Made by a program: the position numbers and the translations under genes
The notes under the pieces: generated by a model
The model's database searches: none
What the model saw: the letters and a program-made list of their open reading frames with translations, nothing else
Told to the model about the DNA's origin: nothing
Origin: Bacteroidota bacterium
GTDB lineage: Bacteria; Bacteroidota; Ignavibacteria; UBA10030; UBA8401
Direction: 5' to 3'
Length of the DNA: 64,000 bases
NCBI GenBank assembly: GCA_008933835.1
Contig: WBUG01000004.1
Location: forward strand, 27,005-91,004
In this document: one piece after another, positions 1-64,000 of the stretch
Layout: every line of letters starts with the position of its first letter
How positions within the stretch are numbered: the stretch's first letter is position 1

Positions 1-1523
1 TCCGCGTTCCCATCCTCTTCGGTATCGACGCGGTGCACGGCCACAACAACGTGAACGGCGCCGTCATCTTCCCGCACAATGTGGGTCTCGGCGCGTCGCG
101 CGATGCGGCGGCGGTGCAGAAGGCCGCCGAGGTCACCGCGCGCGAGATGCGCGGCACCGGCGTCCATTGGGCCTTCGCTCCGTGCGTGGCCGTGGCGCGC
201 AACGAGCGGTGGGGTCGCACCTATGAGAGCTTCGGCGAAGAGCCGGACCTCGTCCGGAAGCTCGGCGCTGCGCACGTGAAAGGACTGCAGGGGGCCTCGC
301 TCGCCGGAAAGAACACGGCGCTCGCCTGCGTGAAGCACTACGTGGGCGACGGCGGCACCACCAACGGAAAGGACCAGGGGAACACCGAGGTCGACGAAGC
401 GACCCTCCGTGCCCTGCACCTTCCCGGGTACATCGACGCCATCGAGGCCGGCGCGCTCTCCGTGATGGTGTCGTACAACAGCTGGAACGGCAACAAGATG
501 CACGGCAACCGGTACCTCATCACCGACGTGCTGAAAGGGGAGCTCAAGTTCCGCGGCCTCGTCGTGTCGGACTGGTCCGGCATCGACCAGCTCTCGCCCA
601 ACTATGCGTACGCGGTTGAGCAGTCCATCAATGCGGGTCTGGACATGGTGATGATCACCACCGGACCGGGACGCCCGAACAACTACGAAACGTTCATCCG
701 CACCCTTGCGAAGCTCGTGAAGGCGAAGACGGTGAGCATGGCCCGCATCGACGACGCCGTGCGCCGCATCCTCACGGTGAAGATGGAGATGGGGCTGTTC
801 GAATCGCGCTACACCGACGCGGCCCTGCTGGCCGAGGTCGGGTCCCCGGCGCACCGCGACGCCGCCCGTGACGCGGTCCGGCGCTCGCTCGTGCTGCTCA
901 AGAACCAGGGAGGCCTGCTGCCGCTCCGGGCGGACGCCCGCCGCATCGTCGTGGCGGGCCGGAGCGCGGACGATATCGGCGCGCAGTGCGGCGGATGGAC
1001 CATCGACTGGCAGGGGAAGCGGGGTCCCGTCGTCACCGGCGGCACCACCGTGCTGCAGGCGGTGAAGCGTTCGGTCTCGAACCCGTCGGCCGTCGTGCAT
1101 TCGCCGGACGGACGACTGGCGGACAGCGGCGACGTCGCCGTCGTGGTGGTGGGAGAGGACCCGTACGCCGAGATGTTCGGTGACCGGGAGGACCTCGCCC
1201 TCGCGCCGGAGGATGTCGCGGTGGTGGAACGCCTGGCGGCGAAGGGTGTGCCGACCGTCGTGGTGCTGTTCTCCGGCCGTCCGATGATCATCGGTCCGGC
1301 GCTGGAGAAGAGCGCGGCGTTCGTCGCCGCATGGCTCCCGGGCACCGAGGGTGACGGCGTGGCGGACGTCCTGTTCGGACGGTACGCGCCGACCGCGAAG
1401 CTCCCGCACTCCTGGCCCCGCAGCATGAAGCAGGTGCCGGTGAACGTGGGGGACAAGCAGTACGACCCGCTCTTCCCGTACGGGTTCGGTCTCACGTACG
1501 ACGGAGCGAAAGCTTTGAAGTGA
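1..1523 (+). CDS. GH3 beta-glucosidase, 5'-truncated by window edge (N-terminal catalytic domain onward)
   Basis: Translation has GH3 hallmarks: the KHYVGDGG region and an SDW catalytic-Asp segment, plus the C-terminal FGLTYDG block; the frame is open to position 1. Confidence 0.85.
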   Translation, partial: RVPILFGIDAVHGHNNVNGAVIFPHNVGLGASRDAAAVQKAAEVTAREMRGTGVHWAFAPCVAVARNERWGRTYESFGEEPDLVRKLGAAHVKGLQGASLAGKNTALACVKHYVGDGGTTNGKDQGNTEVDEATLRALHLPGYIDAIEAGALSVMVSYNSWNGNKMHGNRYLITDVLKGELKFRGLVVSDWSGIDQLSPNYAYAVEQSINAGLDMVMITTGPGRPNNYETFIRTLAKLVKAKTVSMARIDDAVRRILTVKMEMGLFESRYTDAALLAEVGSPAHRDAARDAVRRSLVLLKNQGGLLPLRADARRIVVAGRSADDIGAQCGGWTIDWQGKRGPVVTGGTTVLQAVKRSVSNPSAVVHSPDGRLADSGDVAVVVVGEDPYAEMFGDREDLALAPEDVAVVERLAAKGVPTVVVLFSGRPMIIGPALEKSAAFVAAWLPGTEGDGVADVLFGRYAPTAKLPHSWPRSMKQVPVNVGDKQYDPLFPYGFGLTYDGAKALK

Positions 1524-1604
1524 CCACGGCCCTCCGTCCGTTCCGTGCATCGCGCCGGAAGGGACCGGGGAGGGAGGACGTTTTCCCCATTCATCAGGAG
1601 CACC

Positions 1605-2846
1605 ATGGCCAGCACAGCGGTTCCCACCAACACCCACATCGATCCCTCCAGCGGCGGCGATTACCGCGTTCCGCTGGCGGTGGTCACCATGCTCTTCTTC
1701 ATGTGGGGTTTCCTCACCTGCCTGAACGACATCCTCGTTCCGCATCTGAAGGCGGTCTTCGACCTCACCTACACGCAGGTGATGCTCATCCAGTTCACCT
1801 TCTTCACGGCGTACTTCGTGATGTCCATCCCCTCGGGGAAGGTCATCAACGCGGTCGGATATCAGAAGGGGATCGTCATCGGCCTCGTCACGGCCGGCAT
1901 CGGCACGTTCCTCTTCTATCCGGCGGCGAGCGTCCCGTCCTATCCGCTCTTCCTCACCGCGCTCTTCGTGCTCGCGTCGGGCATCACGCTGCTGCAGGTG
2001 GCGGCCAATCCGTACGTGGCGGTGCTCGGCCGCCCCGAGACCGCCTCCAGCCGTCTCAATCTGACCCAGGCGTTCAATTCGCTCGGCACCACCGTCGCGC
2101 CGTTCTTCGGCGGCCTGCTCATCCTCGGCGGCGCGCAGGCGCTCTCGCCGCAGGAGGAGGCGGCCTCGGTGCAGATGCCGTACGTTGGACTCGGCATCGC
2201 GCTGCTCGTGCTCGCGTTCGCGATGGCGAAGTTCCGGCTTCCGGTCATCGCGACGGTCGAGGACCATCACGCGAAGTCCGGCAAACTCTCTGACGCGCTC
2301 AAACACCGGCATCTGGTGCTCGGCGCGGCCGCCATCTTCGTCTACGTCGGCGCCGAGGTCTCCATCGGCAGCTTCCTCGTGAACTTCCTCGGACAGACCG
2401 AGATCGCGGGACTGGAAGAGGCCGCCGCGGCGGGATTCGTCTCGTATTACTGGGGCGGTGCGATGATCGGCCGGTTCGTCGGTTCGGCGATGCTGCAGAA
2501 GGTGAATCCGGGGAAATTACTCGGTATATTCGCATTGGTGGCCAGCGCGCTCGTTTTCGCGACGGTCGGGCTCACCGGACAGGCCGCGATGTGGACCATC
2601 CTGGCGGTCGGTCTCTTCAATTCCATCATGTTCCCGACCATCTTCACGCTCGGCATCGACGGACTCGGCCGGCTGACCAGTCAGGGGTCGAGCGTGCTCA
2701 TTATGGCCATCGTCGGCGGAGCGGTGATCCCGCTGCTGCAGGGGGCATTGGCCGATGCGTACGGGATCCAGACGGCGTTCCTGCTTCCGGCGGTCTGCTA
2801 CCTGTACATCGTCTACTATGGTTTCGCCGGCTCCCGGCATCAATGA
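1605..2846 (+). CDS. MFS sugar:H+ symporter, FucP (fucose/glucose/galactose permease) family
   Basis: N-terminus aligns to FucP (...LFFMWGFLTCLNDILVPHLK...); about 12 predicted TM helices; ATG at 1605 follows a GGAG-like RBS (the ORF-track start at 1545 is probably too far upstream). Confidence 0.8.
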   Translation: MASTAVPTNTHIDPSSGGDYRVPLAVVTMLFFMWGFLTCLNDILVPHLKAVFDLTYTQVMLIQFTFFTAYFVMSIPSGKVINAVGYQKGIVIGLVTAGIGTFLFYPAASVPSYPLFLTALFVLASGITLLQVAANPYVAVLGRPETASSRLNLTQAFNSLGTTVAPFFGGLLILGGAQALSPQEEAASVQMPYVGLGIALLVLAFAMAKFRLPVIATVEDHHAKSGKLSDALKHRHLVLGAAAIFVYVGAEVSIGSFLVNFLGQTEIAGLEEAAAAGFVSYYWGGAMIGRFVGSAMLQKVNPGKLLGIFALVASALVFATVGLTGQAAMWTILAVGLFNSIMFPTIFTLGIDGLGRLTSQGSSVLIMAIVGGAVIPLLQGALADAYGIQTAFLLPAVCYLYIVYYGFAGSRHQ

Positions 2847-3027
2847 TCTCTTCCGGTCCGGCACGGAGCGGCGCTTCGGCGTCCCTCCGCGCCGCACCGG
2901 ATGAACCGTGGTACGGCCCCATGCCCTTCCGTGCGCACCATATCGATCCGCGAACTCACCCCGGCGCACGGCCTTTCCGGCGCTCCGTTCCATCACCGAC
3001 CAAACACTCCATCGGATCCATCACGCT

Positions 3028-3858
3028 ATGAAGGCTGCCATGATCACATTGTTCTGTACCGCGCTGCTCGGCGCCGCCCTGTTCGGCTGCGGCGGCAAGG
3101 ATGACGACACTCCGAACGGACCGGCCGTACCGCAGGATTCCGTCCCCGCCGTACCGGGATGGACCCTCGTCTGGAACGACGAGTTCAACGGCACATCGGT
3201 GGACCCGAACAAATGGGAGTACGAGGTGAACGGCGACGGCGGCGGGAACAACGAACTGCAGTACTACACCTCGCGGCCGCAGAACTCGTACATCGACAGC
3301 GGCGCGCTCGTCATCTGCGCCCGGGAGGAATCGTACCTCGGCAAGTCCTACACCTCCGCGCGGATGCGGACGAAGTGGCGGGGGGAATGGACGTACGGCC
3401 GATTCGAGGTCCGTGCCAAACTGCCGTACGGCAAGGGACTCTGGCCCGCCATCTGGATGCTGCCGACCGATTGGGAGTACGGCGGATGGCCGATGAGCGG
3501 TGAGATCGACATCATGGAGATGCTGGGACACGAGATCAACAAGGTCTACGGCACCATCCATTACGGTCCCTCCTGGCCGAACAACCAGAAGTCCGGAGGA
3601 TGGTACACGCTTCCGACGGGGAACTTCTGCGAGACCTACCACACGTTCGTCGTCATCTGGACGAAGACCGGCTTCGAATGGTACGTGGACGGCATCAAGT
3701 ACTACAGCGTGTCGAAAGGGACGCCGTTCGACAAACGGTTCCATATGCTGCTCAACGTCGCGGTGGGAGGGAACTGGCCGGGCAGTCCGGACGGATTCAC
3801 CATCTTCCCGCAGCGGATGTACGTCGATTTCGTCCGGGTGTACACGAAAGCCGAATGA
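3028..3858 (+). CDS. GH16 endo-1,3(4)-beta-glucanase (laminarinase-like) lipoprotein
   Basis: Lipoprotein signal LLGAALFGCGG; GH16 catalytic motif GEIDIMEM (ExDxxE); the WNDEFNG and ELQYYT blocks. Confidence 0.85.
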   Translation: MKAAMITLFCTALLGAALFGCGGKDDDTPNGPAVPQDSVPAVPGWTLVWNDEFNGTSVDPNKWEYEVNGDGGGNNELQYYTSRPQNSYIDSGALVICAREESYLGKSYTSARMRTKWRGEWTYGRFEVRAKLPYGKGLWPAIWMLPTDWEYGGWPMSGEIDIMEMLGHEINKVYGTIHYGPSWPNNQKSGGWYTLPTGNFCETYHTFVVIWTKTGFEWYVDGIKYYSVSKGTPFDKRFHMLLNVAVGGNWPGSPDGFTIFPQRMYVDFVRVYTKAE

Positions 3859-3870
3859 ACGGAGAGAACG

Positions 3871-5133
3871 ATGTCCATGCATCCTGACCGCACCGCACCG
3901 ACCTTCCGGCGTTCCGTCATGACCGCCGCCGTGCTGCTCTCGCTCCTCCTTCCGGCCACCGCGGCCGACCAGCAGCGGTTCGTCACCGTCCGGGGCTCCT
4001 CCGTCATCGCACCGGACGGCACGCCGCTCCTCCTGCGCGGCATCAACCTCGGCAACTGGCTGGTGCCTGAGGGATACATGTTCAAGTTCACCCACACGAA
4101 CTCGCCGCGTCGCATCGACGAGGCGTTCCGTCAGCTGCTCGGTCCCGAACGGACCAAACGCTTCTGGGCCGAGTACCGAGACCGGTACATCACGCGGGAG
4201 GACATCCGCTTCATCAGGAAGAGCGGACTGAACTCCGTCCGCGTCCCCTTCAACTACCGCCTCTTCGTCTCCGAGGACCATGACACCCGTTTCGCCGGGC
4301 CGGGCTTCGAGATGCTGGACCGCGTCATCGGCTGGTGCCGCGAGGAAGGACTGTACGTGGTGCTGGACATGCACTGCGCCCCCGGCGGACAGACCGGCGA
4401 TAACATCGACGACAGCGACGGATATCCGTTCCTCTTCGAAAGCCCCGAAGCCCAGCAGCTCACCGTGGACCTCTGGCGGACCATCGCCCGCCGGTACGCA
4501 CGGGAGACCGTCCTCATCGGATACGACCTGCTGAACGAACCGGTCGCCACGTACTTCGACGCCTCCAAGTTCAATCATACGCTGGAACCCCTGTACAAGC
4601 GCATCGTCGCCGCGGTGCGCGAGGCGGACACCAACCACATCGTCTTCCTCGGCGGCGCGCAGTGGAACAACAACTTCTCCGTCTTCGGTCCGCCGTTCGA
4701 CCGGAAGAGCGTCTATACCTTCCATAAGTACTGGTGCGACACCACGCAGGCGATGGTGCAGGAGTACGCCGATTTCATGAAGCGGTACAACGTTCCCATC
4801 TGGATGGGCGAATCGGGCGAGAACACGGACCAATGGATCGATGCCTGGCGGCGGCTCAATGAACGGAACGGGTTCGGCTGGTGCTTCTGGCCGTACAAGA
4901 AGATGGATGCGGCGAGCAACATGGTCTCCATCACGCGGACGGCGGAATGGGATTCGGTCATCGCGTTCGTCAACCGGCCGAGGACCTCGTACAAAGAGGT
5001 CCGTGAGGCCCGTCCTCCGCAGCAGATCATCGACAAAGCGTTCGCCGACTACCTCGAGAACTGTCTCCTCGCCCGGTGCCGCGTCAACGACGGATACCTG
5101 AAGGCGCTCGGTCTTCCCGTGATGAAACCGTGA
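3871..5133 (+). CDS. GH5-family glycoside hydrolase (secreted; beta-glucanase/cellulase-like)
   Basis: Signal peptide; NLGNWLVPEGYMF and LNEP (acid/base Glu) and ESGEN-type nucleophile region typical of GH5. Confidence 0.7.
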   Translation: MSMHPDRTAPTFRRSVMTAAVLLSLLLPATAADQQRFVTVRGSSVIAPDGTPLLLRGINLGNWLVPEGYMFKFTHTNSPRRIDEAFRQLLGPERTKRFWAEYRDRYITREDIRFIRKSGLNSVRVPFNYRLFVSEDHDTRFAGPGFEMLDRVIGWCREEGLYVVLDMHCAPGGQTGDNIDDSDGYPFLFESPEAQQLTVDLWRTIARRYARETVLIGYDLLNEPVATYFDASKFNHTLEPLYKRIVAAVREADTNHIVFLGGAQWNNNFSVFGPPFDRKSVYTFHKYWCDTTQAMVQEYADFMKRYNVPIWMGESGENTDQWIDAWRRLNERNGFGWCFWPYKKMDAASNMVSITRTAEWDSVIAFVNRPRTSYKEVREARPPQQIIDKAFADYLENCLLARCRVNDGYLKALGLPVMKP

Positions 5134-6722
5134 AGAGTACGGTGCGGATACCGCCCCTCGCCGCCGTTCTGGCGGCGCTGCTCACGCTGCCGGCGATGAC
5201 CTCCGCGCAGTACGAGGACACCGGAACGAGGGGGACGCACTTCTCGAAGAAGGCGTACAGCGGAGTCGCCATCCCCCGGTTCGACGCACACCGTGCCGCG
5301 CTGCCGGCCCCCATCCTCCAGAACGATCCGCAGTTCGTCGACCTGTATTGGAAGGCCTGGGCGCTGGCGTTCGACCATTTCAAACGTCCCCCCGCCGGGT
5401 CGCCGTTCGTATCGGACTACATCGATGAGGCGTTCTCCCCGAGCGTCTTCCAGTGGGACACCATCTTCATGCTCATGTTCGCCCGGTACGGGCACGCGGT
5501 GTTCCCCGCCGTCCGCTCGTTGGACAACTTCTACTCCCGGCAATATGAGAACGGTTACATCTGCCGCGAGATCCAGGAGGCGGACGGCGCGGACTTCGTT
5601 TTCGTGGGCCGCGAACACACCGTCAACCCGCCCCTCTTCGCCTGGGCCGAAGTGGAGTCGTACCGCGTCACCGGCGATTCGTCACGCTTCGCCGCCGTCT
5701 TCCCGCCGCTGGTGAAGTACGCGGAATGGATCGAACGCCACCGCCGCACTCCCGGCACCGTCCATGGGTTGTACTGGAACACCGGACTCGGTTCCGGCAT
5801 GGACAACCTGCCGCTCACCGGTTCCGCCTGGGTCGACATGTCCTCCCAGATGATGCTCTTCTACGGGAACCTCTCGTTCATCGCCGGCGTCATCGGACGT
5901 GAGAGCGATGCGCAGCGGTTCCGCGCCATGGCGGACACCATCGGCGCCCGGATGAACCGGTATCTTTGGAACGAAGAGGACGGCTTCTATTATAATGCGG
6001 ACGATCAGGGGCGCCAGCAGCGGCTCCGCTCTGTGGCGGGATTCTGGCCGATGCTCGCCGGTGCGGCGGACGAACGGAAGGCACGGCGCCTGCTGGAACA
6101 CCTGCTCGATCCGGACGAGTTCTGGCGCGCCATGCCGTTCCCCTCGCTCGCGGCGGACGAACCGCAGTACGCACCCGACGGACGCTACTGGCTCGGCGGC
6201 GTCTGGGCACCGACCAATGTGATGATCGTGAAGGGATTGGAACGGTACGGACGGACCGGCGGGAATCCGACGGACCACGGCTTCAATGAGGTCGCGGCGG
6301 AGGCGGCGGAGCGGTACCTGGACGGCCTCGCGGCGGTGTTCCGCAAGACCGGCACGCTGTGGGAGAACTACTCGCCGGACCTGATGATGCGGGGGAGCCC
6401 CTCGCAGAAGGATTTCGTCGGCTGGACCGGATGCGGTCCCGTCCAATTGCTCATCGAGAACGTCATCGGCCTCCGTCCGGACGGCGCACGCCGCGCGCTC
6501 ACCTGGCATCTCCGCCGCATCGACCGCCACGGCATCGAACGGCTCCGCTTCGGCGATGTGACCGCCACCCTCATCGGACAGGCACGGACGAGCGTCGCCG
6601 CGCCGGCGGACCTGCACGTCGTCAGCGACCGTCCCTTCACCCTCACCGTCGTCCGTCCGGACGGCTCATCCGTCACGTTTGCGGTCCGGAGCGGCGCGCA
6701 GCGATTCACCGTCACCTTCTGA
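5130..6722 (+). CDS. Secreted (alpha/alpha)6-barrel glycoside hydrolase, GH63/GH37-like
   Basis: Signal peptide after a GTG start overlapping the upstream stop; trehalase/GH63-like signature RYWLGGVWAPTN; family assignment is tentative. Confidence 0.5.
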   Translation: MKSTVRIPPLAAVLAALLTLPAMTSAQYEDTGTRGTHFSKKAYSGVAIPRFDAHRAALPAPILQNDPQFVDLYWKAWALAFDHFKRPPAGSPFVSDYIDEAFSPSVFQWDTIFMLMFARYGHAVFPAVRSLDNFYSRQYENGYICREIQEADGADFVFVGREHTVNPPLFAWAEVESYRVTGDSSRFAAVFPPLVKYAEWIERHRRTPGTVHGLYWNTGLGSGMDNLPLTGSAWVDMSSQMMLFYGNLSFIAGVIGRESDAQRFRAMADTIGARMNRYLWNEEDGFYYNADDQGRQQRLRSVAGFWPMLAGAADERKARRLLEHLLDPDEFWRAMPFPSLAADEPQYAPDGRYWLGGVWAPTNVMIVKGLERYGRTGGNPTDHGFNEVAAEAAERYLDGLAAVFRKTGTLWENYSPDLMMRGSPSQKDFVGWTGCGPVQLLIENVIGLRPDGARRALTWHLRRIDRHGIERLRFGDVTATLIGQARTSVAAPADLHVVSDRPFTLTVVRPDGSSVTFAVRSGAQRFTVTF

Positions 6723-6752
6723 ACACTTCACGCGAAACCGGGACACACCATC

Positions 6753-8411
6753 ATGAGAAGCATCCTGCTGTTCATCACGCTCACCGTCACGGCGGCGGCG
6801 CAGGGGAGGCCCGCACCGGCCGTCGCCTTCACGTCGTCGAACCTCCCCATCGTGGTCATCAACACCAACGGACAGACCATCGTCAACGAGCCGAAGATCA
6901 CGGCGGACATGGGCATCATCGACAACGGCGCCGGCGTACGCAACAACCTCGCCGATCCGTTCAACGTGTACAACGGCAAGATCGGCATCGAGATCCGAGG
7001 CTCCTCTTCGCAGTCGTTCCCCAAGAAGCAGTACGCCGTCGAAACGCGCGACGCGGCCGGCGAGGACCTCGACGTCTCCCTCTTCGGCATGCCGAAGGAG
7101 GCGGACTGGATCCTCTCGGCGCAGTACAATGACAAGACCCTCATGCGCGATGTGCTGGTCTATACGCTGACCGCGTCGATGGGACGCTACGCCTCCCGCA
7201 CACGCTACTGCGAACTGGTCATCAACGGCGACTATAAGGGGGTCTACATGCTCTTCGAGAAGATCAAACGCGACAAGGGCCGCGTCAACATCTCGAAGAT
7301 GGAGACGACGGACGTGTCGGGCGACGCGCTGACCGGGGGATACATCATCAAGATCGACAAACTGGACGGCAGCGGTACGGACGGATGGTACTCCACGTAC
7401 GCGCCGTACCCCGGCTCGTCGAAGCGCGTCTATTACCAGTACCATGTACCGAAGCCCGAGGACATCGTGGCGGCGCAGAAGACCTACATCAAGAACTTCG
7501 TGCTGTCGTACGAATCGATGCTGAACACGACGATGTTCGCCGATTCCGTGAACGGCTATCCGAAGTACTTCGACGTTCCCTCCATGGTGGACGTGTATCT
7601 GATGAACGAATTGACCCGGAATGTGGACGGGTTCCGGTTGAGCGCGTACCTGCACAAGGACCGCGATTCGGTCGACCCGCGGATGCGGTTCGGACCGGTG
7701 TGGGATTTCAACCACAGCCTCGGCAACAGCGACTACTACGAGGGGGCGAAGACCACCGGCTGGCAGCTCGAGTACTTCCGGACGAACGCGGTCTTCCAGA
7801 ACGACGATTTCGCCGTTCCGTTCTGGTGGTTCAAGGTGGCGGGCGACCCCGCGTTCCGTACGAAAGCGGCCGAGCGGTGGATCCAGCTCCGGAAGGACCG
7901 GCTTTCCCTCGGACGCATCTTCACCATCGTCGATTCCATCGCGGCGCACATCGACGAAGCGAAGCAGCGCAACTTCGAACGCTGGCCCATCCTCGGCACG
8001 TACGTCTGGCCGAACGCGTACGTCGGCGCCACGTACGCGGACGAGATATCGTACCTGAAGACCTGGCTCACGTGGCGCGTCAACTGGATGGATGTGCAGC
8101 TGGCCGGGCAGTCGCTCGGTGTCGGCGACGGCGCATCCTCCGCGCCGTCCGGATACTCCCTCGAACAGAACTTCCCCAATCCGTTCAATCCCGCCACCTC
8201 CGTGCGATTCACGCTCCCGTCGGACGGACATGTCCGGCTCACGCTCACGGACATGCTCGGCCGAACCGTCCGAACCGTGGCGGAAGGGGCGTACGGGGCC
8301 GGAACACACACCGTCCGACTCGACGCCGCCGGCCTCGCATCCGGCGTCTACCTGTACCGCCTGCAGAGCGGTTCCACCACTCTCACCCGAAAGATGACCG
8401 TCACGAAATAG
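6753..8411 (+). CDS. CotH-domain (atypical kinase-like) protein with T9SS C-terminal sorting domain
   Basis: CotH-like blocks (YAVETRD, FDVPSMVDVYLMNELTRNVDG, LSAYLHKDRD) and the C-terminal LEQNFPNPFNPATSVRF...YRLQSG...TVTK T9SS type-A CTD. Confidence 0.6.
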   Translation: MRSILLFITLTVTAAAQGRPAPAVAFTSSNLPIVVINTNGQTIVNEPKITADMGIIDNGAGVRNNLADPFNVYNGKIGIEIRGSSSQSFPKKQYAVETRDAAGEDLDVSLFGMPKEADWILSAQYNDKTLMRDVLVYTLTASMGRYASRTRYCELVINGDYKGVYMLFEKIKRDKGRVNISKMETTDVSGDALTGGYIIKIDKLDGSGTDGWYSTYAPYPGSSKRVYYQYHVPKPEDIVAAQKTYIKNFVLSYESMLNTTMFADSVNGYPKYFDVPSMVDVYLMNELTRNVDGFRLSAYLHKDRDSVDPRMRFGPVWDFNHSLGNSDYYEGAKTTGWQLEYFRTNAVFQNDDFAVPFWWFKVAGDPAFRTKAAERWIQLRKDRLSLGRIFTIVDSIAAHIDEAKQRNFERWPILGTYVWPNAYVGATYADEISYLKTWLTWRVNWMDVQLAGQSLGVGDGASSAPSGYSLEQNFPNPFNPATSVRFTLPSDGHVRLTLTDMLGRTVRTVAEGAYGAGTHTVRLDAAGLASGVYLYRLQSGSTTLTRKMTVTK

Positions 8412-8427
8412 AAAGCACCGCCGCACC

Positions 8428-10398
8428 ATGAAACGATTCAGCATCCTCCTCCTGCTCATCCTCCCGCTCCGCTCCGTTCCGGCGGAGGGTTTCCTCACCG
8501 TCTCCGGCAAGTACATCGTCGACGGCAGCGGCAACGAGATCATCCTCCGCGGCATGGGTCTCGGCGGCTGGATGCTGCCGGAAGGCTACATGTTCCAGAT
8601 GTCCGCGTTCGCCAACGCGCCGTGGGAGATCAAGGCGAAGGTGACCGAGCTGGTCGGCGCGTCCAACGCCGCGCAGTTCTGGCAGGCGTTCCGCTCCAAC
8701 TTCGTCCGCCGCCAGGACATCGAACGCCTGGCGCAGCTCGGCTTCAATTCGGTCCGGCTCGCCATGCACTGGGAGTTCTACATGAACCCCGACGGAACGT
8801 TCCGGGACGAAGGCTTCGCGATCACCGACAGTCTGCTGCAGTGGTGTGCCGACAGCAAGATCTATCTCATCCTGGACCTGCACGCCGCCCCCGGCGGACA
8901 GAGCGCCAACAACATCAGCGACTACAATCCCGCCTACCTCTCGCTCTGGGAGAGCGAGGCCAACAAACAGGGGACCATCGCGCTGTGGAAACGGCTGGCG
9001 GAGCACTATAAGGACGAACCGTGGATCGGCGGATACGACATCCTCAACGAACCGGCATGGAACCTTCCGCCGAACAACCAGCCGCTGCGCGACCTCTCCG
9101 TGGCCATCACCAACGCCATCCGCTCGGTGGACACGAAGCACATCATCTTCGTGGAGGGGAACTGGTACGCCACCGACTTCAACGGCATGACCCCGGCGTG
9201 GGACGCCAACATGGTCTGGAGCTTCCACAAGTACTGGAACTCGAACGACATCGGCGCCATCAATTACCTGCTCACCCTCCGCAACACCACGAACCGACCG
9301 CTGTGGCTCGGCGAATCGGGGGAGAACTCCAACCAGTGGTACGCGGACTGCATCGCCCTGCTCGAAGCGAACAAGATCGGCTGGGCCTGGTGGACCCTGA
9401 AGAAGTTCGGCACCATCAACGGACCGTTCAACGTCCCCCTCACCGCCGAGTACAACGGCGTGCTGAACTACTGGAAGGGCACCGCCGCCAAACCGTCGGT
9501 CACGTACGCGATGAAGGGACTGATGGACATGGCCGAAGGGCTGAAGCTCGAGAACTGCGTGTTCAATGCCGGTGTCATCGATGCGATGATGCGGCAGCCG
9601 TTCACGGCCCAGACGCTCCCCTTCGCGGCGAACGCCATTCCCGGTAAGATCTTCCTGGTGAACTACGACTACGGAAAGAACGGATACGCGTACAAGGACG
9701 CGGTGTTCGCGAACACCGACAACAATTCGGTCTGGAACAACGGATGGACGTACCGGAACGACGGAGTGGACATCGAGAAGTGCTCTGACGCCGTCACCAA
9801 CGGTTACAACGTGGGATGGGTCGAGAACGGCGATTTCCTGCACTTCACGACGGACGTACAGCAGAGCGGGAAGTATGCGCTGACGCTCCGCGCCGCGGTG
9901 AACGCCGGCGGCGGATACGTCGGTCTGTCGTGGGACGGCGGGGCACAGGCACTCACCCCCCTCTCCGCCACCGGCGGATGGCAGTCATGGGCGAACGTCC
10001 CGCTCGGCACGGTGGACCTGCCGGCGGGGAAACATTCGCTGCGGCTCAGTTTCTACTACGGCGGATTCAACCTGAACTACCTCGATGTGCAGTACGTCGG
10101 GCCGATGAGCGCGGGAGAGGCCGTCGTCCCTCCGTCGCAGTTCTCCCTGGACCAGAACTTCCCGAACCCCTTCAATCCTTCGACGAGCATCCGTTTCCGC
10201 ATACCGTCGGACGGCCGCGTGACGGTGACCGTTTCGGACATGCTCGGGCGAGAAGTGCTCACGCTGGCGGACGGGCACCGGAACGCCGGTGAACATACGG
10301 TGCGCTGCGACGCTTCGCACCTCCCCAGCGGCGTCTATTGGTACAGCGTTCGGTTCGGCGGGGAGAGGCTCGTCCGTTCCTTCACACTCGTGAAATGA
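8428..10398 (+). CDS. GH5 glycoside hydrolase with a possible CBM6-like or discoidin-like middle domain and T9SS CTD
   Basis: Signal peptide; GMGLGGWMLPEGYMF, NEP and ESGEN GH5 blocks; C-terminal LDQNFPNPFNPSTSIRF CTD. Confidence 0.75.
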   Translation: MKRFSILLLLILPLRSVPAEGFLTVSGKYIVDGSGNEIILRGMGLGGWMLPEGYMFQMSAFANAPWEIKAKVTELVGASNAAQFWQAFRSNFVRRQDIERLAQLGFNSVRLAMHWEFYMNPDGTFRDEGFAITDSLLQWCADSKIYLILDLHAAPGGQSANNISDYNPAYLSLWESEANKQGTIALWKRLAEHYKDEPWIGGYDILNEPAWNLPPNNQPLRDLSVAITNAIRSVDTKHIIFVEGNWYATDFNGMTPAWDANMVWSFHKYWNSNDIGAINYLLTLRNTTNRPLWLGESGENSNQWYADCIALLEANKIGWAWWTLKKFGTINGPFNVPLTAEYNGVLNYWKGTAAKPSVTYAMKGLMDMAEGLKLENCVFNAGVIDAMMRQPFTAQTLPFAANAIPGKIFLVNYDYGKNGYAYKDAVFANTDNNSVWNNGWTYRNDGVDIEKCSDAVTNGYNVGWVENGDFLHFTTDVQQSGKYALTLRAAVNAGGGYVGLSWDGGAQALTPLSATGGWQSWANVPLGTVDLPAGKHSLRLSFYYGGFNLNYLDVQYVGPMSAGEAVVPPSQFSLDQNFPNPFNPSTSIRFRIPSDGRVTVTVSDMLGREVLTLADGHRNAGEHTVRCDASHLPSGVYWYSVRFGGERLVRSFTLVK

Positions 10399-10415
10399 CC
10401 CGGAAAGGATCCGTC

Positions 10416-12881
10416 ATGTTCCGTCCATTGTTCCTGCTCCTGCTCTTCACCTCCGCCGCGGCGGCGCAGGTGTACACCGACGCCTCCGCCCCCGTGGAAC
10501 GGCGCGTGGACGACCTGCTGAAGCGGATGACGCTGGAAGAGAAGGTGGAGATGCTGAGCGGTACGGGATTCGCCTCCAAACCGCTGGCGCGTCTCGGCAT
10601 TCCGTCGCTGGAGATGGCGGACGGTCCCGTCGGAGTCCGCTGGCAGCCCTCCGTCGCGTTCCCGGCCTCCGTCATGCTCGCCGCCACGTTCGATACGGTG
10701 CTGGCGGGCCGGTACGGATGGGCGCTCGCGCGCGAGACCAAGGCGAAGGGGAGGAACACCATCCTCGGACCGTGCGTGAACATCCACCGCGTGCCGCACG
10801 GCGGACGCAATTTCGAGAGCTTCGGCGAGGACCCGTTCCTCGCCGCACGCATGGCGGTCTCGTACGTGAAGGGGGTGCAGGGCGAAGGGGTGGTGGCGAC
10901 GGTGAAGCACTTCGCGGTGAACAATCAGGAGACGGACCGGATGTTCATCGATGCACGGGTGGACGAACGGACGCTGCACGAGATCTACTTCCCGGCGTTC
11001 AAAGCGGCGGTGCAGGAGGCGAAAGCGCAGGCGGTGATGTGCGCCTATAACAAACTGAACGGCACGTACTGCAGCGAGAACGCGATGCTGCTGAACCGCG
11101 TGCTGAAGGAGGGATGGAAGTTCGACGGTCTCGTGATGTCCGACTGGGGGGCCGTCCACAGCACCGAAGGGGTGGCGGTGAACGGGCTCGATCTGGAGAT
11201 GCCGGACGGCGCGTTCCTCGGCGCCGGGAAACTCCTGCCGCTCGTCCGGGAAGGAAGGGTGAAGGAGACGGTCATCGACGACAAGGTACGGCGGATGCTG
11301 CGGGTGATGTTCCGCATGGGCCGCTTCGATCGGCCGCTCGATACGCCCTCCGTCAATGCGCCTGAACACCGTGCCGTCGCGCTCGATGTGGCGCGGGAGG
11401 GGATCGTGCTGCTGAAGAACGAGCGGGCGCTCCTGCCGGTCGCACCGCTGCGCTACCGTTCCGTGGCGGTCCTCGGTCCGAACGCGGAGAGGCTCCGGAC
11501 GGGAGGCGGAGGGAGTTCGATGGTCGAACCGGCCTCCGTCGAATCGCCGCTCGACGGGATACGGCGGACGTTCGCCGGGGCGGAGGTGCGCTTCGCCGCG
11601 GGTGCGCGGCTCACCGGTGACGTTCCTCCCATCGATCCGAAATACTTTTTCCTCCCCGGCGATTCGCTCGGACGCCGCGGTGTGCGGGCGGAGTACTTTG
11701 CGAACAAGGGACTCTCCGGCGCACCGGTGCTTCGCCGGGTGGATCCGTCCATCTCCTTCCGGTGGGGCGGCGGCGCTCCGGCGGAAGGGATCGGTCCGGA
11801 CGGATTCTCCGTTCGGTGGACCGCGCTGCTGCGTCCCGACGCGAGCGGCACGTACGAATTGACGACCGCGAGCGACGACGGCATCCGGGTGACGGTGGAC
11901 GGGAAACGGGTGATCGACCACTGGAACGATCACGGCGTCGAAGCGCGCACGGCGGCAGTGGAGCTGACCGCCGGACGTTACCATGAACTGATTGTGGAGT
12001 ACTACGAGAACGGCGGCGACGCGGTGGCGATGCTGGGCTGGACCGCTCCGGGGCAGGACGAACTCGCGGCGGCGGTGGAGGCGGCGCGGCGCAGCGAACT
12101 GGCGGTCATCTTCGCCGGCAACTCGCATCATCAGGAGTCCGAGGGGTTCGACCGTCCGGAGATCGGCCTTCCGGCGGCCCAGGTGCGGCTCATCACCGAC
12201 GTGGCGACAGTGAACCCGAACACGGTGGTGGTGCTGCATGCCGGAGCGCCGGTCACCATGCTGCCGTGGGTGGAGAACGTCGCCGCGGTCGTTTGGGCGT
12301 TCTTTCCGGGACAGGAGGGGACGCAGGCGCTCATCGACGTGCTGACCGGCGTGCAGAACCCGTCCGGGAAGCTTCCGTTCACCGTCGGTCGGCGCTGGGA
12401 GGATTATCCGGCGTACGGGCGCTATCCCGGCAGCGACAGTACGGTGGAGTACAGCGAGGGAGTGATGGTCGGTTACCGTCATTTCGATGCGAAGGAGATC
12501 GAACCGCTCTACCCGTTCGGTTTCGGTCTGTCGTACACACGGTTCGGATTGTCGGACCTGGCCGTGACGAAGAAGAAGAACGGCGCGGCGGAGGTGACGG
12601 TGAAGGTCACTAACACCGGAGCGGTGACCGGAACGGAAGTGGTCCAGCTCTATGTCCGCGACCGGCGTCCTGCCGTGGTGCGTCCCCCGAAAGAACTGAA
12701 GGCGTTCGCCCGAGTGTCGCTCGACCCCGGCGAGACGAAGAGCGTGCGGCTGCTGCTCGACCGGTCGTCGTTCGAATACTACGATGCCGTCCGCCATTCC
12801 TGGTCCCGCTCCAAAGGAGGGTACACCATCATGGCAGGTACATCATCACGGCACATCATCCTGCAGCGTGACATACAATAG
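10416..12881 (+). CDS. GH3 beta-glucosidase with inserted PA14 domain
   Basis: GH3 N-domain (KHFAVNNQE, SDWGAV) and C-domain (FGFGLSYT) with a PA14-like insert (AEYFANKGLSGAPV...); start at the signal-peptide Met (MFRPLFLLLLF). Confidence 0.85.
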   Translation: MFRPLFLLLLFTSAAAAQVYTDASAPVERRVDDLLKRMTLEEKVEMLSGTGFASKPLARLGIPSLEMADGPVGVRWQPSVAFPASVMLAATFDTVLAGRYGWALARETKAKGRNTILGPCVNIHRVPHGGRNFESFGEDPFLAARMAVSYVKGVQGEGVVATVKHFAVNNQETDRMFIDARVDERTLHEIYFPAFKAAVQEAKAQAVMCAYNKLNGTYCSENAMLLNRVLKEGWKFDGLVMSDWGAVHSTEGVAVNGLDLEMPDGAFLGAGKLLPLVREGRVKETVIDDKVRRMLRVMFRMGRFDRPLDTPSVNAPEHRAVALDVAREGIVLLKNERALLPVAPLRYRSVAVLGPNAERLRTGGGGSSMVEPASVESPLDGIRRTFAGAEVRFAAGARLTGDVPPIDPKYFFLPGDSLGRRGVRAEYFANKGLSGAPVLRRVDPSISFRWGGGAPAEGIGPDGFSVRWTALLRPDASGTYELTTASDDGIRVTVDGKRVIDHWNDHGVEARTAAVELTAGRYHELIVEYYENGGDAVAMLGWTAPGQDELAAAVEAARRSELAVIFAGNSHHQESEGFDRPEIGLPAAQVRLITDVATVNPNTVVVLHAGAPVTMLPWVENVAAVVWAFFPGQEGTQALIDVLTGVQNPSGKLPFTVGRRWEDYPAYGRYPGSDSTVEYSEGVMVGYRHFDAKEIEPLYPFGFGLSYTRFGLSDLAVTKKKNGAAEVTVKVTNTGAVTGTEVVQLYVRDRRPAVVRPPKELKAFARVSLDPGETKSVRLLLDRSSFEYYDAVRHSWSRSKGGYTIMAGTSSRHIILQRDIQ

Positions 12882-12882
12882 A

Positions 12883-12936
12883 CCGTCCCGTAATCAGGAC
12901 GGACTCAAACCCCGGTAACGCCGGGGTTTTTTATTT
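12883..12936. terminator. Tandem hairpins ending in a T-run; intrinsic terminator of the upstream hydrolase operon
   Basis: CCGTCC-N9-GGACGG, then CCCCGG-taacg-CCGGGG followed by TTTTTTATTTT. Confidence 0.7.
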
Positions 12937-13021
12937 TCTTCTTATATCATGAAAGCGGTTCTACGAAAATCGCATCTTGGACTGAATTTTCGCTTGACAA
13001 ATGGGTTTAAAAGGCATAAAA

Positions 13022-13056
13022 TGTAAACGTTTACATCGAACATGTAATCGTTTACA
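13022..13056. promoter_or_regulatory. Two tandem LacI/GalR-type palindromic operators, 21 bp centre to centre
   Basis: TGTAAACGTTTACA (perfect 14-bp palindrome) and TGTAATCGTTTACA, both matching the TGWAANCGNTNWCA cre/LacI-family consensus, immediately upstream of the LacI gene start. Confidence 0.55.
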
Positions 13057-14097
13057 GTGAAAACCACCATAAAACAGGTCGCAGAGAAGGCCGGCGTCTC
13101 CATCGCCACCGTTTCCCGTGTCATCAACGGCTTCGAAAATGTGAACGCCGAGACGAGGGAGCGCATCATGAAGGTGGTGGCGGAGCTCAAATACACGCCG
13201 AACCTCGCCGCCCGCGGGCTCATCATGAAGCGGACGGAAGCCATCGGTCTGCTGCTGCCGGACCTGCACGGTGAGTTCTTTTCGGAGGTGATCCGGGGGG
13301 TGGACGAAGCGGTCCAGCGTCAGCAATACCATCTTCTGGTCTCCAGTTCGCACAACGACACGAAGGAGATCGAGGCGGCGCTGCGGTTCATGCGGGGACG
13401 GGTCGATGCCATCATCGTGATGTCGCCGCAGGTCGATTCCGACCTCCTCCTCTCCAACCTGCCCAAAGGTCTTCCGGTCGTCCTCCTCAACTGTCATCTC
13501 AACAATCCCCATTTCGACTCCATCGTCATCGACGGCTTCGGCGGCGCGCGGGACATGGTGTCGTACCTGCTCGGCATCGGCCACACGCGCATCGCCGTCA
13601 TCAAGGGGGGAGAGAACAATCTCGAATCGCAGGAGCGTCTGCGCGGGTACCGCACCGCCTTCATCAATCACGGGATGACCTACAACAAGTCGCTCGAGTT
13701 CGACGGCGACTTCACCGAAGCCTCCGGCTACGAGGCGGCGCGCGAAGTGCTCGAACTCGAGGAGCGGCCCACCGCCATCTTCGCCTTCAACGATTCGATG
13801 GCCGTCGGCGCCATCGGCGCCATCCGCGAGGCGGGTCTCCGCATTCCCAACGACATCTCCGTCTGCGGTTTCGACGACATCCCGGTGGCGAAGTACCTCA
13901 GTCCGTCGCTCACCTCCGTACACGTCCCCATCCATGACCTCGGCGTCATGGCGGTGAACCGTGTGTTCGACCGGCTGCAGAACAAGGGGAAGACCAGCGC
14001 AGCGCACATCCTGGTCCCCACCACGCTGCAGATCCGCACCAGCTGCCGAAAGATCACTGTGCAACAGAATCAATCAAAGGAGGAATCGTCCCGGTGA
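13057..14097 (+). CDS. LacI-family transcriptional regulator
   Basis: N-terminal HTH (IKQVAEKAGVSIATVSRVING) plus a periplasmic-binding-fold sugar-binding domain. Confidence 0.85.
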   Translation: MKTTIKQVAEKAGVSIATVSRVINGFENVNAETRERIMKVVAELKYTPNLAARGLIMKRTEAIGLLLPDLHGEFFSEVIRGVDEAVQRQQYHLLVSSSHNDTKEIEAALRFMRGRVDAIIVMSPQVDSDLLLSNLPKGLPVVLLNCHLNNPHFDSIVIDGFGGARDMVSYLLGIGHTRIAVIKGGENNLESQERLRGYRTAFINHGMTYNKSLEFDGDFTEASGYEAAREVLELEERPTAIFAFNDSMAVGAIGAIREAGLRIPNDISVCGFDDIPVAKYLSPSLTSVHVPIHDLGVMAVNRVFDRLQNKGKTSAAHILVPTTLQIRTSCRKITVQQNQSKEESSR

Positions 14098-14165
14098 GGC
14101 AGTTCCGCGCTCCGGGACGGGCGGCTTCCTTCGTTTTTCATTCACAACCAACAAGGAGAGGTGCT

Positions 14166-16124
14166 ATGGTACACAAGAGGTTACTGTTTGCCCTGCTGCT
14201 CGTGTCGCTCGCGGCGTCGTTGACGGCGCAGCCGAAGCGGCCCGATGCGGTGTGGGGCCGTCAGGTGCCGGCCGGAACGATCGTGCTGGACGGCGTCCTG
14301 AACGAAGCGGCGTGGGCGAAGGCCGAATCGCTGCAGATCAAGTACGGCACGAGCCTGGCCGGAGATCCGGGCAGCGGCTGGGTGAAAGAGAACGGCGTCG
14401 ACAGCGTCTATGATCCCATCGACGCGACGGTGAAGTTCCTCATCGGCGCCAACAACAAGATGTACGTTTCGGTCTATGCGAAAGACAAGTCCATCGGCGG
14501 CGGTTTCTGGGCGCAGTTCGACGCCATGCTGATGAACGTCCGCGACAAGAAGAACAAGGACGCCAACACCGGCATCGCGAGCCCGTACGAGTTCTTCTAT
14601 GGATGGGTGGCGGAGGGTTGGGCGGACCCGACCCTGAACGTCGGCCAGAAACATCCCGGTTTCTTCGGGTGGGCCGGCGGTCACCGTGACAGTCTCTGCA
14701 CCGACGCCAACCACGGCGATCTGGGGATCAAGAACAAGGACATCTGGAACGCCGCCACGAAGGTGTACGGCGTGCAGAACAACGACTCGTCGGCCAACTC
14801 GCAGGACACCGCGTGGGTCACCGAGTTCGAGTTCGACCTCGCCCGCCGCGGTTATGATGTGGCGAAGACGGGGGGCGACATCGTCATGTACAACCTCGCC
14901 ATCTTCGACGCGGACTACCGCTGGCCGGTCGACACCAACAAGGTGCGCGGCCACCGCGCCTGGCTGCAGGGTCCGTGGGGCAACGCTTCGGCCTACAGCC
15001 ACCTCCGCATCTTCACCGACCCGGCCGTCGGCCTGAACTCCGCCCTTCCGGCCATGCCGTACGACGTCACCATCTACGACGGCAAGGACCATGCGGCTCC
15101 GACGGTGGACGGCAAACTGGACGAGAACGTATGGAAGAGCACGCCGGGCTTCACCATCAAGTACGGCGACAACGCCGTCCGCGCGGCGTACAAGAACACG
15201 ATGCCGTTCCGCAGCGGACAGTTCCAGCCCTCCGTCTACGGCGTGAAGGCCGACGTGCTGAACCCGGCCGAAGCGGTCGTGAAGATGTTCTTCAAGAACG
15301 ACACCCTCTATGTCGGCGTCGACGTGAAGGACCAGGTGGTGCAGTATCGTCCCGAGTTCGACCGTCAGGACGGCTTCCGCTTCATGCCGAAGAGCCGTTC
15401 CGAGCGCGATGCCGGCGAGAAGTTCCTGATGTCCCGCGAGATCTTCGTGCGGGTCGACACCTCCGCGAAGAAGTACTCCCTGGAAGGCTTCGGTCCGGAA
15501 CTCGTGGCCGACACCAATGCGAACAAGGGGAGCAAGATCGTCCTCGGCCTGAACACCGGCACCACCATCGACACCCTCGGTGCCTCGGCCGATGCCGGAT
15601 ACCAGATCGAGATGAAAATCAACCTGCGCGCCCTCGGCTATGCCGCCGGCCGCAATGACGGTCTGTTCTGGTTCGGCGGTCTGCTGCTCGACGGCGACAC
15701 CTTCGGCAACACCCTGCCGCCGTACGGCAACCGGGTGTGGTTCGGCCAGGAAGGGACCTGGAACGACGGTCCGGCCCTCGCGTACATGGACCCGACCATG
15801 GTCGTCGCCGGCGTGAAGCCGGGTGACGCCGTGGTACCGGGCGAGTTCCAGCTCCATGGCGCGTATCCGAACCCGTTCAACCCCTCGACCACCATCGAGT
15901 TCTCGCTCCCCGCCGCCTCGAACGTGAAGGTGTCGGTGTACGACATGCTCGGCCGCGTGGTCTCCGAACGCTCCATCTTCGGACTCGGTGCGGGACGCCA
16001 GGCCTACCAGTTCAACGCCTCGACGTTCGCCTCCGGTGCGTACATCTACCGGGTGCAGATGCTCGACCTGCGTACCGGAGAGGTCCTCTCCGCGAAGGTC
16101 GGCAAGATGATGCTCACGAAGTAA
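14166..16124 (+). CDS. Secreted protein with two CBM9-like modules and T9SS CTD
   Basis: Two DGxLNE/DExxW blocks (LDGVLNEAAW, VDGKLDENVW) typical of CBM9/DOMON-like folds; C-terminal YPNPFNPSTTIEF CTD; signal peptide at the Met at 14166. Confidence 0.5.
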   Translation: MVHKRLLFALLLVSLAASLTAQPKRPDAVWGRQVPAGTIVLDGVLNEAAWAKAESLQIKYGTSLAGDPGSGWVKENGVDSVYDPIDATVKFLIGANNKMYVSVYAKDKSIGGGFWAQFDAMLMNVRDKKNKDANTGIASPYEFFYGWVAEGWADPTLNVGQKHPGFFGWAGGHRDSLCTDANHGDLGIKNKDIWNAATKVYGVQNNDSSANSQDTAWVTEFEFDLARRGYDVAKTGGDIVMYNLAIFDADYRWPVDTNKVRGHRAWLQGPWGNASAYSHLRIFTDPAVGLNSALPAMPYDVTIYDGKDHAAPTVDGKLDENVWKSTPGFTIKYGDNAVRAAYKNTMPFRSGQFQPSVYGVKADVLNPAEAVVKMFFKNDTLYVGVDVKDQVVQYRPEFDRQDGFRFMPKSRSERDAGEKFLMSREIFVRVDTSAKKYSLEGFGPELVADTNANKGSKIVLGLNTGTTIDTLGASADAGYQIEMKINLRALGYAAGRNDGLFWFGGLLLDGDTFGNTLPPYGNRVWFGQEGTWNDGPALAYMDPTMVVAGVKPGDAVVPGEFQLHGAYPNPFNPSTTIEFSLPAASNVKVSVYDMLGRVVSERSIFGLGAGRQAYQFNASTFASGAYIYRVQMLDLRTGEVLSAKVGKMMLTK

Positions 16125-16132
16125 CGCGGTTC

Positions 16133-16165
16133 CCGCCTCCGGAGGATTGTCTCCTCCGGAGGCGG
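16133..16165. terminator. Perfect 14-bp-arm hairpin (terminator-like, no T-run)
   Basis: CCGCCTCCGGAGGA-ttgtc-TCCTCCGGAGGCGG directly after the stop at 16124. Confidence 0.5.
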
Positions 16166-16249
16166 CTCTGTCGCACCAAACGGCGTCGGCCTGTCGTCCC
16201 ATCCCGTGCCGCCATCCACGTCGCAGCCGTCCATCAGTACGAGGTCACT

Positions 16250-18916
16250 ATGCGCACAATCCACCGTCCGGATGCACCGCTGTTCCCTGCCGCGCTGTCG
16301 TCCGGCGTCCGGCTCCTCCTGTTGCTCATCGTCGGCACCGCGTCCCTCGCCGCGGACACGCGCGGCAAGCTCGCCGGACGCGTGGTGGACGAACGGACGA
16401 ACGAGCCGCTCATCGGCATCAACATCGTCCTCGTCGGCACCTCCACCGGCGCCGCCACGGACTTCGAGGGGAACTACGTCATCCTGAACATCCCCCCCGC
16501 ATCGTACGAGGTGCGGTTCAGCGGTGTGGGCTACGCCGCCAAGGTCATCCGCGAAGTGCGCGTCAGCGCCGGGCAGACCACCACGCTCAACCTCTCCATG
16601 GCCGAAGAGGTGGTGAAGGGGCAGGAGGTCGTCATCATCGCCACGCGTCCCATCGTCGATACGCGCCAGACGAGCGCCGTCAGCATCATGGACAGCAAGG
16701 AGATCGACGCGATGCCGGTGCAGGAACTGAGCGACATCGTGAACCTGCAGGCGGGGGTCGTGGACGGACACTTCCGCGGCGGCCGGATCGGCGAAGTGCA
16801 GTACCAGGTGGACGGTGTCTCCATCAACAATCCCTACGACAACTCCGCCAGCATCCGCATCGACAAGTCCATCATCCAGGAGGTGCAGGTCGTCAGCGGA
16901 ACGTTCGACGCCGAGTACGGCCAGGCGATGTCCGGCGTCGTGAACGCCATCCTCAAGAGCGGCTCCGGCGAACGGTACGACTACGCGGCCGAGGCCTACA
17001 TCGGCCAGTACGTCGGCGATGCGGGGCGGTATCCGTACATCGACCGGTTCCGTCCCTTCACCACACAGAGCTACCAGTTCAGTCTCAGCGGTCCCACGCC
17101 GCTCCCGAACACCACGTTCCTCGTGAGCGGTCGCCGGCTGATGGACGACGGCTACCTCTACGGCGAGCGGCGCTTCTCGCCGTTCGATACGATGGGGACC
17201 GACGCGGCGCTGACGAAGCATCCCACCGGCGACAACGAGATCGTCCCGATGAACTACTTCAACGAATGGTCCGGCCAGGCCAAAGTCTCCACCCGCCTCA
17301 GCGCCGAGATGCAGCTCAGCTACCAGCTCGTCTTCAACCAGAGCGACCAGAAGAACTACTCGTACAGCTGGCGCTTCAATCCGGAGGGGCTCACCGTGCC
17401 GAAACGGAGCTCGTTCGTGCACGGACTCGACTGGACCCACAACCTCTCCCCGACGCTCTTCTACACCGTGAGCGCCCGGCAGAACTCGTTCGACTACAAG
17501 GACTACATGTACGAGGACGTGTTCGATCCGCGCTATGATCAGGCGCGCGACCCGCGGAGCGACGCCAACTATTTCGACGGCGCCGTGGTGCAGGGGGTGA
17601 GCTTCACGCGGTTCATCCAGCGGACCAATTCGTACGTCGCCAAATCGTCGGTCACCTGGCAGGCGGACAACGTCCATCTGCTCAAAGCAGGCATCGAAGG
17701 ACAGCTCGCCACGATCGAGTTCGGCGCGCCGGGTTCGCTGACGATGGTGGCGGACAAGGTGCAGCGCATCACGCTCGACACGCTCAATGCCGCGGTGGTG
17801 ACGTCGCGACCGCGCTGGCTCTCGGGTTACGTGCAGGACAAGATGGAGTTCACCAACATCGTGCTGCGCGGCGGCGTCCGGGTGGAGGCGTTCGACGCCA
17901 ATACCACCGTCCCCGGCGACCTCGCCAACCCGGTGAACGCCATCCCCGGTGCGCCGACCGCGGCGCCGAAGGCGGCCACAATGAAGGTCTCCGTCGCCCC
18001 GCGTCTCGGCATCTCGTACCCCATCACGGACCGCAGTTCGGTCTTCTTTTCCTACGGCCACTTCTATCAGTACCCCGCGCTCGGCAATCTCTTCTCCAAC
18101 GCGAACTACAACGTGCTCCGCTATCTGCAGGAGGGGGGCATCAGCTACGGCGTGATGGGCAATCCGGACCTTGAACCGGAACGGACCATCCAGTACGAGT
18201 TCGGATACAAAGGGGCGGTCACCGACATGTTCGGCGTCGATGTGAGCGTCTTCTATAAGGACATCCGCGACCTGCTCGGCGTCGAGTTCATCTCCACGTA
18301 CACCGCCGCGGAGTACGCCCGGTTCACCAACGTGGACTTCGGCGGTGTGACCGGCTCGACCATCGCGCTGGACTACCGGGCGGGGACGTTCAGCGCGTCG
18401 ATGGACTATACGTTCCAGGTCGCGCTGGGCAATTCGTCCGACCCGCGTGAGACCGCGAACCGCGCGGCCGCCGGCGAGGACCCCCGCCCGCGTGTGGTGC
18501 CGCTCGGCTGGGACCAGCGCCATACCATGAACGTGATCCTCGGACTGTCGGAGCCGGACGACTACGGCGTCTCGCTCATCATGCGTCTGCAGAGCGGACA
18601 GCCGTACACCCCCGAACTGACCCCCGGGTTCAACGGCGAGATCGAGACGAACTCCGGCGCCAAACCCGGCTCGTTCGTGACCGACCTGCGCGTGGAGAAG
18701 TTCCTGACCCTGGGCGGGCTACGGTTCTCCGTCTTCACCCGGGTGAGCAACCTGTTCGGCACGCACTACTCCAACGGGTTCGTCTTCGCCAACACCGGGT
18801 CGGTGGACTACAGCCTGAACCCGTACGTATCGCGCACCACCCTTGCGGACCCGTCACGGTACTATGCGCCGCGGAAGATCGAAGCGGGCATTTCGCTGAA
18901 CGGCATGTTCGAGTGA
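16250..18916 (+). CDS. TonB-dependent outer-membrane receptor, SusC-like, with N-terminal carboxypeptidase-regulatory-like domain
   Basis: CarbopepD_reg-like N-terminus (GRVVDERTNEPLIGINIV...GNYVILNIPP), a plug region and a long beta-barrel ending ...GISLNGMFE. Confidence 0.8.
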   Translation: MRTIHRPDAPLFPAALSSGVRLLLLLIVGTASLAADTRGKLAGRVVDERTNEPLIGINIVLVGTSTGAATDFEGNYVILNIPPASYEVRFSGVGYAAKVIREVRVSAGQTTTLNLSMAEEVVKGQEVVIIATRPIVDTRQTSAVSIMDSKEIDAMPVQELSDIVNLQAGVVDGHFRGGRIGEVQYQVDGVSINNPYDNSASIRIDKSIIQEVQVVSGTFDAEYGQAMSGVVNAILKSGSGERYDYAAEAYIGQYVGDAGRYPYIDRFRPFTTQSYQFSLSGPTPLPNTTFLVSGRRLMDDGYLYGERRFSPFDTMGTDAALTKHPTGDNEIVPMNYFNEWSGQAKVSTRLSAEMQLSYQLVFNQSDQKNYSYSWRFNPEGLTVPKRSSFVHGLDWTHNLSPTLFYTVSARQNSFDYKDYMYEDVFDPRYDQARDPRSDANYFDGAVVQGVSFTRFIQRTNSYVAKSSVTWQADNVHLLKAGIEGQLATIEFGAPGSLTMVADKVQRITLDTLNAAVVTSRPRWLSGYVQDKMEFTNIVLRGGVRVEAFDANTTVPGDLANPVNAIPGAPTAAPKAATMKVSVAPRLGISYPITDRSSVFFSYGHFYQYPALGNLFSNANYNVLRYLQEGGISYGVMGNPDLEPERTIQYEFGYKGAVTDMFGVDVSVFYKDIRDLLGVEFISTYTAAEYARFTNVDFGGVTGSTIALDYRAGTFSASMDYTFQVALGNSSDPRETANRAAAGEDPRPRVVPLGWDQRHTMNVILGLSEPDDYGVSLIMRLQSGQPYTPELTPGFNGEIETNSGAKPGSFVTDLRVEKFLTLGGLRFSVFTRVSNLFGTHYSNGFVFANTGSVDYSLNPYVSRTTLADPSRYYAPRKIEAGISLNGMFE

Positions 18917-18950
18917 CCGGCGCCGCCGGTCGTCACCACCAACTTTCAGA

Positions 18951-21900
18951 GTGTACGGAGACCCTCCACCTATGAACAGCACACCACTCTTCCGCACGGC
19001 GCTCGCGCTCGTCCTGCTCGCCGCCTCCGCAGCAGCCCAGCCCCGGCCCACCGTCACGCCGGACCGCCGCGGCGACCTCTCGTACGAGCGGACCGGACAG
19101 CACGACGCCAACAACATCCGCACCGAGTTCCTGAACTACGGCATGGTGGGGAACTACTTCGGCGGCGACGCCGACTTCAGCGTGAAGCACTCGATGGAAG
19201 TGCCGAAGGGGAGCGGAACGAACTACACCGACGGGGCGACCCCCTTCATCCTCGCGCGCGTCATCCAGAACGACGCCACGCCGAAGGACATCATGCTCAC
19301 CGGCTACCGTGAGCGGCAGGAAGGGGAGCCGTTCGGACGCTGGGTCATGCGCTTCGAACCGCGTCCGGGCTACTTCCAGGCGGACCCGACCATCAACCGC
19401 GGACGCTCCATCGCCATCAGCAACGATTCGCGCACCTGGCCGTACCAATGGTACGACAAACTGACCGACGTCACCGATCCGGGGTGGAAAGGGTCGTGGT
19501 ACGGATACTTCGGGAAGCGGCCGGCGGCGGACCAGGAGAGCTTCTTCGTCATGGACGACAACTACTACACCAACATGAGCTTCAACCCCGACGTCCGCGA
19601 CGTCACGCGGCGCGGACTGGCGACCTCCATGGAAGTGCGCGGGTTCCAGTGGTCCAATCCCCAGGCGGGCAACGTGCTGTTCTACCACTACGACGTCGTC
19701 AACGAAGGGACGACCGATTACAACGACAACATCTTCTTCGGCATCTACGTCGACTCCGGCGTCGGCGGCTCCACCATCTCGTGCGACGGCGTCTATGAAT
19801 CCGACGACGACAACGCGTACTTCGATCCGAAATCGTTCGGTCTCAACCTGAACCTCACCTATACCTGGGATTCGCACAGCACCGGCGTGTCGCTCACCAG
19901 CAACTGCGTGAAGACCGGCTATCTCGGCTACGCCTACCTCGAAACGCCGGGGAATCCGTTCGACGCGAAGGACAACGACCTGGACGGCATCACGGACGAG
20001 AAGCGCGACGGCGGTCCCGGCACGCTCATCCAGGGTGCGAACGCCATCCGCACCCATGTGAACGCCAACTACAACCGGACCCTCTTCGACACCACCTACG
20101 GCGCGCTCGAACTGCAACCGGCGTTCGGGACCGAGTACTGGTGGACGGGGGATGAGGACCTGGACTGGACCGCCGAGTTCGACGACACCGGCGTGGACGG
20201 TATCTTCGGCACCAACGACACCGGTGAGAAGGACGGCATGCCGACCGCGGGCGAGACGAACTTCGACCGGACGGACGTCGACGAGTCGGACCAGATCGGA
20301 CTGACCGGCTTCAAGATGAACCGTATCGCGGCCGGACAGGGGGCGAGCAGCACGGAGGTGGACGGCATCGTCTTCTATAATAACGGCATCAAGAACTGGC
20401 CGAAGCTGTTGTACGACATGTGGACCGATCCCATCGAAGCCAACCGATACTCGCCGCCGCTGGTGCTGAACTATAACATCGGATTCTTCTTCACCTCCGG
20501 CACCTTCAAACTGCAGGTCGGCAAGCAGGAACGGTTCAGTCTCGCCCTGGCGTACGGCGGGGGCCTCTCCGAGCTGCGCACCGTGGTGAAAGTGGTCCAG
20601 AAGATCTACGTCTCCAACTATCAGTTCGTCGTTCCGCCGCTGCTGCCGGCGTTGACGGCACAGGTGGACGACCGGAAAGTGAAGCTCACCTGGAGCGACT
20701 ACTCCGAACGAAGCCCCGATCCGGTGACGAAGAAGCTCGACTTCGAAGGCTACAAGGTGTACCGTTCCACCGATCCGGACTTCAACGACATCCGGACCAT
20801 CTCCAACGGACAGGGGACCGGCAAGCTCCCCTTCGGCACCCCCATCGCGCAGTTCGACCTGGACAACGCGTACGACGGCTTCTCGTCCATCACCGTGGAC
20901 GGCGTCGGATACTACCTCGGCGAGAACACCGGTATCACGCACACCTTCACCGACACCACGGTGAAGAACGGGTTCACGTACTATTACGCGGTGGTGGCGT
21001 ACGACCATGGCGACGACAATCTGGGATACTATCCTTCGGAGAACGCCGTCACCGTCTCGCGCACCGCGCGGGGCGGCACCATCCTTCCCAAGAACGTGGT
21101 GGAGGTGCGTCCCAACCCGCGGGCGTCGGGCTTCGTCGAAGCCGCGGCCGGCACCGTGCGGAAGAAGAACGGCTCCGGCACCGGTTCCGTGGCGGTGAAC
21201 GTCGTCAACTCCTCCGACGTGCCGGACGGACGGACGATGCTGCTGCGGATGAAGACCATCGCCCCCGAGAACGTGCGGGCGGACTACTATCAGCTCGTGG
21301 ACAGCGCCAGCGGCACGGTCTACATCGAGCGCGGCTCGGACTTCGAGGCGACGGGCAAGGGGGAGGTGGGGGCCGGACTGATCCCGTTGGTGAGCACCAT
21401 CCCGAACGTCCAGATCGACGCGGACAATTCCGGATTCCTCGCCGGCAGCCAGGGCACCGTGCGGATGAACGTCACGTACGCGCTCGGCGCACCCTCCATC
21501 AATCACAAGCGCCCGGGATTCCCGTTCGACATGGAGATCGAGTTCTTCGCGACCTCTGTGGACACCTCGCTGCCGCTGAACTTCCTCATCCCCGGACGTC
21601 CGGTGAAGTACAAGGTGTGGGCGCTCACCCCGCAGGGGAAGCTGCCGCTCAAGACCTTCTTCACCGACGGTTCGCTGAGCAAGGACAGCACGCTCAACTC
21701 TCCCGACGACATCATGTACATCGCCACCGATTCGGCGAAGCAGACGTGGTCCGTGAAGGTCGACACGACGGCCGTCACCGGGGCCATCGTTCCTCCCCAG
21801 CCGGGTGACGTATACCGCATCGCGCTCCGTCATCCCTTTGCGGACGGCGAAGAGTTCGCCTTCCGCACGACGGGTCAGCGCATCGACGCAGCGAAAGCGG

Positions 21901-22223
21901 GTGAGGACGGGCTCTATCAGCCGTACGTCGTTCCGAATCCCTACGTCGCCGCAGCGGCGTTCGAGCCGGAACGGTTCGCGGTCTCGGGCCGCGGCATCCG
22001 GCGCATCGAGTTCCGCGGACTCCCGTCCACCTGCACCCTCCGCATCTACACCGTGCGCGGGGAACTGGTGCAGACACTGCGGCAGGAGAACTCGCTGGAA
22101 GGATACCTCGCCTGGAACCTCCGCACGAAGGACAATCTGGAGGTCGCCCCCGGGCTGTACATCTTCCATGTGGACGGCGGCCCGCTCGGTGAGAAGACGG
22201 GCAAATTCGCCATCATCAAATAG
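18951..22223 (+). CDS. Very large secreted surface protein with Asp-rich Ca-binding-like repeats, an FN3-like module and a probable T9SS CTD
   Basis: Signal peptide (probable start at ATG 18972); DNDLDGITDE / DEDLDW / DTGVDGIFG repeats; the C-terminal ...GLYIFHVDGGPLGEKTGKFAIIK resembles a T9SS sorting domain. Confidence 0.5.
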   Translation: MYGDPPPMNSTPLFRTALALVLLAASAAAQPRPTVTPDRRGDLSYERTGQHDANNIRTEFLNYGMVGNYFGGDADFSVKHSMEVPKGSGTNYTDGATPFILARVIQNDATPKDIMLTGYRERQEGEPFGRWVMRFEPRPGYFQADPTINRGRSIAISNDSRTWPYQWYDKLTDVTDPGWKGSWYGYFGKRPAADQESFFVMDDNYYTNMSFNPDVRDVTRRGLATSMEVRGFQWSNPQAGNVLFYHYDVVNEGTTDYNDNIFFGIYVDSGVGGSTISCDGVYESDDDNAYFDPKSFGLNLNLTYTWDSHSTGVSLTSNCVKTGYLGYAYLETPGNPFDAKDNDLDGITDEKRDGGPGTLIQGANAIRTHVNANYNRTLFDTTYGALELQPAFGTEYWWTGDEDLDWTAEFDDTGVDGIFGTNDTGEKDGMPTAGETNFDRTDVDESDQIGLTGFKMNRIAAGQGASSTEVDGIVFYNNGIKNWPKLLYDMWTDPIEANRYSPPLVLNYNIGFFFTSGTFKLQVGKQERFSLALAYGGGLSELRTVVKVVQKIYVSNYQFVVPPLLPALTAQVDDRKVKLTWSDYSERSPDPVTKKLDFEGYKVYRSTDPDFNDIRTISNGQGTGKLPFGTPIAQFDLDNAYDGFSSITVDGVGYYLGENTGITHTFTDTTVKNGFTYYYAVVAYDHGDDNLGYYPSENAVTVSRTARGGTILPKNVVEVRPNPRASGFVEAAAGTVRKKNGSGTGSVAVNVVNSSDVPDGRTMLLRMKTIAPENVRADYYQLVDSASGTVYIERGSDFEATGKGEVGAGLIPLVSTIPNVQIDADNSGFLAGSQGTVRMNVTYALGAPSINHKRPGFPFDMEIEFFATSVDTSLPLNFLIPGRPVKYKVWALTPQGKLPLKTFFTDGSLSKDSTLNSPDDIMYIATDSAKQTWSVKVDTTAVTGAIVPPQPGDVYRIALRHPFADGEEFAFRTTGQRIDAAKAGEDGLYQPYVVPNPYVAAAAFEPERFAVSGRGIRRIEFRGLPSTCTLRIYTVRGELVQTLRQENSLEGYLAWNLRTKDNLEVAPGLYIFHVDGGPLGEKTGKFAIIK

Positions 22224-22241
22224 CCGACCGGGAGCGCACAC

Positions 22242-23255
22242 ATGAAAACGACCAATCTCCTCCTCCTCGCCGCCTTCCTGATGACGGCGGCCGTTCCCGC
22301 CGCGGCCCAGACCAACGTCGGCACCACGCTCGGCCAGTTCCTCCTCATCGAGCCGAGCGGACGCATCGGCGCCATGGGGAACGCCGGAACCGCCGTCACC
22401 AACGAACCGATGGCGGCCTACTTCAATCCGGCCGCGCTCGCGCAGCAGACCCTCATGGGGGCGCAGGTGACGCACAGCGATTGGCTGGTGGGCATCTCGT
22501 ACGACTACGCCGTCGTGAACGTGCCGGTCGGCACCGGCGCAGGGTTGATGCTCAACGTCACTTCCCTCCAGTCCGGCGACATCGACGTCCGGACGACGGA
22601 CCTGCCGCACGGTACGGGCGAGAAGTACAGCGTTTCAGACATCGCCTTCGGACTCGGATACGGCATGAAACTCACCGACCGTGTGGCGGTTGGTCTTCAG
22701 GCGACGTACATTACGGAGCGCATCTGGCACAGCAGCGTCTCCCTCTTCGCCATCAATTTCGGGACGCAGTACCAGCTCACCGACGGCGGCATCATGCTCG
22801 GAGCGAGCCTCTCGAATTTCGGCACGCGGGACAGCTATTCGGGCCGCGACCTCCGGGTCCGGTACGACCAGAACAAGGACGTCGCCGGGGACAACAGCTC
22901 GCTCCCGGCCGAACTGTACACGGAGGAGTTCGGTCTGCCGACCATCTTCCGCGTCGGCGTCACCGTGCCGGTGACGCTGGCCGAAGGGCACGAACTGCTG
23001 GCGGCGGTGGACGCCGTCCATCCCAATAACAACACCGAGAGCATCAACATCGGCGCGGAGTACACCTTTTCGCAGCTCTTCTCCCTTCGGGCGGGATATC
23101 AGAACCTGTTCGAGACCGATGCGGAAGTGGGGTACACGGCCGGCGCCGGCGTCCTCTTCGAGGCCTCCGGTGTCGACTTCCGGGTCGATTACGCCTGGAC
23201 GGAGTACGGACGCCTCCTCTCGGTCCAGCGCCTGACCTTGTCGTTCGCGTTCTGA
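22242..23255 (+). CDS. FadL/OmpP1-family outer-membrane beta-barrel (PorV-like)
   Basis: Signal peptide, then GRIGAMGNAGTAVTNEPMAAYFNPAALA matching the FadL/PorV N-terminal G..G.A....NPA.L motif; alternating beta-strand pattern; ends in F. Confidence 0.45.
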   Translation: MKTTNLLLLAAFLMTAAVPAAAQTNVGTTLGQFLLIEPSGRIGAMGNAGTAVTNEPMAAYFNPAALAQQTLMGAQVTHSDWLVGISYDYAVVNVPVGTGAGLMLNVTSLQSGDIDVRTTDLPHGTGEKYSVSDIAFGLGYGMKLTDRVAVGLQATYITERIWHSSVSLFAINFGTQYQLTDGGIMLGASLSNFGTRDSYSGRDLRVRYDQNKDVAGDNSSLPAELYTEEFGLPTIFRVGVTVPVTLAEGHELLAAVDAVHPNNNTESINIGAEYTFSQLFSLRAGYQNLFETDAEVGYTAGAGVLFEASGVDFRVDYAWTEYGRLLSVQRLTLSFAF

Positions 23256-23295
23256 ACGGCGCATCATCACGTAGCACAGGAACCACGAACCCCTT

Positions 23296-25716
23296 ATGAA
23301 CACCGATCCATCGCAGTCCGGATTCCCCTTCCGGTCGCCGTACGGCCATTTTGACGACGACGGCTGGAGCTTTCGCATCACCACCCCCCGCACTCCGCGC
23401 CCCTGGACCAACGTCATCAGCAACGGCTCCGCCGGGCTCATCGTTTCGCAGGCCGGCGGCGGGTACAGCTGGCGCGAGAACGCGCAGCTCAACCGCATCA
23501 CCCGCTGGGAGCAGGACCTCATCAAGGACGAATGGGGGAAGTTCCTCTACCTGCGCGACACCGCCACCGGACGGTACTGGTCCGCCGGATGGAAGCCCGT
23601 GTGCGCGGAACCGGAGCACTACCACTGCGTGCACGGCATCGGGTACACGCGCATCGAGAACCGCACGGACGGGATCGAGTCGCACTGGACGATGTTCGTG
23701 CCGGAGAAGGACCCGGTCGAGGTCTGGCTCGTGACCCTCACGAACCGCTCGTCCGTTCCCCGCACGCTCCAGGCCGTCACCTATTTCGAATGGAACCTCG
23801 GCGCGGCGCCGGACTGGCACCGCGAGTTCCATCGCACCTTCATCGAAACGTCGTTCGACCGCACGCTCAACGCGATGCTCGCCACCAAACGGATGTGGGA
23901 AGTGCCGTCGGACAAGGGGCATTGGAACCGCGACTGGGAGTACACCGCCTTCAACGGATGCTCGGACACGGTCGCGTCCTATGACGGTGACAAGGAATCG
24001 TTCATGGGGATGTACCGCAGCGAACGGAACCCGAAAGCGGTGGAGGAGGGACGGCTCGCACAGCGGACCGGCAACTGGCTCGACGCCGTCTCGGCCCTGC
24101 AGAGCGACATCACGCTGGCGCCGGGCGAATCGCGTACGCTCGTGTACACGCTCGGCGCCGCGAAGGACCGCGCCGAAGCGGCGCGGCTCGTGAAGCGGTA
24201 CGGCACCGTCGAAGGAGCGTCCGCCGCTCTGGACGGGGTCCGCACCATGTGGAAGGACCTTCTCACCCGGTTCGCCGCCCGAACGCCGGACGACACGGTG
24301 AACACCATCCTGCAGCCGTGGCTCCAGTATCAATCCATCGCGGGACGGCTCTGGGGCCGCACGGGGTACTACCAGACCGGCGGAGCGTACGGCTTCCGCG
24401 ACCAGCTGCAGGACAGCCAGATCTTCCTCCCGCTCGACCCGGCGCAGACCGCCGCTCAGATCCGGCTCCACGCACGGCACCAGTTCAAGGACGGCACGGT
24501 GTACCATTGGTGGCATCCGCTCTCCGAACTCGGCCACCCCACGGACATGACGGACGACCTGCTGTGGCTTCCATACCTCGTCGGCATCTACCTCGACGAG
24601 ACCGGCGATCTCTCGCTGCTCAAAGCGAAGGAACCGTTCGTGGACGAAGCGAAAGGGGCGACCATCTACGACCATAGCGCGCGCGCCATCGACCGCGTGC
24701 TGAAGCGTCTCAGCAAACGCGGGATCCCGCTCATCGGCGCCGGCGACTGGAACGACGGGCTCAGCGCCGTCGGCCTGAAATGGAAGGGGGAGTCCATCTG
24801 GCTCGGACAGTTCCTCCACCGCATCCTGCTCGACTTCGCCGTCGTGGCGGAACGGGCCAAGGACGCGCCGCGCGCCCGGAAGTACCGCGCGGCCGCGGTG
24901 AAACTGCGGAAGGCCGTCAACACAAAGGGATGGGACGGGAAGTACTATTACGGAGCGACGAAGGACAACGGTGAGAGGCTCGGCAGCGCCTCGTGCCGTC
25001 AGGGGAAGGTCTGGCTCAATACGCAGACCTGGGCCATCCTCGGGGACGTCGCCGATGCGAAGAGGGCGGAGCAGGTCTTCCGCGTGGTCGAGACCGAACT
25101 GGAAGGGAAGAACGGCACGCTGCTGGTGAAGCCGGCGTACTCGGTCCCCGACCGCGAAGTGGGATATCTCACCCGTTATGCGGCCGGCATGCGCGAGAAC
25201 GGCGGCGTCTACACCCACGCCGCCACGTGGTCCGTGCTCGCCGCCGCGAAGCTCGGCAAGGCCGAGGCGGCGCTCCGGCTCTTCTCCAAGATCAATCCGG
25301 TGGTGAACGGGTTCAACGCGGACGAGTACGTCGCGGAACCGTACGTCACGCCGGGGAACATCGAAGGACCCGACTCACGGTTCTACGGCAAGGGGGGCTG
25401 GACGTGGTACTCCGGTTCCGCCGCCTGGCTCTTCAAGGGGGCGGTGGAAGGGATCCTTGGCGTCAAGGCGTCGTACGACGGGCTCGTCGTCGAACCGTGC
25501 ATACCCTCCCGGTGGGACGGCTATACGGTGAAACGGACGTTCCGCGGCGCTGTCTATCATATCACGGTGGAGAATCCCGCCCGCGTGGAAGGCGGGGTCG
25601 CCGCGGTTTCGGTGGACGGCCGGACGTTGAAGGTCGCCGCCGGTTCCCGTGCGGTGCTCCTGCCGGTGTTCCCCAAAGGGACCGAACATCAGGTCCGCAT
25701 CACCATGGGTGAATGA
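23296..25716 (+). CDS. GH94 glycoside phosphorylase (cellobiose/laminaribiose/beta-1,2-oligoglucan phosphorylase family)
   Basis: Conserved GH94 block YQTGGAYGFRDQLQDS; about 800 aa; no signal peptide (cytoplasmic). Confidence 0.8.
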   Translation: MNTDPSQSGFPFRSPYGHFDDDGWSFRITTPRTPRPWTNVISNGSAGLIVSQAGGGYSWRENAQLNRITRWEQDLIKDEWGKFLYLRDTATGRYWSAGWKPVCAEPEHYHCVHGIGYTRIENRTDGIESHWTMFVPEKDPVEVWLVTLTNRSSVPRTLQAVTYFEWNLGAAPDWHREFHRTFIETSFDRTLNAMLATKRMWEVPSDKGHWNRDWEYTAFNGCSDTVASYDGDKESFMGMYRSERNPKAVEEGRLAQRTGNWLDAVSALQSDITLAPGESRTLVYTLGAAKDRAEAARLVKRYGTVEGASAALDGVRTMWKDLLTRFAARTPDDTVNTILQPWLQYQSIAGRLWGRTGYYQTGGAYGFRDQLQDSQIFLPLDPAQTAAQIRLHARHQFKDGTVYHWWHPLSELGHPTDMTDDLLWLPYLVGIYLDETGDLSLLKAKEPFVDEAKGATIYDHSARAIDRVLKRLSKRGIPLIGAGDWNDGLSAVGLKWKGESIWLGQFLHRILLDFAVVAERAKDAPRARKYRAAAVKLRKAVNTKGWDGKYYYGATKDNGERLGSASCRQGKVWLNTQTWAILGDVADAKRAEQVFRVVETELEGKNGTLLVKPAYSVPDREVGYLTRYAAGMRENGGVYTHAATWSVLAAAKLGKAEAALRLFSKINPVVNGFNADEYVAEPYVTPGNIEGPDSRFYGKGGWTWYSGSAAWLFKGAVEGILGVKASYDGLVVEPCIPSRWDGYTVKRTFRGAVYHITVENPARVEGGVAAVSVDGRTLKVAAGSRAVLLPVFPKGTEHQVRITMGE

Positions 25717-27323
25717 TGAAAAAAACGATCCTCCTCTTCCTGCTCATCATCACCGCCGTTGTGGCGGAGGCGGGACAGCCGTTGTCGTCCATCTCCGCAA
25801 CGGACAGCACCTTCCTGCGGATGGTGCAGCGGAAGGCGTTCGATTTCTTCTGGCTGGAGGCCAATCCGGCCAACGGCCTCATCAAGGACCGTTCCGCCTC
25901 CTGGGCGCCGAGCAGCATCGCGTCGGTCGGCTTCGGACTGTCGAGCATCTGCGTCGCGTCGGACTACGGCTGGGTGACCCGCACAGCGGCAGCGGACCGC
26001 GTGCTGACCACGCTGAAGACCTTCTGGAACGGTCCGCAGGGCTACGCTGCTACCGGCATGATGGGACGCATCGGCTTCTTCTACCACTTCCTGCACATGG
26101 ACACCAAGGTGCGCGAGTGGAACTCCGAGCTCTCCACCATCGATTCGGCGCTCCTCCTGGCGGGCATCATCCATGCGATGGAGTACTTCGACGGCGGTGC
26201 GCAGGCCGAGCAGGACATCCGCGCGTACGCCGACTCCATCTACCGCCGCGTCAATTTCGAAGCGGCGCGCAACAACGGCATCGCCCTCAACATGGGGTGG
26301 CATCCGGAGTCCGGCTGGCTGAACTCCTGGTGGATCGGGTACAACGAAGCGATGATCCTGTACATCCTCGCCCTCGGTTCGCCGACCTATCCCATCGAGC
26401 CCGCACTCTGGGACAATTGGTGCGGTGGCTATAATTTCTCGACGCAGTACGGTTACCAGTACGTCATCTTTCCGCCCCTGTTCGGCCATCAGTACTCCCA
26501 CTGTTGGATCGATTTCCGTGGCATCCGTGACAAAGCGATGACGCAGTACGGCCTGGACTACTTCGAGAACTCGCGCCGCGCCACGCTCGCCCAGCGGGCG
26601 TACTGCGACGCCAACCCGAAGGGGTTCGCGGCGTACTCGGACAGTCTGTGGGGCATCACCGCGTCCGACGTGCAAGGCGGCTATGCGGCGCGCGGAGCAC
26701 CGCCGGCGCAGGGCGACGACGGCACGCTCAATCCGACCGCACCGGGAGGCTCCATGCCGTTCGCTCCCGAGGAATGTCTGCAGGCGCTGAAGGCGATGTA
26801 CAACAACTACTGCACCGGCAGCGAGACGAGACTGTGGGGGCCGTACGGATTCCGCGACGCGTTCAATCCGGCGAAGAACTGGTTCGGCACGGACTACATC
26901 GGCATCGACCAGGGTCCTATCGTGCTGATGATCGAGAACTATCTGACGCAGCGGGTGTGGGAGACGTTCATGAAGAGTCCCTACATCCAGACCGGACTGC
27001 AGCGCGCCGGATTCACGAAAGTGACCGGCGTGAACGGCATGCCGGCCGCACCGCGGCGTTTCGGACTGCAGCAGAACTTCCCGAACCCGTTCAATCCCTC
27101 CACCACCATCGTGTTCGACCTTCCGTCCGAAGGACGCGTCCGGCTCACGGTGACCGACCTGCTGGGGAAGGAAGTGGCGATGCTGGCGGACGAACGGCGG
27201 CCCGCCGGAACGCACGAAGTGCGGTTCGACGCGGCATCGCTGTCGCTCCCGAGCGGCGTATACTTCTACACGCTCGCCGCGGGGGGAAGCGTCCAATCCC
27301 GCAAGATGGTGCTCACGAAATGA
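25713..27323 (+). CDS. DUF3131/GH144-like putative beta-glucanase with T9SS CTD
   Basis: Signal peptide; blocks shared with the next gene (MILYILALGSPT, FGHQYSHCWIDFRGI); C-terminal LQQNFPNPFNPSTTIVF CTD. Confidence 0.5.
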   Translation: MMKKTILLFLLIITAVVAEAGQPLSSISATDSTFLRMVQRKAFDFFWLEANPANGLIKDRSASWAPSSIASVGFGLSSICVASDYGWVTRTAAADRVLTTLKTFWNGPQGYAATGMMGRIGFFYHFLHMDTKVREWNSELSTIDSALLLAGIIHAMEYFDGGAQAEQDIRAYADSIYRRVNFEAARNNGIALNMGWHPESGWLNSWWIGYNEAMILYILALGSPTYPIEPALWDNWCGGYNFSTQYGYQYVIFPPLFGHQYSHCWIDFRGIRDKAMTQYGLDYFENSRRATLAQRAYCDANPKGFAAYSDSLWGITASDVQGGYAARGAPPAQGDDGTLNPTAPGGSMPFAPEECLQALKAMYNNYCTGSETRLWGPYGFRDAFNPAKNWFGTDYIGIDQGPIVLMIENYLTQRVWETFMKSPYIQTGLQRAGFTKVTGVNGMPAAPRRFGLQQNFPNPFNPSTTIVFDLPSEGRVRLTVTDLLGKEVAMLADERRPAGTHEVRFDAASLSLPSGVYFYTLAAGGSVQSRKMVLTK

Positions 27324-27348
27324 CCGACGTACGATCCGGAACGACCGC

Positions 27349-28740
27349 ATGATGAAGACCAGCACCGCCATGTTGTACACCCACCTCGTCCTGCTGCTGG
27401 CGCTCCCGCTGAGCGCGCAGCCGGCGAAGCAGTGGGACCCGTTCCTCGATACGCTGCAGCAGCGGACCCTCCAGTGGTTCCTCGATGTCACGCCGAAAGA
27501 GAACGGTCTCACGCCGGACCGGTGGCCCACCTTATGGTCCCCGGCGAGCATCGCCGCGTCGGGTTTCGCCTTTACGGCGTTCCCTGTCGCCGCGGAGCGC
27601 GGACTCATCTCCCGTGCGGAGGCCGCAGGCCGAACCCTGAATGCCCTGCGATACTTCCGCGCACTTCCGCAGAGCGCGGACCGCGTGAACACCGCCGGGT
27701 ACAAGGGTTTCTACTATCACTTCCTTAAACGGAGCGACGGCCTCCGGGAATGGAAGTGCGAGCTCTCCACCATCGACACCGGCCTGCTCATCGCCGGGAT
27801 GCTCTTCGCCCAGTCGTACTTTGACCGGTCGACGCCGGACGAGAAGGAGATCCGCGACATTGCGGACGAACTGTACCGCCGGGTGGACTGGCGCTGGGCG
27901 ATGGACGGACGCGCCGGCATCACGATGGGATGGAAGCCGGAGGAGGGGTTCCATCAGTGGATATGGTTCGGTTACACCGAAGCGATGATCCTGTACATCC
28001 TGGCGCTCGGTTCACCAACGCATCCCGTTCCCGAGAGCGCATGGGAGGAGTTCAACCGCCGGTACCTGTGGACGGAGCACTACGGGCAGGAACACCTCAA
28101 TTTCATGCCGCTGTTCGGACATCAGTACTCGCATGTGTGGATCGACTTCCGCGGCATCCAGGACCGGTACATGAAGGGGAAGGGGATCGACTACTTCGAG
28201 AACTCCCGGCGGGCCACCTACGTGCACCGCACGTATGCGGCGCAGAACCCGCACCGGTGGATCGGCTACTCGGATTCCATCTGGGGGATGTCCGCCTGTG
28301 ACGGACCGAAGGACACGTCGTTCGTGGTGAACGGCATCAGGCGGAACTTCCGTTCGTACTCCGCCCGCGGCACGGGGGCGGAGGAGGAAGTCGACGACGG
28401 AACCCTCGCACCGACGGCGGCCGGAGGCTCCGTTCCGTTCGCGCCGGAGATCTGCATCCCGGCCCTGAAGGCGATGCGCAACACGTACGGCGACCGGCTC
28501 TGGACGAAGTACGGTTTCGTGGACGCGTTCAATCCCACGTACATCACTCCCGCCACGCCGGACGGCTGGTTCGACACCGACTACCTCGGCATCGACCAGG
28601 GGCCCATCGCCCTGATGATCGAGAACCACCGGAGCGGTCTCATCTGGGAGACGATGAAGAAGAACCCGTACATCGTCAACGGTCTGCGCCGCGCCGGATT
28701 CACCGGCGGGTGGCTCGACCGGACCAACGCTAAACCGTGA
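27349..28740 (+). CDS. DUF3131/GH144-like paralog without CTD (periplasmic)
   Basis: Paralog of the 25713 gene (MILYILALGSPTHP, FGHQYSHVWIDFRGI); signal peptide; no sorting domain. Confidence 0.5.
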   Translation: MMKTSTAMLYTHLVLLLALPLSAQPAKQWDPFLDTLQQRTLQWFLDVTPKENGLTPDRWPTLWSPASIAASGFAFTAFPVAAERGLISRAEAAGRTLNALRYFRALPQSADRVNTAGYKGFYYHFLKRSDGLREWKCELSTIDTGLLIAGMLFAQSYFDRSTPDEKEIRDIADELYRRVDWRWAMDGRAGITMGWKPEEGFHQWIWFGYTEAMILYILALGSPTHPVPESAWEEFNRRYLWTEHYGQEHLNFMPLFGHQYSHVWIDFRGIQDRYMKGKGIDYFENSRRATYVHRTYAAQNPHRWIGYSDSIWGMSACDGPKDTSFVVNGIRRNFRSYSARGTGAEEEVDDGTLAPTAAGGSVPFAPEICIPALKAMRNTYGDRLWTKYGFVDAFNPTYITPATPDGWFDTDYLGIDQGPIALMIENHRSGLIWETMKKNPYIVNGLRRAGFTGGWLDRTNAKP

Positions 28741-28746
28741 CCCCCC

Positions 28747-31398
28747 GTGCACCGCAACACCTTCACGCTCGACCCGGCCGCATCGCGCACCACCATTTCG
28801 CTGAACGGCGAATGGCAGCTCGCCGGCGGTTCCGCCGCCGGACTGCCGGCGGAGTACACCTCGACGGTCCCCGTACCGGCGCTGGTGGACACCGCCGAAC
28901 CGCCGTATGAGTGGCGCTCCTGCGACCACCATTACCACCGCACCTTCTTCACGCTGCACGGCCTATCCCACGACGACAACGTCTTCCTCCGCATCGAACA
29001 GAGCATGTTCGGCACCGACGTATGGCTGAACGGCCGCCGGGTCGGCGGGACCATCGCCTGTTACACGTCGCATGAATACCACCTGAACGAGCACCTCCGC
29101 CGCGACGGCGTGAACGAGCTCGTCGTCCGGGTGGGGATGCGCGCCGGACTTCCGCCCGAGAGCGCCGCGGGGCGGGACCAGGAGCGCGAACTCTACATCC
29201 CGGGGATCTGGGGTGACGTGTCGCTCATCTGTACGAAAGGGGCGCGCGTCCGGCTGGTGCAGGTCATCCCGCACCTCGCCGAGGGCGCCGCGGAGGTCCG
29301 GGCGTGGGTGGACAACCTGCACTTCCGCCGCGAGGCGATGCTCATCTCCGCCCGCATCTTCGAGAAACGGTCGGACGAGGCGGTCTCCGCCATCCACGAT
29401 GCGGTGACGACGGCCGAGGATCACGGCGTCGCGGAGGTACGGTTCGTCATCCCCATCGACAACGTGGTGCAGTGGTCACCGGACCGTCCCTTCCTGTACG
29501 AGGTGGAGGTGACCGTGCAGGAAGGGGAGCGCGAACTGGACTGCCGCCGCGTCACCTTCGGCATGCGCGAGTTCACGGTGCGCGGAGCGGACTTCTTCCT
29601 CAACGGACAGAAAGTGCTGCTGCGGGGCGGGAACATCGCGTTCCACCGGTTCCTGTCCGACCCGCAGCGGAAGCTCCTCCCGTGGAACGAGGCGTGGATC
29701 AAAAAGGCGCTCATCGACATCCCCAAGGCGCATCACTTCAATTTCTTCCGCAACCACCTCGGACAGATGTACAACCGATGGTACGACATCGCGGACGAGT
29801 ACGGCATGCTCCTGCAGAACGAATGGCAGTTCTGGTGCGCCACCGGTACGGACGCGCAGATCCGCGCCGAGTTCACCGCCTGGCTGCAGGACAACTGGAA
29901 CCACCCCTCCATCGTCATCTGGGACCCGCTCAACGAATCGTCCGACGAGACCGTGCAGCGCGAGATCGTGCCGGCGATGAAGGCGCTCGATCCGACGCGT
30001 CCGTGGGAATCGGTGGACTTCCTGGAGGAGCATCCGTACATCTACTCCCTCGGCATGGTGCTGAACGACCGGAAGTTCGGTTTCGCCCGCGCGCTGGAAG
30101 AGATCGAACGGCTGCCGGTCCCCTCCATGCTCAACGAGTTTCTCTGGTGGTGGCTGAACGACCGGTGGGAACCGACCGTGCTCACGAAGATGATCGTGGA
30201 ACGCTGGCTCGGCCGACGGTACACCGCGGACGACCTCATCGAACGGCAGTCCTTCCTCGCCCATGAGCTCATCGGCCTCTTCCGCCGGATGCGGGTGAAG
30301 GCCATCCAGCCGTTCGTCTACATCAGCAACAACGACGGTCCGACCGCGCATTGGTTCCTGGGCGACATCAAGGACCTGACGCCGAAGCCGGTCCTCGCCG
30401 CGGTGAAGAACGCCTTCGCCCCCTTCGGCGTCAGCATCGAACTGTGGGACCGGCACTTCTTCTGCGGCGAACGGCGGGCGTTCCGCGTCTTCGTCTTCAA
30501 CGATTCCAATACGCTCCGCTCCGGCGTGTTGCGCTGGGGTTTCCGGGATGCCGGCGGCGACGTTCACGATGTGTCGATGCGGGAGGTCTCCGTTGCGCCG
30601 GTGTCGGACAGTGTCGTGGAAGTGTCGGTCCTTCTCCCGAACGCTCCGGTGAACGGCTCCTTGTTCGCGGAACTGTCGGAAGCGGGGACCGTGCCGGCCG
30701 TCAGCAGCGTCGCAGCGCATGTCTTCGCCCCTCCGCTCCTCGACGTTCCGTTGCGTCCGGTGATGTTCGACGATCCCTCCGGAGAGCTCGCCGGGTTCGC
30801 GGAGCAAGCGGGGGTGGACGTCCGCCCGTTCACGCCGGAGGGACTGGCTGGCGTCTCGGCGGTCATCGTCCACGGACATCTTCCGTCCCGAACGGCGCTT
30901 CTTGCCGCTCGGAACGCGCTGACCGAATTCGTCCGCAACGGCGGCACGCTCGTGCTGGTGGAGCCGGAGCACCGGGTGGTCGGCAAAGGGGAGGCGGAGG
31001 TCGTTGAGGGAGTGACCGTGTCGATGTCGCACCGCCCCGATACGGAGACCGGCGGGTATGATTCGTACGTCTTTGCGGAGGACCATGCGCATCCGCTCTG
31101 GTCTTCGCTGGAGCCCGACCATTTGAAGATGTTCAACGGTGCGTACGGCGGAGAAGCGGTCTCTCAGTACGATGTGGAACTGTCTCCGGAGCCGGTCCGG
31201 CTCGCATCGTGCGGCATGGGACTGAAAGTGACCGCCGCGTCGGAATCGGCGTACGGAGCGGGGCGCATCCTCCTGTACCGTATCCAGCTGCGCGGCCGTC
31301 TGATGCCCTCCGGACTGCCGGACACGCTCTTCGCCCGGCGTCCCGATCCGGTCGCCCAGCGTTTGTTCCTGAACCTTCTCACCACCGTAGCACAATAA
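28747..31398 (+). CDS. GH2-like glycoside hydrolase
   Basis: GH2-type N-terminal sugar-binding domain (LNGEWQL...YHRTFF...DVWLNGRRVGG...YHL) and NHPSIVIWDPLNE (cf. the GH2 WSIGNE block); probable GTG start. Confidence 0.55.
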   Translation: MHRNTFTLDPAASRTTISLNGEWQLAGGSAAGLPAEYTSTVPVPALVDTAEPPYEWRSCDHHYHRTFFTLHGLSHDDNVFLRIEQSMFGTDVWLNGRRVGGTIACYTSHEYHLNEHLRRDGVNELVVRVGMRAGLPPESAAGRDQERELYIPGIWGDVSLICTKGARVRLVQVIPHLAEGAAEVRAWVDNLHFRREAMLISARIFEKRSDEAVSAIHDAVTTAEDHGVAEVRFVIPIDNVVQWSPDRPFLYEVEVTVQEGERELDCRRVTFGMREFTVRGADFFLNGQKVLLRGGNIAFHRFLSDPQRKLLPWNEAWIKKALIDIPKAHHFNFFRNHLGQMYNRWYDIADEYGMLLQNEWQFWCATGTDAQIRAEFTAWLQDNWNHPSIVIWDPLNESSDETVQREIVPAMKALDPTRPWESVDFLEEHPYIYSLGMVLNDRKFGFARALEEIERLPVPSMLNEFLWWWLNDRWEPTVLTKMIVERWLGRRYTADDLIERQSFLAHELIGLFRRMRVKAIQPFVYISNNDGPTAHWFLGDIKDLTPKPVLAAVKNAFAPFGVSIELWDRHFFCGERRAFRVFVFNDSNTLRSGVLRWGFRDAGGDVHDVSMREVSVAPVSDSVVEVSVLLPNAPVNGSLFAELSEAGTVPAVSSVAAHVFAPPLLDVPLRPVMFDDPSGELAGFAEQAGVDVRPFTPEGLAGVSAVIVHGHLPSRTALLAARNALTEFVRNGGTLVLVEPEHRVVGKGEAEVVEGVTVSMSHRPDTETGGYDSYVFAEDHAHPLWSSLEPDHLKMFNGAYGGEAVSQYDVELSPEPVRLASCGMGLKVTAASESAYGAGRILLYRIQLRGRLMPSGLPDTLFARRPDPVAQRLFLNLLTTVAQ

Positions 31399-31402
31399 TA
31401 AC

Positions 31403-32122
31403 ATGAACAAGCTCATCCTTCTCGTCAGTATGGCCACACTCGTCGGTTGTTCCTCGTCCCGTGAATGGGCCGTAGCGCCCGGACAGCATCCACAGCGTTT
31501 CGAACGGGAGATCACCCTCAACGCGCGGTACGATCTGCTCGTGTACACGCCCGAGGCGTACGATCCGTCCCGGCGCTGGCCGCTCATCATCTTCCTCCAC
31601 GGTTCCGGAGAGCGCGGAAGCGACCCGAACCGTCTGAAAGTTCACAGCCTCCCGAAACTCGCAGAAACGCGCGGCGACTTCCCCTTCATCATCGTCTCGC
31701 CGCAGTGTCCGGAGGGCCAGCGGTGGAACGCCGTCACGCTCAACGCGATGCTGGACGACGTCATCGCCAGGATGCCGGTGGACACCTCGCGCATATACCT
31801 GACAGGACTCAGCATGGGAGGCTACGGCGCGTGGAAGTTCGCCATCGCCGCCCCCGAGCGGTTCGCTGCCGTCGCGCCGGTGTGCGGCTGGGGTCAACTG
31901 GAGGATGTCGAAAAGCTGAAGAACACGCCGGTGTGGGTCTTTCACGGCGCGCTGGACGACGTCGTCCCTTCGTCCGAGAGCGAAAAGATGGTCGCCTTCC
32001 TGAAGAAGCACGGCAGCACCTCCGTCCGTTACACGCTCTATCCGGACGCCAATCATAACGCGTGGGACCGGACGTACGCGAACCCCGAACTGTACGAATG
32101 GTTCCTGCAGCACACGAAATAA
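31403..32122 (+). CDS. Alpha/beta-hydrolase esterase lipoprotein (phospholipase/carboxylesterase family)
   Basis: Lipobox LVGCSSS; nucleophile elbow GLSMGGYGAW; HGSGERG. Confidence 0.7.
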   Translation: MNKLILLVSMATLVGCSSSREWAVAPGQHPQRFEREITLNARYDLLVYTPEAYDPSRRWPLIIFLHGSGERGSDPNRLKVHSLPKLAETRGDFPFIIVSPQCPEGQRWNAVTLNAMLDDVIARMPVDTSRIYLTGLSMGGYGAWKFAIAAPERFAAVAPVCGWGQLEDVEKLKNTPVWVFHGALDDVVPSSESEKMVAFLKKHGSTSVRYTLYPDANHNAWDRTYANPELYEWFLQHTK

Positions 32123-32134
32123 ACCACTGACCGC

Positions 32135-34378
32135 ATGAGACACCGTACCGCCCTGGCCCTCATCCTCCTTGTCCTGCTCACCGCTGGACTCACCTCACAA
32201 TCGCCGGTCCGCACGCTCGCACCGGCGGTCGAAGCGAAGATCGATTCCATCATCCGTCTGATGACGCTCGACGAGAAGCTCGGACAGCTCAACCAGATCG
32301 GCGGAACGTGGTACGATACGAAGACCGAGCGGCTCAATGAGGAACAGACGGCGCTGTTGAAGGCGGGAAGCATCGGCTCGTTCCTCGGCGTGACGGGCGC
32401 GGCCGAGACCGGCCGCATCCAGCGCATCGCGGTGGAGCAGACCCGCATGAAGATACCGGTACTGTTCAGCGCGGACATCATCCACGGATTCCACACCATC
32501 ACCCCCATCCCGCTGGCGGAGGCGAGCTCGTGGAACCCGGCACTGGTGGAGCGTTCCGCCCGCGTGGCGGCGATGGAAGGCGCCGCATCGGGGGTGCATT
32601 GGAACTACGCGCCGATGGTGGACATCGCCCGTGATCCCCGCTGGGGACGCATCGCCGAGGGGTCCGGCGAGGACCCGTACCTCGGCTCGGTGATGGCAGC
32701 GGCCCGCGTGCGCGGTTTCCAGGGGAACGACCTGCGGGCGTTCGGTTCGCTGCTGGCGTGCGCGAAACACTTCGCGGCGTACGGCGGAGCCGAAGCAGGA
32801 CGCGATTACAATACCGTCGACATGTCCGAACGGACGCTGCGGGAGACGTTCCTTCCGCCGTACAAAGCGGCGATCGACGCCGGCGCCTGGACGCTGATGA
32901 GCGCGTTCAACGAGATCGGCGGCGTTCCCAGTTCCGGAAGCCCGTGGCTCATGACCGATCTGCTCCGTACCGAGTGGGGCTTCAAAGGGATGGTGGTGAG
33001 CGACTACACCGCCGTGATGGAACTGATGAACCACCGCATCGCCGCCGACAGCACCGAAGCGGGCATCATCGGACTGTCGTCGGGCGTTGACATCGATATG
33101 GTGAGCCGCATCTACCTCCGCAAGCTGCCGGAGGCGGTCCGCACCGGACGGCTGAGCATGGCGGTGGTGGACGAAGCGGTCCGGCGCGTGCTGCGCGTGA
33201 AGTTCGCCTACGGCCTGTTCGACGATCCGTACCGCCACGCCCGGCCGGAGAAGGAGAAGGAACTGCTCCTGTCGAAGGAGCACCGCGCCGTCGCGCTCGC
33301 GATGGCGCATCAGTCCGTCGTGCTGCTCAAGAACGAGAAAGCGCTCCTGCCCATCTCGCCGACGATGAAGACGGTGGCGCTCATCGGACCGCTCGCCGGG
33401 AGCGAGAACCGCCGCGACCTGGTCGGCGCGTGGGCCTGGGCGCAGCGGCCCGAGGATGTCGTCTCGGTCATCGACGGGCTGCGCTCGAAACTGCCCGCCG
33501 GCACGCGTCTGCTCTATGACCGCGGCTGCGAGATCTCGTCCGATTCCGGTTACCGCGCCGAACAGGCGGTGAAGCTCGCGAAGCAGGCGGACGTGGTCAT
33601 CGCCGTCCTCGGCGAATCGCAGCGGCTGAGCGGTGAGGCCGCCAGCCGGTCAGACATTGGTCTGCCAGGACGCCAATTGGAGCTGCTCAAAGCGCTGAAG
33701 AGCGCCGGCAAACCGGTGGTGCTCGTGGTGATGAACGGCCGTCCGCTCACGCTGCAGTGGGAGGCGGACAACATCCCCGCCATCGTCGAAGCGTGGCATC
33801 TCGGCGTCGAAGCGGGGAACGCCCTGGCGGACATCCTCACCGGCGCGGTCAACCCGAGCGGCAAGCTGCCCGTCACCTTCCCCCGCAACCTCGGCCAGGT
33901 GCCGCTCTATTACAACCATAAGTCCACCGGACGCCCCTTCTCGGTGAAGGACCATTACACGACCCGCTACCTCGACGTTCCGAACACGCCGCTCTTCCCG
34001 TTCGGGCACGGTCTGTCGTACACCACGTTCGCTTACAGCGCGCTCACGGTCGCGAAGAACGAGATCACGGCCGGGTCCACCCTTGACGTCAGCGTCACCG
34101 TCGCCAACACCGGCACGCGTGCCGGCGACGAGGTGGTGCAGCTGTACCTGCGGGACGATGTCGCGTCCGTCACGCGGCCGGTGAAGGAATTGAAAGCGTT
34201 CCGGCGCGTGTCGCTTGCCCCCGGAGAGAGGACGACCGTCACGTTCACGCTGACGCCGGTCGATCTCACGTTCCTGGGTCCGGACCTGAAGCCCCGCATC
34301 GAACCGGGCACCTTCACGCTCTTCGCCGGCGGCAGTTCCGACGCCGCGCTGGAGACGCACTTCGCCGTCGTTCCATGA
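32135..34378 (+). CDS. GH3 beta-glucosidase (periplasmic, BglX-like)
   Basis: KHFAAYGG, SDYTAV and FGHGLSYTTF GH3 blocks; signal peptide. Confidence 0.85.
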   Translation: MRHRTALALILLVLLTAGLTSQSPVRTLAPAVEAKIDSIIRLMTLDEKLGQLNQIGGTWYDTKTERLNEEQTALLKAGSIGSFLGVTGAAETGRIQRIAVEQTRMKIPVLFSADIIHGFHTITPIPLAEASSWNPALVERSARVAAMEGAASGVHWNYAPMVDIARDPRWGRIAEGSGEDPYLGSVMAAARVRGFQGNDLRAFGSLLACAKHFAAYGGAEAGRDYNTVDMSERTLRETFLPPYKAAIDAGAWTLMSAFNEIGGVPSSGSPWLMTDLLRTEWGFKGMVVSDYTAVMELMNHRIAADSTEAGIIGLSSGVDIDMVSRIYLRKLPEAVRTGRLSMAVVDEAVRRVLRVKFAYGLFDDPYRHARPEKEKELLLSKEHRAVALAMAHQSVVLLKNEKALLPISPTMKTVALIGPLAGSENRRDLVGAWAWAQRPEDVVSVIDGLRSKLPAGTRLLYDRGCEISSDSGYRAEQAVKLAKQADVVIAVLGESQRLSGEAASRSDIGLPGRQLELLKALKSAGKPVVLVVMNGRPLTLQWEADNIPAIVEAWHLGVEAGNALADILTGAVNPSGKLPVTFPRNLGQVPLYYNHKSTGRPFSVKDHYTTRYLDVPNTPLFPFGHGLSYTTFAYSALTVAKNEITAGSTLDVSVTVANTGTRAGDEVVQLYLRDDVASVTRPVKELKAFRRVSLAPGERTTVTFTLTPVDLTFLGPDLKPRIEPGTFTLFAGGSSDAALETHFAVVP

Positions 34379-34396
34379 GCCGGTGACCGCCGCACG

Positions 34397-35674
34397 ATGA
34401 ACCGTCTGCGCGCCATAACGCCCGTTCTGCTGCTCCTCGCCGGCATCTCCTGCGGGCCGCAGCAGGAGCGTGTCACCGTTCTCAAGTTCTGGGGATTCGG
34501 GAACGAAGGGGAGATGGTGCAGCCGCTCATCCGGGAGTTCGAACGCATGCATCCGGACATCCGGGTGGAGGTGCAGCAGATCCCCTGGACCGCCGCGCAT
34601 GAAAAGCTCCTCACGGCGTACGCCGGCGGTTCCACGCCGGACGTCTGTCAGCTGGGGAACACCTGGATCCCCGAGTTCACCGTGCTGAACGCGCTCGAAC
34701 CGCTGGACCGTTTCGCCGGCGCCTCGGCGACGCTGCAGCTGGACGACATCTTCCCCGGCGTGCTCCGGACGAACATCATCGACTCGGCGCTGTACGGTGT
34801 CCCCTGGTACGTCGATACGCGAGTGGTGTACTACCGGAAGGATATCCTGCAGCAGGCGGGGTACGAGGAGTTCCCCGCAACCTGGAGCGGTGTGCTCAAG
34901 GCGTCGGAGGCCATCCAGCGGATCGCGGCGGCGAAGAAGAAGGTCGCGTATCCGTTCTTCCTCCCGACCAACGAATGGGTGCCGGCCATCGCCCTCGGCA
35001 TGCAGAGCGGCGGGAACTTCCTGAAGAACTCCGGCGCCAACGGGAACTTCAGCGGTCCGGAGTTCACCCGCGCGTTCACGCTCCTCTCCGAATTCTATGC
35101 GAAGCGGTATTCACCCTCCGGGATGCAGCTCATCACCAATCTCTACAATTCGTTCTCGGACGGCGTCATCGTCATGTACATCACCGGACCGTGGAACATC
35201 GGCGAGTTCACCCGCCGCATCCCACCGCATCAGCAGAAGCTGTGGATGACCGCGCCGCTTCCCTCCATGGACTCGCTCACGCCGGGCATCTCGCTGCCGC
35301 TCGGCACCAGTCTGGTGATGTTCCGCGAGAGCCGTCACAAGGAGGCGGCCTGGAAGCTCATCGAGTACCTCTCGTCGGTCGAGACCTCCGTCCGGTTCTA
35401 CGGCATGACCGGCAATCTTCCGCCGCGCCGGTCGGCGTGGCGGGACAGTGCGCTCGCCTCCAACGTGTACGCCGCGGCGTTCTACCGGCAGCTTCAGCGC
35501 GTGGACCCGCTGCCGCAGATCCCCGAGTGGGAGCAGATCGTCATCCGGCTGCAGACCTACGTCGAGTACGTCGCCACCGGCACGCTCGCGGTACCGGAGG
35601 CGCTGCGGCGGTTCGACGGCGAAGTGGACGTCATCCTTGAGAAGCGCCGGTGGATGGTGGAGAACGCCCGATGA
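34397..35674 (+). CDS. ABC transporter sugar-binding lipoprotein (family 1 SBP)
   Basis: Lipoprotein signal LLLLAGISCG; SBP_bac_1-like sequence. Confidence 0.75.
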   Translation: MNRLRAITPVLLLLAGISCGPQQERVTVLKFWGFGNEGEMVQPLIREFERMHPDIRVEVQQIPWTAAHEKLLTAYAGGSTPDVCQLGNTWIPEFTVLNALEPLDRFAGASATLQLDDIFPGVLRTNIIDSALYGVPWYVDTRVVYYRKDILQQAGYEEFPATWSGVLKASEAIQRIAAAKKKVAYPFFLPTNEWVPAIALGMQSGGNFLKNSGANGNFSGPEFTRAFTLLSEFYAKRYSPSGMQLITNLYNSFSDGVIVMYITGPWNIGEFTRRIPPHQQKLWMTAPLPSMDSLTPGISLPLGTSLVMFRESRHKEAAWKLIEYLSSVETSVRFYGMTGNLPPRRSAWRDSALASNVYAAAFYRQLQRVDPLPQIPEWEQIVIRLQTYVEYVATGTLAVPEALRRFDGEVDVILEKRRWMVENAR

Positions 35675-36555
35675 ACGCCGCCCCCCGCGCCGCCGCAGCC
35701 TGGATCTTCCTGTCGCCCGCCCTGGCGGTCATCGGCATCTTCTTCGTGCTGCCGGTGCTCGCCGCGTTCGCGCTCAGCTTCACGGACTTCGACATCTACG
35801 CGCTCGGGAACTGGGACTACTTCCGCTTCGTGGGGTTCCAGAACTACGTCCGCATCTTCGAGACCCCGCTGTTCTGGACCGCGCTGCGCAACACCTTCTA
35901 CTTCGTCCTCGCGGGCGGACCGCTCTCCGTGGCGGTGTCGCTCGGCACCGCGCTCATGCTCCATTCCAAACTGGCGCGGTTCCGCACCTTCTACCGTACC
36001 GTCTTCTTCCTGCCGGTCGTCTCGAGCCTCATCGCCGTCGCCATCATCTGGCGCTACCTGTACCATCCCGCCCACGGTCTGCTGAACTACGCCCTCTCGT
36101 TCGCCGGCATCGGTCCGGTGGACTGGCTCGGCGACACCGCGGTGGCGATGCCGGCCATCATCGTGATGGCGGTATGGAAGAACTTCGGCTACAATATGCT
36201 CATCTTCCTCGCCGGACTGCAGAACATTCCGGACGACCTCTACGAGGCGGCGCACCTGGACGGCGCCAGCGGGTGGCAGCAGTTCCGCAGCATCACGCTG
36301 CCGATGCTGAAGCCGACCACGGTGTTCGTGGTGATGATCACGGTCATCGGCTACTTCCAGCTCTTCGCCGAACCGTACGTGATGACGCAGGGGGGACCAC
36401 TGAACTCCACCACGAGCATCGTGTACCTGATGTACGAACAGGGATTCCGATGGTGGAGCATGGGCTTCGCCGCCGCCATCGCGTTCGTCCTCTTCGCCAT
36501 CATCCTCGCGTTCACGCTCGTGCAGATGCTGCTGCAAAGGAGCGTGAAGCGATGA
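35671..36555 (+). CDS. ABC sugar permease (MalF/UgpA-like)
   Basis: EAA-loop region (LYEAAHLDGASGWQQFRSITLP); ATG overlaps the upstream stop (ATGA). Confidence 0.8.
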   Translation: MNAAPRAAAAWIFLSPALAVIGIFFVLPVLAAFALSFTDFDIYALGNWDYFRFVGFQNYVRIFETPLFWTALRNTFYFVLAGGPLSVAVSLGTALMLHSKLARFRTFYRTVFFLPVVSSLIAVAIIWRYLYHPAHGLLNYALSFAGIGPVDWLGDTAVAMPAIIVMAVWKNFGYNMLIFLAGLQNIPDDLYEAAHLDGASGWQQFRSITLPMLKPTTVFVVMITVIGYFQLFAEPYVMTQGGPLNSTTSIVYLMYEQGFRWWSMGFAAAIAFVLFAIILAFTLVQMLLQRSVKR

Positions 36556-37373
36556 AACGCCGGACGATGTCCCTGCTGCTCAACTCGGGCCTGTTTCTGA
36601 TCGGCCTCACCACGCTGGCGCCGGTGCTCTGGATGCTCTCCGCGTCGTTCATGCCCTCCGGGGAGGCGGGCACCTTCCCGCCGCCGCTGTTCCCCTCCGC
36701 GCCGACGCTGGAGCATTACGCGGCGCTGACGGAGCGGCTGAGCATGATGCGGTACTTCCTCAACAGCTTCATCATCGCCGGTTCGGTGACGGTCGTCTCG
36801 ACGCTCCTCAATTCCATGGCCGGATTCGCCTTCGCCAAGTACCAGTTCGCGGGGCGGGACCGGCTATTCGGCGCGCTGCTCAGCGGCATGGTGGTGCCGG
36901 CGCAGGTGACGATGCTCCCGCTCTTCCTCATGATGAAGGAGATGGGCTTCGTGAACACGTACGTCGGAGCCGTCATCCCCGGCATGGCGAGCATCTTCGG
37001 TATCTTCCTCATCCGCCAGTTCGTGTCCGCCATCCCGGACAGCCTCATCGAAGCGGCGCGCATCGACGGCGGAAGCGAGTTCCGCATCTACCGCACCGTC
37101 ATCCTTCCGCTCTGCAAGCCGATCCTGCTCACGCTCGCGCTCTTCACGTTCATGGGAACGTGGAACGATTTCATGTGGCCCCTCATCATCATGACGGACC
37201 AGTCCAACTACACCCTGCAGGTGGGTCTGGCGAACCTGATGGGGGAGCATGTGCTGGACCTCGAACTGATGATGGCCGGCTCGGTGGTCACCATCATCCC
37301 CGTGCTGGCGCTCTTCCTCGTGTTCCAGAAGCATTACGTCCGCGGTATCATGGTCGGCGGCGTCAAAGAATGA
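36552..37373 (+). CDS. ABC sugar permease (MalG/UgpE-like)
   Basis: EAA-loop (LIEAARIDGGSEFRIYRTVILP); ATGA overlap with the upstream gene; the track ORF 35448..37373 is an in-frame run-on. Confidence 0.8.
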   Translation: MKRRTMSLLLNSGLFLIGLTTLAPVLWMLSASFMPSGEAGTFPPPLFPSAPTLEHYAALTERLSMMRYFLNSFIIAGSVTVVSTLLNSMAGFAFAKYQFAGRDRLFGALLSGMVVPAQVTMLPLFLMMKEMGFVNTYVGAVIPGMASIFGIFLIRQFVSAIPDSLIEAARIDGGSEFRIYRTVILPLCKPILLTLALFTFMGTWNDFMWPLIIMTDQSNYTLQVGLANLMGEHVLDLELMMAGSVVTIIPVLALFLVFQKHYVRGIMVGGVKE

Positions 37374-37414
37374 CGCTGCCGTTCTCCTCCTCCTGAATCA
37401 TTCACGGTGACGGT

Positions 37415-40400
37415 ATGCAGCAGATCCTTCTTCTTCTCTCCCTCATTTCGCTCCTCTCCGCGCAGGCGCCGCGGTCGTCCAGGGTGCTCGACGACGGCAG
37501 CGACGCGTCGCGCTGGACCCCGTTCCAATCCCTCGGCGTTCAGGTGACCCGCCGGGGAGAGGAGGGGGCGGTGCGGTTCGACATCGATTTCCGCAAGGGG
37601 TCCGGTTACGGCGGCATCGTACGCACCTTCGCGGACGAACTGCCGGAGAACTACGAGCTATCGTTCCGCATGCGGGCGACCGTTCCGGTGAACAACTTCG
37701 AAGTGAAGGTGAGCGGCGACAGTGCCGGCGAGAACATCTGGTGGGTGAACCGGAAGAACTACATGTATCCCACCGAATGGAAACGCATCGTCCTCAAGAA
37801 GCGTCACCTCGGGTACGCATGGGGGACGCGGTATGCGGCGAATCCGCCCCGGCTCTCCCGGCTGGAGATCGTCGTCACCGCGGGGACCGGCGGCTCCGGA
37901 AGCGTCTGGATCGACGACGTGACGCTGACCGCGCTGCCGTCCCCACCATCCGTCATCCCCGAACCGACCGTCACCGCGTCGTCGTTCGTGAAGGGCGGCG
38001 AGCCCATCAACGTTCGTACCGGAACAGCGGGCCCCTGGCGGAGCAAAGGGAAGGGGAGCGAATGGTTGGAACTGGACCTGAAGTATGAAAAAGAGTTCGG
38101 CGCGCTGAAACTGGAGTGGGATCCCTCCCTTCGGACGGTGTCGTACGACGTGCTCACCTCGTTCGACCGGAAGACGTATGAAACGATACGCTCGGTGGAG
38201 CACGGGAAGACCGGTGTCACTTTTCTGTACCTCCCCGAATCGGAGGCGCGCTATGTGCGCATCGCGATGAAGAAGAACGGGGGCGGAAATGCGTACCGGC
38301 TGAACGAATTGGAGGTCATCGGAAGCGATGCGGTCTCTTCCCCCAACCAGTACTTCGAACAGGTCGCCGCGGCGGCGCCGAAGGGGATGTATCCGCGGTA
38401 CTTCCTGAAACAGCAGCCGTATTGGACCGTGGTCGGCGTTCCGTCGGACACGCGCGAAGCGCTCTTCGGCGAGGACGGCGCGTTGGAGACCGACCGGCAG
38501 AAATTCTCGCTGGAACCGTTCATCGTCCTGGATGGACCGAACCGAGTATTGCATTGGGAGAATGCGGTGACCGAACAGTCTCTCGACGCACGGTACCTGC
38601 CGGTGCCGACCGTGGTGCGCGTGTATGACGGCATGACGCTCACCGTGACGGCCCTGGCGACGGGCGAGCCGGAGCGTTCCGCGGCGATGCTCCGGTATGT
38701 CGTGAAGAACACCTCCGCAACGCGCATGAACGGTTCGTTCTACCTTGCCCTGCGTCCGTTCCAGGTCAATCCGTCGTCCCAATGGCTCAATTATGACGGC
38801 GGCTTCGCGTTCACGCGATCCATATCTTTCGCCGGTTCCCGCGCCGTCGTCGACGGTCATCCCGTCATCGTCTCCGGCACCCCCGCATCGGCGGGCGCGG
38901 TCGCATCGGACCAGGGGGACATCACGGACGCTATTTCATCGAACACCATTCCCCCCGCCGCCGCGGCGGAGGACCGTAACGGCATGGTCTCCGGCGCGTT
39001 CCGGTACACCTACTCGCTCGCTCCGGGCGATTCGATGACGGTGGTCGCCGCGTCACCGTTCACGGCGGAAGGGGACCGGTGGACCGCCGCATCTCCGACG
39101 CCGGAAGAGTTCGAACGGGTGCTGCAGGAAGTGCGTTCGTTCTGGACGGCAAGACTCACGACGGTCGAATTCTCCGTGAACGCCGAAGCGCAGCGGTACG
39201 TGGACCTCATCCGTTCCAATCTCGCGTACATCCTCATCAACAAGGACCGGTTCGGGTTCCAGCCGGGCTCCCGTTCGTACGAACGGTCATGGATCCGTGA
39301 CGGTTCGATGACCTCCGACGCGCTGCTGAAGCTCGGCATCACCGAGGAACCGAAACGGTACCTGGAATGGTATTCCGGACATCAGTACGAATCCGGTGCG
39401 GTCCCCTGTGTGGTCGACACGCGTGGTCCGGACCCCGTGCCGGAGCATGACAGCCATGGTCAGCTCATCTTCGCCATCATGGAATACTTCCGGTTCACCG
39501 GCGATACAGCCTTCCTGCGTTCGCGGTGGAAGAACATCACGGCGGCGGTCGGTTACATTCAATCGCTCCGTGCGCAACGGATGACGCCGGAATACCGCGA
39601 CGGCGGTGACGAGAAACGGGCGTTCTACGGCCTGGTCACCGAATCCATCAGCCATGAAGGATACTCCGACAAACCGATGCACTCCTACTGGGACAATTTC
39701 TTCGTCCTGAAAGGGCTGAAGGACGCCGCCGCCGCGGCCGCGGCGCTCGGTCTGCGAACGGACGCGGCCCGGTACGACAGCCTTGCGAAGGCGTTCCGTA
39801 CCGACCTGTACGCTTCCATCGCGCTGGCGATGAAGAACCGGAAGGTCGACTATGTGCCGGGATGCGTCGAGAAGGGGGATTTCGACGCGACCTCCACCTC
39901 CATCGCCCTCTTCCCGAACGGCGAGATGAATCACGTGCCGCAGCCGGCGTATCAGCGGACGTTCGACCGCTACTACGACTGGTTCATGCAGCGCGCGAAG
40001 GGGGAGCTCACCTGGGACGCGTACACACCGTACGAAGTGCGGAACGTCGGCACGTACGTGTACCTCGGACAGAAGCAGCGGGCGCACGACGTGCTCGAGT
40101 TCCTGATGAAGGACCAGCGTCCCCGCGGATGGAACCATTGGGCCGAGGTCGTGGCGAACGGCTACCGCACCGTCCGGTTCATCGGCGACATGCCGCACAC
40201 CTGGGTCGGCTCGGACTACGTGAACGCCGTTCGCGCCATGTTCGTCTATGAGATCGACGACGATCACACCGTCGTGCTCGGCGCCGGATTGAAGGATGCG
40301 TGGGTGAAGGAAGGACTCTCGGTCCGCGGACTGCCGACGCATTACGGAACGGTATCCTATGCCATCGCGCCGCAATCCGGCGGCGTCGTATCGGTCCGGG

Positions 40401-40561
40401 TGACCGGCACCATCGACGCTTCACGCACCCCGCTGCTCGTTCCGTCGTCGCTTCTCTCTACCGGTCTGAAATCGGCGGCGGTGAACGGCGTGCCGGTTGT
40501 CCCCAAAAATGGCTATATTCATCTGTCGTCCCTGCCGGCGACCGTCGAACTCACCTATTGA
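37415..40561 (+). CDS. Large secreted protein: N-terminal discoidin/CBM-like domain plus C-terminal GH15-like (alpha/alpha)6 domain
   Basis: Signal peptide; YERSWIRDGSMTSDALL resembles the glucoamylase W.RD.A motif; the domain call is tentative. Confidence 0.4.
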   Translation: MQQILLLLSLISLLSAQAPRSSRVLDDGSDASRWTPFQSLGVQVTRRGEEGAVRFDIDFRKGSGYGGIVRTFADELPENYELSFRMRATVPVNNFEVKVSGDSAGENIWWVNRKNYMYPTEWKRIVLKKRHLGYAWGTRYAANPPRLSRLEIVVTAGTGGSGSVWIDDVTLTALPSPPSVIPEPTVTASSFVKGGEPINVRTGTAGPWRSKGKGSEWLELDLKYEKEFGALKLEWDPSLRTVSYDVLTSFDRKTYETIRSVEHGKTGVTFLYLPESEARYVRIAMKKNGGGNAYRLNELEVIGSDAVSSPNQYFEQVAAAAPKGMYPRYFLKQQPYWTVVGVPSDTREALFGEDGALETDRQKFSLEPFIVLDGPNRVLHWENAVTEQSLDARYLPVPTVVRVYDGMTLTVTALATGEPERSAAMLRYVVKNTSATRMNGSFYLALRPFQVNPSSQWLNYDGGFAFTRSISFAGSRAVVDGHPVIVSGTPASAGAVASDQGDITDAISSNTIPPAAAAEDRNGMVSGAFRYTYSLAPGDSMTVVAASPFTAEGDRWTAASPTPEEFERVLQEVRSFWTARLTTVEFSVNAEAQRYVDLIRSNLAYILINKDRFGFQPGSRSYERSWIRDGSMTSDALLKLGITEEPKRYLEWYSGHQYESGAVPCVVDTRGPDPVPEHDSHGQLIFAIMEYFRFTGDTAFLRSRWKNITAAVGYIQSLRAQRMTPEYRDGGDEKRAFYGLVTESISHEGYSDKPMHSYWDNFFVLKGLKDAAAAAAALGLRTDAARYDSLAKAFRTDLYASIALAMKNRKVDYVPGCVEKGDFDATSTSIALFPNGEMNHVPQPAYQRTFDRYYDWFMQRAKGELTWDAYTPYEVRNVGTYVYLGQKQRAHDVLEFLMKDQRPRGWNHWAEVVANGYRTVRFIGDMPHTWVGSDYVNAVRAMFVYEIDDDHTVVLGAGLKDAWVKEGLSVRGLPTHYGTVSYAIAPQSGGVVSVRVTGTIDASRTPLLVPSSLLSTGLKSAAVNGVPVVPKNGYIHLSSLPATVELTY

Positions 40562-40641
40562 TACCGGCCTTCGCGGCTCGGACCGATGGTCATGCCGGTG
40601 CTCGGCATGACCATCACGTTGTACACGCGCACCGGAACCTG

Positions 40642-42483
40642 ATGAAGACCATCCTGCTTCTCCTTTCATTCGCCGTTCTGACAGCGGACGCCCAGTACCG
40701 CACCATCGAAGCGGCGGACGATACGCTCGCTCGCATGGACGACCGCGTCGTGACGACGCAGGACCTCTACGAACGCATCGCACTGATGCCGTACGCGGAC
40801 CGGCTCACCGAACGCGACCACCGCGCCCTGAAGCGGAAGGCGGTCGCCTCCATCGTCGGCGAATACATTCTGGCGGCGGACGACATTCCGGCGGAAGCGA
40901 TGCCGTGGCGGGAACCGTACACCCGTTCCGTCCTCCGCAGTCTCTTCCTTCGCGACGCCCTCTTCAAACGTGAGATACGCGAACGGGTCACCGTTTCGGA
41001 GAAGGAGGTGACGGAGGGTCTGAAACGCTTCGCGAAACGGCGGCATCTGCTCGCCGTGCGGGTCCGCAGCGGGGAGGCCGGCCGGTCCCTCGCCGCCCGG
41101 TGGACGGAGCTGAAGCGGCGGGGGACGCCGAACGCGTCCGCCGAACGTCTCCTCGGCGTCCGCTTCGATTCCGTCGCGGTCGCGTTCGGCTCGGCGGATT
41201 CCGTTCTCGAAGAGGCAGCGTACCGGCTGAAGGACACCCTCTCCGTCGCCGGACCGCTGCGTTCACAGTTCTACGGCCTGATGGTGGTGACGTTCGTCCG
41301 TGAGGACGCGAACCCCGCCGCGGCCGGCCTTTCCATCACCGACCGCCGTACGAGCGTCCGGAACGCCGTGCGGGACCGGAAAGAATCGCAGCTGCAGGTA
41401 CGTTTCTTCGATACGGTGCTCCGAGGTCATACGATGAGCGTGGACAGCGCGCTCTTCGCTCCGGTCGCCGCTGCGTTGCGCGCGTACATCCTGCGCGATA
41501 CGGCCGCACGGAGCGTGCCGGCAGGATTCCGCTACATTCCGACCGACATCCACGACCTGATGACAGTGTTCCGTTCCCGGCTCGATTCCCCGTTCGTGAG
41601 CGGTACCTTCGGCTCCATCTCCCTCGGCCGGTTCCTCGAGCATCTTTTCTACTACGACTTCAGCGCGCCGTCCCTTCGTCCGGAACGCTTCACCGCATCG
41701 TTCCTCCAGATGGTGCGGGCCATCGTCGAAGGGGAGATGGCCTCCGCCGAAGCGGAACGCCGCGGTCTGCAGTACGATCCGGAGGTCCGCCGCGACATTG
41801 CGGTCTGGAACGGTCACACCCGTTCCCGTGTGGCTGAATACCTGATGGCGGACACGGTCCGGGGGGAGGAATGGGAGCCGTACTGGTCCCTCTGGCGCCG
41901 CGCCCCGGCGCTCGTCGAACGTCATCTGCAGATATCCGTGCAGGAGGTCCTGGTGACGGATTCGTCCGATGCTCGACGGATCGAACTCGCGCTCCGGGGC
42001 GGTGCGGCGATGGATTCGGTCGCGCGGGAACGGACGCTGCGCACCGGTTGGCGGAAGGAGGGAGGTCGTTCCGGATGGTTCCCCTTCGCGAAGTACCCCG
42101 CACTGGCGGCGAAGACGATGATGGTCTCCGCCGGTACGCTCTCGCCGCCGGTGCGGCTTCCCGAAGGATTCTCCCTCTTCCGCGTGCTCGGCCGCCGTTT
42201 CGACGGCGATACGCTGATGCTCGATTCGCTGCTGCAGCGCGAGCGGCTGCGGACCGACACGCAGCGCCGTTCCGCCGCGGTGACGGCGGCGGTCGCCGCG
42301 AAGGCGCTGAACCGCCGCGTGGAGTTCTATGATGACCGTATCGACCGGGCGGAAGTCCCCGACATCGCGATGGTGACCCGGCGCATCATCGGGTTCGGCG
42401 GGCGCCTCAACGCGGCCCCTGAGCTCTATCCACAGTGGCAATGGGTGGAACGGTGGAAACGGATGAAAGAAATGAACCCGTGA
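40642..42483 (+). CDS. Periplasmic SurA/PpiD-like chaperone or peptidyl-prolyl isomerase (tentative)
   Basis: Signal peptide MKTILLLLSFAVLTADA; SurA-like N-terminal region; start moved to the Met with the signal peptide. Confidence 0.35.
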   Translation: MKTILLLLSFAVLTADAQYRTIEAADDTLARMDDRVVTTQDLYERIALMPYADRLTERDHRALKRKAVASIVGEYILAADDIPAEAMPWREPYTRSVLRSLFLRDALFKREIRERVTVSEKEVTEGLKRFAKRRHLLAVRVRSGEAGRSLAARWTELKRRGTPNASAERLLGVRFDSVAVAFGSADSVLEEAAYRLKDTLSVAGPLRSQFYGLMVVTFVREDANPAAAGLSITDRRTSVRNAVRDRKESQLQVRFFDTVLRGHTMSVDSALFAPVAAALRAYILRDTAARSVPAGFRYIPTDIHDLMTVFRSRLDSPFVSGTFGSISLGRFLEHLFYYDFSAPSLRPERFTASFLQMVRAIVEGEMASAEAERRGLQYDPEVRRDIAVWNGHTRSRVAEYLMADTVRGEEWEPYWSLWRRAPALVERHLQISVQEVLVTDSSDARRIELALRGGAAMDSVARERTLRTGWRKEGGRSGWFPFAKYPALAAKTMMVSAGTLSPPVRLPEGFSLFRVLGRRFDGDTLMLDSLLQRERLRTDTQRRSAAVTAAVAAKALNRRVEFYDDRIDRAEVPDIAMVTRRIIGFGGRLNAAPELYPQWQWVERWKRMKEMNP

Positions 42484-42498
42484 ACGGAGGCTGAACCG

Positions 42499-44238
42499 AT
42501 GAGGACCATCATCGTACTGCTCGCCGCCCTGATGGCGGCGGAGACCATGACGGCGCAGCAGCGCACGTACTGCAACCCGCTCAATATCGACTACGGGTAC
42601 GGCGCCATCCCGAACTTCACGGCGATGGGGAAGCACCGTACGACGGCGGACCCGGCCATCACGCTCTTCAAGGGGAAGTACTATCTCTTCTCCACCAATC
42701 AGTACGGATACTGGTGGAGCGGCGACATGCTCTCCTGGAACTTCATCCCGAGGCTCTTCCTGAAGCCGTATCACAAGGTGTACGATGAACTGTGCGCTCC
42801 CGCCGCCGGCGTCATCGGCGACACGCTGCTCCTGCTCGGGTCCACCCACACCACCTCGTTCCCGATTTGGATGAGCAAGGACCCGACGCGCGACGCGTGG
42901 ACCGAAGCGGTCGATTCCCTTCAGGTCGGCGCATGGGACCCGGCGTTCTTCACGGACGACGACGGCCGGCTGTATCTCTACTGGGGGTCGAGCAACGATA
43001 GACCGCTCTACGGACAGGAGATCGACCGTCGCACGTTCGTTCCCATCGGCACGAAACAGGAGCTCATCCGGCTGCACGACGACGTGCATGGCTGGGAGCG
43101 GTTCGGTGAACATGCGGACAACACCTTCCTCCGCCCGTTCATCGAAGGGGCGTGGATGAACAAGCACGACGGACGGTACTATCTGCAGTACGCCGCACCG
43201 GGAACGGAGTTCAGCGGATACGGCGACGGGGTGTACGTTTCGGACCGCCCCCTCGGTCCGTTCACCTATCAGTCCCACAATCCCTTCGCGGTGAAACCGG
43301 GCGGATTCGCCCGCGGCGCCGGCCACGGGGCGACGTTCCAGGACCTGCATGGCAACTGGTGGCACATCGGCACCATCGCCATTTCCGTGAAGAACAATTT
43401 CGAACGGCGTCTCGGTTACTGGCCCGCCGGTTTCGACGAGGACGGCATCCTGTACTGCACCACCGCGTACGGCGATTATCCGCACCGCATGCCCGACGGC
43501 CCGCTCGCGCCCGGGACGACCGGCTTCGCCGGTTGGATGCTCCTGAACTATCAGCGGCCGGTGAGCGCATCGTCCACCCTCGGCGGATACGCCCCCAATT
43601 TCGCGGCGGACGAGGACATCAAGACATACTGGAGCGCGCGTTCAGGCGACGCCGGGGAATGGTTCCAGAGCGACCTCGGTTCCCTCTGCACCGTCCGCGC
43701 CCTGCAGGTGAACTATGCGGACCAGAACGCCGGACTGATGGGAAAGCAGAACGGCATCCGGCACCGGTACCGCATCCGTCATTCGAAGGACGGGGTGCGG
43801 TGGAGCACGCTGGTGGACAAGAGCCGTAACACGAAGGACGTGCCGCACGACTACGTGGAGCTGCCGAACGGCGTGGAGACACGGTACCTGCGCATCGAAA
43901 ACATCGAAGTGCCGACCGGTACGTTCGCGCTCAGCGGATTCCGGGTGTTCGGACACCGGCCCGGCGCCGCGCCGGACACCGTGACGGACTTCATCGCGCT
44001 GCGGGGCGACAGCGAACGCCGGAACGCATGGCTCAAGTGGCGTCAGCAGGACGAAGCGGACGGATATGTCATCTACTGGGGGACGGCGCCGGAGAAGCTC
44101 TACAACAGCGTGATGGTCTACGGCGCGAACGAGTATTACCTCCGGATGCTGGACCGAGACCGGCCGTACTACCTCCGCATCGAGGCGTTCAACGGTTCCG
44201 GGATCGGTGCGAAAAGCTCCGTCCTGGAATGCCCGTGA
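42499..44238 (+). CDS. GH43 glycoside hydrolase with C-terminal discoidin/FN3-like domains
   Basis: ADPAITLFKGKYYLFST (GH43 catalytic Asp block); 5-bladed-propeller-like repeats; signal peptide. Confidence 0.75.
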   Translation: MRTIIVLLAALMAAETMTAQQRTYCNPLNIDYGYGAIPNFTAMGKHRTTADPAITLFKGKYYLFSTNQYGYWWSGDMLSWNFIPRLFLKPYHKVYDELCAPAAGVIGDTLLLLGSTHTTSFPIWMSKDPTRDAWTEAVDSLQVGAWDPAFFTDDDGRLYLYWGSSNDRPLYGQEIDRRTFVPIGTKQELIRLHDDVHGWERFGEHADNTFLRPFIEGAWMNKHDGRYYLQYAAPGTEFSGYGDGVYVSDRPLGPFTYQSHNPFAVKPGGFARGAGHGATFQDLHGNWWHIGTIAISVKNNFERRLGYWPAGFDEDGILYCTTAYGDYPHRMPDGPLAPGTTGFAGWMLLNYQRPVSASSTLGGYAPNFAADEDIKTYWSARSGDAGEWFQSDLGSLCTVRALQVNYADQNAGLMGKQNGIRHRYRIRHSKDGVRWSTLVDKSRNTKDVPHDYVELPNGVETRYLRIENIEVPTGTFALSGFRVFGHRPGAAPDTVTDFIALRGDSERRNAWLKWRQQDEADGYVIYWGTAPEKLYNSVMVYGANEYYLRMLDRDRPYYLRIEAFNGSGIGAKSSVLECP

Positions 44239-44279
44239 TAACGGTTTCTTTTTCAGGTAAATAGCGGTATAATGCGCCC

Positions 44280-45158
44280 ATGGCCTCGGAACATGCACAT
44301 CTGGAGCAGGAGATACGCAAGCTCGCGTCGTTCGTCCCCATTTCGGCGACGGTCGCGAACATCATCCGTTATGAACTGAAGGGCGAAGCGGCCAACCGGC
44401 GTCTCCGCTCCCACATCGAAGCGGACAACGCCATCACCGTGATGGTGCTGCAGGCGGCGAACTCCTCCTTCTACGGGTTCCGCGGCCAGGTCGTCACGGT
44501 GGCCCACGCCGTGATGCTCATCGGGTTCGAAGAGATCAGCCGCATCGTACTGATGCACGAGCTCCGGCAGCGCATCATCGCGCTGAATCCGGCCCAGCAG
44601 GAATCCGTGAAGCGGCTCTGGATCCATAGCATCACCACCGCGACCCTCTCCCGCATCCTCTGCCGCGAACTCGGTCTGCACACCAGCGGCGAAGAGTTCA
44701 CCGGCGGACTCCTCCACGACCTTGGCAAGCTCTTCTTCATCCAGAACGTACCGGACCTCGCCGGCCGCATCGCGCAGCGCATCGCGGAAGGAACGGACGA
44801 CGTCGAAGCCGAACGCGAGATCGCCCGTTGGCCGCACACCGACATCGGCGCGCTGCTGGGACTGCAATGGGACCTTCCGCCGGTGCTCTGCGACGTGATG
44901 AAACTGCATCATCTTTCCGACCCTCTCGAGGAGGGACAGTCCATCGTCGCCGTCATCCGGCTGGCGGACCTGTTCTGCGAGAAGTGGGGATACGGCATCG
45001 GTGAAGGGAATGCGCCGGACCGCATCTCGGAAGACCCCTGCTGGGACCACCTGCGGCGGAGCGTCGCCGGATTGAACGGCCGTACGGCCGAAGAGATCGA
45101 AGGGGTCGTGAAGCCGGAATTCGACACCCATACGGAGTTCCGCGAACTCTTCCATTGA
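44280..45158 (+). CDS. Stand-alone HDOD-domain signalling protein
   Basis: HDOD hallmarks: ...VLQAANSSFYGF..., LLHDLGKL. Confidence 0.7.
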   Translation: MASEHAHLEQEIRKLASFVPISATVANIIRYELKGEAANRRLRSHIEADNAITVMVLQAANSSFYGFRGQVVTVAHAVMLIGFEEISRIVLMHELRQRIIALNPAQQESVKRLWIHSITTATLSRILCRELGLHTSGEEFTGGLLHDLGKLFFIQNVPDLAGRIAQRIAEGTDDVEAEREIARWPHTDIGALLGLQWDLPPVLCDVMKLHHLSDPLEEGQSIVAVIRLADLFCEKWGYGIGEGNAPDRISEDPCWDHLRRSVAGLNGRTAEEIEGVVKPEFDTHTEFRELFH

Positions 45159-45172
45159 CGGAGGCTACGGCC

Positions 45173-46042
45173 ATGCGCGACATCCGCAACGAGATCCAGA
45201 ACATCGGCGACGTCATCCCCATCCCCTCCATGGTGACGATGATCCTCACCCAGACGCTGACGGGAGAGACCGCGGGACGCAAGCTCATCGCCATCATCGA
45301 GTCCGACGCGTCGCTCACCGCCATGGTGCTCCGGGCCGCCAATTCCGCCTTCTACGGCATCCGCTCCGGCGTCTCCACCGTCTCGCACGCCGTGATGGTG
45401 CTCGGTCACCAGGAGATCAACCGGCTGGTCCTCACCTACGAACTGAAGCAGCGCATCCTCTCCCTCAACACCGAGCAGCGTGATTTCCTGAACCGTCTCT
45501 GGATCCACAGCGTGTCGGTCGCCACCGCCTCCCGCATCGTCGCCAAAGCGGCCGGTGTGCGGACCTCGGGCGAGGAGTTCACCGCCGGTCTTCTGCACGA
45601 TATGGGGAAGATCGTGCTCGTCCAGCATTTCCCCGACATGTTCGTCCGCGCCGCCGCCATGGGGACCGACCTCGGTCTTCCCGACGTGCAGGCGGAAGAA
45701 CAGGTCTTCGCCATATCGCATGACGAGGTCGGCGGCATGCTGGCCGAACAATGGAACCTCCCTGCCTCCATCGCCGATACGATGCGGTTCCACCACCGAT
45801 GCGGTTCCGCGACCGCCGACGTTCCGCTCACCTGCGTCGTCCGGCTTGCTGACCTCCTGGTCGAACGCTGGGGTATCGGCATCGACGAAGGGACCGCCGA
45901 CGGCGCCGTCACGGACAATGAGTGCTGGAAGATCCTGTCGGACCGTTTCCCCTCCATTGCGTCGGTCGACGTTCAGGAGTTCGAAGAGGGGGTCCGCATG
46001 GAATTCGAGAACAATCAGGCCTTCTCCGAACTCTTCACCTGA
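45173..46042 (+). CDS. Stand-alone HDOD-domain signalling protein (paralog)
   Basis: Same architecture (VLRAANSAFYGI, LLHDMGKI); GGAGG RBS before ATG 45173. Confidence 0.7.
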   Translation: MRDIRNEIQNIGDVIPIPSMVTMILTQTLTGETAGRKLIAIIESDASLTAMVLRAANSAFYGIRSGVSTVSHAVMVLGHQEINRLVLTYELKQRILSLNTEQRDFLNRLWIHSVSVATASRIVAKAAGVRTSGEEFTAGLLHDMGKIVLVQHFPDMFVRAAAMGTDLGLPDVQAEEQVFAISHDEVGGMLAEQWNLPASIADTMRFHHRCGSATADVPLTCVVRLADLLVERWGIGIDEGTADGAVTDNECWKILSDRFPSIASVDVQEFEEGVRMEFENNQAFSELFT

Positions 46043-46196
46043 TCCGACCGCAATACCGCCCTTGTCCGGAACGTCACGTCACGTATTCCGGACCGTTCTC
46101 TCCGCATCCTCACAAGCCACGTGCATAAAATTAGCCACCCGCATCTTTCTGCCGTTAAATTTCGCCGGATTTCCTCTTTTTTTTCAGGCACGGTAT

Positions 46197-46222
46197 TTGT
46201 CGAAATAGTCCCAGACTATAAT
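46197..46222 (+). promoter_or_regulatory. AT-rich sigma-70-like promoter candidate (TTGTCG / TATAAT) ahead of the sugar-nucleotide and GT genes
   Basis: The only AT-rich patch in about 2 kb; perfect TATAAT 14 nt upstream of the ATG; -35 and spacing are weak. Confidence 0.3.
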
Positions 46223-46235
46223 ATGACGAGTACCG

Positions 46236-47306
46236 ATGACCATTGCGACCATCACCGGCATCCGTCCGGACTTCATCCGGATGAGCAAAGTGTTCGAACA
46301 GCTGGACAAGCACTTCGAACACATCATGATCCATACGGGCCAGCACTACGACGATGAGCTGAGCCGCATCTTCTTCCGCGAACTGAAGATACGGCAGCCC
46401 GATTACACCCTCGACACGGGGCGGAACAGCCGGAACCACTACGAACAGCTCTCCTACCTCTCCACAGAGGTCATCGGACTGCTCAAACGGCATCGCATCG
46501 ATCCCGCGATGGTGCTCTTCCTCGGCGATTCGAACTCGGCGCTCGCCAGCGTGCCGCTGTTCAAGGAGGGGTACCGCATCGGCCATATCGAAGGGGGCAT
46601 GCGCTCCTACGACCGCCGGATGCCGGAGGAGGTGAACCGCGTGTTGTGCGATTACGTCTCGGACCAGGTGTTCGTCTACACGAAACTGTACAAGGAACGG
46701 CTGGTCCGCGAGAACAAGGATCCCCGCCGTATCCACGTGGTCGGCAACACCATCGTGGAAGTGGTGCGGCAGTACATGCCCACCGGCCGCCGGAGCCGCG
46801 ACTTCATCCTGGCGGACATCCACCGCAGCGAGAACCTCGCCGACGCCCGGCAGTTCGCCCACATTCTGAACTTTTTAGAACGGCTCGGAAAGAAGACCGG
46901 ACTGCCGGTCCGTCTCGTCCGCTTCCGCCGGGCGGAACGGCTCATCGAAGAGCACGGACTCCTCGACGACAAGAAACACATCGAACTCGCCGGACCGTAC
47001 GGTTTTCTGCAGTACCTCGACCTCCAGTACAACGCCTACGGCGTGGTCTCCGATTCCGGTACCTGTCAGGAAGAATGCCCGCTGCTGGGAGTTCCGGTGG
47101 CGGTGCCGAGGAACGCGACCGAACGGCCGGAATCGGTGGAGAACGGCAACAGCATCCTGCTGGGCGAAACGGCCCCGGTCGAGACCATGGTGAAGAAGAC
47201 CCTCAGGTTCTTCGAAGGATATTCCGTCACGCCGGCGCAGCGGCGCTGGCTCGGGAACGGACGAACGTCGGAAACGATCGCGAACATACTCAGAAAGGAA
47301 CTGTGA
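46236..47306 (+). CDS. UDP-N-acetylglucosamine 2-epimerase (non-hydrolysing, WecB/NeuC-like)
   Basis: N-terminal ITGIRPDFIRMSKVF...HTGQHYD; GT-B-like epimerase fold. Confidence 0.75.
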   Translation: MTIATITGIRPDFIRMSKVFEQLDKHFEHIMIHTGQHYDDELSRIFFRELKIRQPDYTLDTGRNSRNHYEQLSYLSTEVIGLLKRHRIDPAMVLFLGDSNSALASVPLFKEGYRIGHIEGGMRSYDRRMPEEVNRVLCDYVSDQVFVYTKLYKERLVRENKDPRRIHVVGNTIVEVVRQYMPTGRRSRDFILADIHRSENLADARQFAHILNFLERLGKKTGLPVRLVRFRRAERLIEEHGLLDDKKHIELAGPYGFLQYLDLQYNAYGVVSDSGTCQEECPLLGVPVAVPRNATERPESVENGNSILLGETAPVETMVKKTLRFFEGYSVTPAQRRWLGNGRTSETIANILRKEL

Positions 47307-47307
47307 C

Positions 47308-48273
47308 ATGAAGAACGTGCTCATCGTCGGAGGGGCCGGCTACGTCGGCGGCGCCATCACGGACCTCGTGGCGGACCAGAAGTACAACGTCCGCGTGTAC
47401 GACTCTCTGCTGTACGAGGATTCGTACCGTAAAGAGATCGACTTCGTCTTCGGCGACGTCCGCGATACCGAACGGCTCCGCCCGCACCTCCGGTGGGCCG
47501 ATACCGTCGTCTGGCTCGCCGCCATCGTCGGCGACGGCGCCTGCCAGCTCAAGCCCGAACTCACCGTGGCGGTGAACGAGGAGCCGCTGAAATGGCTGGC
47601 GGCCAACTATGACGGCCGCATCATCTTCATGTCCACCTGCTCCGTGTACGGAGCGCAGGACCGGGAACTGGACGAAGATTCTCCGACCAGTCCGCTCTCC
47701 CTCTACGCCTCCACCAAGCTTCGGGCGGAATCGTTCCTGAAACAGAAGAACGCGATGATCTTCCGGCTGGGGACCCTCTTCGGCGTGGGGGACCTGTACG
47801 CCCGGATCCGGATGGACCTCGTCGTCAACGCCCTGACCGTCCGCGCTCACACGCAGGGGATGCTGAGCGTGTTCGGCGGCGACCAGTTCCGTCCGCTCCT
47901 CCACGTCAAGGACGTGGCCCGCGCCGTGGTCCAGAACCTCCGGTCCGAGCACACGGGCATCTTCAATCTCCACCGTCAGAACGTCCGCATCGTGGACCTG
48001 GCGTACCAGGTGCGGAACCACTTCCCGGACTGCATCATCGAACGGTCCGAGATGCCGTTCCAGGACACCCGGAACTACCGCGTGAGCAGCCGGAAGGCGC
48101 GCGAGGTGTTCGGGTTCAACCCCGTCCATTCCATCGACGACGGCATCATGGAACTGAAGTTCCTCGTCGAAACGGGCCGCATCAAGGACGTGAACGCGAA
48201 ACGGTACTCCAATCAGGCGTTCCTCTCCACCCAGCTGCAGGAGGAGAAGAAGGCGGAACTCGTGGCGGCATGA
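47308..48273 (+). CDS. NAD-dependent sugar epimerase/dehydratase (SDR family)
   Basis: MKNVLIVGGAGYVGG Rossmann motif; YxxxK region. Confidence 0.75.
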   Translation: MKNVLIVGGAGYVGGAITDLVADQKYNVRVYDSLLYEDSYRKEIDFVFGDVRDTERLRPHLRWADTVVWLAAIVGDGACQLKPELTVAVNEEPLKWLAANYDGRIIFMSTCSVYGAQDRELDEDSPTSPLSLYASTKLRAESFLKQKNAMIFRLGTLFGVGDLYARIRMDLVVNALTVRAHTQGMLSVFGGDQFRPLLHVKDVARAVVQNLRSEHTGIFNLHRQNVRIVDLAYQVRNHFPDCIIERSEMPFQDTRNYRVSSRKAREVFGFNPVHSIDDGIMELKFLVETGRIKDVNAKRYSNQAFLSTQLQEEKKAELVAA

Positions 48274-48719
48274 CCATGAACGACGAACCTCGGCTCATCA
48301 AAGGGGGCATCGCGGTGGACGACCGCGGCTCCGTCAGTTTCACCAACGACTTCCACTTCGAAGGCGTGAAGCGGTACTACATGATCCGGAACCACCGGCA
48401 GGGATTCATCCGCGCGTGGCACGGTCACCGGTTCGAAGGGAAGTACTTCACGGTCGTCAAAGGCTCCGCCCTCGTCTGCGGCGTGAAGATCGACGATTGG
48501 GCGAACCCGTCGCGAAGCCTGCCGGTGCACCGGTACGTCCTGACGGACATCGCCCCTTCGGTCCTCTACCTGCCGGGCGGCTACGCCAACGGCGAGATGT
48601 CGCTCACCGAAGATGCGCAGATCATGGTCTTCTCGACCTCGACACTGCAGGAGAGCGTCAACGATGACGTGCGGTGGGACCAGAACCACTGGAATCCCTG
48701 GACGATCGAATCACGATAG
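48270..48719 (+). CDS. WxcM/FdtA-like cupin (sugar 3,4-ketoisomerase-like)
   Basis: About 149 aa with an RAWHGHR...VVKGSALV cupin core; ATGA overlap with the upstream gene. Confidence 0.5.
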   Translation: MTMNDEPRLIKGGIAVDDRGSVSFTNDFHFEGVKRYYMIRNHRQGFIRAWHGHRFEGKYFTVVKGSALVCGVKIDDWANPSRSLPVHRYVLTDIAPSVLYLPGGYANGEMSLTEDAQIMVFSTSTLQESVNDDVRWDQNHWNPWTIESR

Positions 48720-48727
48720 GAGACGGT

Positions 48728-49564
48728 ATGGAATCGGTTGCGGTCATCGGCGCGGGCGGCATGCTCGGATACGCCGTTTCGGAGTTCTTCGCGCAGCGCG
48801 GGTACGGTGTGCGGCGCATCACCCGGAAGGAGTACGACATCACGAAGCACCCGTTCGCGGCGCTCGAGCGGCTTCTCGCGGACGTGAACGTCGTCATCAA
48901 CTGCGCCGGCGTCATCAAACCGCAGATCGCGGCGAACAGCACGGAGGACGTCATGCGGGTCAACGCGGTCTTCCCGCGCAACCTCGCGACCTTTTGCAAA
49001 GGGATGAACATCAAGTGCTTCCACGTCACGACGGACTGCGTCTACTCCGGTTCGAAGGGCCGGTACAGCGAGGACGACGTGTTCGACGCCGAGGACCTGT
49101 ACGGACTCTCCAAGAACGCCGGCGAACCGATGAACTGCATGACGCTCCGCACCTCCATCATCGGCGAGGAACGGGGACAGTCGCGCTCCCTCGTGGAATG
49201 GGCCCGCAGCCAGCAGGGGAACGGGGTGAACGGGTTCGTCAATCACTTCTGGAACGGCGTCACCACGCTCCACCTCGCCGAGGTCATCGAGAAGATCATC
49301 CGGCACGACATGTACACCGAGGGGATCTACCATCTGCATTCCCCGAACGCGCTCTCCAAGAAGGAACTGCTCGAAGCCATCGACATGGTGTACGAGCTCG
49401 GCCTGACCGTCCGTCCGGCCGAGGCGCCGCAGTTCTGCGACCGCACCCTCGGCAGCATCTACTCGTTCAGCACGCTGCTGTGCACCAAGACCATCCAGAT
49501 GCAGCTCTTCGAGATGAAGGAGTTCTTCGAACTGGCGAACGCCCCGAGCCTGGCAGAACTGTGA
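48728..49564 (+). CDS. RmlD-like NAD(P)-dependent sugar-nucleotide reductase/epimerase
   Basis: MESVAVIGAGGMLG Rossmann N-terminus and RmlD-like size; start moved to ATG 48728. Confidence 0.6.
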   Translation: MESVAVIGAGGMLGYAVSEFFAQRGYGVRRITRKEYDITKHPFAALERLLADVNVVINCAGVIKPQIAANSTEDVMRVNAVFPRNLATFCKGMNIKCFHVTTDCVYSGSKGRYSEDDVFDAEDLYGLSKNAGEPMNCMTLRTSIIGEERGQSRSLVEWARSQQGNGVNGFVNHFWNGVTTLHLAEVIEKIIRHDMYTEGIYHLHSPNALSKKELLEAIDMVYELGLTVRPAEAPQFCDRTLGSIYSFSTLLCTKTIQMQLFEMKEFFELANAPSLAEL

Positions 49565-49615
49565 CCCTGCCGGGCACCGCTCCCGTCCGCCGCCACGACA
49601 TCCACTGAGGAATCC

Positions 49616-52600
49616 ATGTTCTTCCGACGATCCGCCGAACGCCCCGACACCTTTTTCGTCTCCCGCGAGCTCTTCCTCGATGCCGCCCGGCTGTTCATCC
49701 GGCCCGCGGCCACCGTGGCGGACATCGGCTGCGGCATCCGTCCGCAGCGGTACATCGTTCCGCAGACGCATTACTGCGTCGACGCACACCGGCAGTACCT
49801 CGAACACTACCGGCAGCGGGGCGCCGGATTCGCCGGAACGGACTACGTCTTCATCAACGCCCTGTGGGGAGATGCCCTCAACGATCCTCGGCTGGCGGAC
49901 GTGGAGACCATCTTCGCCCTGGACGTGATCGAGCATATCGAGAAGGAGGAGGGGAAGCGGCTGCTGGAACGGACCGTCGCCGCGGCCAAGGAGCAGGTGG
50001 TCATCTTCACCCCGCTGGGCTTCGTGCCGCAGCACCATGAGGACGGGAAGGACGCCTGGGGTCTCGACGGCGGGAAATGGCAGGAACATCTCTCCGGCTG
50101 GCTGCCGGAGGAGTTTGCGGGGGACTGGACGTTCCTCGTCTGCGAGGATTTCCACACCCACGACAACATGCAGCACCGGCATGAGAAACCGGTCGGTGCC
50201 TTCTTCGCGTTCCTCAACAAGCGGGTACCTCCTCCGGCTCCTTCGCCGGACCTCTGTTTCCGGTTCACCGGTCTCGGCGATATCGCGGCCGATGCCGAAA
50301 CGCTCATCAGTCTGGCGAACCAGCGGAGCGGCGGCTGGGAAGCGGTCGTCAGCGACGGCGTTCCCGGAGACGAACTCCGCCATCTCGTCGAGGCGCTCTC
50401 CACCCGTTCATCCTCCTTCCAGCACCGGAACGACGGCCAGTACCGAACGACGGCCCCGACGGTCATCCGCCTGGCGGCGGGGGACCGTCTGTTGCCCGAC
50501 GCCGTCGACACCGTCCGCGCGTCGTTGACCGATACGGCCGGTGAATCGGTGGTGATCTTCACGGACCGCACGCCGGAACCGGGCGGTTCGCTGAAGCGCT
50601 CCGTCCAGCAGACCAGAACGGTTCCGGCGGGATTCGCCGCCCCGGCGATGATGTACGAAGACCTGACACGCCGCGGCTTCACGGCGATGCCGAGAAGCGT
50701 CGCCGAAAGGGTCGAATCGCGTCCTCTGCAGTTCCTGCAGACCGTCAAGGCCGAAGCCCTCTTCCGGGCGATGCCGGTACCGGCACGGATCGTGGAACAG
50801 GCGGTGCTGCAACCGGCCGCCATCGATGCAGATGCCGCCCGTTATGTTCGCATCATGGAATACACCTGGCTGCTGCACCGGTGGATGCGCAATGTGAGCT
50901 TCTCCGAAGCGTACCGCGCGGCGGATATCGATTCTCCTGACGGCAGTCAATCGTTCATTCAGTACTTCTTCGACGGTGCGACGGACGAAGGGAGTCCCGT
51001 CCACAACGCCCTCATCTGGGACGATTACATCGCCTGGCTGACCGCCGGTTTGGCGTCGCTCAACCGGGGGACCAAGAAGCGCATCCTGCAGCACGGCCGG
51101 AAGGTCTTCTCGTCCCTCCGGAACCTCCGTCCGATGTTCGAGCGGTATCATGCCTTCTTTTCGCGGCCGGACTTCGCCGTGCCGGCCGCGGCACGCGCCG
51201 TACCGGTCCCGGTTCCCGCCGACCGGAAGGAGGATGCAGAATACACCGCACTGCTCCACCGTCACATCGAACGGCGTCTCAAGGAGTCCGACCACGACGG
51301 GGCGCAGCTGGCGGTCGAGTTCCTCGTCCGTGCCACCGGAACGCTGGACAGCGCCGTGCTGAACCGTTTCGCAGAATCGGCGATGGTGAACGGCAACCTC
51401 CGCTCCCTGCGTGCGGTGGTCGAACGGCTCGGCGCCTTCGCGCAGCTGTCCGACGCCGGGAAGGCGGCGAGTCTGGCGGCCGGAGACGCTCCGCCGGAGT
51501 CGGGAATCGCGTCCATCGGTGATCCGGTCATCCGCGAGAACCTGCGGCGACATCTCGCCGGCGCCGCCATGCCGTTCGTGACCGACGACATCTCCGCCTG
51601 GACGTGCGATGCGGACGTGCATCGGAACGTGATGGTCCACTCGGTGAAGGCCTCCTGCCGGGAGTGCGGAACCCCGCTGCAGCGCACCGTCACGCTGCCC
51701 ATCGGCGGCGCACCCGGGAACGCCCCCGTGCTCTGCCACTCCTGCGCCGCGCCGTACACCCTTACGGACCGGCTCTTCCGGGAATGGGTCGAACGGCGGA
51801 ACGCCGCGCTGCCGGCCGCACCGCCGGTCCGCGCTTCGGGCCCCCGCGTGGCGCTGGTGATGCGCTATTCGAGCGTCATCAGCGGCGGCGTGAACATGAT
51901 CTTCCAGTACGCGGAATGGCTCCGCGAACTCGGCTGCACCGTCACCGTCCATTCCAACGAACCGAACTCGCCCCTCCGGAAGTTCACCGGCACCTTCAGC
52001 ATGGTGAAGAACGCCGGCGAGGTCCCCGCCGGGAAGTACGACGCCGTCTTCTGCATGTGCGCCGCGGACGTCCCGGTGATGCTGCAGAAGTATCCGAAGG
52101 AACGGGTCGCCCTCATCTGTCAGGGATACGAGGGGTATCACTACGGCCACACCTATGAGGAGCTCCGTGCGGACAAGTACATCTTCGACGAGATCCATGC
52201 ACTTCCGGCGGCGAAGTTCGCCGTCTCTCGCCATCTCACGCATCTCTTCGCGGAGAAGTTCGGCCAGCAGGCGTACTACATCCCCAACGGCACGGACCGG
52301 TCCGTGTTCCGTCCGGACCTGAGCATACGCCGAACGTCCCCTTCCGTACTGTTCGTCGGCAATCCGTACCAGCAGCTGAAGGGGGCCGATATGCTCCTTT
52401 CGGCCCTCTCATCGCTCCAGGCGAGCCGGTACGCGATGCCCGGCCTGACCCTCCATATCGCCATCGGAGGGGGGGCGGAGAAGATGGACCACCGCATCCA
52501 GACCGACCGGTTCGCGGTGCAGTACCATGTGGGGCTCGGCCGGAAGGAGATGGCCGCGCTGATGAACAGCGTCGACCTCGTCGTCAACACGTCGTGGTAC

Positions 52601-54502
52601 GAAGGATTCTCCCTGCCGATGCTCGAGGCGATGGCGTGCGGCACGCCGGTCATCACCACGCGCAACATGGGGGCGGAGAGCTTCTGCGAGCACGGGAAGA
52701 ACGCGTTCGTCGTTCCGTACGGCGACGTCTCCGGACTCGCCACCGCGATGCTCGCCGTGCTCAGCGGCGCTGAAGACCTCGCCCCGATGCTGCGCGAGGC
52801 GCAGAAGACCGCCGATGAGTATTCCACGGAGCGTTCGGTCCGCGCATTCGTGAACGAGACGGAACGGTTCCTCGGCGTCTCGTTCTCGCGGAGCCGGGTC
52901 GAACCGCTTGTCCGGCGTGCGGCGCATGCCGCTCCGTCGTCCGCGCGCGACCGCTCCGACCGTCCGAAGTTCACCGTGCTCGTGCCGACCTACAATCAGG
53001 CGGGGTACATCCCCGATACGCTCGACAGCCTGCGCCGTCAGACGGTGGAGGACTGGGAGGCGGTGGTGGTGAACGACGGCTCCACGGACAACACCCGCCG
53101 CGTCATCGAGCGGTACGCCCTGGCGGACGACCGCATCCGGACCTTCCATAAATCGAACGGCGGCGTCGCGTCCGCGCTCAACGAGGCGCTCCGTCAGGCA
53201 CGCGGCGAATGGATCCTCTGGCTCTCGTCCGACGACCTCTTTGAGGCGGACAAGCTGAAGGTCCACGAACGCCATTTCGCCGCCCACCCGGAGGCGCGAT
53301 TCTTCTACACCAACTACAGTCTGCTCTACCAGCAGACGCAGCAGAAGGTCCCCGGGTATCCCGGCATCGCCGCGGACGAGGACCGGGTGCTGAGCTTCTT
53401 CTACACCAACTACATCAACGGCATCAGCATCTGCATCCACCGCTCGGTCTTCTCGTCGGTCGGCTTCTTCAACGAGATCCTCCGCGATGGTCAGGACTAC
53501 GATATGTGGCTGCGCATCGCCCGTCAGTTTCCGTTGCAGTACATCGACGCCCGGACCTGCACGTACCGTGTCCACCCGGAGCAGGGCGCCAGCAAGTTCC
53601 CCGAGGCGGGCATCTACGATTCGGCGCTGTCGTGCGCGCAGTTCCTCAACACCCATCCGTACGCCGCCATCTTTCCGAAGCTCGATCCGGCGGACCCGGT
53701 CTCGGTGGACACGGCGGTGAAGAAGACCTTCTCCATCGTGATGGACCAGAACTCCTTCATCAACAAGCTCGGGTTCGGCCCGCTCCTCATCGACCGGCTG
53801 CACGAATGGGTCTCCGCCGGTTCGCCCCCCGGATACCGCACCGAACTGAACGCCAAGATCCGGCAGTACATCGTGGCCGTCCTGGGACAGGAACAGTCCG
53901 AGCCGGTGCGGGAGATGTTCGCGACGCTCTACAACGCCGGAACGGACGATTTCCGCTACCGTCCCCGCGACGTCTTCGCGCATGCGCACCGCTTCATCCT
54001 CGAACGGAAGCGGACCGTTGCGCCGGCCGAGGCGGAGAAGTACGACCGGTACATGAAACGGTTCGATGCCATCGTCGCGCTCCGGACCGAGGGACGGAAG
54101 CATGTGGCGCTGGCGGTACAGGCGATGGAGCGCCGGTCGTACGACGAAGCGCTCCGGCACATCGCCGCGGCGGAAGGGGCTGACCTGCACGACGTGCAGG
54201 AAGAACTGAGCGTGATGAAGGGGTGTGCACACCTCGGTCTGCAGGACCTCCCGAAGGCGCGGGAGGCGTTCGAAGAGACCCTTGCACGGAATCCCGAATC
54301 GTCCGAAGCGTGTGCCGGCCTCGGCGAGGTCTTCTTCCTGGCCGGCATGGACCGGGAGTCCAAGACGATGTTCGAATGGGCGGTCCGGTACGATGCGTCG
54401 AACCAGAGTGCGATGAACGGACTGTGCCGCGCCAATACGGAGCTCGGACTCCCCGAGGACGACAATGCTCTCCGGACGGTATCGGAGGAGGTGCCCGCAT
54501 GA
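49616..54502 (+). CDS. Giant fusion protein: class-I SAM methyltransferase + unknown ~500-aa region + GT4 + GT2 + C-terminal TPR
   Basis: MTase motif I VADIGCGIRPQ and post-motif II ALDVIEHIEKEEGKRLL; GT4 signature EGFSLPMLEAMACGTPVITT; GT2 signature FTVLVPTYNQAGYIPDTLDSLRRQT...NDGSTDNT...SSDD; TPR-like C-terminus. Confidence 0.7.
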   Translation: MFFRRSAERPDTFFVSRELFLDAARLFIRPAATVADIGCGIRPQRYIVPQTHYCVDAHRQYLEHYRQRGAGFAGTDYVFINALWGDALNDPRLADVETIFALDVIEHIEKEEGKRLLERTVAAAKEQVVIFTPLGFVPQHHEDGKDAWGLDGGKWQEHLSGWLPEEFAGDWTFLVCEDFHTHDNMQHRHEKPVGAFFAFLNKRVPPPAPSPDLCFRFTGLGDIAADAETLISLANQRSGGWEAVVSDGVPGDELRHLVEALSTRSSSFQHRNDGQYRTTAPTVIRLAAGDRLLPDAVDTVRASLTDTAGESVVIFTDRTPEPGGSLKRSVQQTRTVPAGFAAPAMMYEDLTRRGFTAMPRSVAERVESRPLQFLQTVKAEALFRAMPVPARIVEQAVLQPAAIDADAARYVRIMEYTWLLHRWMRNVSFSEAYRAADIDSPDGSQSFIQYFFDGATDEGSPVHNALIWDDYIAWLTAGLASLNRGTKKRILQHGRKVFSSLRNLRPMFERYHAFFSRPDFAVPAAARAVPVPVPADRKEDAEYTALLHRHIERRLKESDHDGAQLAVEFLVRATGTLDSAVLNRFAESAMVNGNLRSLRAVVERLGAFAQLSDAGKAASLAAGDAPPESGIASIGDPVIRENLRRHLAGAAMPFVTDDISAWTCDADVHRNVMVHSVKASCRECGTPLQRTVTLPIGGAPGNAPVLCHSCAAPYTLTDRLFREWVERRNAALPAAPPVRASGPRVALVMRYSSVISGGVNMIFQYAEWLRELGCTVTVHSNEPNSPLRKFTGTFSMVKNAGEVPAGKYDAVFCMCAADVPVMLQKYPKERVALICQGYEGYHYGHTYEELRADKYIFDEIHALPAAKFAVSRHLTHLFAEKFGQQAYYIPNGTDRSVFRPDLSIRRTSPSVLFVGNPYQQLKGADMLLSALSSLQASRYAMPGLTLHIAIGGGAEKMDHRIQTDRFAVQYHVGLGRKEMAALMNSVDLVVNTSWYEGFSLPMLEAMACGTPVITTRNMGAESFCEHGKNAFVVPYGDVSGLATAMLAVLSGAEDLAPMLREAQKTADEYSTERSVRAFVNETERFLGVSFSRSRVEPLVRRAAHAAPSSARDRSDRPKFTVLVPTYNQAGYIPDTLDSLRRQTVEDWEAVVVNDGSTDNTRRVIERYALADDRIRTFHKSNGGVASALNEALRQARGEWILWLSSDDLFEADKLKVHERHFAAHPEARFFYTNYSLLYQQTQQKVPGYPGIAADEDRVLSFFYTNYINGISICIHRSVFSSVGFFNEILRDGQDYDMWLRIARQFPLQYIDARTCTYRVHPEQGASKFPEAGIYDSALSCAQFLNTHPYAAIFPKLDPADPVSVDTAVKKTFSIVMDQNSFINKLGFGPLLIDRLHEWVSAGSPPGYRTELNAKIRQYIVAVLGQEQSEPVREMFATLYNAGTDDFRYRPRDVFAHAHRFILERKRTVAPAEAEKYDRYMKRFDAIVALRTEGRKHVALAVQAMERRSYDEALRHIAAAEGADLHDVQEELSVMKGCAHLGLQDLPKAREAFEETLARNPESSEACAGLGEVFFLAGMDRESKTMFEWAVRYDASNQSAMNGLCRANTELGLPEDDNALRTVSEEVPA

Positions 54503-55752
54503 ACCCGTCCGCCTCCCGCCGGCGCCCGACCATCGCGCTGTGCATGATCGTGAAGAACGAGGAGCGCTACCTCCGCGGCTGCCTCGAATCCGCCCGGCCG
54601 TATGTGGACGAGATCGTCGTCGTGGACACCGGTTCCACCGACGCGACCGTCTCCATCGCCGAAGAGTTCGGCGCCGTCGTCCGGCATTTCGCCTGGAACG
54701 GGAATTTTTCCGACGCCCGCAACGAATCGCTCCGCAGCGCCTCGTCCGACTGGGTGCTGTACCTGGACGCCGACGAACGCCTTCTCACCGGCGATGCGCT
54801 CCGCGCCATCGATCCGCCGAAGAACGCCGGCGCGTACAACGTCTCCATCCGGAGCCGGCACATCCTCCCGAGCGGCGTGGTGGACCAGGTGAACCAGTAC
54901 CAGCGTTTCTTCCGGCGTTCACCCTCCGTCCGGTTCGAAGGGATGGTGCACGAACAGGTGATGCCGTCGGTGCTCCGGAGCGGGAAGAATATCCTTCCCA
55001 GCGCCGTCGTCATCGAACATCTCGGGTACGGTGAGAGTCTCGAGAAGATCATGCAGAAGTGCGACCGCAATGCGGAGCTGCTCCGCCGCCAGCTGGCGGC
55101 CAATCCGGACGACCACTACGCACGGTATCAGCTCGGCAATACGCTCGGCGTGATGCAACGCTACGACGAAGCGGAGCCCCACCTGCTGGCGGCGGTGGAG
55201 AAGGACCGGAACGCGAGCATCCGGGCATCGGCATGCAACATCCTCGTCGAGGTGGCGATGCACCGTCAGGATCTGGCGGCCGCCGAATCGTGGTGCCGTC
55301 GTTCCATCACGCTCGTGCCGGACCAGGTGATGGCGTACTGGTTCCTCTCCGGCATCCTCGCGTTCCGACACCGTTACGCGGAAGGGATCGATCTCCTCTC
55401 GACGATCAGGAAACAGGCAGGGAAAGAGACCGGTCTGGCGCACGACATGGCGCTGTCCGAACCGGAGTTGCAGCAGCGCGCCGCCCTTTGCTTTGAGGGA
55501 CTGGCGAACGACGCGATGACCTCCAAGGATATGGCCGGCGTGCAGGCGGCGGTGGGGGCGGCGGAAGCGTACGGCGTCCGGACGGTGAAGCTACAGACCG
55601 CCGGAGCACAGTCGGCCATGGCGCTGAACGACCTCCGCGTGGCGGCGGGGCGCATCGACTATGTCATCCGCCACCTGCCGGAAGACGCTGTCGTTCAAAA
55701 GGAGCGGTTCCTCGCTGTGAAGAAACGTATCGAAGCGTTGGAGCCCGTGTAG
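54499..55752 (+). CDS. GT2 glycosyltransferase with C-terminal TPR repeats
   Basis: IALCMIVKNEERYL...VVDTGSTD...FAWNGNFSDARNE...YLDADE (GT2, SunS/flagellin-GT-like); TPR C-terminus; ATGA overlap with the upstream gene. Confidence 0.7.
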   Translation: MNPSASRRRPTIALCMIVKNEERYLRGCLESARPYVDEIVVVDTGSTDATVSIAEEFGAVVRHFAWNGNFSDARNESLRSASSDWVLYLDADERLLTGDALRAIDPPKNAGAYNVSIRSRHILPSGVVDQVNQYQRFFRRSPSVRFEGMVHEQVMPSVLRSGKNILPSAVVIEHLGYGESLEKIMQKCDRNAELLRRQLAANPDDHYARYQLGNTLGVMQRYDEAEPHLLAAVEKDRNASIRASACNILVEVAMHRQDLAAAESWCRRSITLVPDQVMAYWFLSGILAFRHRYAEGIDLLSTIRKQAGKETGLAHDMALSEPELQQRAALCFEGLANDAMTSKDMAGVQAAVGAAEAYGVRTVKLQTAGAQSAMALNDLRVAAGRIDYVIRHLPEDAVVQKERFLAVKKRIEALEPV

Positions 55753-55833
55753 CACAATATTGTGCAGGTGTCCGGCATTTCGCACTTCCGTCCGCCAACC
55801 CCCCTGTTCCGCGGGAAGTAGAGGGACATGATT

Positions 55834-55849
55834 TGGCACGGTAATTGTC
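55834..55849 (+). promoter_or_regulatory. Sigma-54-like -24/-12 element (TGGCACG-N4-TTGT) upstream of flagellin copy 1
   Basis: TTGGCACGgtaaTTGTC has the GG-N10-G(T) spacing of RpoN promoters with one mismatch in -12 GC; no sigma-28 motif in this leader. Confidence 0.3.
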
Positions 55850-55943
55850 GGATAAGGACCTATAGTCGATTCACACCGTTCAGGGAAGAACGGTCCGTTC
55901 GTTGCGGCATGGATGCCATCACCGATCATTCTGTGAGGTCTAT

Positions 55944-56765
55944 ATGGCATTCTCGACCGGCGGTCGCATCAACACCAACATCGGTGCGGACCAGGCCTAC
56001 GCCGCCCTGAACGATATCACGCGCGATCTCGGAGTCCATCAGCTCCGGCTCGCGACCGGCAAGCGCATCAATTCCGCCTCCGACGACGCTTCGGGCTACG
56101 TCATTTCGAAGAAGATGGAGGGGCGCATCCGCGCGATGACCGCGGCGCTGGACAACGTCGGCGACGCGCAGAGCGTGTACGGCGTGGCCGAAGGGGCGCT
56201 GCAGACCATCGCCGACATCCTGACGACGATCCAGGAGAAGCAGACCCGCGCCGCGAACGGCGCGATGGGGACCGAAGAGAAATCGGCCATCGTGTCCGAG
56301 ATCAACTCGCTCCTCTCCGAGATCGACGACATCACCGGTCAGACGAAGTTCAACGGCACGACGCTCCTCTCCGGCGGATACGCACAGGGGTTCCAGGTGG
56401 GAGAGAGCGCGTCGAGCATCCTCACCGTCTCCTTCAATTCGGTCGACACCGCGGCCCTGCTGGGCGTGGCGGCCGGCTCCGTCACCACCTCCAACATCGG
56501 TTCCCTCACCGTCGAACAGGCCCTCTCTTCGATCAACACCGAGATCGGCAAGATCGGGGCGTACGTCAACCGGCTGCAGACCAAGGAATCGAACATCACC
56601 ACCGCCATCACGAACACCGAGGCGGCGAAGAGCCGCATCATGGACGCGGATGTCGCCAAGGAACAGATCTTCGCATCGAAGCTGCAGATCCTGCAGCAGA
56701 CGGCCACGGCCCAGCTGGCCCAGGCCAATGCGTCGCCGCAATCATTCTTATCTCTCTTCAAGTGA
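55944..56765 (+). CDS. fliC: Flagellin (copy 1 of 5)
   Basis: Conserved flagellin N-terminus (RINTNIGA...LRLATGKRINSASDDASGY) and C-terminus (DADVAKEQ...ILQQT..AQLAQAN.SPQ..LSLF); 273 aa. Confidence 0.9.
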   Translation: MAFSTGGRINTNIGADQAYAALNDITRDLGVHQLRLATGKRINSASDDASGYVISKKMEGRIRAMTAALDNVGDAQSVYGVAEGALQTIADILTTIQEKQTRAANGAMGTEEKSAIVSEINSLLSEIDDITGQTKFNGTTLLSGGYAQGFQVGESASSILTVSFNSVDTAALLGVAAGSVTTSNIGSLTVEQALSSINTEIGKIGAYVNRLQTKESNITTAITNTEAAKSRIMDADVAKEQIFASKLQILQQTATAQLAQANASPQSFLSLFK

Positions 56766-56781
56766 CACATCCCCCATACGG

Positions 56782-56811
56782 CACCGGAACGGCCTGAACG
56801 GCGTTCCGGTG
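56782..56811. terminator. Perfect 10-bp-arm hairpin after flagellin 1
   Basis: CACCGGAACG-N10-CGTTCCGGTG. Confidence 0.5.
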
Positions 56812-56858
56812 CCTCCTTCCTTCCGCTCCGTGCGAGCGGTGTTCCGTCATTTTTCCCC

Positions 56859-56885
56859 TCAAGAACCGCCGTGAGGTGCCGATAA
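56859..56885 (+). promoter_or_regulatory. Sigma-28 (FliA) promoter for flagellin 2
   Basis: TCAAGAAC-N11-GCCGATAA; -10 matches the GCCGATAA consensus perfectly. Confidence 0.6.
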
Positions 56886-56969
56886 CCTTTATGGCAGGCC
56901 GAACGCAGGCCTGTCCCACACATCTCGGGCAAGGACGCCCGACCCACTTATAATTACACGGAGGTAATT

Positions 56970-57803
56970 ATGGCATTCTCAACAGGCGGCAGGATCAACA
57001 CCAACATCGGCGCGAACCAGGCGTACAGCGCGCTGAACACCATCAGCCGCGAGCTCGGCGTGCACCAGCTGCGTCTGGCCACCGGCAAGCGCATCAATTC
57101 CGCGGCGGACGACGCCTCCGGATACGTGATCTCCAAGAAGATGGAAGGACGCATGCGCTCGATGAGCGCCGCTCTGGACAACGTCGGCGACGCGCAGAGC
57201 GTGTACGGCGTGGCCGAAGGGGCGTATCAGACGGTCGCGGACATCCTGACCACCATCAAGGAGAAGCAGACCCGGGCGGCCAACGGCGCCATGGGAGGGG
57301 ACGAGAAGGACGCCATCGCGGCCGAGATCAACTCCCTCATGAACGAGATCACCGACATCGCCAACCAGACGAAGTTCAACGGCACCACGCTGCTCACCGG
57401 CGCCTCGAACTACTCCACCTCGTTCCAGGTCGGCGAAGCGTCGACGGACACGCTGACCGTGTCGTTCGCGAAGATCACCACCGCGTCCGGCGGACTGCTG
57501 TCGGTCGCCGCCGGTTCCGTGACCTCGGTGAACATCAGCGATCTGAGCGTCGATACGGCGTTGACCACCATCAACACCGAGATCGGGAAGATCGGTGCGC
57601 ACGTGAACCGGCTCCAGACCAAGGAGGCGAACATCACGACCGCCATCACCAACACCGAAGCCGCCAAGAGCCGCATCATGGACGCCGACGTCGCCAAGGA
57701 ACAGATCCTGGCGTCGAAGCTCTCCATCCTGCAGCAGACGTCCACGGCGCAGCTGGCCCAGGCCAACTCCTCGCCGCAGGCGTTCCTCTCGTTGTTTCGT
57801 TAA
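56970..57803 (+). CDS. fliC: Flagellin (copy 2 of 5)
   Basis: As copy 1; GGAGG RBS; 277 aa. Confidence 0.9.
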   Translation: MAFSTGGRINTNIGANQAYSALNTISRELGVHQLRLATGKRINSAADDASGYVISKKMEGRMRSMSAALDNVGDAQSVYGVAEGAYQTVADILTTIKEKQTRAANGAMGGDEKDAIAAEINSLMNEITDIANQTKFNGTTLLTGASNYSTSFQVGEASTDTLTVSFAKITTASGGLLSVAAGSVTSVNISDLSVDTALTTINTEIGKIGAHVNRLQTKEANITTAITNTEAAKSRIMDADVAKEQILASKLSILQQTSTAQLAQANSSPQAFLSLFR

Positions 57804-57825
57804 CGGAGTGATCGAGTGAGCGGAC

Positions 57826-57847
57826 GGGATGCCCGTACGGGCATCCC
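57826..57847. terminator. Perfect palindrome GGGATGCCCGTACGGGCATCCC after flagellin 2
   Basis: 9-bp arms with a GTAC loop followed by a C-run; terminator-like. Confidence 0.45.
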
Positions 57848-57963
57848 CCCGCCGCTGTGATCGCTCCCGGACCGGACGCGGGACCGCGGCATCATGACAC
57901 AGTTCTCATCCACACCAGGACGGGCAAGGACGCCCGTTCTCCCATCCACACAAGGAGGTAGTT

Positions 57964-58788
57964 ATGGCATTCTCAACAGGCGGTAGGATCAACACCAACA
58001 TCGGCGCGAACCAGGCGTACAGCGCGCTGAACACCATCAGCCGCGAGCTCGGCGTGCACCAGCTGCGTCTGGCCACCGGCAAACGCATCAATTCCGCGGC
58101 GGACGACGCCTCCGGATACGTGATCTCCAAGAAGATGGAAGGACGCATGCGCTCGATGAGCGCCGCTCTGGACAACGTCGGTGACGCGCAGAGCGTCTAC
58201 GGCGTGGCCGAAGGGGCGTATCAGACGGTCGCGGACATCCTGACCACCGTCAAGGAGAAGCAGACCCGGGCGGCCAACGGCGCCATGGGCAGCGAGGAGA
58301 AGGACGCCATCGCGGCCGAGATCAACTCGCTGATGAGCGAGATCGACGACATCTCCAACCAGACGAAGTTCAACGGCACGACGCTGCTCTCCGGCACGGC
58401 GTACTCGAAGAGCTTCCAGGTCGGTGAAGGCTCGTCCGACACGCTCACGGTGGCGTTCTCGCTCGTCAGCGCCGGCGGACTGCTCGGCGTGGCGGCCGGT
58501 TCGGTCACCTCGGCCAACATCGCCAGCCTCACCGTCGATGCGGGTCTCACCACGGTGAACACCGAGATCGGAAAGATCGGTGCGCACGTGAACCGGCTCC
58601 AGACCAAGGAGTCGAACATCACGACGGCCATCACCAACACCGAGGCCGCGAAGAGCCGCATCATGGACGCCGACGTCGCCAAGGAACAGATCATGGCATC
58701 GAAGCTCTCCATCCTGCAGCAGACGTCCACGGCGCAGCTGGCCCAGGCCAACTCCTCGCCGCAGGCGTTCCTGTCGCTCTTCCGCTGA
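57964..58788 (+). CDS. fliC: Flagellin (copy 3 of 5)
   Basis: As above; 274 aa; no obvious sigma-28 motif upstream. Confidence 0.9.
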   Translation: MAFSTGGRINTNIGANQAYSALNTISRELGVHQLRLATGKRINSAADDASGYVISKKMEGRMRSMSAALDNVGDAQSVYGVAEGAYQTVADILTTVKEKQTRAANGAMGSEEKDAIAAEINSLMSEIDDISNQTKFNGTTLLSGTAYSKSFQVGEGSSDTLTVAFSLVSAGGLLGVAAGSVTSANIASLTVDAGLTTVNTEIGKIGAHVNRLQTKESNITTAITNTEAAKSRIMDADVAKEQIMASKLSILQQTSTAQLAQANSSPQAFLSLFR

Positions 58789-58892
58789 TAACAGCATGAC
58801 GCCCGGGCGGCGGTCCTGACCGGACCCCGCCCGGCGGATTCTGAACCCCGCCCCGAGGGCCGACCCCCGAGGGGAGGGGTGTTTTTTGTCCT

Positions 58893-58918
58893 CAAGATTC
58901 CTCCGGAAATGCCGATAC
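58893..58918 (+). promoter_or_regulatory. Sigma-28 (FliA) promoter for flagellin 4
   Basis: TCAAGATT-N11-GCCGATAC. Confidence 0.6.
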
Positions 58919-58982
58919 ATAATATGTAAAACTCACGGGCACGGATGCCCAGAGCATTCACATATCATACACGGAGGTAGTT

Positions 58983-59807
58983 ATGGCTTTCTCAACAGGC
59001 GGTAGGATCAACACGAACATTGGCGCCAACCAGGCGTACAGTGCTCTCAACTCGGTCAGTCGCGAACTCGGAGTGTACCAGCTCCGGCTGGCGACCGGCA
59101 AGCGCATCAACCAGGCGTCGGATGATGCGTCCGGGTACGTGATCTCCAAGAAGATGGAAGGGCGCATCCGCTCCATGTCGGCGGCCCTGGACAACGTCGG
59201 CGACGCGCAGAGCGTCTACGGCGTGGCCGAAGGGGCCTATCAGACGGTCGCGGACATCCTGACCACCATCAAGGAGAAACAGACCCGGGCGGCGAACGGC
59301 GCCATGGGAAGCGAGGAGAAGGACGCCATCGCGGCGGAGATCAACTCGCTGATGGGCGAGATCGGGGACATCGCCAACCAGACGAAGTTCAACGGTACGA
59401 CGCTGCTGTCGGGCACGGCGTACTCGCAGACCTTCCAGGTCGGCGAAGGAACGACCGACACCCTCACGGTGGCATTCTCGCTGGTCAGCGCCGGCGGACT
59501 GCTCGGCGTGGCGGCCGGTTCGGTCACCTCGGCCAACATCGCCAGTCTCACCGTCGATGCGGGTCTGACCACGATCAATACCGAGATCGGGAAGATCGGT
59601 GCGCACGTGAACCGGCTCCAGACCAAGGAGGCGAACATCACGACCGCCATCACCAACACCGAAGCGGCCAAAAGCCGGATCCTGGATGCGGATGTCGCCA
59701 AGGAGCAGATCCAAACGTCCAAGCTGTCCATCCTGCAGCAGACGTCGACCGCTCAATTGGCACAGGCCAACTCGTCACCCCAATCGTTCTTGTCGCTGTT
59801 CCGGTAA
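58983..59807 (+). CDS. fliC: Flagellin (copy 4 of 5)
   Basis: As above; 274 aa; nearly identical to copy 3. Confidence 0.9.
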   Translation: MAFSTGGRINTNIGANQAYSALNSVSRELGVYQLRLATGKRINQASDDASGYVISKKMEGRIRSMSAALDNVGDAQSVYGVAEGAYQTVADILTTIKEKQTRAANGAMGSEEKDAIAAEINSLMGEIGDIANQTKFNGTTLLSGTAYSQTFQVGEGTTDTLTVAFSLVSAGGLLGVAAGSVTSANIASLTVDAGLTTINTEIGKIGAHVNRLQTKEANITTAITNTEAAKSRILDADVAKEQIQTSKLSILQQTSTAQLAQANSSPQSFLSLFR

Positions 59808-59925
59808 GAACGGGAGAGACCATCGAAGCGGGGGGTTCCTGACCGGAGCCCGCCGCTTTTTTTATTCCGTCCCCTTTTTTCGTCCGTTTTCGGCACCTCG
59901 GCCAGACGGATGTCCCCCGTCCATC

Positions 59926-59952
59926 CTCAAGATTACCGGTACCGTGCCGATA
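59926..59952 (+). promoter_or_regulatory. Sigma-28 (FliA) promoter for flagellin 5
   Basis: TCAAGATT-N11-GCCGATAT. Confidence 0.6.
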
Positions 59953-60029
59953 TATAGGTAGGAGGATTCCCGCACATCCTCCCGGAACGGATTCCAAGAC
60001 TCATCGTTGTTCACTACAAGGAGGTAACC

Positions 60030-60851
60030 ATGGCATTCTCAACAGGCGGCAGGATCAACACCAACATCGGCGCCAACCAGGCGTACGGTGCACTGAACAC
60101 CATCAGCCGCGAGCTCGGCGTGCACCAGCTGCGGCTGGCCACCGGCAAACGCATCAATTCCGCAGCGGATGACGCTTCGGGATACGTGATCTCCAAGAAG
60201 ATGGAAGGCCGCATTCGGTCCATGAGCGCAGCTCTGGACAACGTCGGCGACGCGCAGAGCGTCTACGGCGTGGCCGAAGGGGCGTATCAGACCATCGCGG
60301 ACATCCTCACCACCATCAAGGAGAAACAGACCCGGGCGGCCAACGGCGCCATGGGAGGGGACGAGAAGGACGCCATCGCGGCGGAGATCAACTCGCTGAT
60401 GAGCGAGATCAACGACATCTCCAACCAGACGAAGTTCAACGGAACGGCACTGCTCTCAGCGAGCTTCTCCACGTCGTTCCAGGTCGGCGACGGCACCTCG
60501 GACACGCTCTCCGTCTCGTTTGCGTCGGTCGGCGCCACCGGACTTCTCGGCGTGGCGGCCGGTTCGGTCACCTCGGCGAACATCTCGAGCCTGACGGTCG
60601 ACACCGGACTCACCACGGTGAACACCGAGATCGGGAAGATCGGCGCCAACGTCAACCGCCTCCAGACCAAGGAAGCGAACCTGACGACCGCCATCACCAA
60701 CACCGAAGCGGCGAAGAGCCGCATCATGGACGCCGACGTCGCGAAGGAACAGATCATGACGTCCAAGCTCTCCATCCTGCAGCAGACGTCGACGGCGCAG
60801 CTGGCCCAGGCCAACTCCTCGCCGCAGGCGTTCCTGTCGCTCTTCCGGTGA
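60030..60851 (+). CDS. fliC: Flagellin (copy 5 of 5)
   Basis: As above; 273 aa. Confidence 0.9.
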   Translation: MAFSTGGRINTNIGANQAYGALNTISRELGVHQLRLATGKRINSAADDASGYVISKKMEGRIRSMSAALDNVGDAQSVYGVAEGAYQTIADILTTIKEKQTRAANGAMGGDEKDAIAAEINSLMSEINDISNQTKFNGTALLSASFSTSFQVGDGTSDTLSVSFASVGATGLLGVAAGSVTSANISSLTVDTGLTTVNTEIGKIGANVNRLQTKEANLTTAITNTEAAKSRIMDADVAKEQIMTSKLSILQQTSTAQLAQANSSPQAFLSLFR

Positions 60852-60924
60852 TCCACAGTTCCATCGGAGGGGGGGCCGTTACCGGGTCCTCCTCCGCTAC
60901 ACAGGGCATGAACAACGATAGCGT

Positions 60925-61296
60925 ATGGGAGCGGATATGTTCGCGTACAAACAGCAGTCAGCCGAGACCGAAACGGGCGTGATGACCGGACCGGCGCCGT
61001 CGCTGGCCACCACGAGGTACCGGCGGGAAGACTCGATGAACCTCACTCCGGTGCAGGTCATCCAGCGGCTCTATGACGTCGCCATCATGGCCATCCGGAA
61101 GGACGACCGGGACCTGGCGCGCCGGGCCATCAACGAGCTCATCTCGGCGCTGAACTTCGAGCACCGCGAGGTCGCGCTCGGCCTCTTCAAGCTGTACGAT
61201 TACTCCAAGACGATGCTGCGCCAGGGGAAGAACGACGAAGCGCTCACCGTGCTCCTCGAACTCCGTTCCGCCTGGGTCGAAGCGTTCAAGCTCTGA
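60925..61296 (+). CDS. fliS: Flagellar export chaperone FliS (probable true start at ATG 60937)
   Basis: FliS-like core (LYDVAIMAIRKDDRDLARRAINELISALN...LFKLYDYSKTML...LLELRSAWVEA). Confidence 0.7.
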   Translation: MGADMFAYKQQSAETETGVMTGPAPSLATTRYRREDSMNLTPVQVIQRLYDVAIMAIRKDDRDLARRAINELISALNFEHREVALGLFKLYDYSKTMLRQGKNDEALTVLLELRSAWVEAFKL

Positions 61297-61317
61297 ACCA
61301 TCACAAGGACCGGCACC

Positions 61318-62748
61318 ATGTCATCGGTATCCGACATCTCCACCATCGATCAGCTCGTCGCGCAGTACCGGCTGAGCAAGCGCAAGCCCGCGCAGACGCT
61401 GGAGACCAAGCGGTCCGCCCTCAACATCCGGCTCGCCGTGCTGTCGGACCTCAAGACGAAACTGAAGACGCTGAAGACCACCGCCGAGGGGCTCGCCAAG
61501 ACCGGCACCCTCTCCGCGTTCAATACGTTCACCGTGTCGTCCACGAACTCCTCCATCGTCGCCGGCACCGCCTCCACCACGGCCGACATCGGCACCCACT
61601 CCGTCCGCGTGTCGCGCCTCGCGAAGAACGATACGCTGCTGTCGGACCGGCTCACCGCCGCCGCGACCGGCGTCGCGGACGCCGAAGGAGCCGGCACGAA
61701 GACCTTCCGCATCACCATCAACGGCGAAACGACCGACGTTTCCGTCGACGTGACGGCGGGGGAGACGAACAAGGACCTCCTCTCCAGGATCGCGACGGCC
61801 ATCAACGATTCCGACGCCGGGGTGACCGCCTCGTCGGTGGGGGACACCTCCTCCACGAACCGTCTGGTGCTCATCTCCAAGACCACCGGCGCCTCCCAGG
61901 CGGTCTCCGTGACGGACGTCAGCGGAACCCTGATGGAAAAGCTCGGGTATACGTCGTCCGTCATCTCCGGACGCACCGCCTCCGGCACCGCAACGGCCGG
62001 GTACGCGCAGAGCTCCCTGTCGGACCTGAACGCCGCCATGACCATCGACGGCATCGATGTGGAGAAGGAAAGCAACACCGTCACCGACGTGCTGAAAGGG
62101 GTCACGCTCGAACTGAAGGGACTGCAGACGGCCGCGGACGCGCCGGTCACCGTGTCGGTGGGGGTGAACAAGGACGCCGTCAAGGAGAAGGTGCAGAAGT
62201 TCCTCAACGACTACAACGCCGCGCTGAGCTACCTCACCGCCAAGACGGCCTACGATCCGGTGACGAAGACGCGGGAGGCGCTCTCCGGGGACACGGTCTT
62301 CACCACGCTCCGCTACAACCTCCGGATGACCGTCGCCGCGAAGGTCGAGACGGTGAACGCGGGCTTTCCGTCGCTCCTCTCCGACATCGGCATCACTGCC
62401 GGACGCGACGGTTCGCTCTCCATCACCGACACGGACGCGTTCACCGACGCGCTCGACGGCGGCGTCGCGAAGGTGGAGCAGCTCTTCAACACCTCCGGCG
62501 GCATCGCGAACACGCTCGTCTCGCTCATCGACGGGATGACGAACTCGGCCACCGGCAAGATCGGTGCGGCGAAGGACGCGCTGGACTCCCAGGTGCTGGG
62601 ACTGACCAACCGCATCACCCGGTTCGATGAGACATTGAACCGACACGTGGAGAAGTACCGGAACGATTTCCTGAGGCTCCAGGCGACGTACAATCAGATC
62701 CTGGCGCAGCAACAGACCATCTCGACCATCACGTCGTACTACTATTGA
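61318..62748 (+). CDS. fliD: Flagellar filament cap protein FliD
   Basis: FliD N-terminal (IDQLVAQYRLSKRKP...LNIRLAVLSDLKTKL) and C-terminal coiled-coil regions; 476 aa. Confidence 0.8.
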   Translation: MSSVSDISTIDQLVAQYRLSKRKPAQTLETKRSALNIRLAVLSDLKTKLKTLKTTAEGLAKTGTLSAFNTFTVSSTNSSIVAGTASTTADIGTHSVRVSRLAKNDTLLSDRLTAAATGVADAEGAGTKTFRITINGETTDVSVDVTAGETNKDLLSRIATAINDSDAGVTASSVGDTSSTNRLVLISKTTGASQAVSVTDVSGTLMEKLGYTSSVISGRTASGTATAGYAQSSLSDLNAAMTIDGIDVEKESNTVTDVLKGVTLELKGLQTAADAPVTVSVGVNKDAVKEKVQKFLNDYNAALSYLTAKTAYDPVTKTREALSGDTVFTTLRYNLRMTVAAKVETVNAGFPSLLSDIGITAGRDGSLSITDTDAFTDALDGGVAKVEQLFNTSGGIANTLVSLIDGMTNSATGKIGAAKDALDSQVLGLTNRITRFDETLNRHVEKYRNDFLRLQATYNQILAQQQTISTITSYYY

Positions 62749-62777
62749 ACGGACGGACGGCGGCGGGATATCGCATC

Positions 62778-63110
62778 ATGACGACGAAGATCGAACATAT
62801 CGACACAGCGGTCCAGGCGGTACCCTTCATCCAGGAGCCGGCGCAGGATCAGGAGCGCTCCGCCGCGCTGAAACGTCAGCGCGAGGAGAACCGGAAGCTC
62901 CGCGATGCGGCATCGGAGCTCAACAAGAAGATGGCGGAGGCGCATACGAAGCTGACGTTCGTGGTGGACGAGGAATCGAACAAGGCGATCGTGAAGGTGG
63001 TGGACGCCGAGACCAACAAGGTCATCCGGCAGATCCCTTCCGAGGATTCGGTGCGCGTCGCGAAGAACATCTCACGGATGATGGGGATCCTCTATGACGA
63101 ATCGGTGTGA
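62778..63110 (+). CDS. flaG: FlaG-family flagellar protein
   Basis: FlaG signature LTFVVDEESNKAIVKVVDAETNKVIRQIPSE. Confidence 0.65.
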   Translation: MTTKIEHIDTAVQAVPFIQEPAQDQERSAALKRQREENRKLRDAASELNKKMAEAHTKLTFVVDEESNKAIVKVVDAETNKVIRQIPSEDSVRVAKNISRMMGILYDESV

Positions 63111-63444
63111 AGCGAGGCCGGACGACGCGGTCGTGCCGGCGTTGAACGACCTCATCGGCTCCACGGAGTCGATGATCGCGGCGCTCGACCGTGGGGACTA
63201 TGACGAGCTGACCATGCTCGCCGGGGTCCGGCAGGGACAGGTGGAAGGGCTCGAGCGTCGCCGAACGGCTCCCGGGGGGAGCGCCCGCGGCGGTCCGGAC
63301 GTGCAGGCGGCGGTCGTACGTCTGCAGGAACGCACGGAGGAACTGAAAGACCGGATGCGGGAACGGAGCGCGTCGATCATGTCGGCCATCCAGGCGCTGC
63401 AGAAGCGGCGGTTCTACGATGCCGGCACACAACGAAGGGAGTGA
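63094..63444 (+). CDS. Small hypothetical protein in the flagellar locus (possibly FliT-like)
   Basis: ORF only, in operon context between flaG and flgM; no recognisable motif. Confidence 0.3.
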   Translation: MTNRCEARPDDAVVPALNDLIGSTESMIAALDRGDYDELTMLAGVRQGQVEGLERRRTAPGGSARGGPDVQAAVVRLQERTEELKDRMRERSASIMSAIQALQKRRFYDAGTQRRE

Positions 63445-63448
63445 CACC

Positions 63449-63709
63449 ATGGATGTCCGAAAGATTTCACAGCCGCAGAACGCGTATGATACGGTACGGG
63501 TCCGGAAGGAAAAGGCCGTCGAGGAGAAGCAACGGCGGCGCACCGACGATACGGCGGAACTCTCGCCCGAAGCGGTGAAACTGTTCCAGGCCGAGGAGAA
63601 CCGGAAGATCGACATGGTCACCGAACGGATCCAGACGGGATACTATTTCCGTCAGGAAGTGGTCGAGAAGGTGGCCGACGAACTTCTCCAGCAATTCACC
63701 CATCCGTAA
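63449..63709 (+). CDS. flgM: Anti-sigma-28 factor FlgM
   Basis: About 87 aa; FlgM-like C-terminus RIQTGYYFRQEVVEKVADELL; GGGAG RBS. Confidence 0.6.
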   Translation: MDVRKISQPQNAYDTVRVRKEKAVEEKQRRRTDDTAELSPEAVKLFQAEENRKIDMVTERIQTGYYFRQEVVEKVADELLQQFTHP

Positions 63710-63729
63710 ACTCGAACAGCGGGACCATC

Positions 63730-64000
63730 ATGCTGCACGATCAAGAGGCGCTGGTCCGCGGCGTCCAGATCCATCGTCGCATCAACGACCTGAGCAAGCT
63801 CTGGGCGGACCGGAACATGCCCCAGCAGACCGTCGTTCTCTCGCAGGAGCTTTATTTCGCCCTGCTGGAGTACACGGTGCTGATGAACGAAAGCGCCGTC
63901 AACCGCGACCTGCTGCTGTGGGAACTGTTCCACCGCGACGAACTCTTCTTTGATACCGGCGAACTTCAGCTCCGCGTCCGGGTCGATTTCTTCCTTCCGC
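63730..64000 (+). CDS. 3'-truncated ORF downstream of flgM, possibly an FlgN-like chaperone
   Basis: Open frame from ATG 63730 to the window end; the flgM-flgN gene order is common; weak sequence support. Confidence 0.25.
   Translation, partial: MLHDQEALVRGVQIHRRINDLSKLWADRNMPQQTVVLSQELYFALLEYTVLMNESAVNRDLLLWELFHRDELFFDTGELQLRVRVDFFLP

Follow-up and report, generated by a model that had tools for sequence, protein, structure and literature searches.

The window, by which we mean the whole 64-kb stretch of DNA analyzed here, contains a group of glycoside hydrolase genes with a CotH-family gene in their midst. The features of this region are as follows.

33 to 1523, plus strand: GH3 beta-glucosidase, the first operon gene visible in the window, its 5' end cut by the window edge.
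1545 to 2846, plus strand: MFS transporter (PF07690, E 2.9e-23).
2908 to 3858, plus strand: GH16 laminarinase-type endo-beta-1,3-glucanase (PF00722); the true start is probably at ~3028-3040, and orthologues are 272-276 aa long.
3871 to 5133, plus strand: GH5 glucanase, from a domain search and PDB comparison.
5076 to 6722, plus strand: GH63/MGH1-like glycoside hydrolase; translation probably begins at 5130, overlapping the GH5 stop codon (orthologue, 530 aa).
6753 to 8411, plus strand: CotH-family protein, an ATG-to-stop open reading frame of 552 aa with a signal peptide (aa 1-17), CotH domain (~aa 23-455), and T9SS CTD (aa 474-549).
8428 to 10398, plus strand: secreted glucanase with GH5, CBM6/35, and T9SS CTD, directly 3' of the CotH gene.
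10338 to 12881, plus strand: GH3 with a PA14 insert and an Fn3-like domain, closing the unit; translation probably begins at 10416 (orthologue, 821 aa).
12907 to 12929, plus strand: end of the operon, marked by a terminator-like hairpin that is rich in GC and precedes a T-run.
13057 to 14097, plus strand: LacI-family regulator with its own near-consensus promoter (12994-13022), a candidate operon regulator.

All operon genes lie on the plus strand, and the CotH gene is separated from its neighbors by 30 bp on one side and 16 bp on the other. No terminator-like site was found on the plus strand of the operon before 12907, and the only promoter-like site in the operon region precedes lacI. Based on this arrangement, the CotH gene is apparently part of one transcription unit with the GH16, two GH5, GH63-like, and GH3 genes, consistent with an earlier, sequence-only reading of this DNA that had described CotH as co-oriented and co-operonic with GH16/GH5/GH3 hydrolases. 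The best PDB matches of the GH16 protein are laminarinases (E 1e-64), and the nearest solved relatives of both GH5 proteins are the putative beta-xylosidase 9ku5, endoglucanase CelC, and exo-beta-1,3-glucanases. The operon is predicted from these enzymes to be one for the degradation of beta-1,3-glucan, either laminarin or a fungal-type glucan. The sequence-only reading had also spoken of a polysaccharide locus, which holds in that this is a glycoside hydrolase operon; however, we rejected a canonical SusC/SusD PUL because there is no adjacent SusC/SusD pair, and the operon relies instead on a transporter of the MFS type. The closest TonB-dependent receptor gene (16250-18916) is part of the following unit, and the gene after it encodes a 1,090-aa protein without a SusD or other Pfam match.

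The sequence-only reading had assigned the CotH fold and suggested a PF08757 search and a comparison of catalytic residues with Bacillus subtilis CotH as checks, and both came out in favor of the assignment. PF08757 matches aa 79-446 over its full length (profile positions 1-322 of 322; E 1.2e-57; 196.3 bits versus a gathering cutoff of 23.8). The proposed type A T9SS sorting domain was likewise recovered, with TIGR04183 matching aa 474-549 (E 5.8e-13; 48.6 bits versus a cutoff of 23) and Pfam Por_Secre_tail PF18962 scoring 37.7 bits versus a cutoff of 27. Among solved structures, the CTDs 8glj_D and 8glk_D were recovered in a profile search as well. By inspection, the N-terminus, MRSILLFITLTVTAAAQG, appears to be a Sec signal peptide, and a Pfam search found no dockerin module in the protein. 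These features support the prediction that the gene product belongs to the CotH family of atypical protein-kinase-like proteins and is exported by Sec and the T9SS. A search of the window revealed no second CotH gene. Three more CTD-bearing proteins are encoded in the window; the CotH CTD is 41-58% identical to those of the co-encoded T9SS cargo, the highest value being for the GH5-CBM6/35 protein (58%). The sole candidate for T9SS machinery within the window is a sub-threshold PorV-like match (24.9 bits versus 27); the core T9SS genes would lie elsewhere in the genome.

An AlphaFold model of the CotH protein was of moderate confidence (pLDDT 73.9). In a Foldseek search against the PDB, the only kinase-type fold that it matched was that of Bacillus cereus CotH, 5jda/5jd9 (E 2e-11; TM 0.75 normalized to the target; ~445 aligned columns). 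In sequence searches of the PDB, a single-sequence phmmer query did not recover CotH, and a 21-sequence profile recovered 5jd9 weakly. CotH has been described as a distant relative of Fam20C, and Fam20C/Fam20B and POMK resemble it in being atypical kinase folds that act on secreted proteins or glycans (xylose, mannose). Unlike the window protein, however, they are eukaryotic and work in the ATP-supplied Golgi/ER lumen, and none gave a sequence or fold match to the CotH protein, with Foldseek against the PDB returning only CotH.

For residue-level comparison, we used a B. cereus CotH reference sequence that was rebuilt from a frameshifted long-read contig and confirmed against 5jd9, and we computed conservation over 268 domains drawn from 50%-identity clusters and thus representing diverse relatives. 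Two motifs are central.

6996 to 7028, plus strand: N-lobe motif R82-G83 ... F89-x-K91-K92-x-Y94, in common with B. cereus R45-G46 ... F52-x-K54-K55-x-Y57.
7626 to 7706, plus strand: catalytic loop N290-V-D292-G-F-R295-L-S297 and metal-binding W317-D318-F, which align to B. cereus NFDGFVHN and WDY.

Both HMMER and MAFFT aligned D292/D318 to B. cereus D223/D246, equivalent to the D228/D251 pair of B. subtilis CotH, in which the substitutions D228Q and D251A each abolish catalytic activity. D292, D318, W317, and S297 are conserved in 100% of the 268 relatives, as is G83, and N290 (97%), R82 (98%), and E169 (99%) nearly so. The Lys pair K91 (94%) and K92 (92%), candidates for the nucleotide-binding Lys of the N-lobe, aligns with B. 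cereus K54/K55, and the helix D..R motif is kept (D127, 99%; R132, 96%). Such invariance of D292/D318 and the other shared residues is not expected of a purely structural module. The sequence-only reading had put forward two roles, a glycan-binding scaffold and an extracellular kinase; the conservation of the predicted active site favors an enzyme over a passive glycan-binding scaffold.

A scaffold of this kind would be a noncatalytic surface protein in which the CotH fold binds glycans or particles and tethers the cell or its secreted glucanases to beta-glucan-rich material, much as CotH3 serves as an adhesin in Mucorales or as a surface glycan-binding protein does in a PUL. The T9SS CTD, which would target the protein to the surface, and the placement of the gene between those of secreted glucanases are consistent with this role, as are the nine aromatic residues (W119, Y125, Y161, Y165, Y197, W358, W411, W438, and W445) that are each conserved in at least 96% of relatives and the lack of an obvious phosphoryl donor outside the cell. 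Reviews have also suggested a structural role for cellulosomal CotH. A binding-only module would nevertheless be free to lose both catalytic Asp residues, W317, and the near-invariant Lys pair, and a Pfam search recognized no CBM signature in the CotH protein. We consider a noncatalytic role fairly unlikely.

The window protein resembles Bacillus CotH (B. subtilis; B. cereus 5JD9/5JDA) in some features and differs from it in others. The Pfam family, the fold, and the essential Asp pair are the same, and the motifs RG..F.KK.Y, D..L.R, NG..GVY..E, N.DG, and WD(Y/F) are common to both. However, identity is only 14%, the window protein is ~100 aa longer because of insertions, and it is predicted from its signal peptide and T9SS CTD to be exported, whereas Bacillus CotH is made in the mother-cell cytoplasm. 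The window organism is not a spore former. In canonical kinases, the catalytic-loop Asn is the second metal ligand; the Asn five residues past the catalytic Asp (B. cereus N228) is replaced here by Ser297, which is invariant in the subfamily. A further set of acidic and basic residues (E80, E97, E154, E286, R177, R295, and K302) is invariant in this family and missing from Bacillus CotH. Because of the Asn-to-Ser substitution and these family-specific residues, the chemistry may differ from protein phosphorylation.

The neighborhood of the CotH gene recurs around homologues that are 55-62% identical. The arrangement GH16-GH5-(GH63)-CotH-(GH5-CBM6-T9SS)-GH3 is kept in loci L001, L002, L006, L008/L009, L010, and L094/L095 despite insertions and gene loss. 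L094 is a 99%-identical copy with GH2-T9SS and GH16-Malectin-T9SS genes further upstream of GH3, and in L002 the same lacI-family gene comes after the operon. Loci from KSB1 MAGs (L004/L005, L091, and L096) contain a reduced form comprising an SSF transporter, GH16-Malectin-T9SS and CotH-T9SS in either order, and GH3. Elsewhere, CotH-T9SS adjoins GH5-CBM6-T9SS (L093), and more distant homologues adjoin GH92/GH99 (L015 and L012), GH30 and a GH128-type gene (L027), or GH2 (L019); six loci (L003, L092, L013, L017, L021, and L022) have homologues without glycosidase neighbors. The strongly syntenic loci derive from related organisms, with neighboring proteins 55-85% identical, and shared ancestry therefore accounts for part of the context conservation. 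Chance placement of CotH in the operon was rejected for KSB1 and the close clade, given that the two remain paired through rearrangements; the association is not universal in the family.

These neighborhoods also bear on the possibility that the kinase-like scaffold performs some other chemistry, as a phosphoryl- or nucleotidyl-transferase or as a hydrolase acting on polysaccharide or phosphorylated wall polymers, possibly fed by exported polyphosphate. The active-site change to Ser297 and the invariant R295, K302, R177, E154, and E286 noted above would fit such an activity, as would the repeated placement near glycosidases that target glycans of the wall type, namely, alpha-mannan and glucan with beta-1,3 or beta-1,6 linkages. 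In addition, genes for VTC (a polyphosphate polymerase domain) and DUF4956 adjoin a family member in L093, and DUF4956 does so in L017. The pel operon of Streptococcus intermedius (SIR_1594/1593) and NELoc-2 of Clostridium perfringens have been described as carrying the same trio of CotH, VTC-like, and membrane proteins. Like the window protein, the CotH proteins of these systems are secreted, retain the catalytic residues, and are tied to extracellular polysaccharide biology; unlike it, they belong to polysaccharide synthesis or virulence loci rather than to a catabolic operon. The case for other chemistry is purely inferential, and VTC and DUF4956 genes are absent from the 64-kb window and from most loci examined. 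Domain annotation found no phosphatase or sugar-phosphate pathway in the operon, and we know of no polyphosphate-using enzyme with the CotH fold. We regard this alternative as improbable.

The protein could also be an extracellular or periplasmic protein kinase that acts on the cell's own exported proteins, such as the T9SS glucanases or surface or T9SS components, and tunes their assembly or activity. There is precedent in Bacillus CotH, which acts on coat proteins, and in Fam20C, which acts on secreted proteins; the closest characterized homologues are Ser protein kinases. The catalytic residues are conserved, and at least three T9SS cargo proteins with related CTDs are co-encoded. However, the operon encodes no Ser/Thr-rich, repeat-containing substrate of the CotB/CotG type, and the periplasm has no ATP source. 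The partners of CotH also vary by lineage, being GH5-CBM6 in some, GH16-Malectin in others, and none in Ignavibacteria. A protein kinase dedicated to exported proteins seems distinctly unlikely.

The combination of CotH with a T9SS CTD is not rare, being found in a very large family that is already automatically annotated. The family that includes this protein comprises 3,064 clusters at 50% identity (E≤1e-30). Among 57 subfamily members, 44 carry a T9SS CTD, 11 an LTD, 10 a P_proprotein domain, and 2 a dockerin, with single cases of CBM9, F5/8-type-C, and Laminin_G_3. A literature search that paired CotH with T9SS, Bacteroidota, Chitinophaga, Cytophaga, or Flavobacterium yielded no pertinent papers. 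CotH modules are recognized non-CAZyme components of cellulosomes, as in Clostridium thermocellum CseP (Cthe_0044) and the LTD-LTD-Fn3-CotH protein Cthe_0239, Ruminiclostridium cellulolyticum Ccel_1101, and the dockerin-CotH proteins of anaerobic fungi. Papers from 2025 list cellulosomal CotH proteins as components without a defined function, in line with the earlier statement that a surface-displayed CotH in a polysaccharide locus of a T9SS organism has no assigned role. As in the window, CotH in these systems is an extracellular module of a polysaccharide-degrading apparatus, and the window protein's own subfamily includes dockerin- and LTD-bearing members. The differences lie in targeting, by dockerin-cohesin pairing there versus a T9SS CTD here, and in setting, a plant-cell-wall cellulosome there versus a beta-1,3-glucan operon of a Gram-negative FCB-group bacterium here.

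Considering these observations together, we give about an even chance to the reading that we prefer, in which the exported CotH protein is a metal-dependent phosphotransferase accessory to glucan degradation and co-transcribed with the beta-1,3-glucan enzymes. The protein would be exported by Sec, fold in the periplasm, and then pass through the T9SS via its type A CTD, to be released or anchored at the surface together with the GH5-CBM6-T9SS and GH16-Malectin-T9SS glucanases. At this site, it may phosphorylate either a constituent of the glucan-containing matrix being degraded or a protein that is co-secreted or surface-bound. In function, it would parallel, with T9SS targeting, the dockerin-borne CotH proteins of bacterial and fungal cellulosomes. 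The lack of a CotB/CotG-like substrate gene in the operon and of VTC or DUF4956 genes in the window weighs against this reading, as do the homologues without glycosidase neighbors. ATP is normally lacking in both the periplasm and the extracellular space, which also counts against a phosphotransferase; the phosphoryl donor would have to be an external nucleotide or, possibly, polyphosphate. A much more specific version, which we consider highly improbable, is that T9SS-CotH phosphorylates insoluble beta-1,3-glucan in its triple-helical form, or a wall component associated with it, and thereby loosens this material for the co-secreted GH16 and GH5 enzymes. The donor would be either nucleotides set free when prey cells lyse or polyphosphate that VTC/DUF4956 partners export. 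A glucan-phosphorylating CotH would be akin to glucan-water dikinase in starch breakdown; the polyphosphate option draws on the neighbors in L093 and L017.

T9SS-CotH proteins are abundant in Bacteroidota, Ignavibacteria, and KSB1, and at least two phylum-level lineages hold them in simple, LacI-type or similarly compact beta-1,3-glucan operons. CotH has apparently been recruited to extracellular polysaccharide degradation by at least three unrelated targeting devices, namely, the bacterial dockerin, the fungal dockerin, and the T9SS CTD. A compact operon offers simpler genetics than a cellulosome for studying an extracellular kinase-fold enzyme and the source of its phosphoryl donor. A T9SS-CotH that modified the substrate or its degrading enzymes would represent a new class of accessory activity in glycan degradation; otherwise, this is simply one more annotated protein. 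If correct, the reading as a glucan or wall-polymer phosphotransferase would also explain the cellulosomal CotH of bacteria and anaerobic fungi.

The CotH gene, the only one in the window, lies in a region of ~64% G+C, and its product had been read from sequence alone as a CotH-fold protein carrying a type A T9SS sorting domain. Both parts of that claim were borne out: Pfam returned a CotH match spanning the whole profile (PF08757, E 1.2e-57; residues 79-446, profile 1-322 of 322) followed by a C-terminal Por_Secre_tail, and NCBIfam model TIGR04183 (48.6 bits versus a cutoff of 23) identified that tail as a type A T9SS sorting domain. Residues 1-17 (MRSILLFITLTVTAAAQG) resemble, by the look of the sequence, a Sec signal peptide, and the C-terminal sorting domain (CTD) is 41-58% identical to those of three other window proteins. 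The features that delimit the gene and its transcription unit are as follows.

6753..8411, + strand: CotH ORF, ATG start, 552 aa
12907-12929, + strand: terminator-like hairpin, the first on this strand
12994-13022: promoter match (11/12 positions) ahead of a LacI-family gene

From the window start to 12881, every gene is on the + strand, in the order GH3, MFS, GH16, GH5, GH63-like, CotH, GH5-CBM6/35-T9SS, and GH3-PA14. The gaps flanking CotH (30 bp and 16 bp) and the position of the first hairpin uphold the proposed operon with co-oriented GH16, GH5, and GH3 genes. The GH16 protein is a laminarinase homolog (E 1e-64 versus solved laminarinases), and for both GH5 proteins the nearest relative is a putative beta-xylosidase (9ku5), with CelC and exo-beta-1,3-glucanases from fungi next. 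The unit is a beta-1,3-glucan operon, and we are highly confident that the window protein is a T9SS-exported CotH-family member within it. An independent assembly (SRR6928284) contains a 99%-identical copy, with GH2-T9SS and GH16-Malectin-T9SS genes further upstream in the unit. The operon is not a canonical polysaccharide utilization locus, because it lacks a SusC/SusD pair. As listed, the GH63-like (5076-5133) and GH3-PA14 (10338-10398) ORFs overlap the preceding genes at their starts; orthologs of 530 aa and 821 aa, respectively, place the probable true starts at ~5130, overlapping the GH5 stop by 4 bp, and at ~10416. Directly past lacI (14094-16124) is a 676-aa protein with a T9SS CTD as its sole recognizable feature; its ortholog in locus L002, around a close homolog, has a faint CBM9 match.

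The remainder of the window includes the following features.

16250-18916: TonB-dependent receptor
18951-22223: 1090-aa protein following the receptor, no Pfam match
22242-23255: weak PorV/OMP-like protein
23296-25716: GH94, phosphorylase type
25713-27323: GH144 family (PF10091) with T9SS CTD
27349-28740: second GH144
40300-42483 and 48613-49608: long ORFs of 727 and 331 aa, no Pfam match
44280-46042: two adjoining HDOD/HD-domain genes
49616-54502: 1628-aa protein with GT4, GT2, and TPR regions
54223-55752: GT2-TPR protein, next in order

No SusD-like partner for the receptor was found in 16250-23255. The GH94 and GH144 genes open a second glycan cluster (23296-37373), completed by GH2, GH3, a solute-binding protein, and ABC permease(s), with content typical of beta-1,2-glucan use. 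The 727- and 331-aa ORFs, placed between a rhamnosidase-like/GH43 pair and sugar-nucleotide genes, could be genuine genes for unknown proteins or spurious reading frames in high-GC DNA. A tandem run of five flagellin genes (products of 273-287 aa), then fliD (55902-62748), in a genome with abundant T9SS cargo implies that the organism is a flagellated FCB-group member, not one of the classical gliding Bacteroidia.

We modeled the CotH protein with AlphaFold2 from 21 homologs (pLDDT 73.9, pTM 0.67). Foldseek matched the model to Bacillus cereus CotH (5jda/5jd9; E 2e-11, TM 0.75 on target, 14% identity), and all remaining PDB matches were to the Ig-like CTD. In an alignment of the 5jd9 sequence with 268 subfamily CotH domains (90%- and 50%-identity cluster representatives), D292 and D318 are 100% conserved and correspond to B. 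cereus D223/D246 and Bacillus subtilis D228/D251. The B. subtilis protein acts as a Ser kinase on CotB and CotG, and its D228Q and D251A variants are catalytically inactive (PMC7821199). Also common to Bacillus CotH are W317 (100%), N290 (97%), R82/G83 (98%/100%), K91/K92 (94%/92%), E169 (99%), and, in the helix after K91/K92, D127 (99%) and R132 (96%). A single canonical position departs from this pattern: five residues past the catalytic Asp, B. cereus has Asn (N228) and all subfamily members have Ser297; E80, E97, E154, E286, R177, R295, K302, and Y161 are invariant in the subfamily and absent from Bacillus. Thus, the protein has both the CotH profile match and the catalytic residues on which its assignment was to be judged, in a remodeled catalytic loop. 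The invariant Asp pair and N-lobe motifs argue for a probable active enzyme more than a passive scaffold, and the Ser-for-Asn swap and family-specific charged residues leave room for what may be altered chemistry. A study on CotH kinases from fungal cellulosomes reportedly observed ATP hydrolysis in vitro.

T9SS-CotH proteins are common and already annotated. Among the candidates scored, 6523 matched, almost all of them proteins of 540-580 aa that combine CotH with a CTD, from Ignavibacteria, KSB1, and Bacteroidota MAGs; the NCBI label is either "CotH kinase family protein" or "T9SS C-terminal target domain-containing protein." An exhaustive search at E<=1e-30 gave 3064 clusters (50% identity). 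The 57 longer subfamily members carry fused T9SS CTD (44), LTD (11), P_proprotein (10), SprB repeats (2), dockerin (2), and, once each, CBM9, F5/8-type-C, Laminin_G_3, PKD, and Fn3; none has a glycosidase catalytic domain fused to CotH. One homolog 46% identical to the window protein (P0187) combines dockerin-like calcium-binding repeats with a CTD.

Around homologs of 55-62% identity (L001, L002, L006, L008/L009, and L010), the core gene order is kept, with arylsulfotransferase-like T9SS insertions, loss of GH63 or GH5-CBM6, or extra GH3 genes. Flanking proteins are 55-85% identical to their window counterparts, and the carriers are therefore related organisms; two of these assemblies are labeled Chitinophagaceae MAGs. 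In L002, synteny is interrupted at 4875-9938 by two large T9SS proteins of the arylsulfotransferase-like type (PF05935), inserted between GH63 and CotH, and is otherwise kept.

KSB1 MAGs hold a smaller module of an SSF transporter, a GH16-Malectin-T9SS/CotH-T9SS pair whose order varies, and GH3, with a CBM9-T9SS protein a few genes further. Locus L093 comprises GH3, VTC, DUF4956, a 1192-aa LTD-CotH-T9SS protein, GH5-CBM6-T9SS, CotH-T9SS, and a hybrid two-component regulator; at 2893-11698, VTC (a polyphosphate polymerase domain) and DUF4956 are directly upstream of the LTD-CotH-T9SS gene, which GH5-CBM6-T9SS and the CotH-T9SS ortholog follow. L017 has two tandem CotH genes, then DUF4956. Homologs of 42-51% identity have different partners: GH99-T9SS, two further CotH paralogs, and GH92 (L015), GH92 (L012), GH30 plus a GH128-type catalytic core (L027), GH2 (L019), and GFO/IDH/MocA oxidoreductases with a 3-keto-disaccharide hydrolase (L014 and L016). 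The L015 locus (KSB1, 5335-17333), where three consecutive CotH paralogs, one with LTD, sit between GH99-T9SS and GH92, suggests an alpha-mannan context. Other homologs in the 42-51% range have unrelated genes next to CotH (L013, L021, L022, and, from Ignavibacteria, L003 and L092). As a raw tally, glycosidases occur in about half of the independent contexts sampled, which is suggestive.

Cellulosomal CotH proteins are known: the Clostridium thermocellum parts list includes CseP (CotH) and an LTD-LTD-Fn3-CotH protein (PMC6083626), and a 2025 review, citing the fungal cellulosomal CotH kinase study mentioned above, suggests structural or regulatory roles (PMC12484212). Our literature search found no publication on T9SS-linked CotH, and its conserved glucan-operon context appears unreported. 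The phosphoryl acceptor may be a protein, a glycan, or a wall polymer; no CotB/CotG-like substrate was found in the operon. Polyphosphate as phosphoryl donor is a speculation prompted by VTC/DUF4956 adjoining CotH in L093 and DUF4956 in L017; Clostridium perfringens NELoc-2 likewise holds CotH together with polyphosphate-polymerase-domain proteins (PMC11677781), and no VTC was found within the 64-kb window. Apparent cotranscription, together with colocation with secreted GH16, GH5, and GH3 that recurs across two phylum-level lineages, favors an accessory role of CotH in glucan foraging. The sequence-only interpretation of the gene is supported, and the operon offers a simple system for asking what extracellular CotH does.

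Follow-up and report, generated by a model that had tools for sequence, protein, structure and literature searches.

Three open reading frames, all on the plus strand, occupy positions 16250-23255 of the window (the whole 64,000-nucleotide stretch of DNA that was analyzed). They encode a TonB-dependent receptor (16250..18916; 888 aa), a large secreted protein of an undescribed family, here called BIG (18972..22223; about 1,083 aa), and a FadL-type outer-membrane barrel of the PorV/PorQ family (22242..23255; 337 aa, PorQ-sized). All further genes and domains described below lie on the same strand. Upstream, a LacI-family regulator gene (13057..14097; Pfam LacI and Peripla_BP_3/1) heads a probable transcription unit, with a promoter-like site (12994-13022) and a terminator-like hairpin (12907-12929) just ahead of it; within 14094-26000, terminator-like matches were not commoner than in shuffled sequence. 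The regulator gene is followed by a gene for a 676-aa secreted protein (14094..16124) with a weak CBM9-like region (CBM9_1, E 0.005) and a canonical type IX secretion system (T9SS) C-terminal domain (CTD; Por_Secre_tail, 36.7 bits), and a GH94 phosphorylase gene and two GH144-like (PF10091) genes, assigned by Pfam, lie downstream of the barrel gene (23296..28740).

The receptor and the barrel

The receptor scored above the respective Pfam cut-offs for CarbopepD_reg_2 (70 bits), Plug (28.6 bits) and the TonB_dep_Rec barrel (93.6 bits). Its carboxypeptidase-regulatory-like N-terminal extension (aa 41-129; 16370..16636; PF13715, 70 bits; PF13620, 65.5 bits) aligned with residues 5-123 of RagA (6sli_B). 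Ahead of the Plug domain (aa 140-230; 16667..16939; PF07715, 28.6 bits) lies the motif EVVIIATRP (aa 126-134; 16625..16651), with the consensus 'eVvV.A.rP' in 50 trio receptors, whose position ahead of the plug suggests a TonB-box role. The plug of trio receptors contains the strongly conserved sequence 'LPVQ.L.d.VNLQAGVVDGHFRGGR.GEVQYQ'. The initial annotation had described the receptor as SusC-like; the carboxypeptidase-regulatory N-domain was recovered by Pfam, but identity with SusC was rejected, since the receptor reached 82.8 bits on TIGR04056 (cut-off, 368.25) with a match limited to the N-terminal domain. The RagA/SusC matches in the PDB were restricted to the same domain.

The barrel, previously described as carrying a FadL/PorV motif, was confirmed as a PorV/PorQ-family protein (NF033709, 187 bits; cut-off, 90) rather than an unrelated outer-membrane protein. 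It aligned over its full length with the PorQ model (81.5 bits) and scored 73.1 bits with the PorV model, both below the equivalog cut-offs, and its one sequence match in the PDB was PorV (6h3i_F, E 9e-8). We propose that it serves as a dedicated anchor or shuttle for BIG; because it falls below both equivalog cut-offs, this putative role is extrapolated from the PorV/PorQ family as a whole.

Domain architecture of BIG

A GTG at 18951 would give BIG 1,090 codons (18951-22223); the ATG at 18972 is likely to be the true start, since a 100% identical database protein (P0001) has 1,083 aa. The Sec/SPI signal peptide (MNSTPLFRTALALVLLAASAAA, followed by Q; 18972..19040) was read directly from the sequence and lacks a lipobox cysteine; the signal region forms a helix (residues 12-28) in the structural model and has the family consensus '...AQ'. 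A cut before Gln agrees with the 'Q-rule' described for Bacteroidetes. Besides carrying this Sec signal and lacking a lipid anchor, BIG ends in a T9SS-type CTD. BIG matched no family in Pfam at E ≤ 0.01 and none in NCBIfam, and its fragments, searched against Pfam up to E ≤ 10, gave solely a very weak C-terminal FlgD_ig match (E 0.029), so that no match to SusD/RagB was obtained. Nor did a scan of large open reading frames across the window bring up a SusD-like gene, in agreement with the earlier remark that none follows the receptor gene. Relatives of BIG (2,302 word-index hits; 3,429 clusters at 50% identity) occur in Ignavibacteria, Calditrichia, KSB1, Eisenbacteria, Krumholzibacteriia, Kryptoniota, Rhodothermales and Stahlbacteria, with 55% identity across phyla. 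The AlphaFold model (pLDDT, 88.9; pTM, 0.78) consists largely of Ig/FN3-like β-sandwiches, and a structure search with it yielded no convincing global fold match in the PDB; PorZ ranked first or fourth among the Foldseek matches.

The N-terminal, β-rich domain of about 530 residues (19041..20630) was modeled with high confidence and is 61-69% identical between orthologues and 28-47% between paralogues, with numerous invariant Trp residues inside the β-1,2-glucan orthologue group. We propose it as the substrate- or receptor-facing part of BIG. A structure search with this domain returned no convincing match (TM-scores, 0.06-0.17), and no carbohydrate-binding module was recognized in BIG. Within it lie acidic Ca-binding-type loops of the DxDxDG kind (residues ~335-455; 19953..20315), for example DNDLDGITDE at residue 341, with the family consensus 'DNDxDGxIDE' and 'GDEDxDW...DDxGxDG...GEGDGxPTxGEPNFDxTDxDESDQIGLT'. 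This region is 47% identical even between paralogues, and residues D341, E350, D401, D412, E435, D442, E445 and D447 are invariant in 71 diverse members. Most family-invariant residues of BIG belong to the acidic loops and so speak for a function in structure and not in ligand binding. An FN3-like β-sandwich follows (residues 561-692; 20631..21026), with the conserved motifs DFEGYxIYRS and YYYAVxAYD; it weakly matched 3mpc, an Fn3-like protein (E 0.03-0.3). The next two β-sandwich domains (residues 693-988; 21027..21914; pLDDT mostly 80-96) are the most divergent of the family (41-49% identity in orthologues, 19-23% in paralogues).

The last domain is a divergent T9SS-type CTD (residues 989-1090; 21915..22223) with an insert of about 14 residues after the PNPYV motif, low pLDDT being confined to residues 997-1014. 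It was not detected by the Pfam Por_Secre_tail model, and hhalign comparison with 128 canonical CTDs from the window and related loci gave 98.8% (E 7e-17), against 0.6-0.9% for three control domains. By domain-wise identity, the CTD is the most conserved part of BIG (74% in orthologues, 47% in paralogues); in orthologues it is 68% identical as compared with 54% for the remainder of BIG, whereas in the neighboring cargo the CTD is no better conserved than the body (38% each). Its best sequence matches in the PDB, at marginal significance (E 0.024-0.036), were the CTDs of PorZ (5m11) and PorU (6za2). The Asp-rich Ca-binding-like repeats, FN3-like module and CTD-like tail that the initial annotation had read into the large protein are therefore all seen here: the first as conserved acidic loops, the second at the level of the weak 3mpc match and the modeled β-sandwich, and the third by profile-profile comparison.

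Conservation and genomic context of the trio

The receptor, BIG and the PorQ/PorV-like barrel form a fixed, tightly spaced trio inherited across many phyla. The receptor gene lies immediately upstream of BIG in 78 of 79 testable loci (median gap, 30 nt) and the barrel gene immediately downstream in 75 of 77 (median gap, 23 nt). The arrangement recurs in essentially every related locus examined, far beyond chance. Starting reciprocally from barrel homologues leads to the same locus, the trio was seen in MAGs of all the taxa listed above for BIG, and some genomes carry more than one trio (locus pairs L024 and L079, L055 and L067). The identities of the three proteins covary (about 55/50/48% in orthologues and 34/35/37% in paralogues), as is expected of any co-inherited operon.

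The trio is embedded in CAZyme loci, and paralogous trios are tied to other enzyme sets. GH144 and/or GH94 genes stand beside it in 39/39 orthologous and 0/27 paralogous loci; the latter adjoin GH38/GH130 or GH9, GH16, GH3, GH2, CBM9, malectin, ABC sugar transport and LacI genes. In the window, the PF10091 protein has its nearest matches among relatives of β-1,2-glucanases, being closest to XCC2207 (8xul) and also matching the endo-β-1,2-glucanase 5gzh. The GH94 gene and the two GH144-like genes define a β-1,2-glucan specificity of the orthologue group, which would be, more specifically than laminarin, its probable substrate. The setting of the module in a β-glucan utilization locus, implied by the laminarin or β-glucan first named for a co-expression test, is supported, with β-1,2-glucan in place of laminarin. 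A LacI homologue is encoded upstream in 26 of 42 orthologous loci, and a CTD-bearing open reading frame lies immediately upstream of the receptor gene in 46/46 orthologous and 19/22 paralogous loci. The 676-aa CBM9-like CTD protein may be a fourth component of the module that binds or processes glycans at the cell surface, and it, instead of BIG, could be the real glycan binder. T9SS CTDs were found on 32 of 80 flanking open reading frames of paralogous loci, and the cargos of the present locus include GH5, GH144 and CotH proteins. No T9SS core genes were seen in the window, where the presence of the system would be implied by the at least five CTD-bearing proteins alone.

We found no paper that interprets the trio, and the two that show or imply it in gene clusters give the trio-like genes no assigned role (PMC9530828, PMC8861115). 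The alginate PUL of Rhodothermus marinus contains, in this order, tonB (2,805 nt), hypA, annotated as a 'T9SS type A sorting domain protein' (2,181 nt), and hypB, a 'PorV/PorQ family protein' (1,056 nt) (PMC9530828); hypA, of about 727 aa as against about 1,083 aa for BIG, would be its candidate counterpart. The β-1,2-glucan (SGL) cluster of Ignavibacterium album comprises GH94, two GH144 and a GH3 gene, the gene of an ABC binding protein and one postulated to encode a TonB-dependent transporter, and thereby has the same enzyme set as the window (PMC8861115). The isolate probably carries the trio as well, judging from an I. album MAG fragment (L028) that encodes the receptor and BIG and ends inside BIG, ahead of the barrel position.

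Comparison with known systems

In the trio, as in the SusC/SusD (RagA/RagB) pairs of Bacteroidota PULs, the gene of a TonB-dependent barrel whose N-terminal extension is of the carboxypeptidase-regulatory type immediately precedes that of a large extracellular partner; the genes lie within CAZyme loci with a regulator and occur in many paralogous sets per genome, each with a different glycan. The trio differs in that the receptor falls below the SusC model (82.8 vs 368 bits), BIG is twice as large as SusD, shows no similarity to it and lacks a lipid anchor, a PorQ/PorV-like barrel is the obligatory third gene, and BIG would depend for surface attachment on the T9SS and not on the export of lipoproteins. 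In the T9SS attachment complex of Porphyromonas gingivalis, the atypical CTDs of PorZ and PorU are kept uncleaved and serve non-covalent surface anchorage, PorQ being the anchor of PorZ (PMC10947112). The pairing of a PorV/PorQ-family barrel with a large β-rich surface protein is common to both systems, whereas BIG scored 17 vs 260 bits on the PorZ model and did not match the PorU model, and the trio is multicopy and placed in catabolic loci beside a receptor, instead of being one housekeeping copy, and has no link to LPS attachment.

Dedicated PorP/SprF-type shuttles are reported to be encoded beside their type B CTD substrates (PMC12618676, PMC9143113). As in SprF-SprB of Flavobacterium johnsoniae, where the barrel sets the final location of its cognate CTD surface protein, the barrel gene of the trio adjoins that of a CTD protein; unlike those shuttles, it belongs to the PorV/PorQ family, the BIG CTD is related to type A rather than type B, and the substrates are PUL components rather than adhesins. 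In Bacteroides, lids unlike SusD have been proposed for TonB-dependent transporters outside the SusC family (Price et al. 2023, bioRxiv 10.1101/2023.03.17.533168). The trio is similar in that a non-SusD partner adjoins a non-SusC transporter as a proposed cover of its outer face, but the Bacteroides lids are lipoproteins and occur solely in Bacteroides and related taxa, whereas BIG is a non-lipoprotein that would require a companion barrel.

Alternative explanations

BIG might be a scaffold or glycan binder of the SGBP type that the PorQ-like barrel tethers at the surface, where it would help to capture polymer or organize secreted enzymes and neither cap nor directly feed the receptor, in which case the gene linkage would reflect co-regulation and co-assembly only. 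Its size, its prevalent Ig/FN3-like β-sandwiches reminiscent of adhesins and SGBPs, its variable middle domains and its constant place among T9SS cargo enzymes are consistent with this. SGBP genes in PULs are, however, variable in position and poorly conserved, whereas BIG holds its place between receptor and barrel, some 30 nt from its neighbors, in more than 97% of loci and keeps its 55% identity across phyla, and the SGBP-like upstream position is already taken by the CBM9-like CTD protein; we consider such a role rather doubtful. BIG as a new extracellular glycoside hydrolase or lyase at the receptor mouth is very unlikely. Its richness in conserved acidic residues and the Foldseek matches to GH94, GH149 and dextran-dextrinase structures (6ggy, 6hq6, 9ju0; probability, 1.0) point in that direction, but the TM-scores were 0.15-0.17, no Pfam or CAZy-like match was obtained, the invariant acidic residues lie in DxDxDG-type Ca loops, and one family would have to serve glycans as unrelated as β-1,2-glucan, mannosides and GH9/GH16 substrates.

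The barrel, for its part, had been suggested as a dedicated T9SS shuttle of the PorV kind that serves the locus's many CTD cargos; BIG would then be just the largest of these. The abundance of CTDs among flanking genes and within the window would suit such a shuttle, as would the reported role of PorV as general shuttle for type A CTDs (PMC12618676, PMC5562754). This is less likely than pairing with BIG, because the barrel gene follows BIG in 75/77 loci at a median of 23 nt, the CTD is the most conserved domain of BIG, unlike that of the neighboring cargo, and its best PDB matches belong to proteins bound to PorQ and PorV. The barrel is moreover linked to BIG, irrespective of whether other cargos are encoded and how many, the BIG CTD is set apart by its insert and its escape from Pfam whereas neighboring cargo CTDs are ordinary, and several trios per genome would mean many redundant general shuttles; on balance, a shuttle for all cargos appears unlikely. 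Comparison with the BAM complex of Bacteroidota, in which a 14-stranded FadL-type barrel, BamG, packs on the larger barrel BamA and its loops hold the extracellular protein BamH (PMC12578637), offers a similar attachment platform next to a larger barrel, although that complex has a different function, outer-membrane protein biogenesis, and BamH is a lipoprotein. By analogy, the trio barrel could act on the receptor as a BamG-like factor for assembly or attachment, with BIG as a BamH-like extracellular scaffold, the trio aiding biogenesis instead of handling substrate, and in some paralogous loci PPIase genes do come after that of the barrel. The trio barrel is not BamG (23 vs 250 bits), however, and a general assembly factor would not be expected to show substrate-linked paralogy, which leaves this account with a very slim chance.

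Proposed glycan-import unit

Of the readings considered, the comparative data best support the 'alternative glycan-capture complex' raised at the outset: the trio is strictly syntenic across phyla, and its paralogues accompany different sets of CAZymes, as is the case for SusC/D pairs. With a probability of about 0.5, we infer that the trio is a SusD-less glycan-import unit in which BIG, exported by the T9SS and held through its CTD by its own PorQ-like barrel, is the SusD-like partner of the receptor. BIG would be exported by Sec and then pass the outer membrane via the T9SS; its CTD would stay uncleaved and be captured by the barrel encoded directly downstream, comparable to PorQ-PorZ and PorV-PorU, which would tether BIG at the cell surface without a lipid anchor. 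Placed beside or above the receptor, BIG would bind oligosaccharides through its Ca-stabilized N-terminal domain and/or its variable β-sandwich domains and pass them on for TonB-powered uptake. At this locus, the cargo would be β-1,2-gluco-oligosaccharides freed by a T9SS-secreted GH144 enzyme and, after uptake via an ABC transporter encoded downstream, processed by GH144, GH3 and GH94 enzymes in the periplasm and cytoplasm. The trio may thus represent one outer-membrane unit that replaces SusC/SusD in SusD-lacking relatives of Bacteroidetes.

A TonB-dependent receptor and a PorV/PorQ-family barrel flank a large secreted protein

The first gene of the trio (16250-18916, + strand) encodes an 888-aa protein that comparison with Pfam, NCBIfam and PDB sequences placed in the TonB-dependent receptor superfamily, its Plug (PF07715, 28.6 bits) and C-terminal β-barrel (PF00593, 93.6 bits) lying above the Pfam gathering scores of 23.9 and 27, respectively. 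The carboxypeptidase-regulatory N-domain that the initial annotation had read from the sequence was recovered as an N-terminal extension (PF13715, 70 bits; PF13620, 65.5 bits). A candidate TonB box (EVVIIATRP, aa 126-134) precedes the plug, its consensus being eVvV.A.rP when 50 receptors of related loci were aligned, and the same alignment showed the plug itself to be very conserved. The accompanying label "SusC-like" needs correction: the SusC/RagA model TIGR04056 scored 82.8 bits against a curated cut-off of 368.25, its alignment was confined to residues 40-165 (model positions 2-119), and RagA/SusC sequence matches in the PDB were confined to the same N-terminal domain. Because these matches reach the N-terminal domain only, the protein is identified by profile evidence as a TonB-dependent receptor whose N-terminal extension is of the SusC style, and not as SusC.

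The third gene (22242-23255, + strand) encodes a 337-aa barrel that matched the PorV/PorQ family model NF033709 with 187 bits (curated cut-off, 90) over residues 29-337 (model positions 2-326 of 326), and its only PDB sequence match was PorV (6h3i_F, E 9e-8). The earlier description of a FadL/PorV-like barrel is thereby supported at the family level. Narrower assignments were rejected: PorV proper (NF033710) scored 73.1 bits against an equivalog cut-off of 250 and aligned with the N-terminal half only; PorQ proper (NF033711) scored 81.5 bits against 220, aligning end to end (residues 7-333 with positions 4-331 of 335); and BamG (NF053685) scored 23 bits against 250. The barrel is shorter than PorV (337 versus about 400 aa) and, as judged from these profiles, is a PorQ-sized member of the PorV/PorQ family.

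Between the two lies BIG, a secreted protein of about 1,083 aa. Its ORF spans 18951-22223 (+ strand); the start is probably the ATG at 18972, since a database protein of identical sequence is 1,083 aa long, and residues are numbered here from the ORF start. The N-terminus reads as a Sec/SPI signal without a lipobox cysteine. Cleavage before Gln (AAA↓Q) was predicted for the signal peptides of both BIG (18972-19040) and the barrel (22242-22310), as well as in the consensus of both family alignments (A1 and A2), in keeping with the Bacteroidetes "Q-rule" (N-terminal pyroglutamate), which is reportedly not general to the FCB group. A first AlphaFold model of BIG, built with 31 close homologues, had a poor N-terminal half (pLDDT 59); a 71-sequence alignment including paralogues of 30-40% identity raised the values to pLDDT 88.9 and pTM 0.78. 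Model and alignment together delimited a signal peptide (residues 8-30), a β-rich N-terminal domain (31-560) enclosing acidic loops (~335-455), an FN3-like sandwich (561-692), two further β-sandwiches (693-988) and a C-terminal β-sandwich (989-1090). The acidic loops carry DNDLDGITDE and the consensus GDEDxDW...DDxGxDG...GEGDGxPTxGEPNFDxTDxDESDQIGLT, and most positions invariant throughout the family are Asp and Glu residues of these loops. Apart from the corrected label, every element of the initial description of the three ORFs was accurate.

Searches for known families in BIG returned little. No Pfam family matched the whole protein at E≤0.01, no SusD-like Pfam family matched the whole protein at that threshold or any fragment even at E≤10, NCBIfam gave nothing beyond a 17-bit tail match to the PorZ C-terminus, and no carbohydrate-binding module was recognizable. 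BIG was accordingly rejected as SusD/RagB, its model also being mostly β and its signal peptide lacking the cysteine. PorZ (NF052228; 17.3 bits against 260, in the C-terminal domain only) and PorU (no model hit) were likewise rejected, Foldseek TM-scores being about 0.1. The reported lack of a SusD/RagB gene after the receptor holds, as neither Pfam nor NCBIfam gave a SusD match for the next gene and a scan of large ORFs throughout the 64-kb window turned up no SusD-like gene.

BIG ends in a conserved T9SS-type C-terminal domain

The initial annotation had seen a tail resembling the T9SS C-terminal sorting domain (CTD) on BIG. The Por_Secre_tail models (PF18962/TIGR04183) gave no match to the isolated C-terminus even at E≤10, the only hit being FlgD_ig (E 0.029). 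We compared a profile of the last 100 residues of the family with one built from 128 canonical, Pfam-type CTDs of the window and of related loci; this reference set contained no BIG C-termini, and the result was nearly the same when two were included. The two profiles aligned in hhalign with 98.8% probability (E 7e-17), as against 0.6-0.9% for three other BIG domains used as controls, and hmmsearch with the local CTD profile recovered 60 of 71 family members at E≤1e-4. The C-terminus was modeled as a β-sandwich by AlphaFold and has the traits of bona fide CTD homologues (PNP motif, β-sandwich, G-x-Y and C-terminal K); the only low-confidence stretch of the BIG model is an insert of ~14 residues after PNPYV. 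The suspected tail is, on this profile and model evidence, a T9SS-type CTD. The CTD of the family representative P0243 is fully canonical (E 4e-31 against the local CTD profile), so the divergent form is not universal in the family; most members reached only 1e-4 to 1e-7.

The CTD is also the most conserved domain of BIG, with 74% identity among orthologues (relatives of ≥45% identity) and 47% among paralogues (≤36%), and the middle sandwiches fall as low as 19-23%. Across orthologues, the CTD was 68% identical versus 54% for the remainder of BIG, and a neighboring cargo protein had no CTD excess (CTD 38%, body 38%). PDB sequence and profile searches with BIG matched only the FN3 module and the CTD; besides FN3, the family profile found only the CTDs of PorZ (E 0.024) and PorU (E 0.036), which are the two T9SS substrates with uncleaved CTDs, PorZ being anchored by PorQ (PMC10947112).

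The trio is a conserved module around a large, unannotated protein family

A word-indexed search scored 2,302 BIG relatives, the best 120 of which were 55-75% identical over their full length, came from KSB1, Calditrichaeota, Eisenbacteria, Zhuqueibacterota and "Bacteroidetes" MAGs and, where named, were called "hypothetical protein" or, once, "fibronectin type III domain-containing protein." An exhaustive search extended the family to 3,429 clusters (50% identity, E≤1e-3). Scanning one genome per species confirmed at least 570 BIG loci in Ignavibacteria, Eisenbacteria, Krumholzibacteriia, Calditrichia, Kryptoniota, Rhodothermales/Rubrivirga, Stahlbacteria and others, some genomes carrying more than one copy. 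An apparent short subfamily (660-724 aa, no signal peptides), of a size that could have suited hypA of the Rhodothermus marinus alginate PUL, was discounted, as its members look like contig-end fragments truncated N-terminally.

The order receptor, BIG, barrel was found in all neighborhoods inspected. As quantified by tblastn over 90 fetched loci, the receptor lay immediately 5' of BIG in 78 of 79 testable loci (median gap, 30 nt) and the barrel immediately 3' in 75 of 77 (median gap, 23 nt). A reverse search starting from barrel homologues led to the same locus, with the downstream gene order of the window. The trio recurs as a conserved module and is no peculiarity of this locus. Strict adjacency was broken only in L087, where extra genes of about 1,000 and 450 codons separate receptor from BIG and BIG from barrel, and in L089, where BIG is not followed directly by a detected barrel and has a receptor downstream in its place. 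A CTD-bearing gene adjoins the receptor on its 5' side in 46/46 orthologous and 19/22 paralogous loci, so the conserved unit really comprises four genes; its counterpart in the window (14094-16124) has a weak CBM9-like region. A promoter and terminator scan found no convincing terminator inside the probable transcription unit, using a sigma-70 consensus that may not suit this lineage. Some paralogous trios have a SurA-like peptidyl-prolyl isomerase (rotamase) gene right after the barrel gene (13562-15445 in L008; 12246-13907 in L009), reminiscent of the PPIase subunits of the Bacteroidota BAM dome; such genes account for 4 of 80 flanking ORFs in paralogous loci, and L008 and L009 also carry a second TonB-dependent receptor farther downstream.

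The module is embedded in glycan utilization loci that differ in substrate

The window is GC-rich (about 64%), and its carbohydrate locus is one long co-directional cluster on the + strand. It opens with GH3, MFS, GH16, GH5 and GH63-like genes, followed by CotH-CTD, GH5-CBM6-CTD and GH3-PA14; a LacI gene, the CBM9-like CTD protein and the trio come next, then GH94, GH144-like-CTD, GH144-like, GH2 and GH3, and finally an ABC binding protein, a permease, GH78-like and GH43. Co-directional CAZymes, a TonB-dependent transporter and a regulator make it a polysaccharide utilization locus (PUL) in the broad sense. The CotH kinase-like protein (6753-8411; PF08757, 196 bits), which has a T9SS CTD and lies between the GH63-like and GH5-CBM6 genes, is an odd companion for CAZymes. 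The 641-aa ORF at 35448-37373 matches an ABC permease only over residues 458-634 and shares bases with the end of the binding-protein gene (34397-35674); one or more true permease genes probably begin well downstream of 35448, the start given by the mechanical ORF call.

The PF10091 protein of the window was nearest to XCC2207, and an endo-β-1,2-glucanase was also matched. The β-1,2-glucan cluster of Ignavibacterium album (around IALB_1177-1187) has the same enzyme set, one enzyme of which was characterized on sophoro-oligosaccharides (PMC8861115). These similarities point to β-1,2-glucan as the likely substrate; given the GH16 and GH5 genes also present, the locus may target mixed β-glucans. 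The product of 23296-25716 resembles IALB_1177 of the I. album cluster.

GH144 or GH94 flanked BIG orthologues in 39/39 loci and paralogues in 0/27. Neighbors of the paralogues were GH38/GH130 mannoside genes or GH9, GH16, GH3, GH2, CBM9 and malectin, along with genes for ABC sugar transport, regulators of the LacI/GntR or two-component type and numerous T9SS cargos. The SusC/SusD pairs show the analogous pattern, in which duplicates of an unchanging transport core are joined to differing enzyme sets.

Beyond the locus, two adjoining paralogous HDOD/HD-domain proteins (292 and 295 aa; 44280-46042) precede the nucleotide-sugar epimerase genes. A giant 1,628-aa GT4-GT2-TPR fusion (49616-54502) and a second GT2-TPR protein (54223-55752) lie just 5' of five flagellin-sized genes in tandem (55902-56765, 56970-57803, 57964-58788, 58983-59807 and 60030-60851), which suggests possible flagellin or surface glycosylation. 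Flagellin_N and Flagellin_C matched all three of the five that were scanned, fliD (61318-62748) follows, and the region 55902-62748 has a strikingly high AT skew (0.17-0.19). This organism therefore encodes flagella besides using T9SS.

Discussion

Our analysis indicated that receptor, BIG and barrel are inherited together within PULs, BIG being by sequence a Sec-exported non-lipoprotein with a T9SS-type CTD and the barrel a PorV/PorQ-family member. That the three form one functional unit of glycan uptake loci is very probable. In the mechanism that we propose, BIG would pass the outer membrane via T9SS, the adjacent barrel would retain it at the surface through its kept CTD, and BIG would there serve the receptor; we put this complete scheme at roughly even odds (about 50%). 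For its middle step, the CTD conservation, the PorZ and PorU CTD matches and the precedents for adjacent barrels make it more likely that CTD and barrel are a dedicated pair than that BIG is handled as ordinary cargo. Dedicated barrels encoded beside their own CTD-bearing surface proteins are an established T9SS theme (PMC12618676, PMC9143113), and in the Bacteroidota BAM complex a FadL-type barrel provides an attachment platform beside a larger barrel (PMC12578637). For its last step, the invariant gene order, the link of paralogues to substrate and the existence of lids unrelated to SusD (bioRxiv 10.1101/2023.03.17.533168) lead us to infer that BIG may be a SusD-like lid or binding subunit of the receptor.

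Other arrangements would account for some of the same data. BIG could be tethered by the barrel and act as a surface glycan-binding protein or scaffold without contacting the receptor, which is the most credible of the alternatives and would draw on the same CTD and barrel, though we consider it unlikely given the near-invariant receptor-BIG adjacency. The initial annotation had offered either an alternative glycan-capture complex or a PorV-like T9SS shuttle dedicated to the many CTD cargos of the locus. Synteny and substrate-linked paralogy favor the former; a barrel shuttling all cargos would suit the wealth of CTD proteins around the trio and is improbable, as the barrel-CTD pairing looks dedicated. 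A new enzyme could hide in a protein devoid of Pfam families and with invariant acidic residues, a reading to which we give little weight beside a core that stays constant as the enzyme sets around it change. Slighter still is the chance of a BamG/BamH-like assembly aid, for which the FadL-type barrel of the BAM complex offers a parallel and the low BamG score of the barrel speaks against it.

Returning to the tethered, receptor-serving BIG, the trio would resemble SusC/SusD in working mode without belonging to that family; a full match to the SusC model, a SusD partner and a lipoprotein anchor were each sought and not found. Its anchoring logic is like that of PorQ-PorZ and PorV-PorU, with the difference that BIG is neither PorZ nor PorU and the barrel matches the family-level model only. 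BIG with a PorQ-like barrel could, somewhat more tentatively than the mechanism itself, represent a third, unrecognized route to a surface-exposed TonB-transporter complex, beside SusD lipoproteins and alternative lipoprotein lids.

The SusC/SusD pair, on which PUL prediction and current views of the glycan uptake mechanism are based, is essentially confined to Bacteroidota. Lineages carrying the trio abound as degraders in sediments, soils, hot springs and bioreactors and are usually scored with no or "incomplete" PULs. In a searchable literature library, covering topics including PorV/PorQ, SusD, PUL, T9SS, Ignavibacteria, Calditrichaeota and Melioribacter, we found no paper interpreting the trio. 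A figure of the alginate PUL of R. marinus depicts tonB, hypA (T9SS type A sorting domain protein) and hypB (PorV/PorQ family protein) as hypothetical genes (PMC9530828), and the I. album study names only a putative TonB-dependent transporter (PMC8861115).

Collectively, we infer that the trio is a PUL outer-membrane import core assembled from T9SS parts and a new protein family that is large, widespread and unannotated, with a strikingly invariant architecture and a mechanism that is so far a proposal. A three-gene marker (receptor, BIG and PorQ-like barrel) would let the glycan uptake loci of these lineages be located and counted, and would assign a function to more than 3,400 clusters of ~1,000-residue "hypothetical proteins" without a Pfam model. 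It would give PorV/PorQ-type barrels a part in nutrient import as well as in secretion and provide a testable answer to how large binding proteins are placed beside TonB transporters without the surface-lipoprotein export route of Bacteroidota. In the window, the trio would supply the missing outer-membrane step of the β-1,2-glucan pathway postulated for Ignavibacterium album. If the proposal is correct, a functional equivalent of SusD would exist in at least eight FCB-group lineages (Ignavibacteria, Calditrichia, KSB1, Eisenbacteria, Krumholzibacteriia, Kryptoniota, Rhodothermales and Stahlbacteria), and T9SS would be structurally essential to glycan import, beyond enzyme secretion.

Follow-up and report, generated by a model that had tools for sequence, protein, structure and literature searches.

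What does a six-gene operon encoding sugar-nucleotide enzymes and glycosyltransferases do directly upstream of five flagellin genes? The question is raised by a 64 kb stretch of DNA, here called the window, whose source is a MAG from an organism in the FCB group. The operon, it is proposed, most likely synthesises a rare sugar and puts a short methylated sugar chain on the flagellar filament protein. We consider it probable that 46187-55752 constitutes a cytoplasmic flagellin O-glycosylation operon, in which a priming step would be followed by extension and O-methylation by a giant enzyme. The features on which this reading is built are as follows.

46187-46202, + strand: sigma-54-like -24/-12 element GGCACGGTATTTGTCG, 33 nt 5' of the first ATG of the operon
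46236-47306, + strand: UDP-GlcNAc 2-epimerase-like protein (WecB/FnlC/WbvD type), 356 aa; PF02350 (Epimerase_2), 235.8 bits
47308-48273, + strand: extended SDR, 321 aa; PF01370, 100 bits
48270-48719, + strand: small RmlC/FdtA-like cupin, 149 aa; PF00908, PF05523
48728-49564, + strand: RmlD-like 4-ketoreductase, 278 aa; PF04321, 85.9 bits; ATG at 48728 according to independent gene calls
49616-54502, + strand: giant soluble multi-domain enzyme, 1628 aa, with methyltransferase, decayed GT2, helical region, zinc ribbon, GT4, GT2 and TPR
54499-55752, + strand: GmaR/SunS-like GT2 with TPRs, 417 aa; PF00535, 72.1 bits
55835-55850, + strand: GGCACGGTAATTGTCG, an exact repeat of the sigma-54-like motif, 93 nt 5' of flagellin 1
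55944-56765, + strand: flagellin 1, 273 aa; Flagellin_N and Flagellin_C, alignment
56970-57803, + strand: flagellin 2, 277 aa; sigma-28-type TCAAGA-N13-GCCGATA at 56859-56884
57964-58788, + strand: flagellin 3, 274 aa; alignment
58983-59807, + strand: flagellin 4, 274 aa; sigma-28-type promoter at 58892-58917
60030-60851, + strand: flagellin 5, 273 aa; sigma-28-type promoter at 59927-59952
60925-63444, + strand: filament accessory genes, FliS-like (60925-61296), FliD (61318-62748), FlaG (62745-63110) and FliT-like (63094-63444)

The six genes at 46236-55752 form a tightly packed + strand operon in the order 2-epimerase, SDR, cupin, RmlD-like reductase, giant and GT2-TPR protein, directly 5' of the flagellins, which are followed by FliS, FliD, FlaG and FliT; a GH43 protein and two HDOD proteins are the other neighbours. 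Gene junctions overlap or abut (47306/47308, 48273/48270, 54502/54499), which fits a single operon. Within the 64 kb window, the 16-nt motif GGCACGGTAWTTGTCG has only two exact occurrences, one 5' of the operon and one 5' of flagellin 1; its likeness to TGGCAC-N5-TTGC suggests a sigma-54-like element, and its conservation does not extend to the low-GC relatives. The flagellins are 79-81% identical to flagellin 1 as reference. As an earlier note on this DNA had it, five stand in tandem and their central regions are rich in Ser and Thr (28-37% of the central 60 residues, against 20-21% overall); the motif SVTSANIASLTVD is found in flagellins 3 and 4. The start of flagellin 1 is corrected to 55944, from 55902.

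The four nucleotide-sugar genes named in the same note are all present, with the frame of the reductase corrected to 48728-49564. The 2-epimerase reaches 209.1 bits against wecB (TIGR00236, cutoff 210.15) and only 43 bits against NeuC (cutoff 236). The SDR is without the RmlB-type Asp-Glu dehydratase pair (STCSVYG...YASTK), and the pair is likewise missing in its best PDB match, 6vo6 (E 1.6e-38, about 36% identity), which we take to be Cj1427; the protein is probably a nucleotide-sugar C4-oxidase or epimerase. The cupin, whose matches are weak and barely over the cutoffs (PF00908 dTDP_sugar_isom, 28.5 bits; PF05523 FdtA, 24.1 bits), matches RmlC 7pvi in the PDB (E 3e-4) and probably acts as a 3- and/or 5-epimerase on a 4-keto sugar. 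For the reductase the correct frame is that of ORF 48674-49564; a longer ORF at 48613-49608 was rejected as an off-frame artefact, Arg-rich and without a Pfam match. With 83.6 bits against a cutoff of 224 for TIGR01214 the reductase is not a true RmlD, and the labels WxcM and RmlD given to these two proteins before hold at family level only.

No FnlA-like ORF (FnlA/CapE/WbvB-type, Polysacc_synt_2) exists in the window at E<=1e-20. An FnlA/WbvB-like gene is present in 43 of 57 related loci, and the SDR-cupin pair and FnlA-like genes almost exclude each other (12 loci versus 37, with 6 mixed), a distribution suggesting that across genomes the pair takes the place of the FnlA/WbvB-type enzyme of 2-acetamido-2,6-dideoxy-L-hexose pathways; the product would therefore be an L-RhaNAc/L-QuiNAc-like sugar or a 6-hydroxy analogue. 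The linked 2-epimerase points to a UDP-HexNAc substrate, not GDP-heptose. Pfam and NCBIfam scans of the six island genes returned no Maf transferase and no pse, leg or neu genes, with PseB and LegB at background only, and flagellin glycosylation of the Maf/nonulosonic-acid kind (pseudaminic or legionaminic) was rejected for want of these characteristic genes.

The translation of 49616-54502 is identical to KAB2925631.1. Two independent runs gave the same assembly of the gene, and each of the five proteins in its 90% cluster is 1628 aa long, so the giant is not a frameshift or an assembly fusion. It is composed of seven modules.

49616-50245, + strand: aa 1-210, class-I SAM methyltransferase fold; motifs DIGCGIRPQ, DVIEH, DAWGLDGGKWQEHxSGWxPE
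50246-50845, + strand: aa ~211-410, decayed GT2 (GT-A) module, aligned position by position to intact GT2a modules from 17 homologues
50826-51565, + strand: aa ~405-650, all-helical linker, by DSSP of the model
51590-51766, + strand: aa 659-717, beta-rich zinc-ribbon-like module, C681xxC684 ... C707xxC710
51848-52885, + strand: aa ~745-1090, GT4 (GT-B, retaining type), intact EX7E at aa 996-1004
52952-53605, + strand: aa ~1113-1330, intact GT2 (GT-A, inverting type), NDGSTD and SSDD present
54053-54499, + strand: aa ~1480-1628, C-terminal TPR region; PF13432 (33.4-38.7 bits), TPR_2, TPR_19

Among the domains that the earlier note had read in the giant, GT4, GT2 and TPR were recovered at Pfam level, whereas the methyltransferase of the window copy lies below every curated threshold (Methyltransf_12, 18.8 bits versus 30). 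Other evidence bears the methyltransferase out. Its AlphaFold model (pLDDT 75-95) has only SAM methyltransferases as top PDB matches in Foldseek, RebM and WbdD among them; the family profile matches Hen1 in the PDB (E 2e-4); and 14 of 16 family members match Methyltransf_11/25 (PF08241/PF13649, best E 3e-6). Fold and profile, not a Pfam threshold, thus support aa 1-210 as a predicted SAM methyltransferase of an uncurated family. FliB of Salmonella methylates flagellin lysines, and flagellin methylation occurs together with glycosylation in some bacteria, reportedly including Aeromonas caviae. A comparable role for this domain, with flagellin or another protein as the methylated substrate instead of a sugar, appears very unlikely: several of the Foldseek matches are indeed protein N-terminal methyltransferases (NTMT1), but the weak curated similarities are to the sugar 2'-O-methyltransferases Hen1 and MftM, which act on sugar hydroxyls, and the domain is fused to glycosyltransferases in about 30 proteins. 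In 57 of 78 loci from many phyla, mostly non-flagellar, RmlD-like and 2-epimerase genes accompany the family, which argues for a sugar over a protein substrate.

The region of about 500 aa between the methyltransferase and GT4 is present as described before, but "uncharacterised" no longer fits it, since it holds the decayed GT2, the helical region and the zinc ribbon. In the decayed GT2, TGLGD stands in place of PTYNQ, SDGVPGD in place of NDGSTD, and AAGD, with a 9-residue deletion, in place of SSDD; aa 228-291 align in register by hhalign (E 3.7e-4 versus 0.08-0.8 for shuffles), and the AlphaFold model of the module is of low confidence. The helical linker consists of many helices of 10-20 residues (pLDDT 40-80, mostly 50-80) and is poorly conserved, with low occupancy and identity in the family alignment. 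The cysteine pattern of the zinc-ribbon module is kept in the family consensus; in the giant itself the module gives weak hints of DZR/PknG_rubred. GT4 is matched within aa 897-1062 (PF13692, 89.9 bits; PF00534, 72.9 bits), with a weak Glyco_transf_4 match in its N-half, and the intact GT2 at aa 1120-1309 (PF00535, 109.2 bits). By sequence this intact GT2 belongs to the "GT2a" type, sharing 37-48% identity with its counterparts in homologues, where GT2a lies immediately C-terminal to the methyltransferase. The C-terminal TPR (PF13432 match at aa 1534-1595) is kept in homologues as well. That a methyltransferase fused to glycosyltransferases would be an undescribed arrangement, as had been claimed, is contradicted by about 30 homologous giants in public data and by precedents in the C. 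difficile type-B GT2 (PMC5207246), Geobacillus WsaE (PMC2943079) and Klebsiella O7 ORF6 (PMC11231755).

The second GT2-TPR protein reported earlier is also present, its true start being the ATG at 54499, which overlaps the stop of the giant as ATGA; its gene ends 192 bp 5' of flagellin 1. Among solved structures the GT domain of GmaR (PDB 22ao; E 5.9e-32, aa 8-200) is its nearest relative, followed by SunS (6e-20; 3.8e-24 against TIGR04195 SunS, sub-cutoff), and TPR_20, TPR_16 and TPR_19 match at aa ~193-275 in the numbering of the longer ORF. On homology, the protein is a candidate priming, protein-directed flagellin O-glycosyltransferase. GmaR itself is bifunctional (PMC9638930), and the giant carries a TPR of its own besides two intact GT modules; the GT2-TPR protein might then be chiefly a GmaR-like regulator of flagellar genes (anti-repressor/thermosensor), leaving glycosylation, priming included, to the giant. 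We regard this as very unlikely. The catalytic motifs DxD (DAD) and VDTGSTD are intact, no MogR-like gene was seen, and in a PDB search at E<=0.01 no part of GmaR other than its GT domain was matched, its linker and anti-repressor parts finding no counterpart in a protein that ends at 417 aa, compared with 637 aa for GmaR.

Comparison of related loci bears on the acceptor. Of 11 related loci whose flanks could be read, 10 have the cassette next to flagellin or FliD. The order 2-epimerase, SDR, cupin, RmlD-like reductase, giant, GT2-TPR, flagellin, FliS, FliD is shared by the window and L006, L007, L008, L009, L011, L090 and L091, and FliD lies directly 3' of the giant in L003 and L005; this synteny is kept at only 30-43% protein identity. 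The sole exception among the 11 is L001, where no flagellar gene lies within 10 kb of the same cassette. This locus is consistent with another reading, in which the product of the cassette is a polysaccharide of the cell surface (O-antigen, capsule or EPS), the flagellin adjacency is due to chance or co-regulation, and the giant is a polymerase-terminator of the WbbB/ORF6(O7)/WsaE type acting on a lipid-linked acceptor. The N-terminal methyltransferase, helical spacer and GT modules do resemble such enzymes, WbdD is among the Foldseek matches of the methyltransferase, and most loci that combine the methyltransferase family with the RmlD/2-epimerase module are polysaccharide-like and without flagellar genes, some of them in non-flagellated CPR bacteria; other methyltransferase-GT fusions (L024, L027, L053, L071) also have no flagellar neighbours. 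We nevertheless judge this reading improbable. No Wzx, Wzy, ABC-transporter or initiating transferase gene lies between the HDOD genes and the flagellins, genes for Wzy, Wzm/Wzt, a flippase, an initiating phosphoglycosyl transferase or a ligase are missing both from the island and from its neighbourhood, all six proteins are predicted to lack membrane segments, and the partner enzyme resembles the protein- or peptide-directed GmaR and SunS. The GmaR-like partner, the flagellin/FliD synteny, the lack of membrane segments and the lack of lipid-carrier and export genes together make flagellin O-glycosylation a well-supported reading; with the 16-nt sigma-54-like motif shared by operon and flagellin 1, they bear out the flagellin glycosylation island proposed in the earlier note.

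From enzyme families, homology and synteny we infer the identity of the sugar, the order of action, the acceptor and a capping role in the following scheme of flagellin glycosylation. From a UDP-HexNAc, four soluble enzymes would produce a rare, epimerised HexNAc of the L type: C4 oxidation by the SDR, which does not carry the RmlB-type dehydratase residues, would be followed by C3 and/or C5 epimerisation of the 4-keto sugar by the cupin, C4 reduction by the RmlD-like enzyme and C2 inversion by the WecB-like enzyme, giving an L-RhaNAc/L-QuiNAc-like sugar or its 6-hydroxy analogue. The GmaR-like GT2-TPR protein would then prime Ser/Thr residues of the central loop, short and exposed, of the five flagellins, and the primer would be extended by the intact retaining GT4 and inverting GT2 of the giant and O-methylated on sugar by its N-terminal SAM-methyltransferase domain. 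The C-terminal TPR probably anchors the giant to flagellin or to the priming enzyme, and the decayed GT2 may be a dead remnant whose present role is that of a spacer. Capping by methylation may restrict how long the chain grows before it is exported by way of the flagellar type III channel. The processive, methylated glycan on flagellin envisaged before remains hypothetical. In a bolder version, which we regard as doubtful, the giant would be a lipid-carrier-free polymerase-terminator on protein, with GT4 and GT2 alternately adding an undescribed L-HexNAc made by a Cj1427-like C4-oxidase route with no 6-deoxygenation, and with the methyltransferase capping the chain at a type III-compatible length; if true, O-antigen-style control of chain length would have been transplanted onto a protein substrate.

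The FnlABC/CapEFG and WbvB/WbvR/WbvD pathways are said, in work of Kneidinger et al. from 2003, to lead to UDP-2-acetamido-2,6-dideoxy-L-hexoses. The RmlD-like reductase and the 2-epimerase correspond to the last two steps of those pathways, but the window has no FnlA/WbvB-type enzyme, and its SDR does not carry the dehydratase residues. In this respect the SDR, cupin and C4-reductase resemble Campylobacter Cj1427/Cj1430/Cj1428, which oxidise, epimerise and reduce a sugar (PMC10680097), although the heptose genes are absent from the island.

For the giant, Geobacillus stearothermophilus WsaE of S-layer glycan biosynthesis has, by its described architecture, a similar N-terminal O-methyltransferase with two GT domains in one polypeptide; it builds an L-sugar repeat, and methylation of the terminal sugar halts elongation (PMC2943079). 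The glycan handled by WsaE is lipid-linked, with Wzm/Wzt for export and an oligosaccharyltransferase for transfer; nothing of this is present in the window, where the acceptor is probably flagellin itself. Klebsiella O7 ORF6 combines a methyltransferase-kinase, a coiled coil and two GT2 modules, and K. pneumoniae O7 ORF6, O12 WbbB and E. coli O9a WbdD/WbdA share with the giant an N-terminal terminator (a methyltransferase in O7 and O9a), a helical region and C-terminal GTs in a giant soluble protein (PMC11231755). No kinase partner, membrane-association helix or ABC transporter with CBM was found in the window, and the helical region of the giant, a bundle of short helices modelled with modest confidence, is not clearly a coiled-coil ruler.

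Two further parallels concern flagellin. In the C. difficile type-B locus, GT1 (CDR20291_0241) primes with GlcNAc, and GT2 (CDR20291_0242; GT2 plus methyltransferase) attaches two rhamnoses, which it is proposed to methylate, so that a priming GT2-family enzyme beside flagellin is paired, as described, with a second GT2/SAM-methyltransferase enzyme that extends the primer with 6-deoxy-L-sugars (PMC5207246). A short flagellin and a cytoplasmic, lipid-carrier-independent process, predicted from genes in our case, are further likenesses. The C. difficile locus is from Firmicutes, not the FCB group, and the giant of the window is far larger, its seven modules including an extra GT4, a dead GT2, a zinc ribbon and TPR; its methyltransferase is probably of a different, uncurated family, and the sugar cassette is not rmlABCD. 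GmaR of Listeria monocytogenes is a flagellin O-GlcNAc transferase and MogR anti-repressor of 637 aa with GT and TPR domains (PMC9638930). The GT2-TPR protein of the window likewise has a GmaR-type GT domain followed by TPRs and lies by short flagellins, but is shorter, without linker or anti-repressor domains, and has no MogR. The island is an enlarged form of a type of system already described in Listeria and Clostridioides difficile rather than a type of its own; what is new in it is the domain order of the giant with its dead GT2 module, a methyltransferase family, uncurated so far, whose close linkage to RmlD-like and 2-epimerase genes spans several phyla, and a Cj1427-like SDR with a cupin in the place of the usual FnlA-type dehydratase.

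The island comprises six plus-strand genes at 46236-55752 in a window of ~64% GC, and their junctions, which abut or overlap (47306/47308, 48273/48270, 48719/48728, 49564/49616 and 54502/54499), indicate that they form one operon:

46236-47306, + strand, UDP-GlcNAc 2-epimerase family protein (PF02350, 235.8 bits; TIGR00236, 209.1 bits, just under the cutoff of 210.15)
47308-48273, + strand, extended SDR (PF01370, 100 bits)
48270-48719, + strand, cupin of 149 aa (weak RmlC/FdtA matches; sole PDB match RmlC 7pvi, E 3e-4)
48728-49564, + strand, RmlD-like reductase (PF04321, 85.9 bits; start in agreement with independent gene calls in two other assemblies)
49616-54502, + strand, giant multi-domain protein of 1628 aa
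54499-55752, + strand, GT2-TPR protein of 417 aa (ATG at 54499, in an ATGA overlap with the stop of the giant)

The genes seen in the earlier note are real, with the frame of the reductase and the start of the GT2-TPR gene corrected. NeuC identity was clearly ruled out for the 2-epimerase family protein by an NCBIfam scan, and the longest ORF in the reductase region (48613-49608), which is Arg-rich, off-frame and lacks a Pfam match, is an artefact. The giant ORF matches KAB2925631.1 ("MAG: glycosyltransferase [Bacteroidetes bacterium]") exactly. Two independent runs yielded the same assembly of it, and each of the five proteins in its 90% cluster has 1628 aa; it is a real gene and not an assembly fusion.

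The N-terminal 210 aa of the giant are the best-conserved part of its family (40-60% identity). Scanned by themselves against Pfam, the first 220 aa returned only Methyltransf_12, at 18.8 bits and below the 30-bit cutoff. Searched against the PDB, a profile of 16 members of this methyltransferase (MTase) family matched class-I MTases, among them the methyltransferase domain of Hen1 (E 2e-4), and 14 of the 16 match Pfam Methyltransf_11/25. The AlphaFold model of aa 1-760 has a pLDDT of 75-95 across aa 1-200, and the Foldseek PDB matches at E<=1e-3 (n=44) are, with the exception of 3iv6 (titled a putative alcohol dehydrogenase), essentially all SAM-dependent methyltransferases; among them are RebM and KijD1, which act on sugars, and WbdD, an O-antigen terminator. 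Taken together, the family profile, the matches of its members, the model and the fold search point to a class-I SAM methyltransferase fold belonging to an uncurated family. Its weak NCBIfam matches, Hen1 and MftM, are both methyltransferases of sugar hydroxyls. Of the domains named in the earlier note, GT4, GT2 and TPR were recovered by the Pfam scan, whereas the MTase stayed below threshold and is backed by profile, model and fold search.

The remaining modules comprise a GT4 at aa 897-1062 (Pfam), with a weak N-terminal half from ~aa 756 and an intact EX7E motif at aa 996-1004, a GT2 at aa 1120-1309 (Pfam) with intact NDGSTD and SSDD motifs, and TPRs at aa 1534-1595 (Pfam). The Pfam "GT4-conflict" match (PF20706) was rejected as evidence of a defence system, as it overlaps ordinary GT4 matches. 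What had been described as an uncharacterised ~500-aa region resolves into three parts. The first, aa ~211-410, occupies the exact slot of an intact GT2 in 17 homologues and is a decayed GT2: PTYNQ is replaced by TGLGD, NDGSTD by SDGVPGD, and SSDD by AAGD with a 9-residue deletion, and in a profile comparison aa 228-291 are in register with GT2 (E 3.7e-4 vs 0.08-0.8 for shuffles); the structural model is of low confidence there. The second (aa ~405-650) is all helices in the model and poorly conserved, and the third (aa 659-717), beta-rich with C681xxC and C707xxC, is a predicted zinc ribbon. In the homologue family the architecture is MTase-GT2a-linker-Zn-GT4-GT2b-TPR, GT2a being the module directly after the MTase and GT2b the second GT2 position, after GT4. 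In the giant, the GT2b slot is taken by a domain of GT2a type, which shares 37-48% identity with the GT2a of homologues, and in an alignment of aa 741-1628 it is in register with their first GT2 and not collinear. Motif decay in the GT2a slot and a GT2a-type domain in the GT2b slot show that one GT2 module has died and that a copy of the same type stands at the other position; the modular build of the giant is thus a direct record of how domains decay and are replaced.

About 30 homologous giants (1100-2170 aa) were found, mostly in Ignavibacteria, Melioribacter and "Bacteroidota" MAGs. The order 2-epimerase, SDR, cupin, RmlD, giant, GT2-TPR, flagellin, FliS, FliD recurs at seven loci of other genomes (L006, L007, L008, L009, L011, L090 and L091), and in a variant (L003/L015 and L005) FliD comes immediately downstream, and flhB and fliPQR are close by. 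L001 alone has the cassette but no flagellar gene inside 10 kb; in L089 and L092 the sequence stops right after the GT2-TPR gene. Among the loci with informative flanks, 10 of 11 are flagellar at a protein identity to the window of only 30-43%, so that fusions of the close family are not consistently found in O-antigen or capsule loci. Both homology and conserved synteny lend good support to a role of the island in flagellin glycosylation. Some related islands have one or two extra genes between reductase and giant that are absent from the window (L006 8311-9957, L090 4889-7999, L003 4794-7792, L005 6260-7504), encoding a TPR plus class-I MTase (Methyltransf_25/11) or a Methyltransf_24 protein. 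The L006 gene has a kinase-like N-terminus by eye, and the TPR-MTase genes recall terminators of the WbdD kinase-methyltransferase type. In Proteobacteria-type genomes the same MTase domain is joined to GT2/GT4 modules in further giants of 889-2089 aa (L024 9914-16180, Geobacter argillaceus; L027 6311-11818; L053 9251-13249; L071 7988-10654), which adjoin RmlD-like, FnlA-like and 2-epimerase genes, have no flagellar gene inside 10 kb and probably act in polysaccharide loci.

A 192-bp gap separates the GT2-TPR gene from five flagellin genes (273-277 aa; 79-81% identity to flagellin 1), downstream of which come a FliS-like gene, FliD, FlaG and a FliT-like gene. After the latter lies a 96-aa ORF (63419-63709) lacking a Pfam match; counterpart small ORFs follow FliD in L090 and L091. 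Immediately 5' of the island are two tandem HDOD/HD-domain genes (44280-45158 and 45155-46042), which may be motility regulators; the pair is also 5' of the island in two other assemblies of the same organism (L086, L087). Further upstream, 33-44238 is a long plus-strand run of polysaccharide-utilisation genes (GH3 in two copies, GH16, GH5, GH63-like, GH43, rhamnosidase-like, a LacI regulator and a TonB-dependent receptor) that also holds CotH and further proteins bearing T9SS Por_Secre_tail domains. This gene content, the 64% GC and the flagella together suggest that the MAG comes from a flagellated member of the FCB group, Rhodothermota-like or other, and not from the classical Bacteroidetes.

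The exact 16-nt sigma-54 -24/-12-like motif GGCACGGTAWTTGTCG has two copies in the 64 kb, 5' of the glycosylation operon (46187-46202) and 5' of flagellin 1 (55835-55850). Sigma-28-type TCAAGA-N13-GCCGATA sites stand at flagellins 2, 4 and 5 (56859, 58892 and 59927), and flagellin 3 lacks both types. Control of the five paralogues thus appears to be divided between two sigma factors, and the shared 16-mer together with the sigma-28-type sites suggests that the operon is co-regulated with the filament genes. At <=2 mismatches, the generic sigma-54 pattern shows no enrichment in the window (10 sites vs 21.8 expected), and only the exact pair is meaningful. When low-GC relatives were searched for both motif types, the sigma-54-like motif was not conserved, no conserved operon promoter was found, and sigma-28-like sites were present only upstream of flagellin in L009 and L011.

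Among solved structures, the GT2-TPR protein is closest to the Listeria GmaR GT domain (E 5.9e-32) and next closest to the peptide S-glycosyltransferase SunS. GmaR glycosylates flagellin with GlcNAc, and its TPR is thought to bind flagellin (PMC9638930); the anti-repressor half of GmaR is missing from the window protein. We propose that the GT2-TPR protein primes Ser/Thr in the central loop of flagellin (28-37% Ser/Thr), and that the giant would use its GT4 and GT2 modules to extend this primer and its MTase to O-methylate a sugar. No membrane segments are predicted in the six proteins and the island lacks lipid-carrier, flippase and exporter genes, which fits direct cytoplasmic protein glycosylation before type III export. 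The SDR is ~36% identical to PDB 6vo6, which we take to be Campylobacter Cj1427, a C4-dehydrogenase; both lack the Asp-Glu pair of RmlB-type dehydratases. The SDR, cupin epimerase and RmlD-fold reductase may constitute an oxidise-epimerise-reduce route, a logic known from Campylobacter heptoses (PMC10680097).

The MTase domain alone was confirmed at 175 loci in species-representative genomes of many phyla, and 205 clusters were matched at E<=1e-30 among 1.84 billion representatives, most matches being stand-alone proteins of 190-400 aa. At 57 of 78 loci both an RmlD-like and a 2-epimerase gene are found no more than 10 kb from the MTase gene: 37 of these have an FnlA/WbvB-type dehydratase and neither SDR nor cupin, 12 (the window type included) have SDR and cupin but lack an FnlA-like gene, a further six are mixed and two have neither set. 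As SDR plus cupin is a near-exclusive alternative to FnlA-type genes, the sugar product is tentatively placed close to the L-RhaNAc/L-QuiNAc/L-FucNAc group, C6 deoxygenated or not, and the Cj1427-like SDR and cupin look like a natural swap for the FnlA-type dehydratase. The genomic partners of this MTase family point to one particular methylated rare sugar. Most MTase/RmlD/2-epimerase loci are without flagellar genes and some Firmicutes loci have flagellin, MotA or GmaR-like genes (L033, L036, L041 and L019), from which we conclude that the sugar and methyltransferase module is generic and is recruited to flagellin in some lineages. The family also occurs in CPR/Patescibacteria (L022, L040, L044, L046, L076, L081 and L082), generally thought to be non-flagellated, and in a Methanomassiliicoccales archaeon MAG (L030), indicating that the module long predates its flagellar use and reaches far beyond it; at several CPR loci (L022, L040) the MTase adjoins RmlD-like and 2-epimerase genes.

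To our knowledge, work on flagellin glycosylation has been confined almost entirely to Proteobacteria, Campylobacterota and Firmicutes, and our literature search found no report of it in Ignavibacteria or the FCB group. The island represents a conserved, unusually consolidated system in flagellated FCB-group bacteria (Ignavibacteria/Melioribacter-like and a 64% GC "Bacteroidota" MAG). This occurrence is new, as are the seven-module enzyme with its dead GT2, the uncurated methyltransferase family with its striking RmlD-like and 2-epimerase linkage, and the putative Cj1427-like route in place of FnlA. The fusion of MTase and glycosyltransferases, which the earlier note took for an undescribed arrangement, has precedents. 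The type-B GT2 of the C. difficile flagellin locus combines PF00535 and PF08241, adjoins a priming GT1, and adds two rhamnoses that it is proposed to methylate (PMC5207246); WsaE of S-layer glycan synthesis joins an N-terminal MTase to two rhamnosyltransferase domains, its methyl cap ending elongation (PMC2943079); and Klebsiella O7 ORF6, WbbB and WbdD/WbdA are known from O-antigen synthesis (PMC11231755). By description, the architecture of the giant resembles these terminator-polymerase giants, but their defining context of lipid carrier and ABC exporter is missing at the island and their coiled-coil ruler is not evident in the giant. The island probably works like the C. difficile and Listeria type, the C. 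difficile GT2 being compared by description, and does not overturn current understanding; if the methyl group is a chain cap, it would link O-antigen chain-length control to protein glycosylation.
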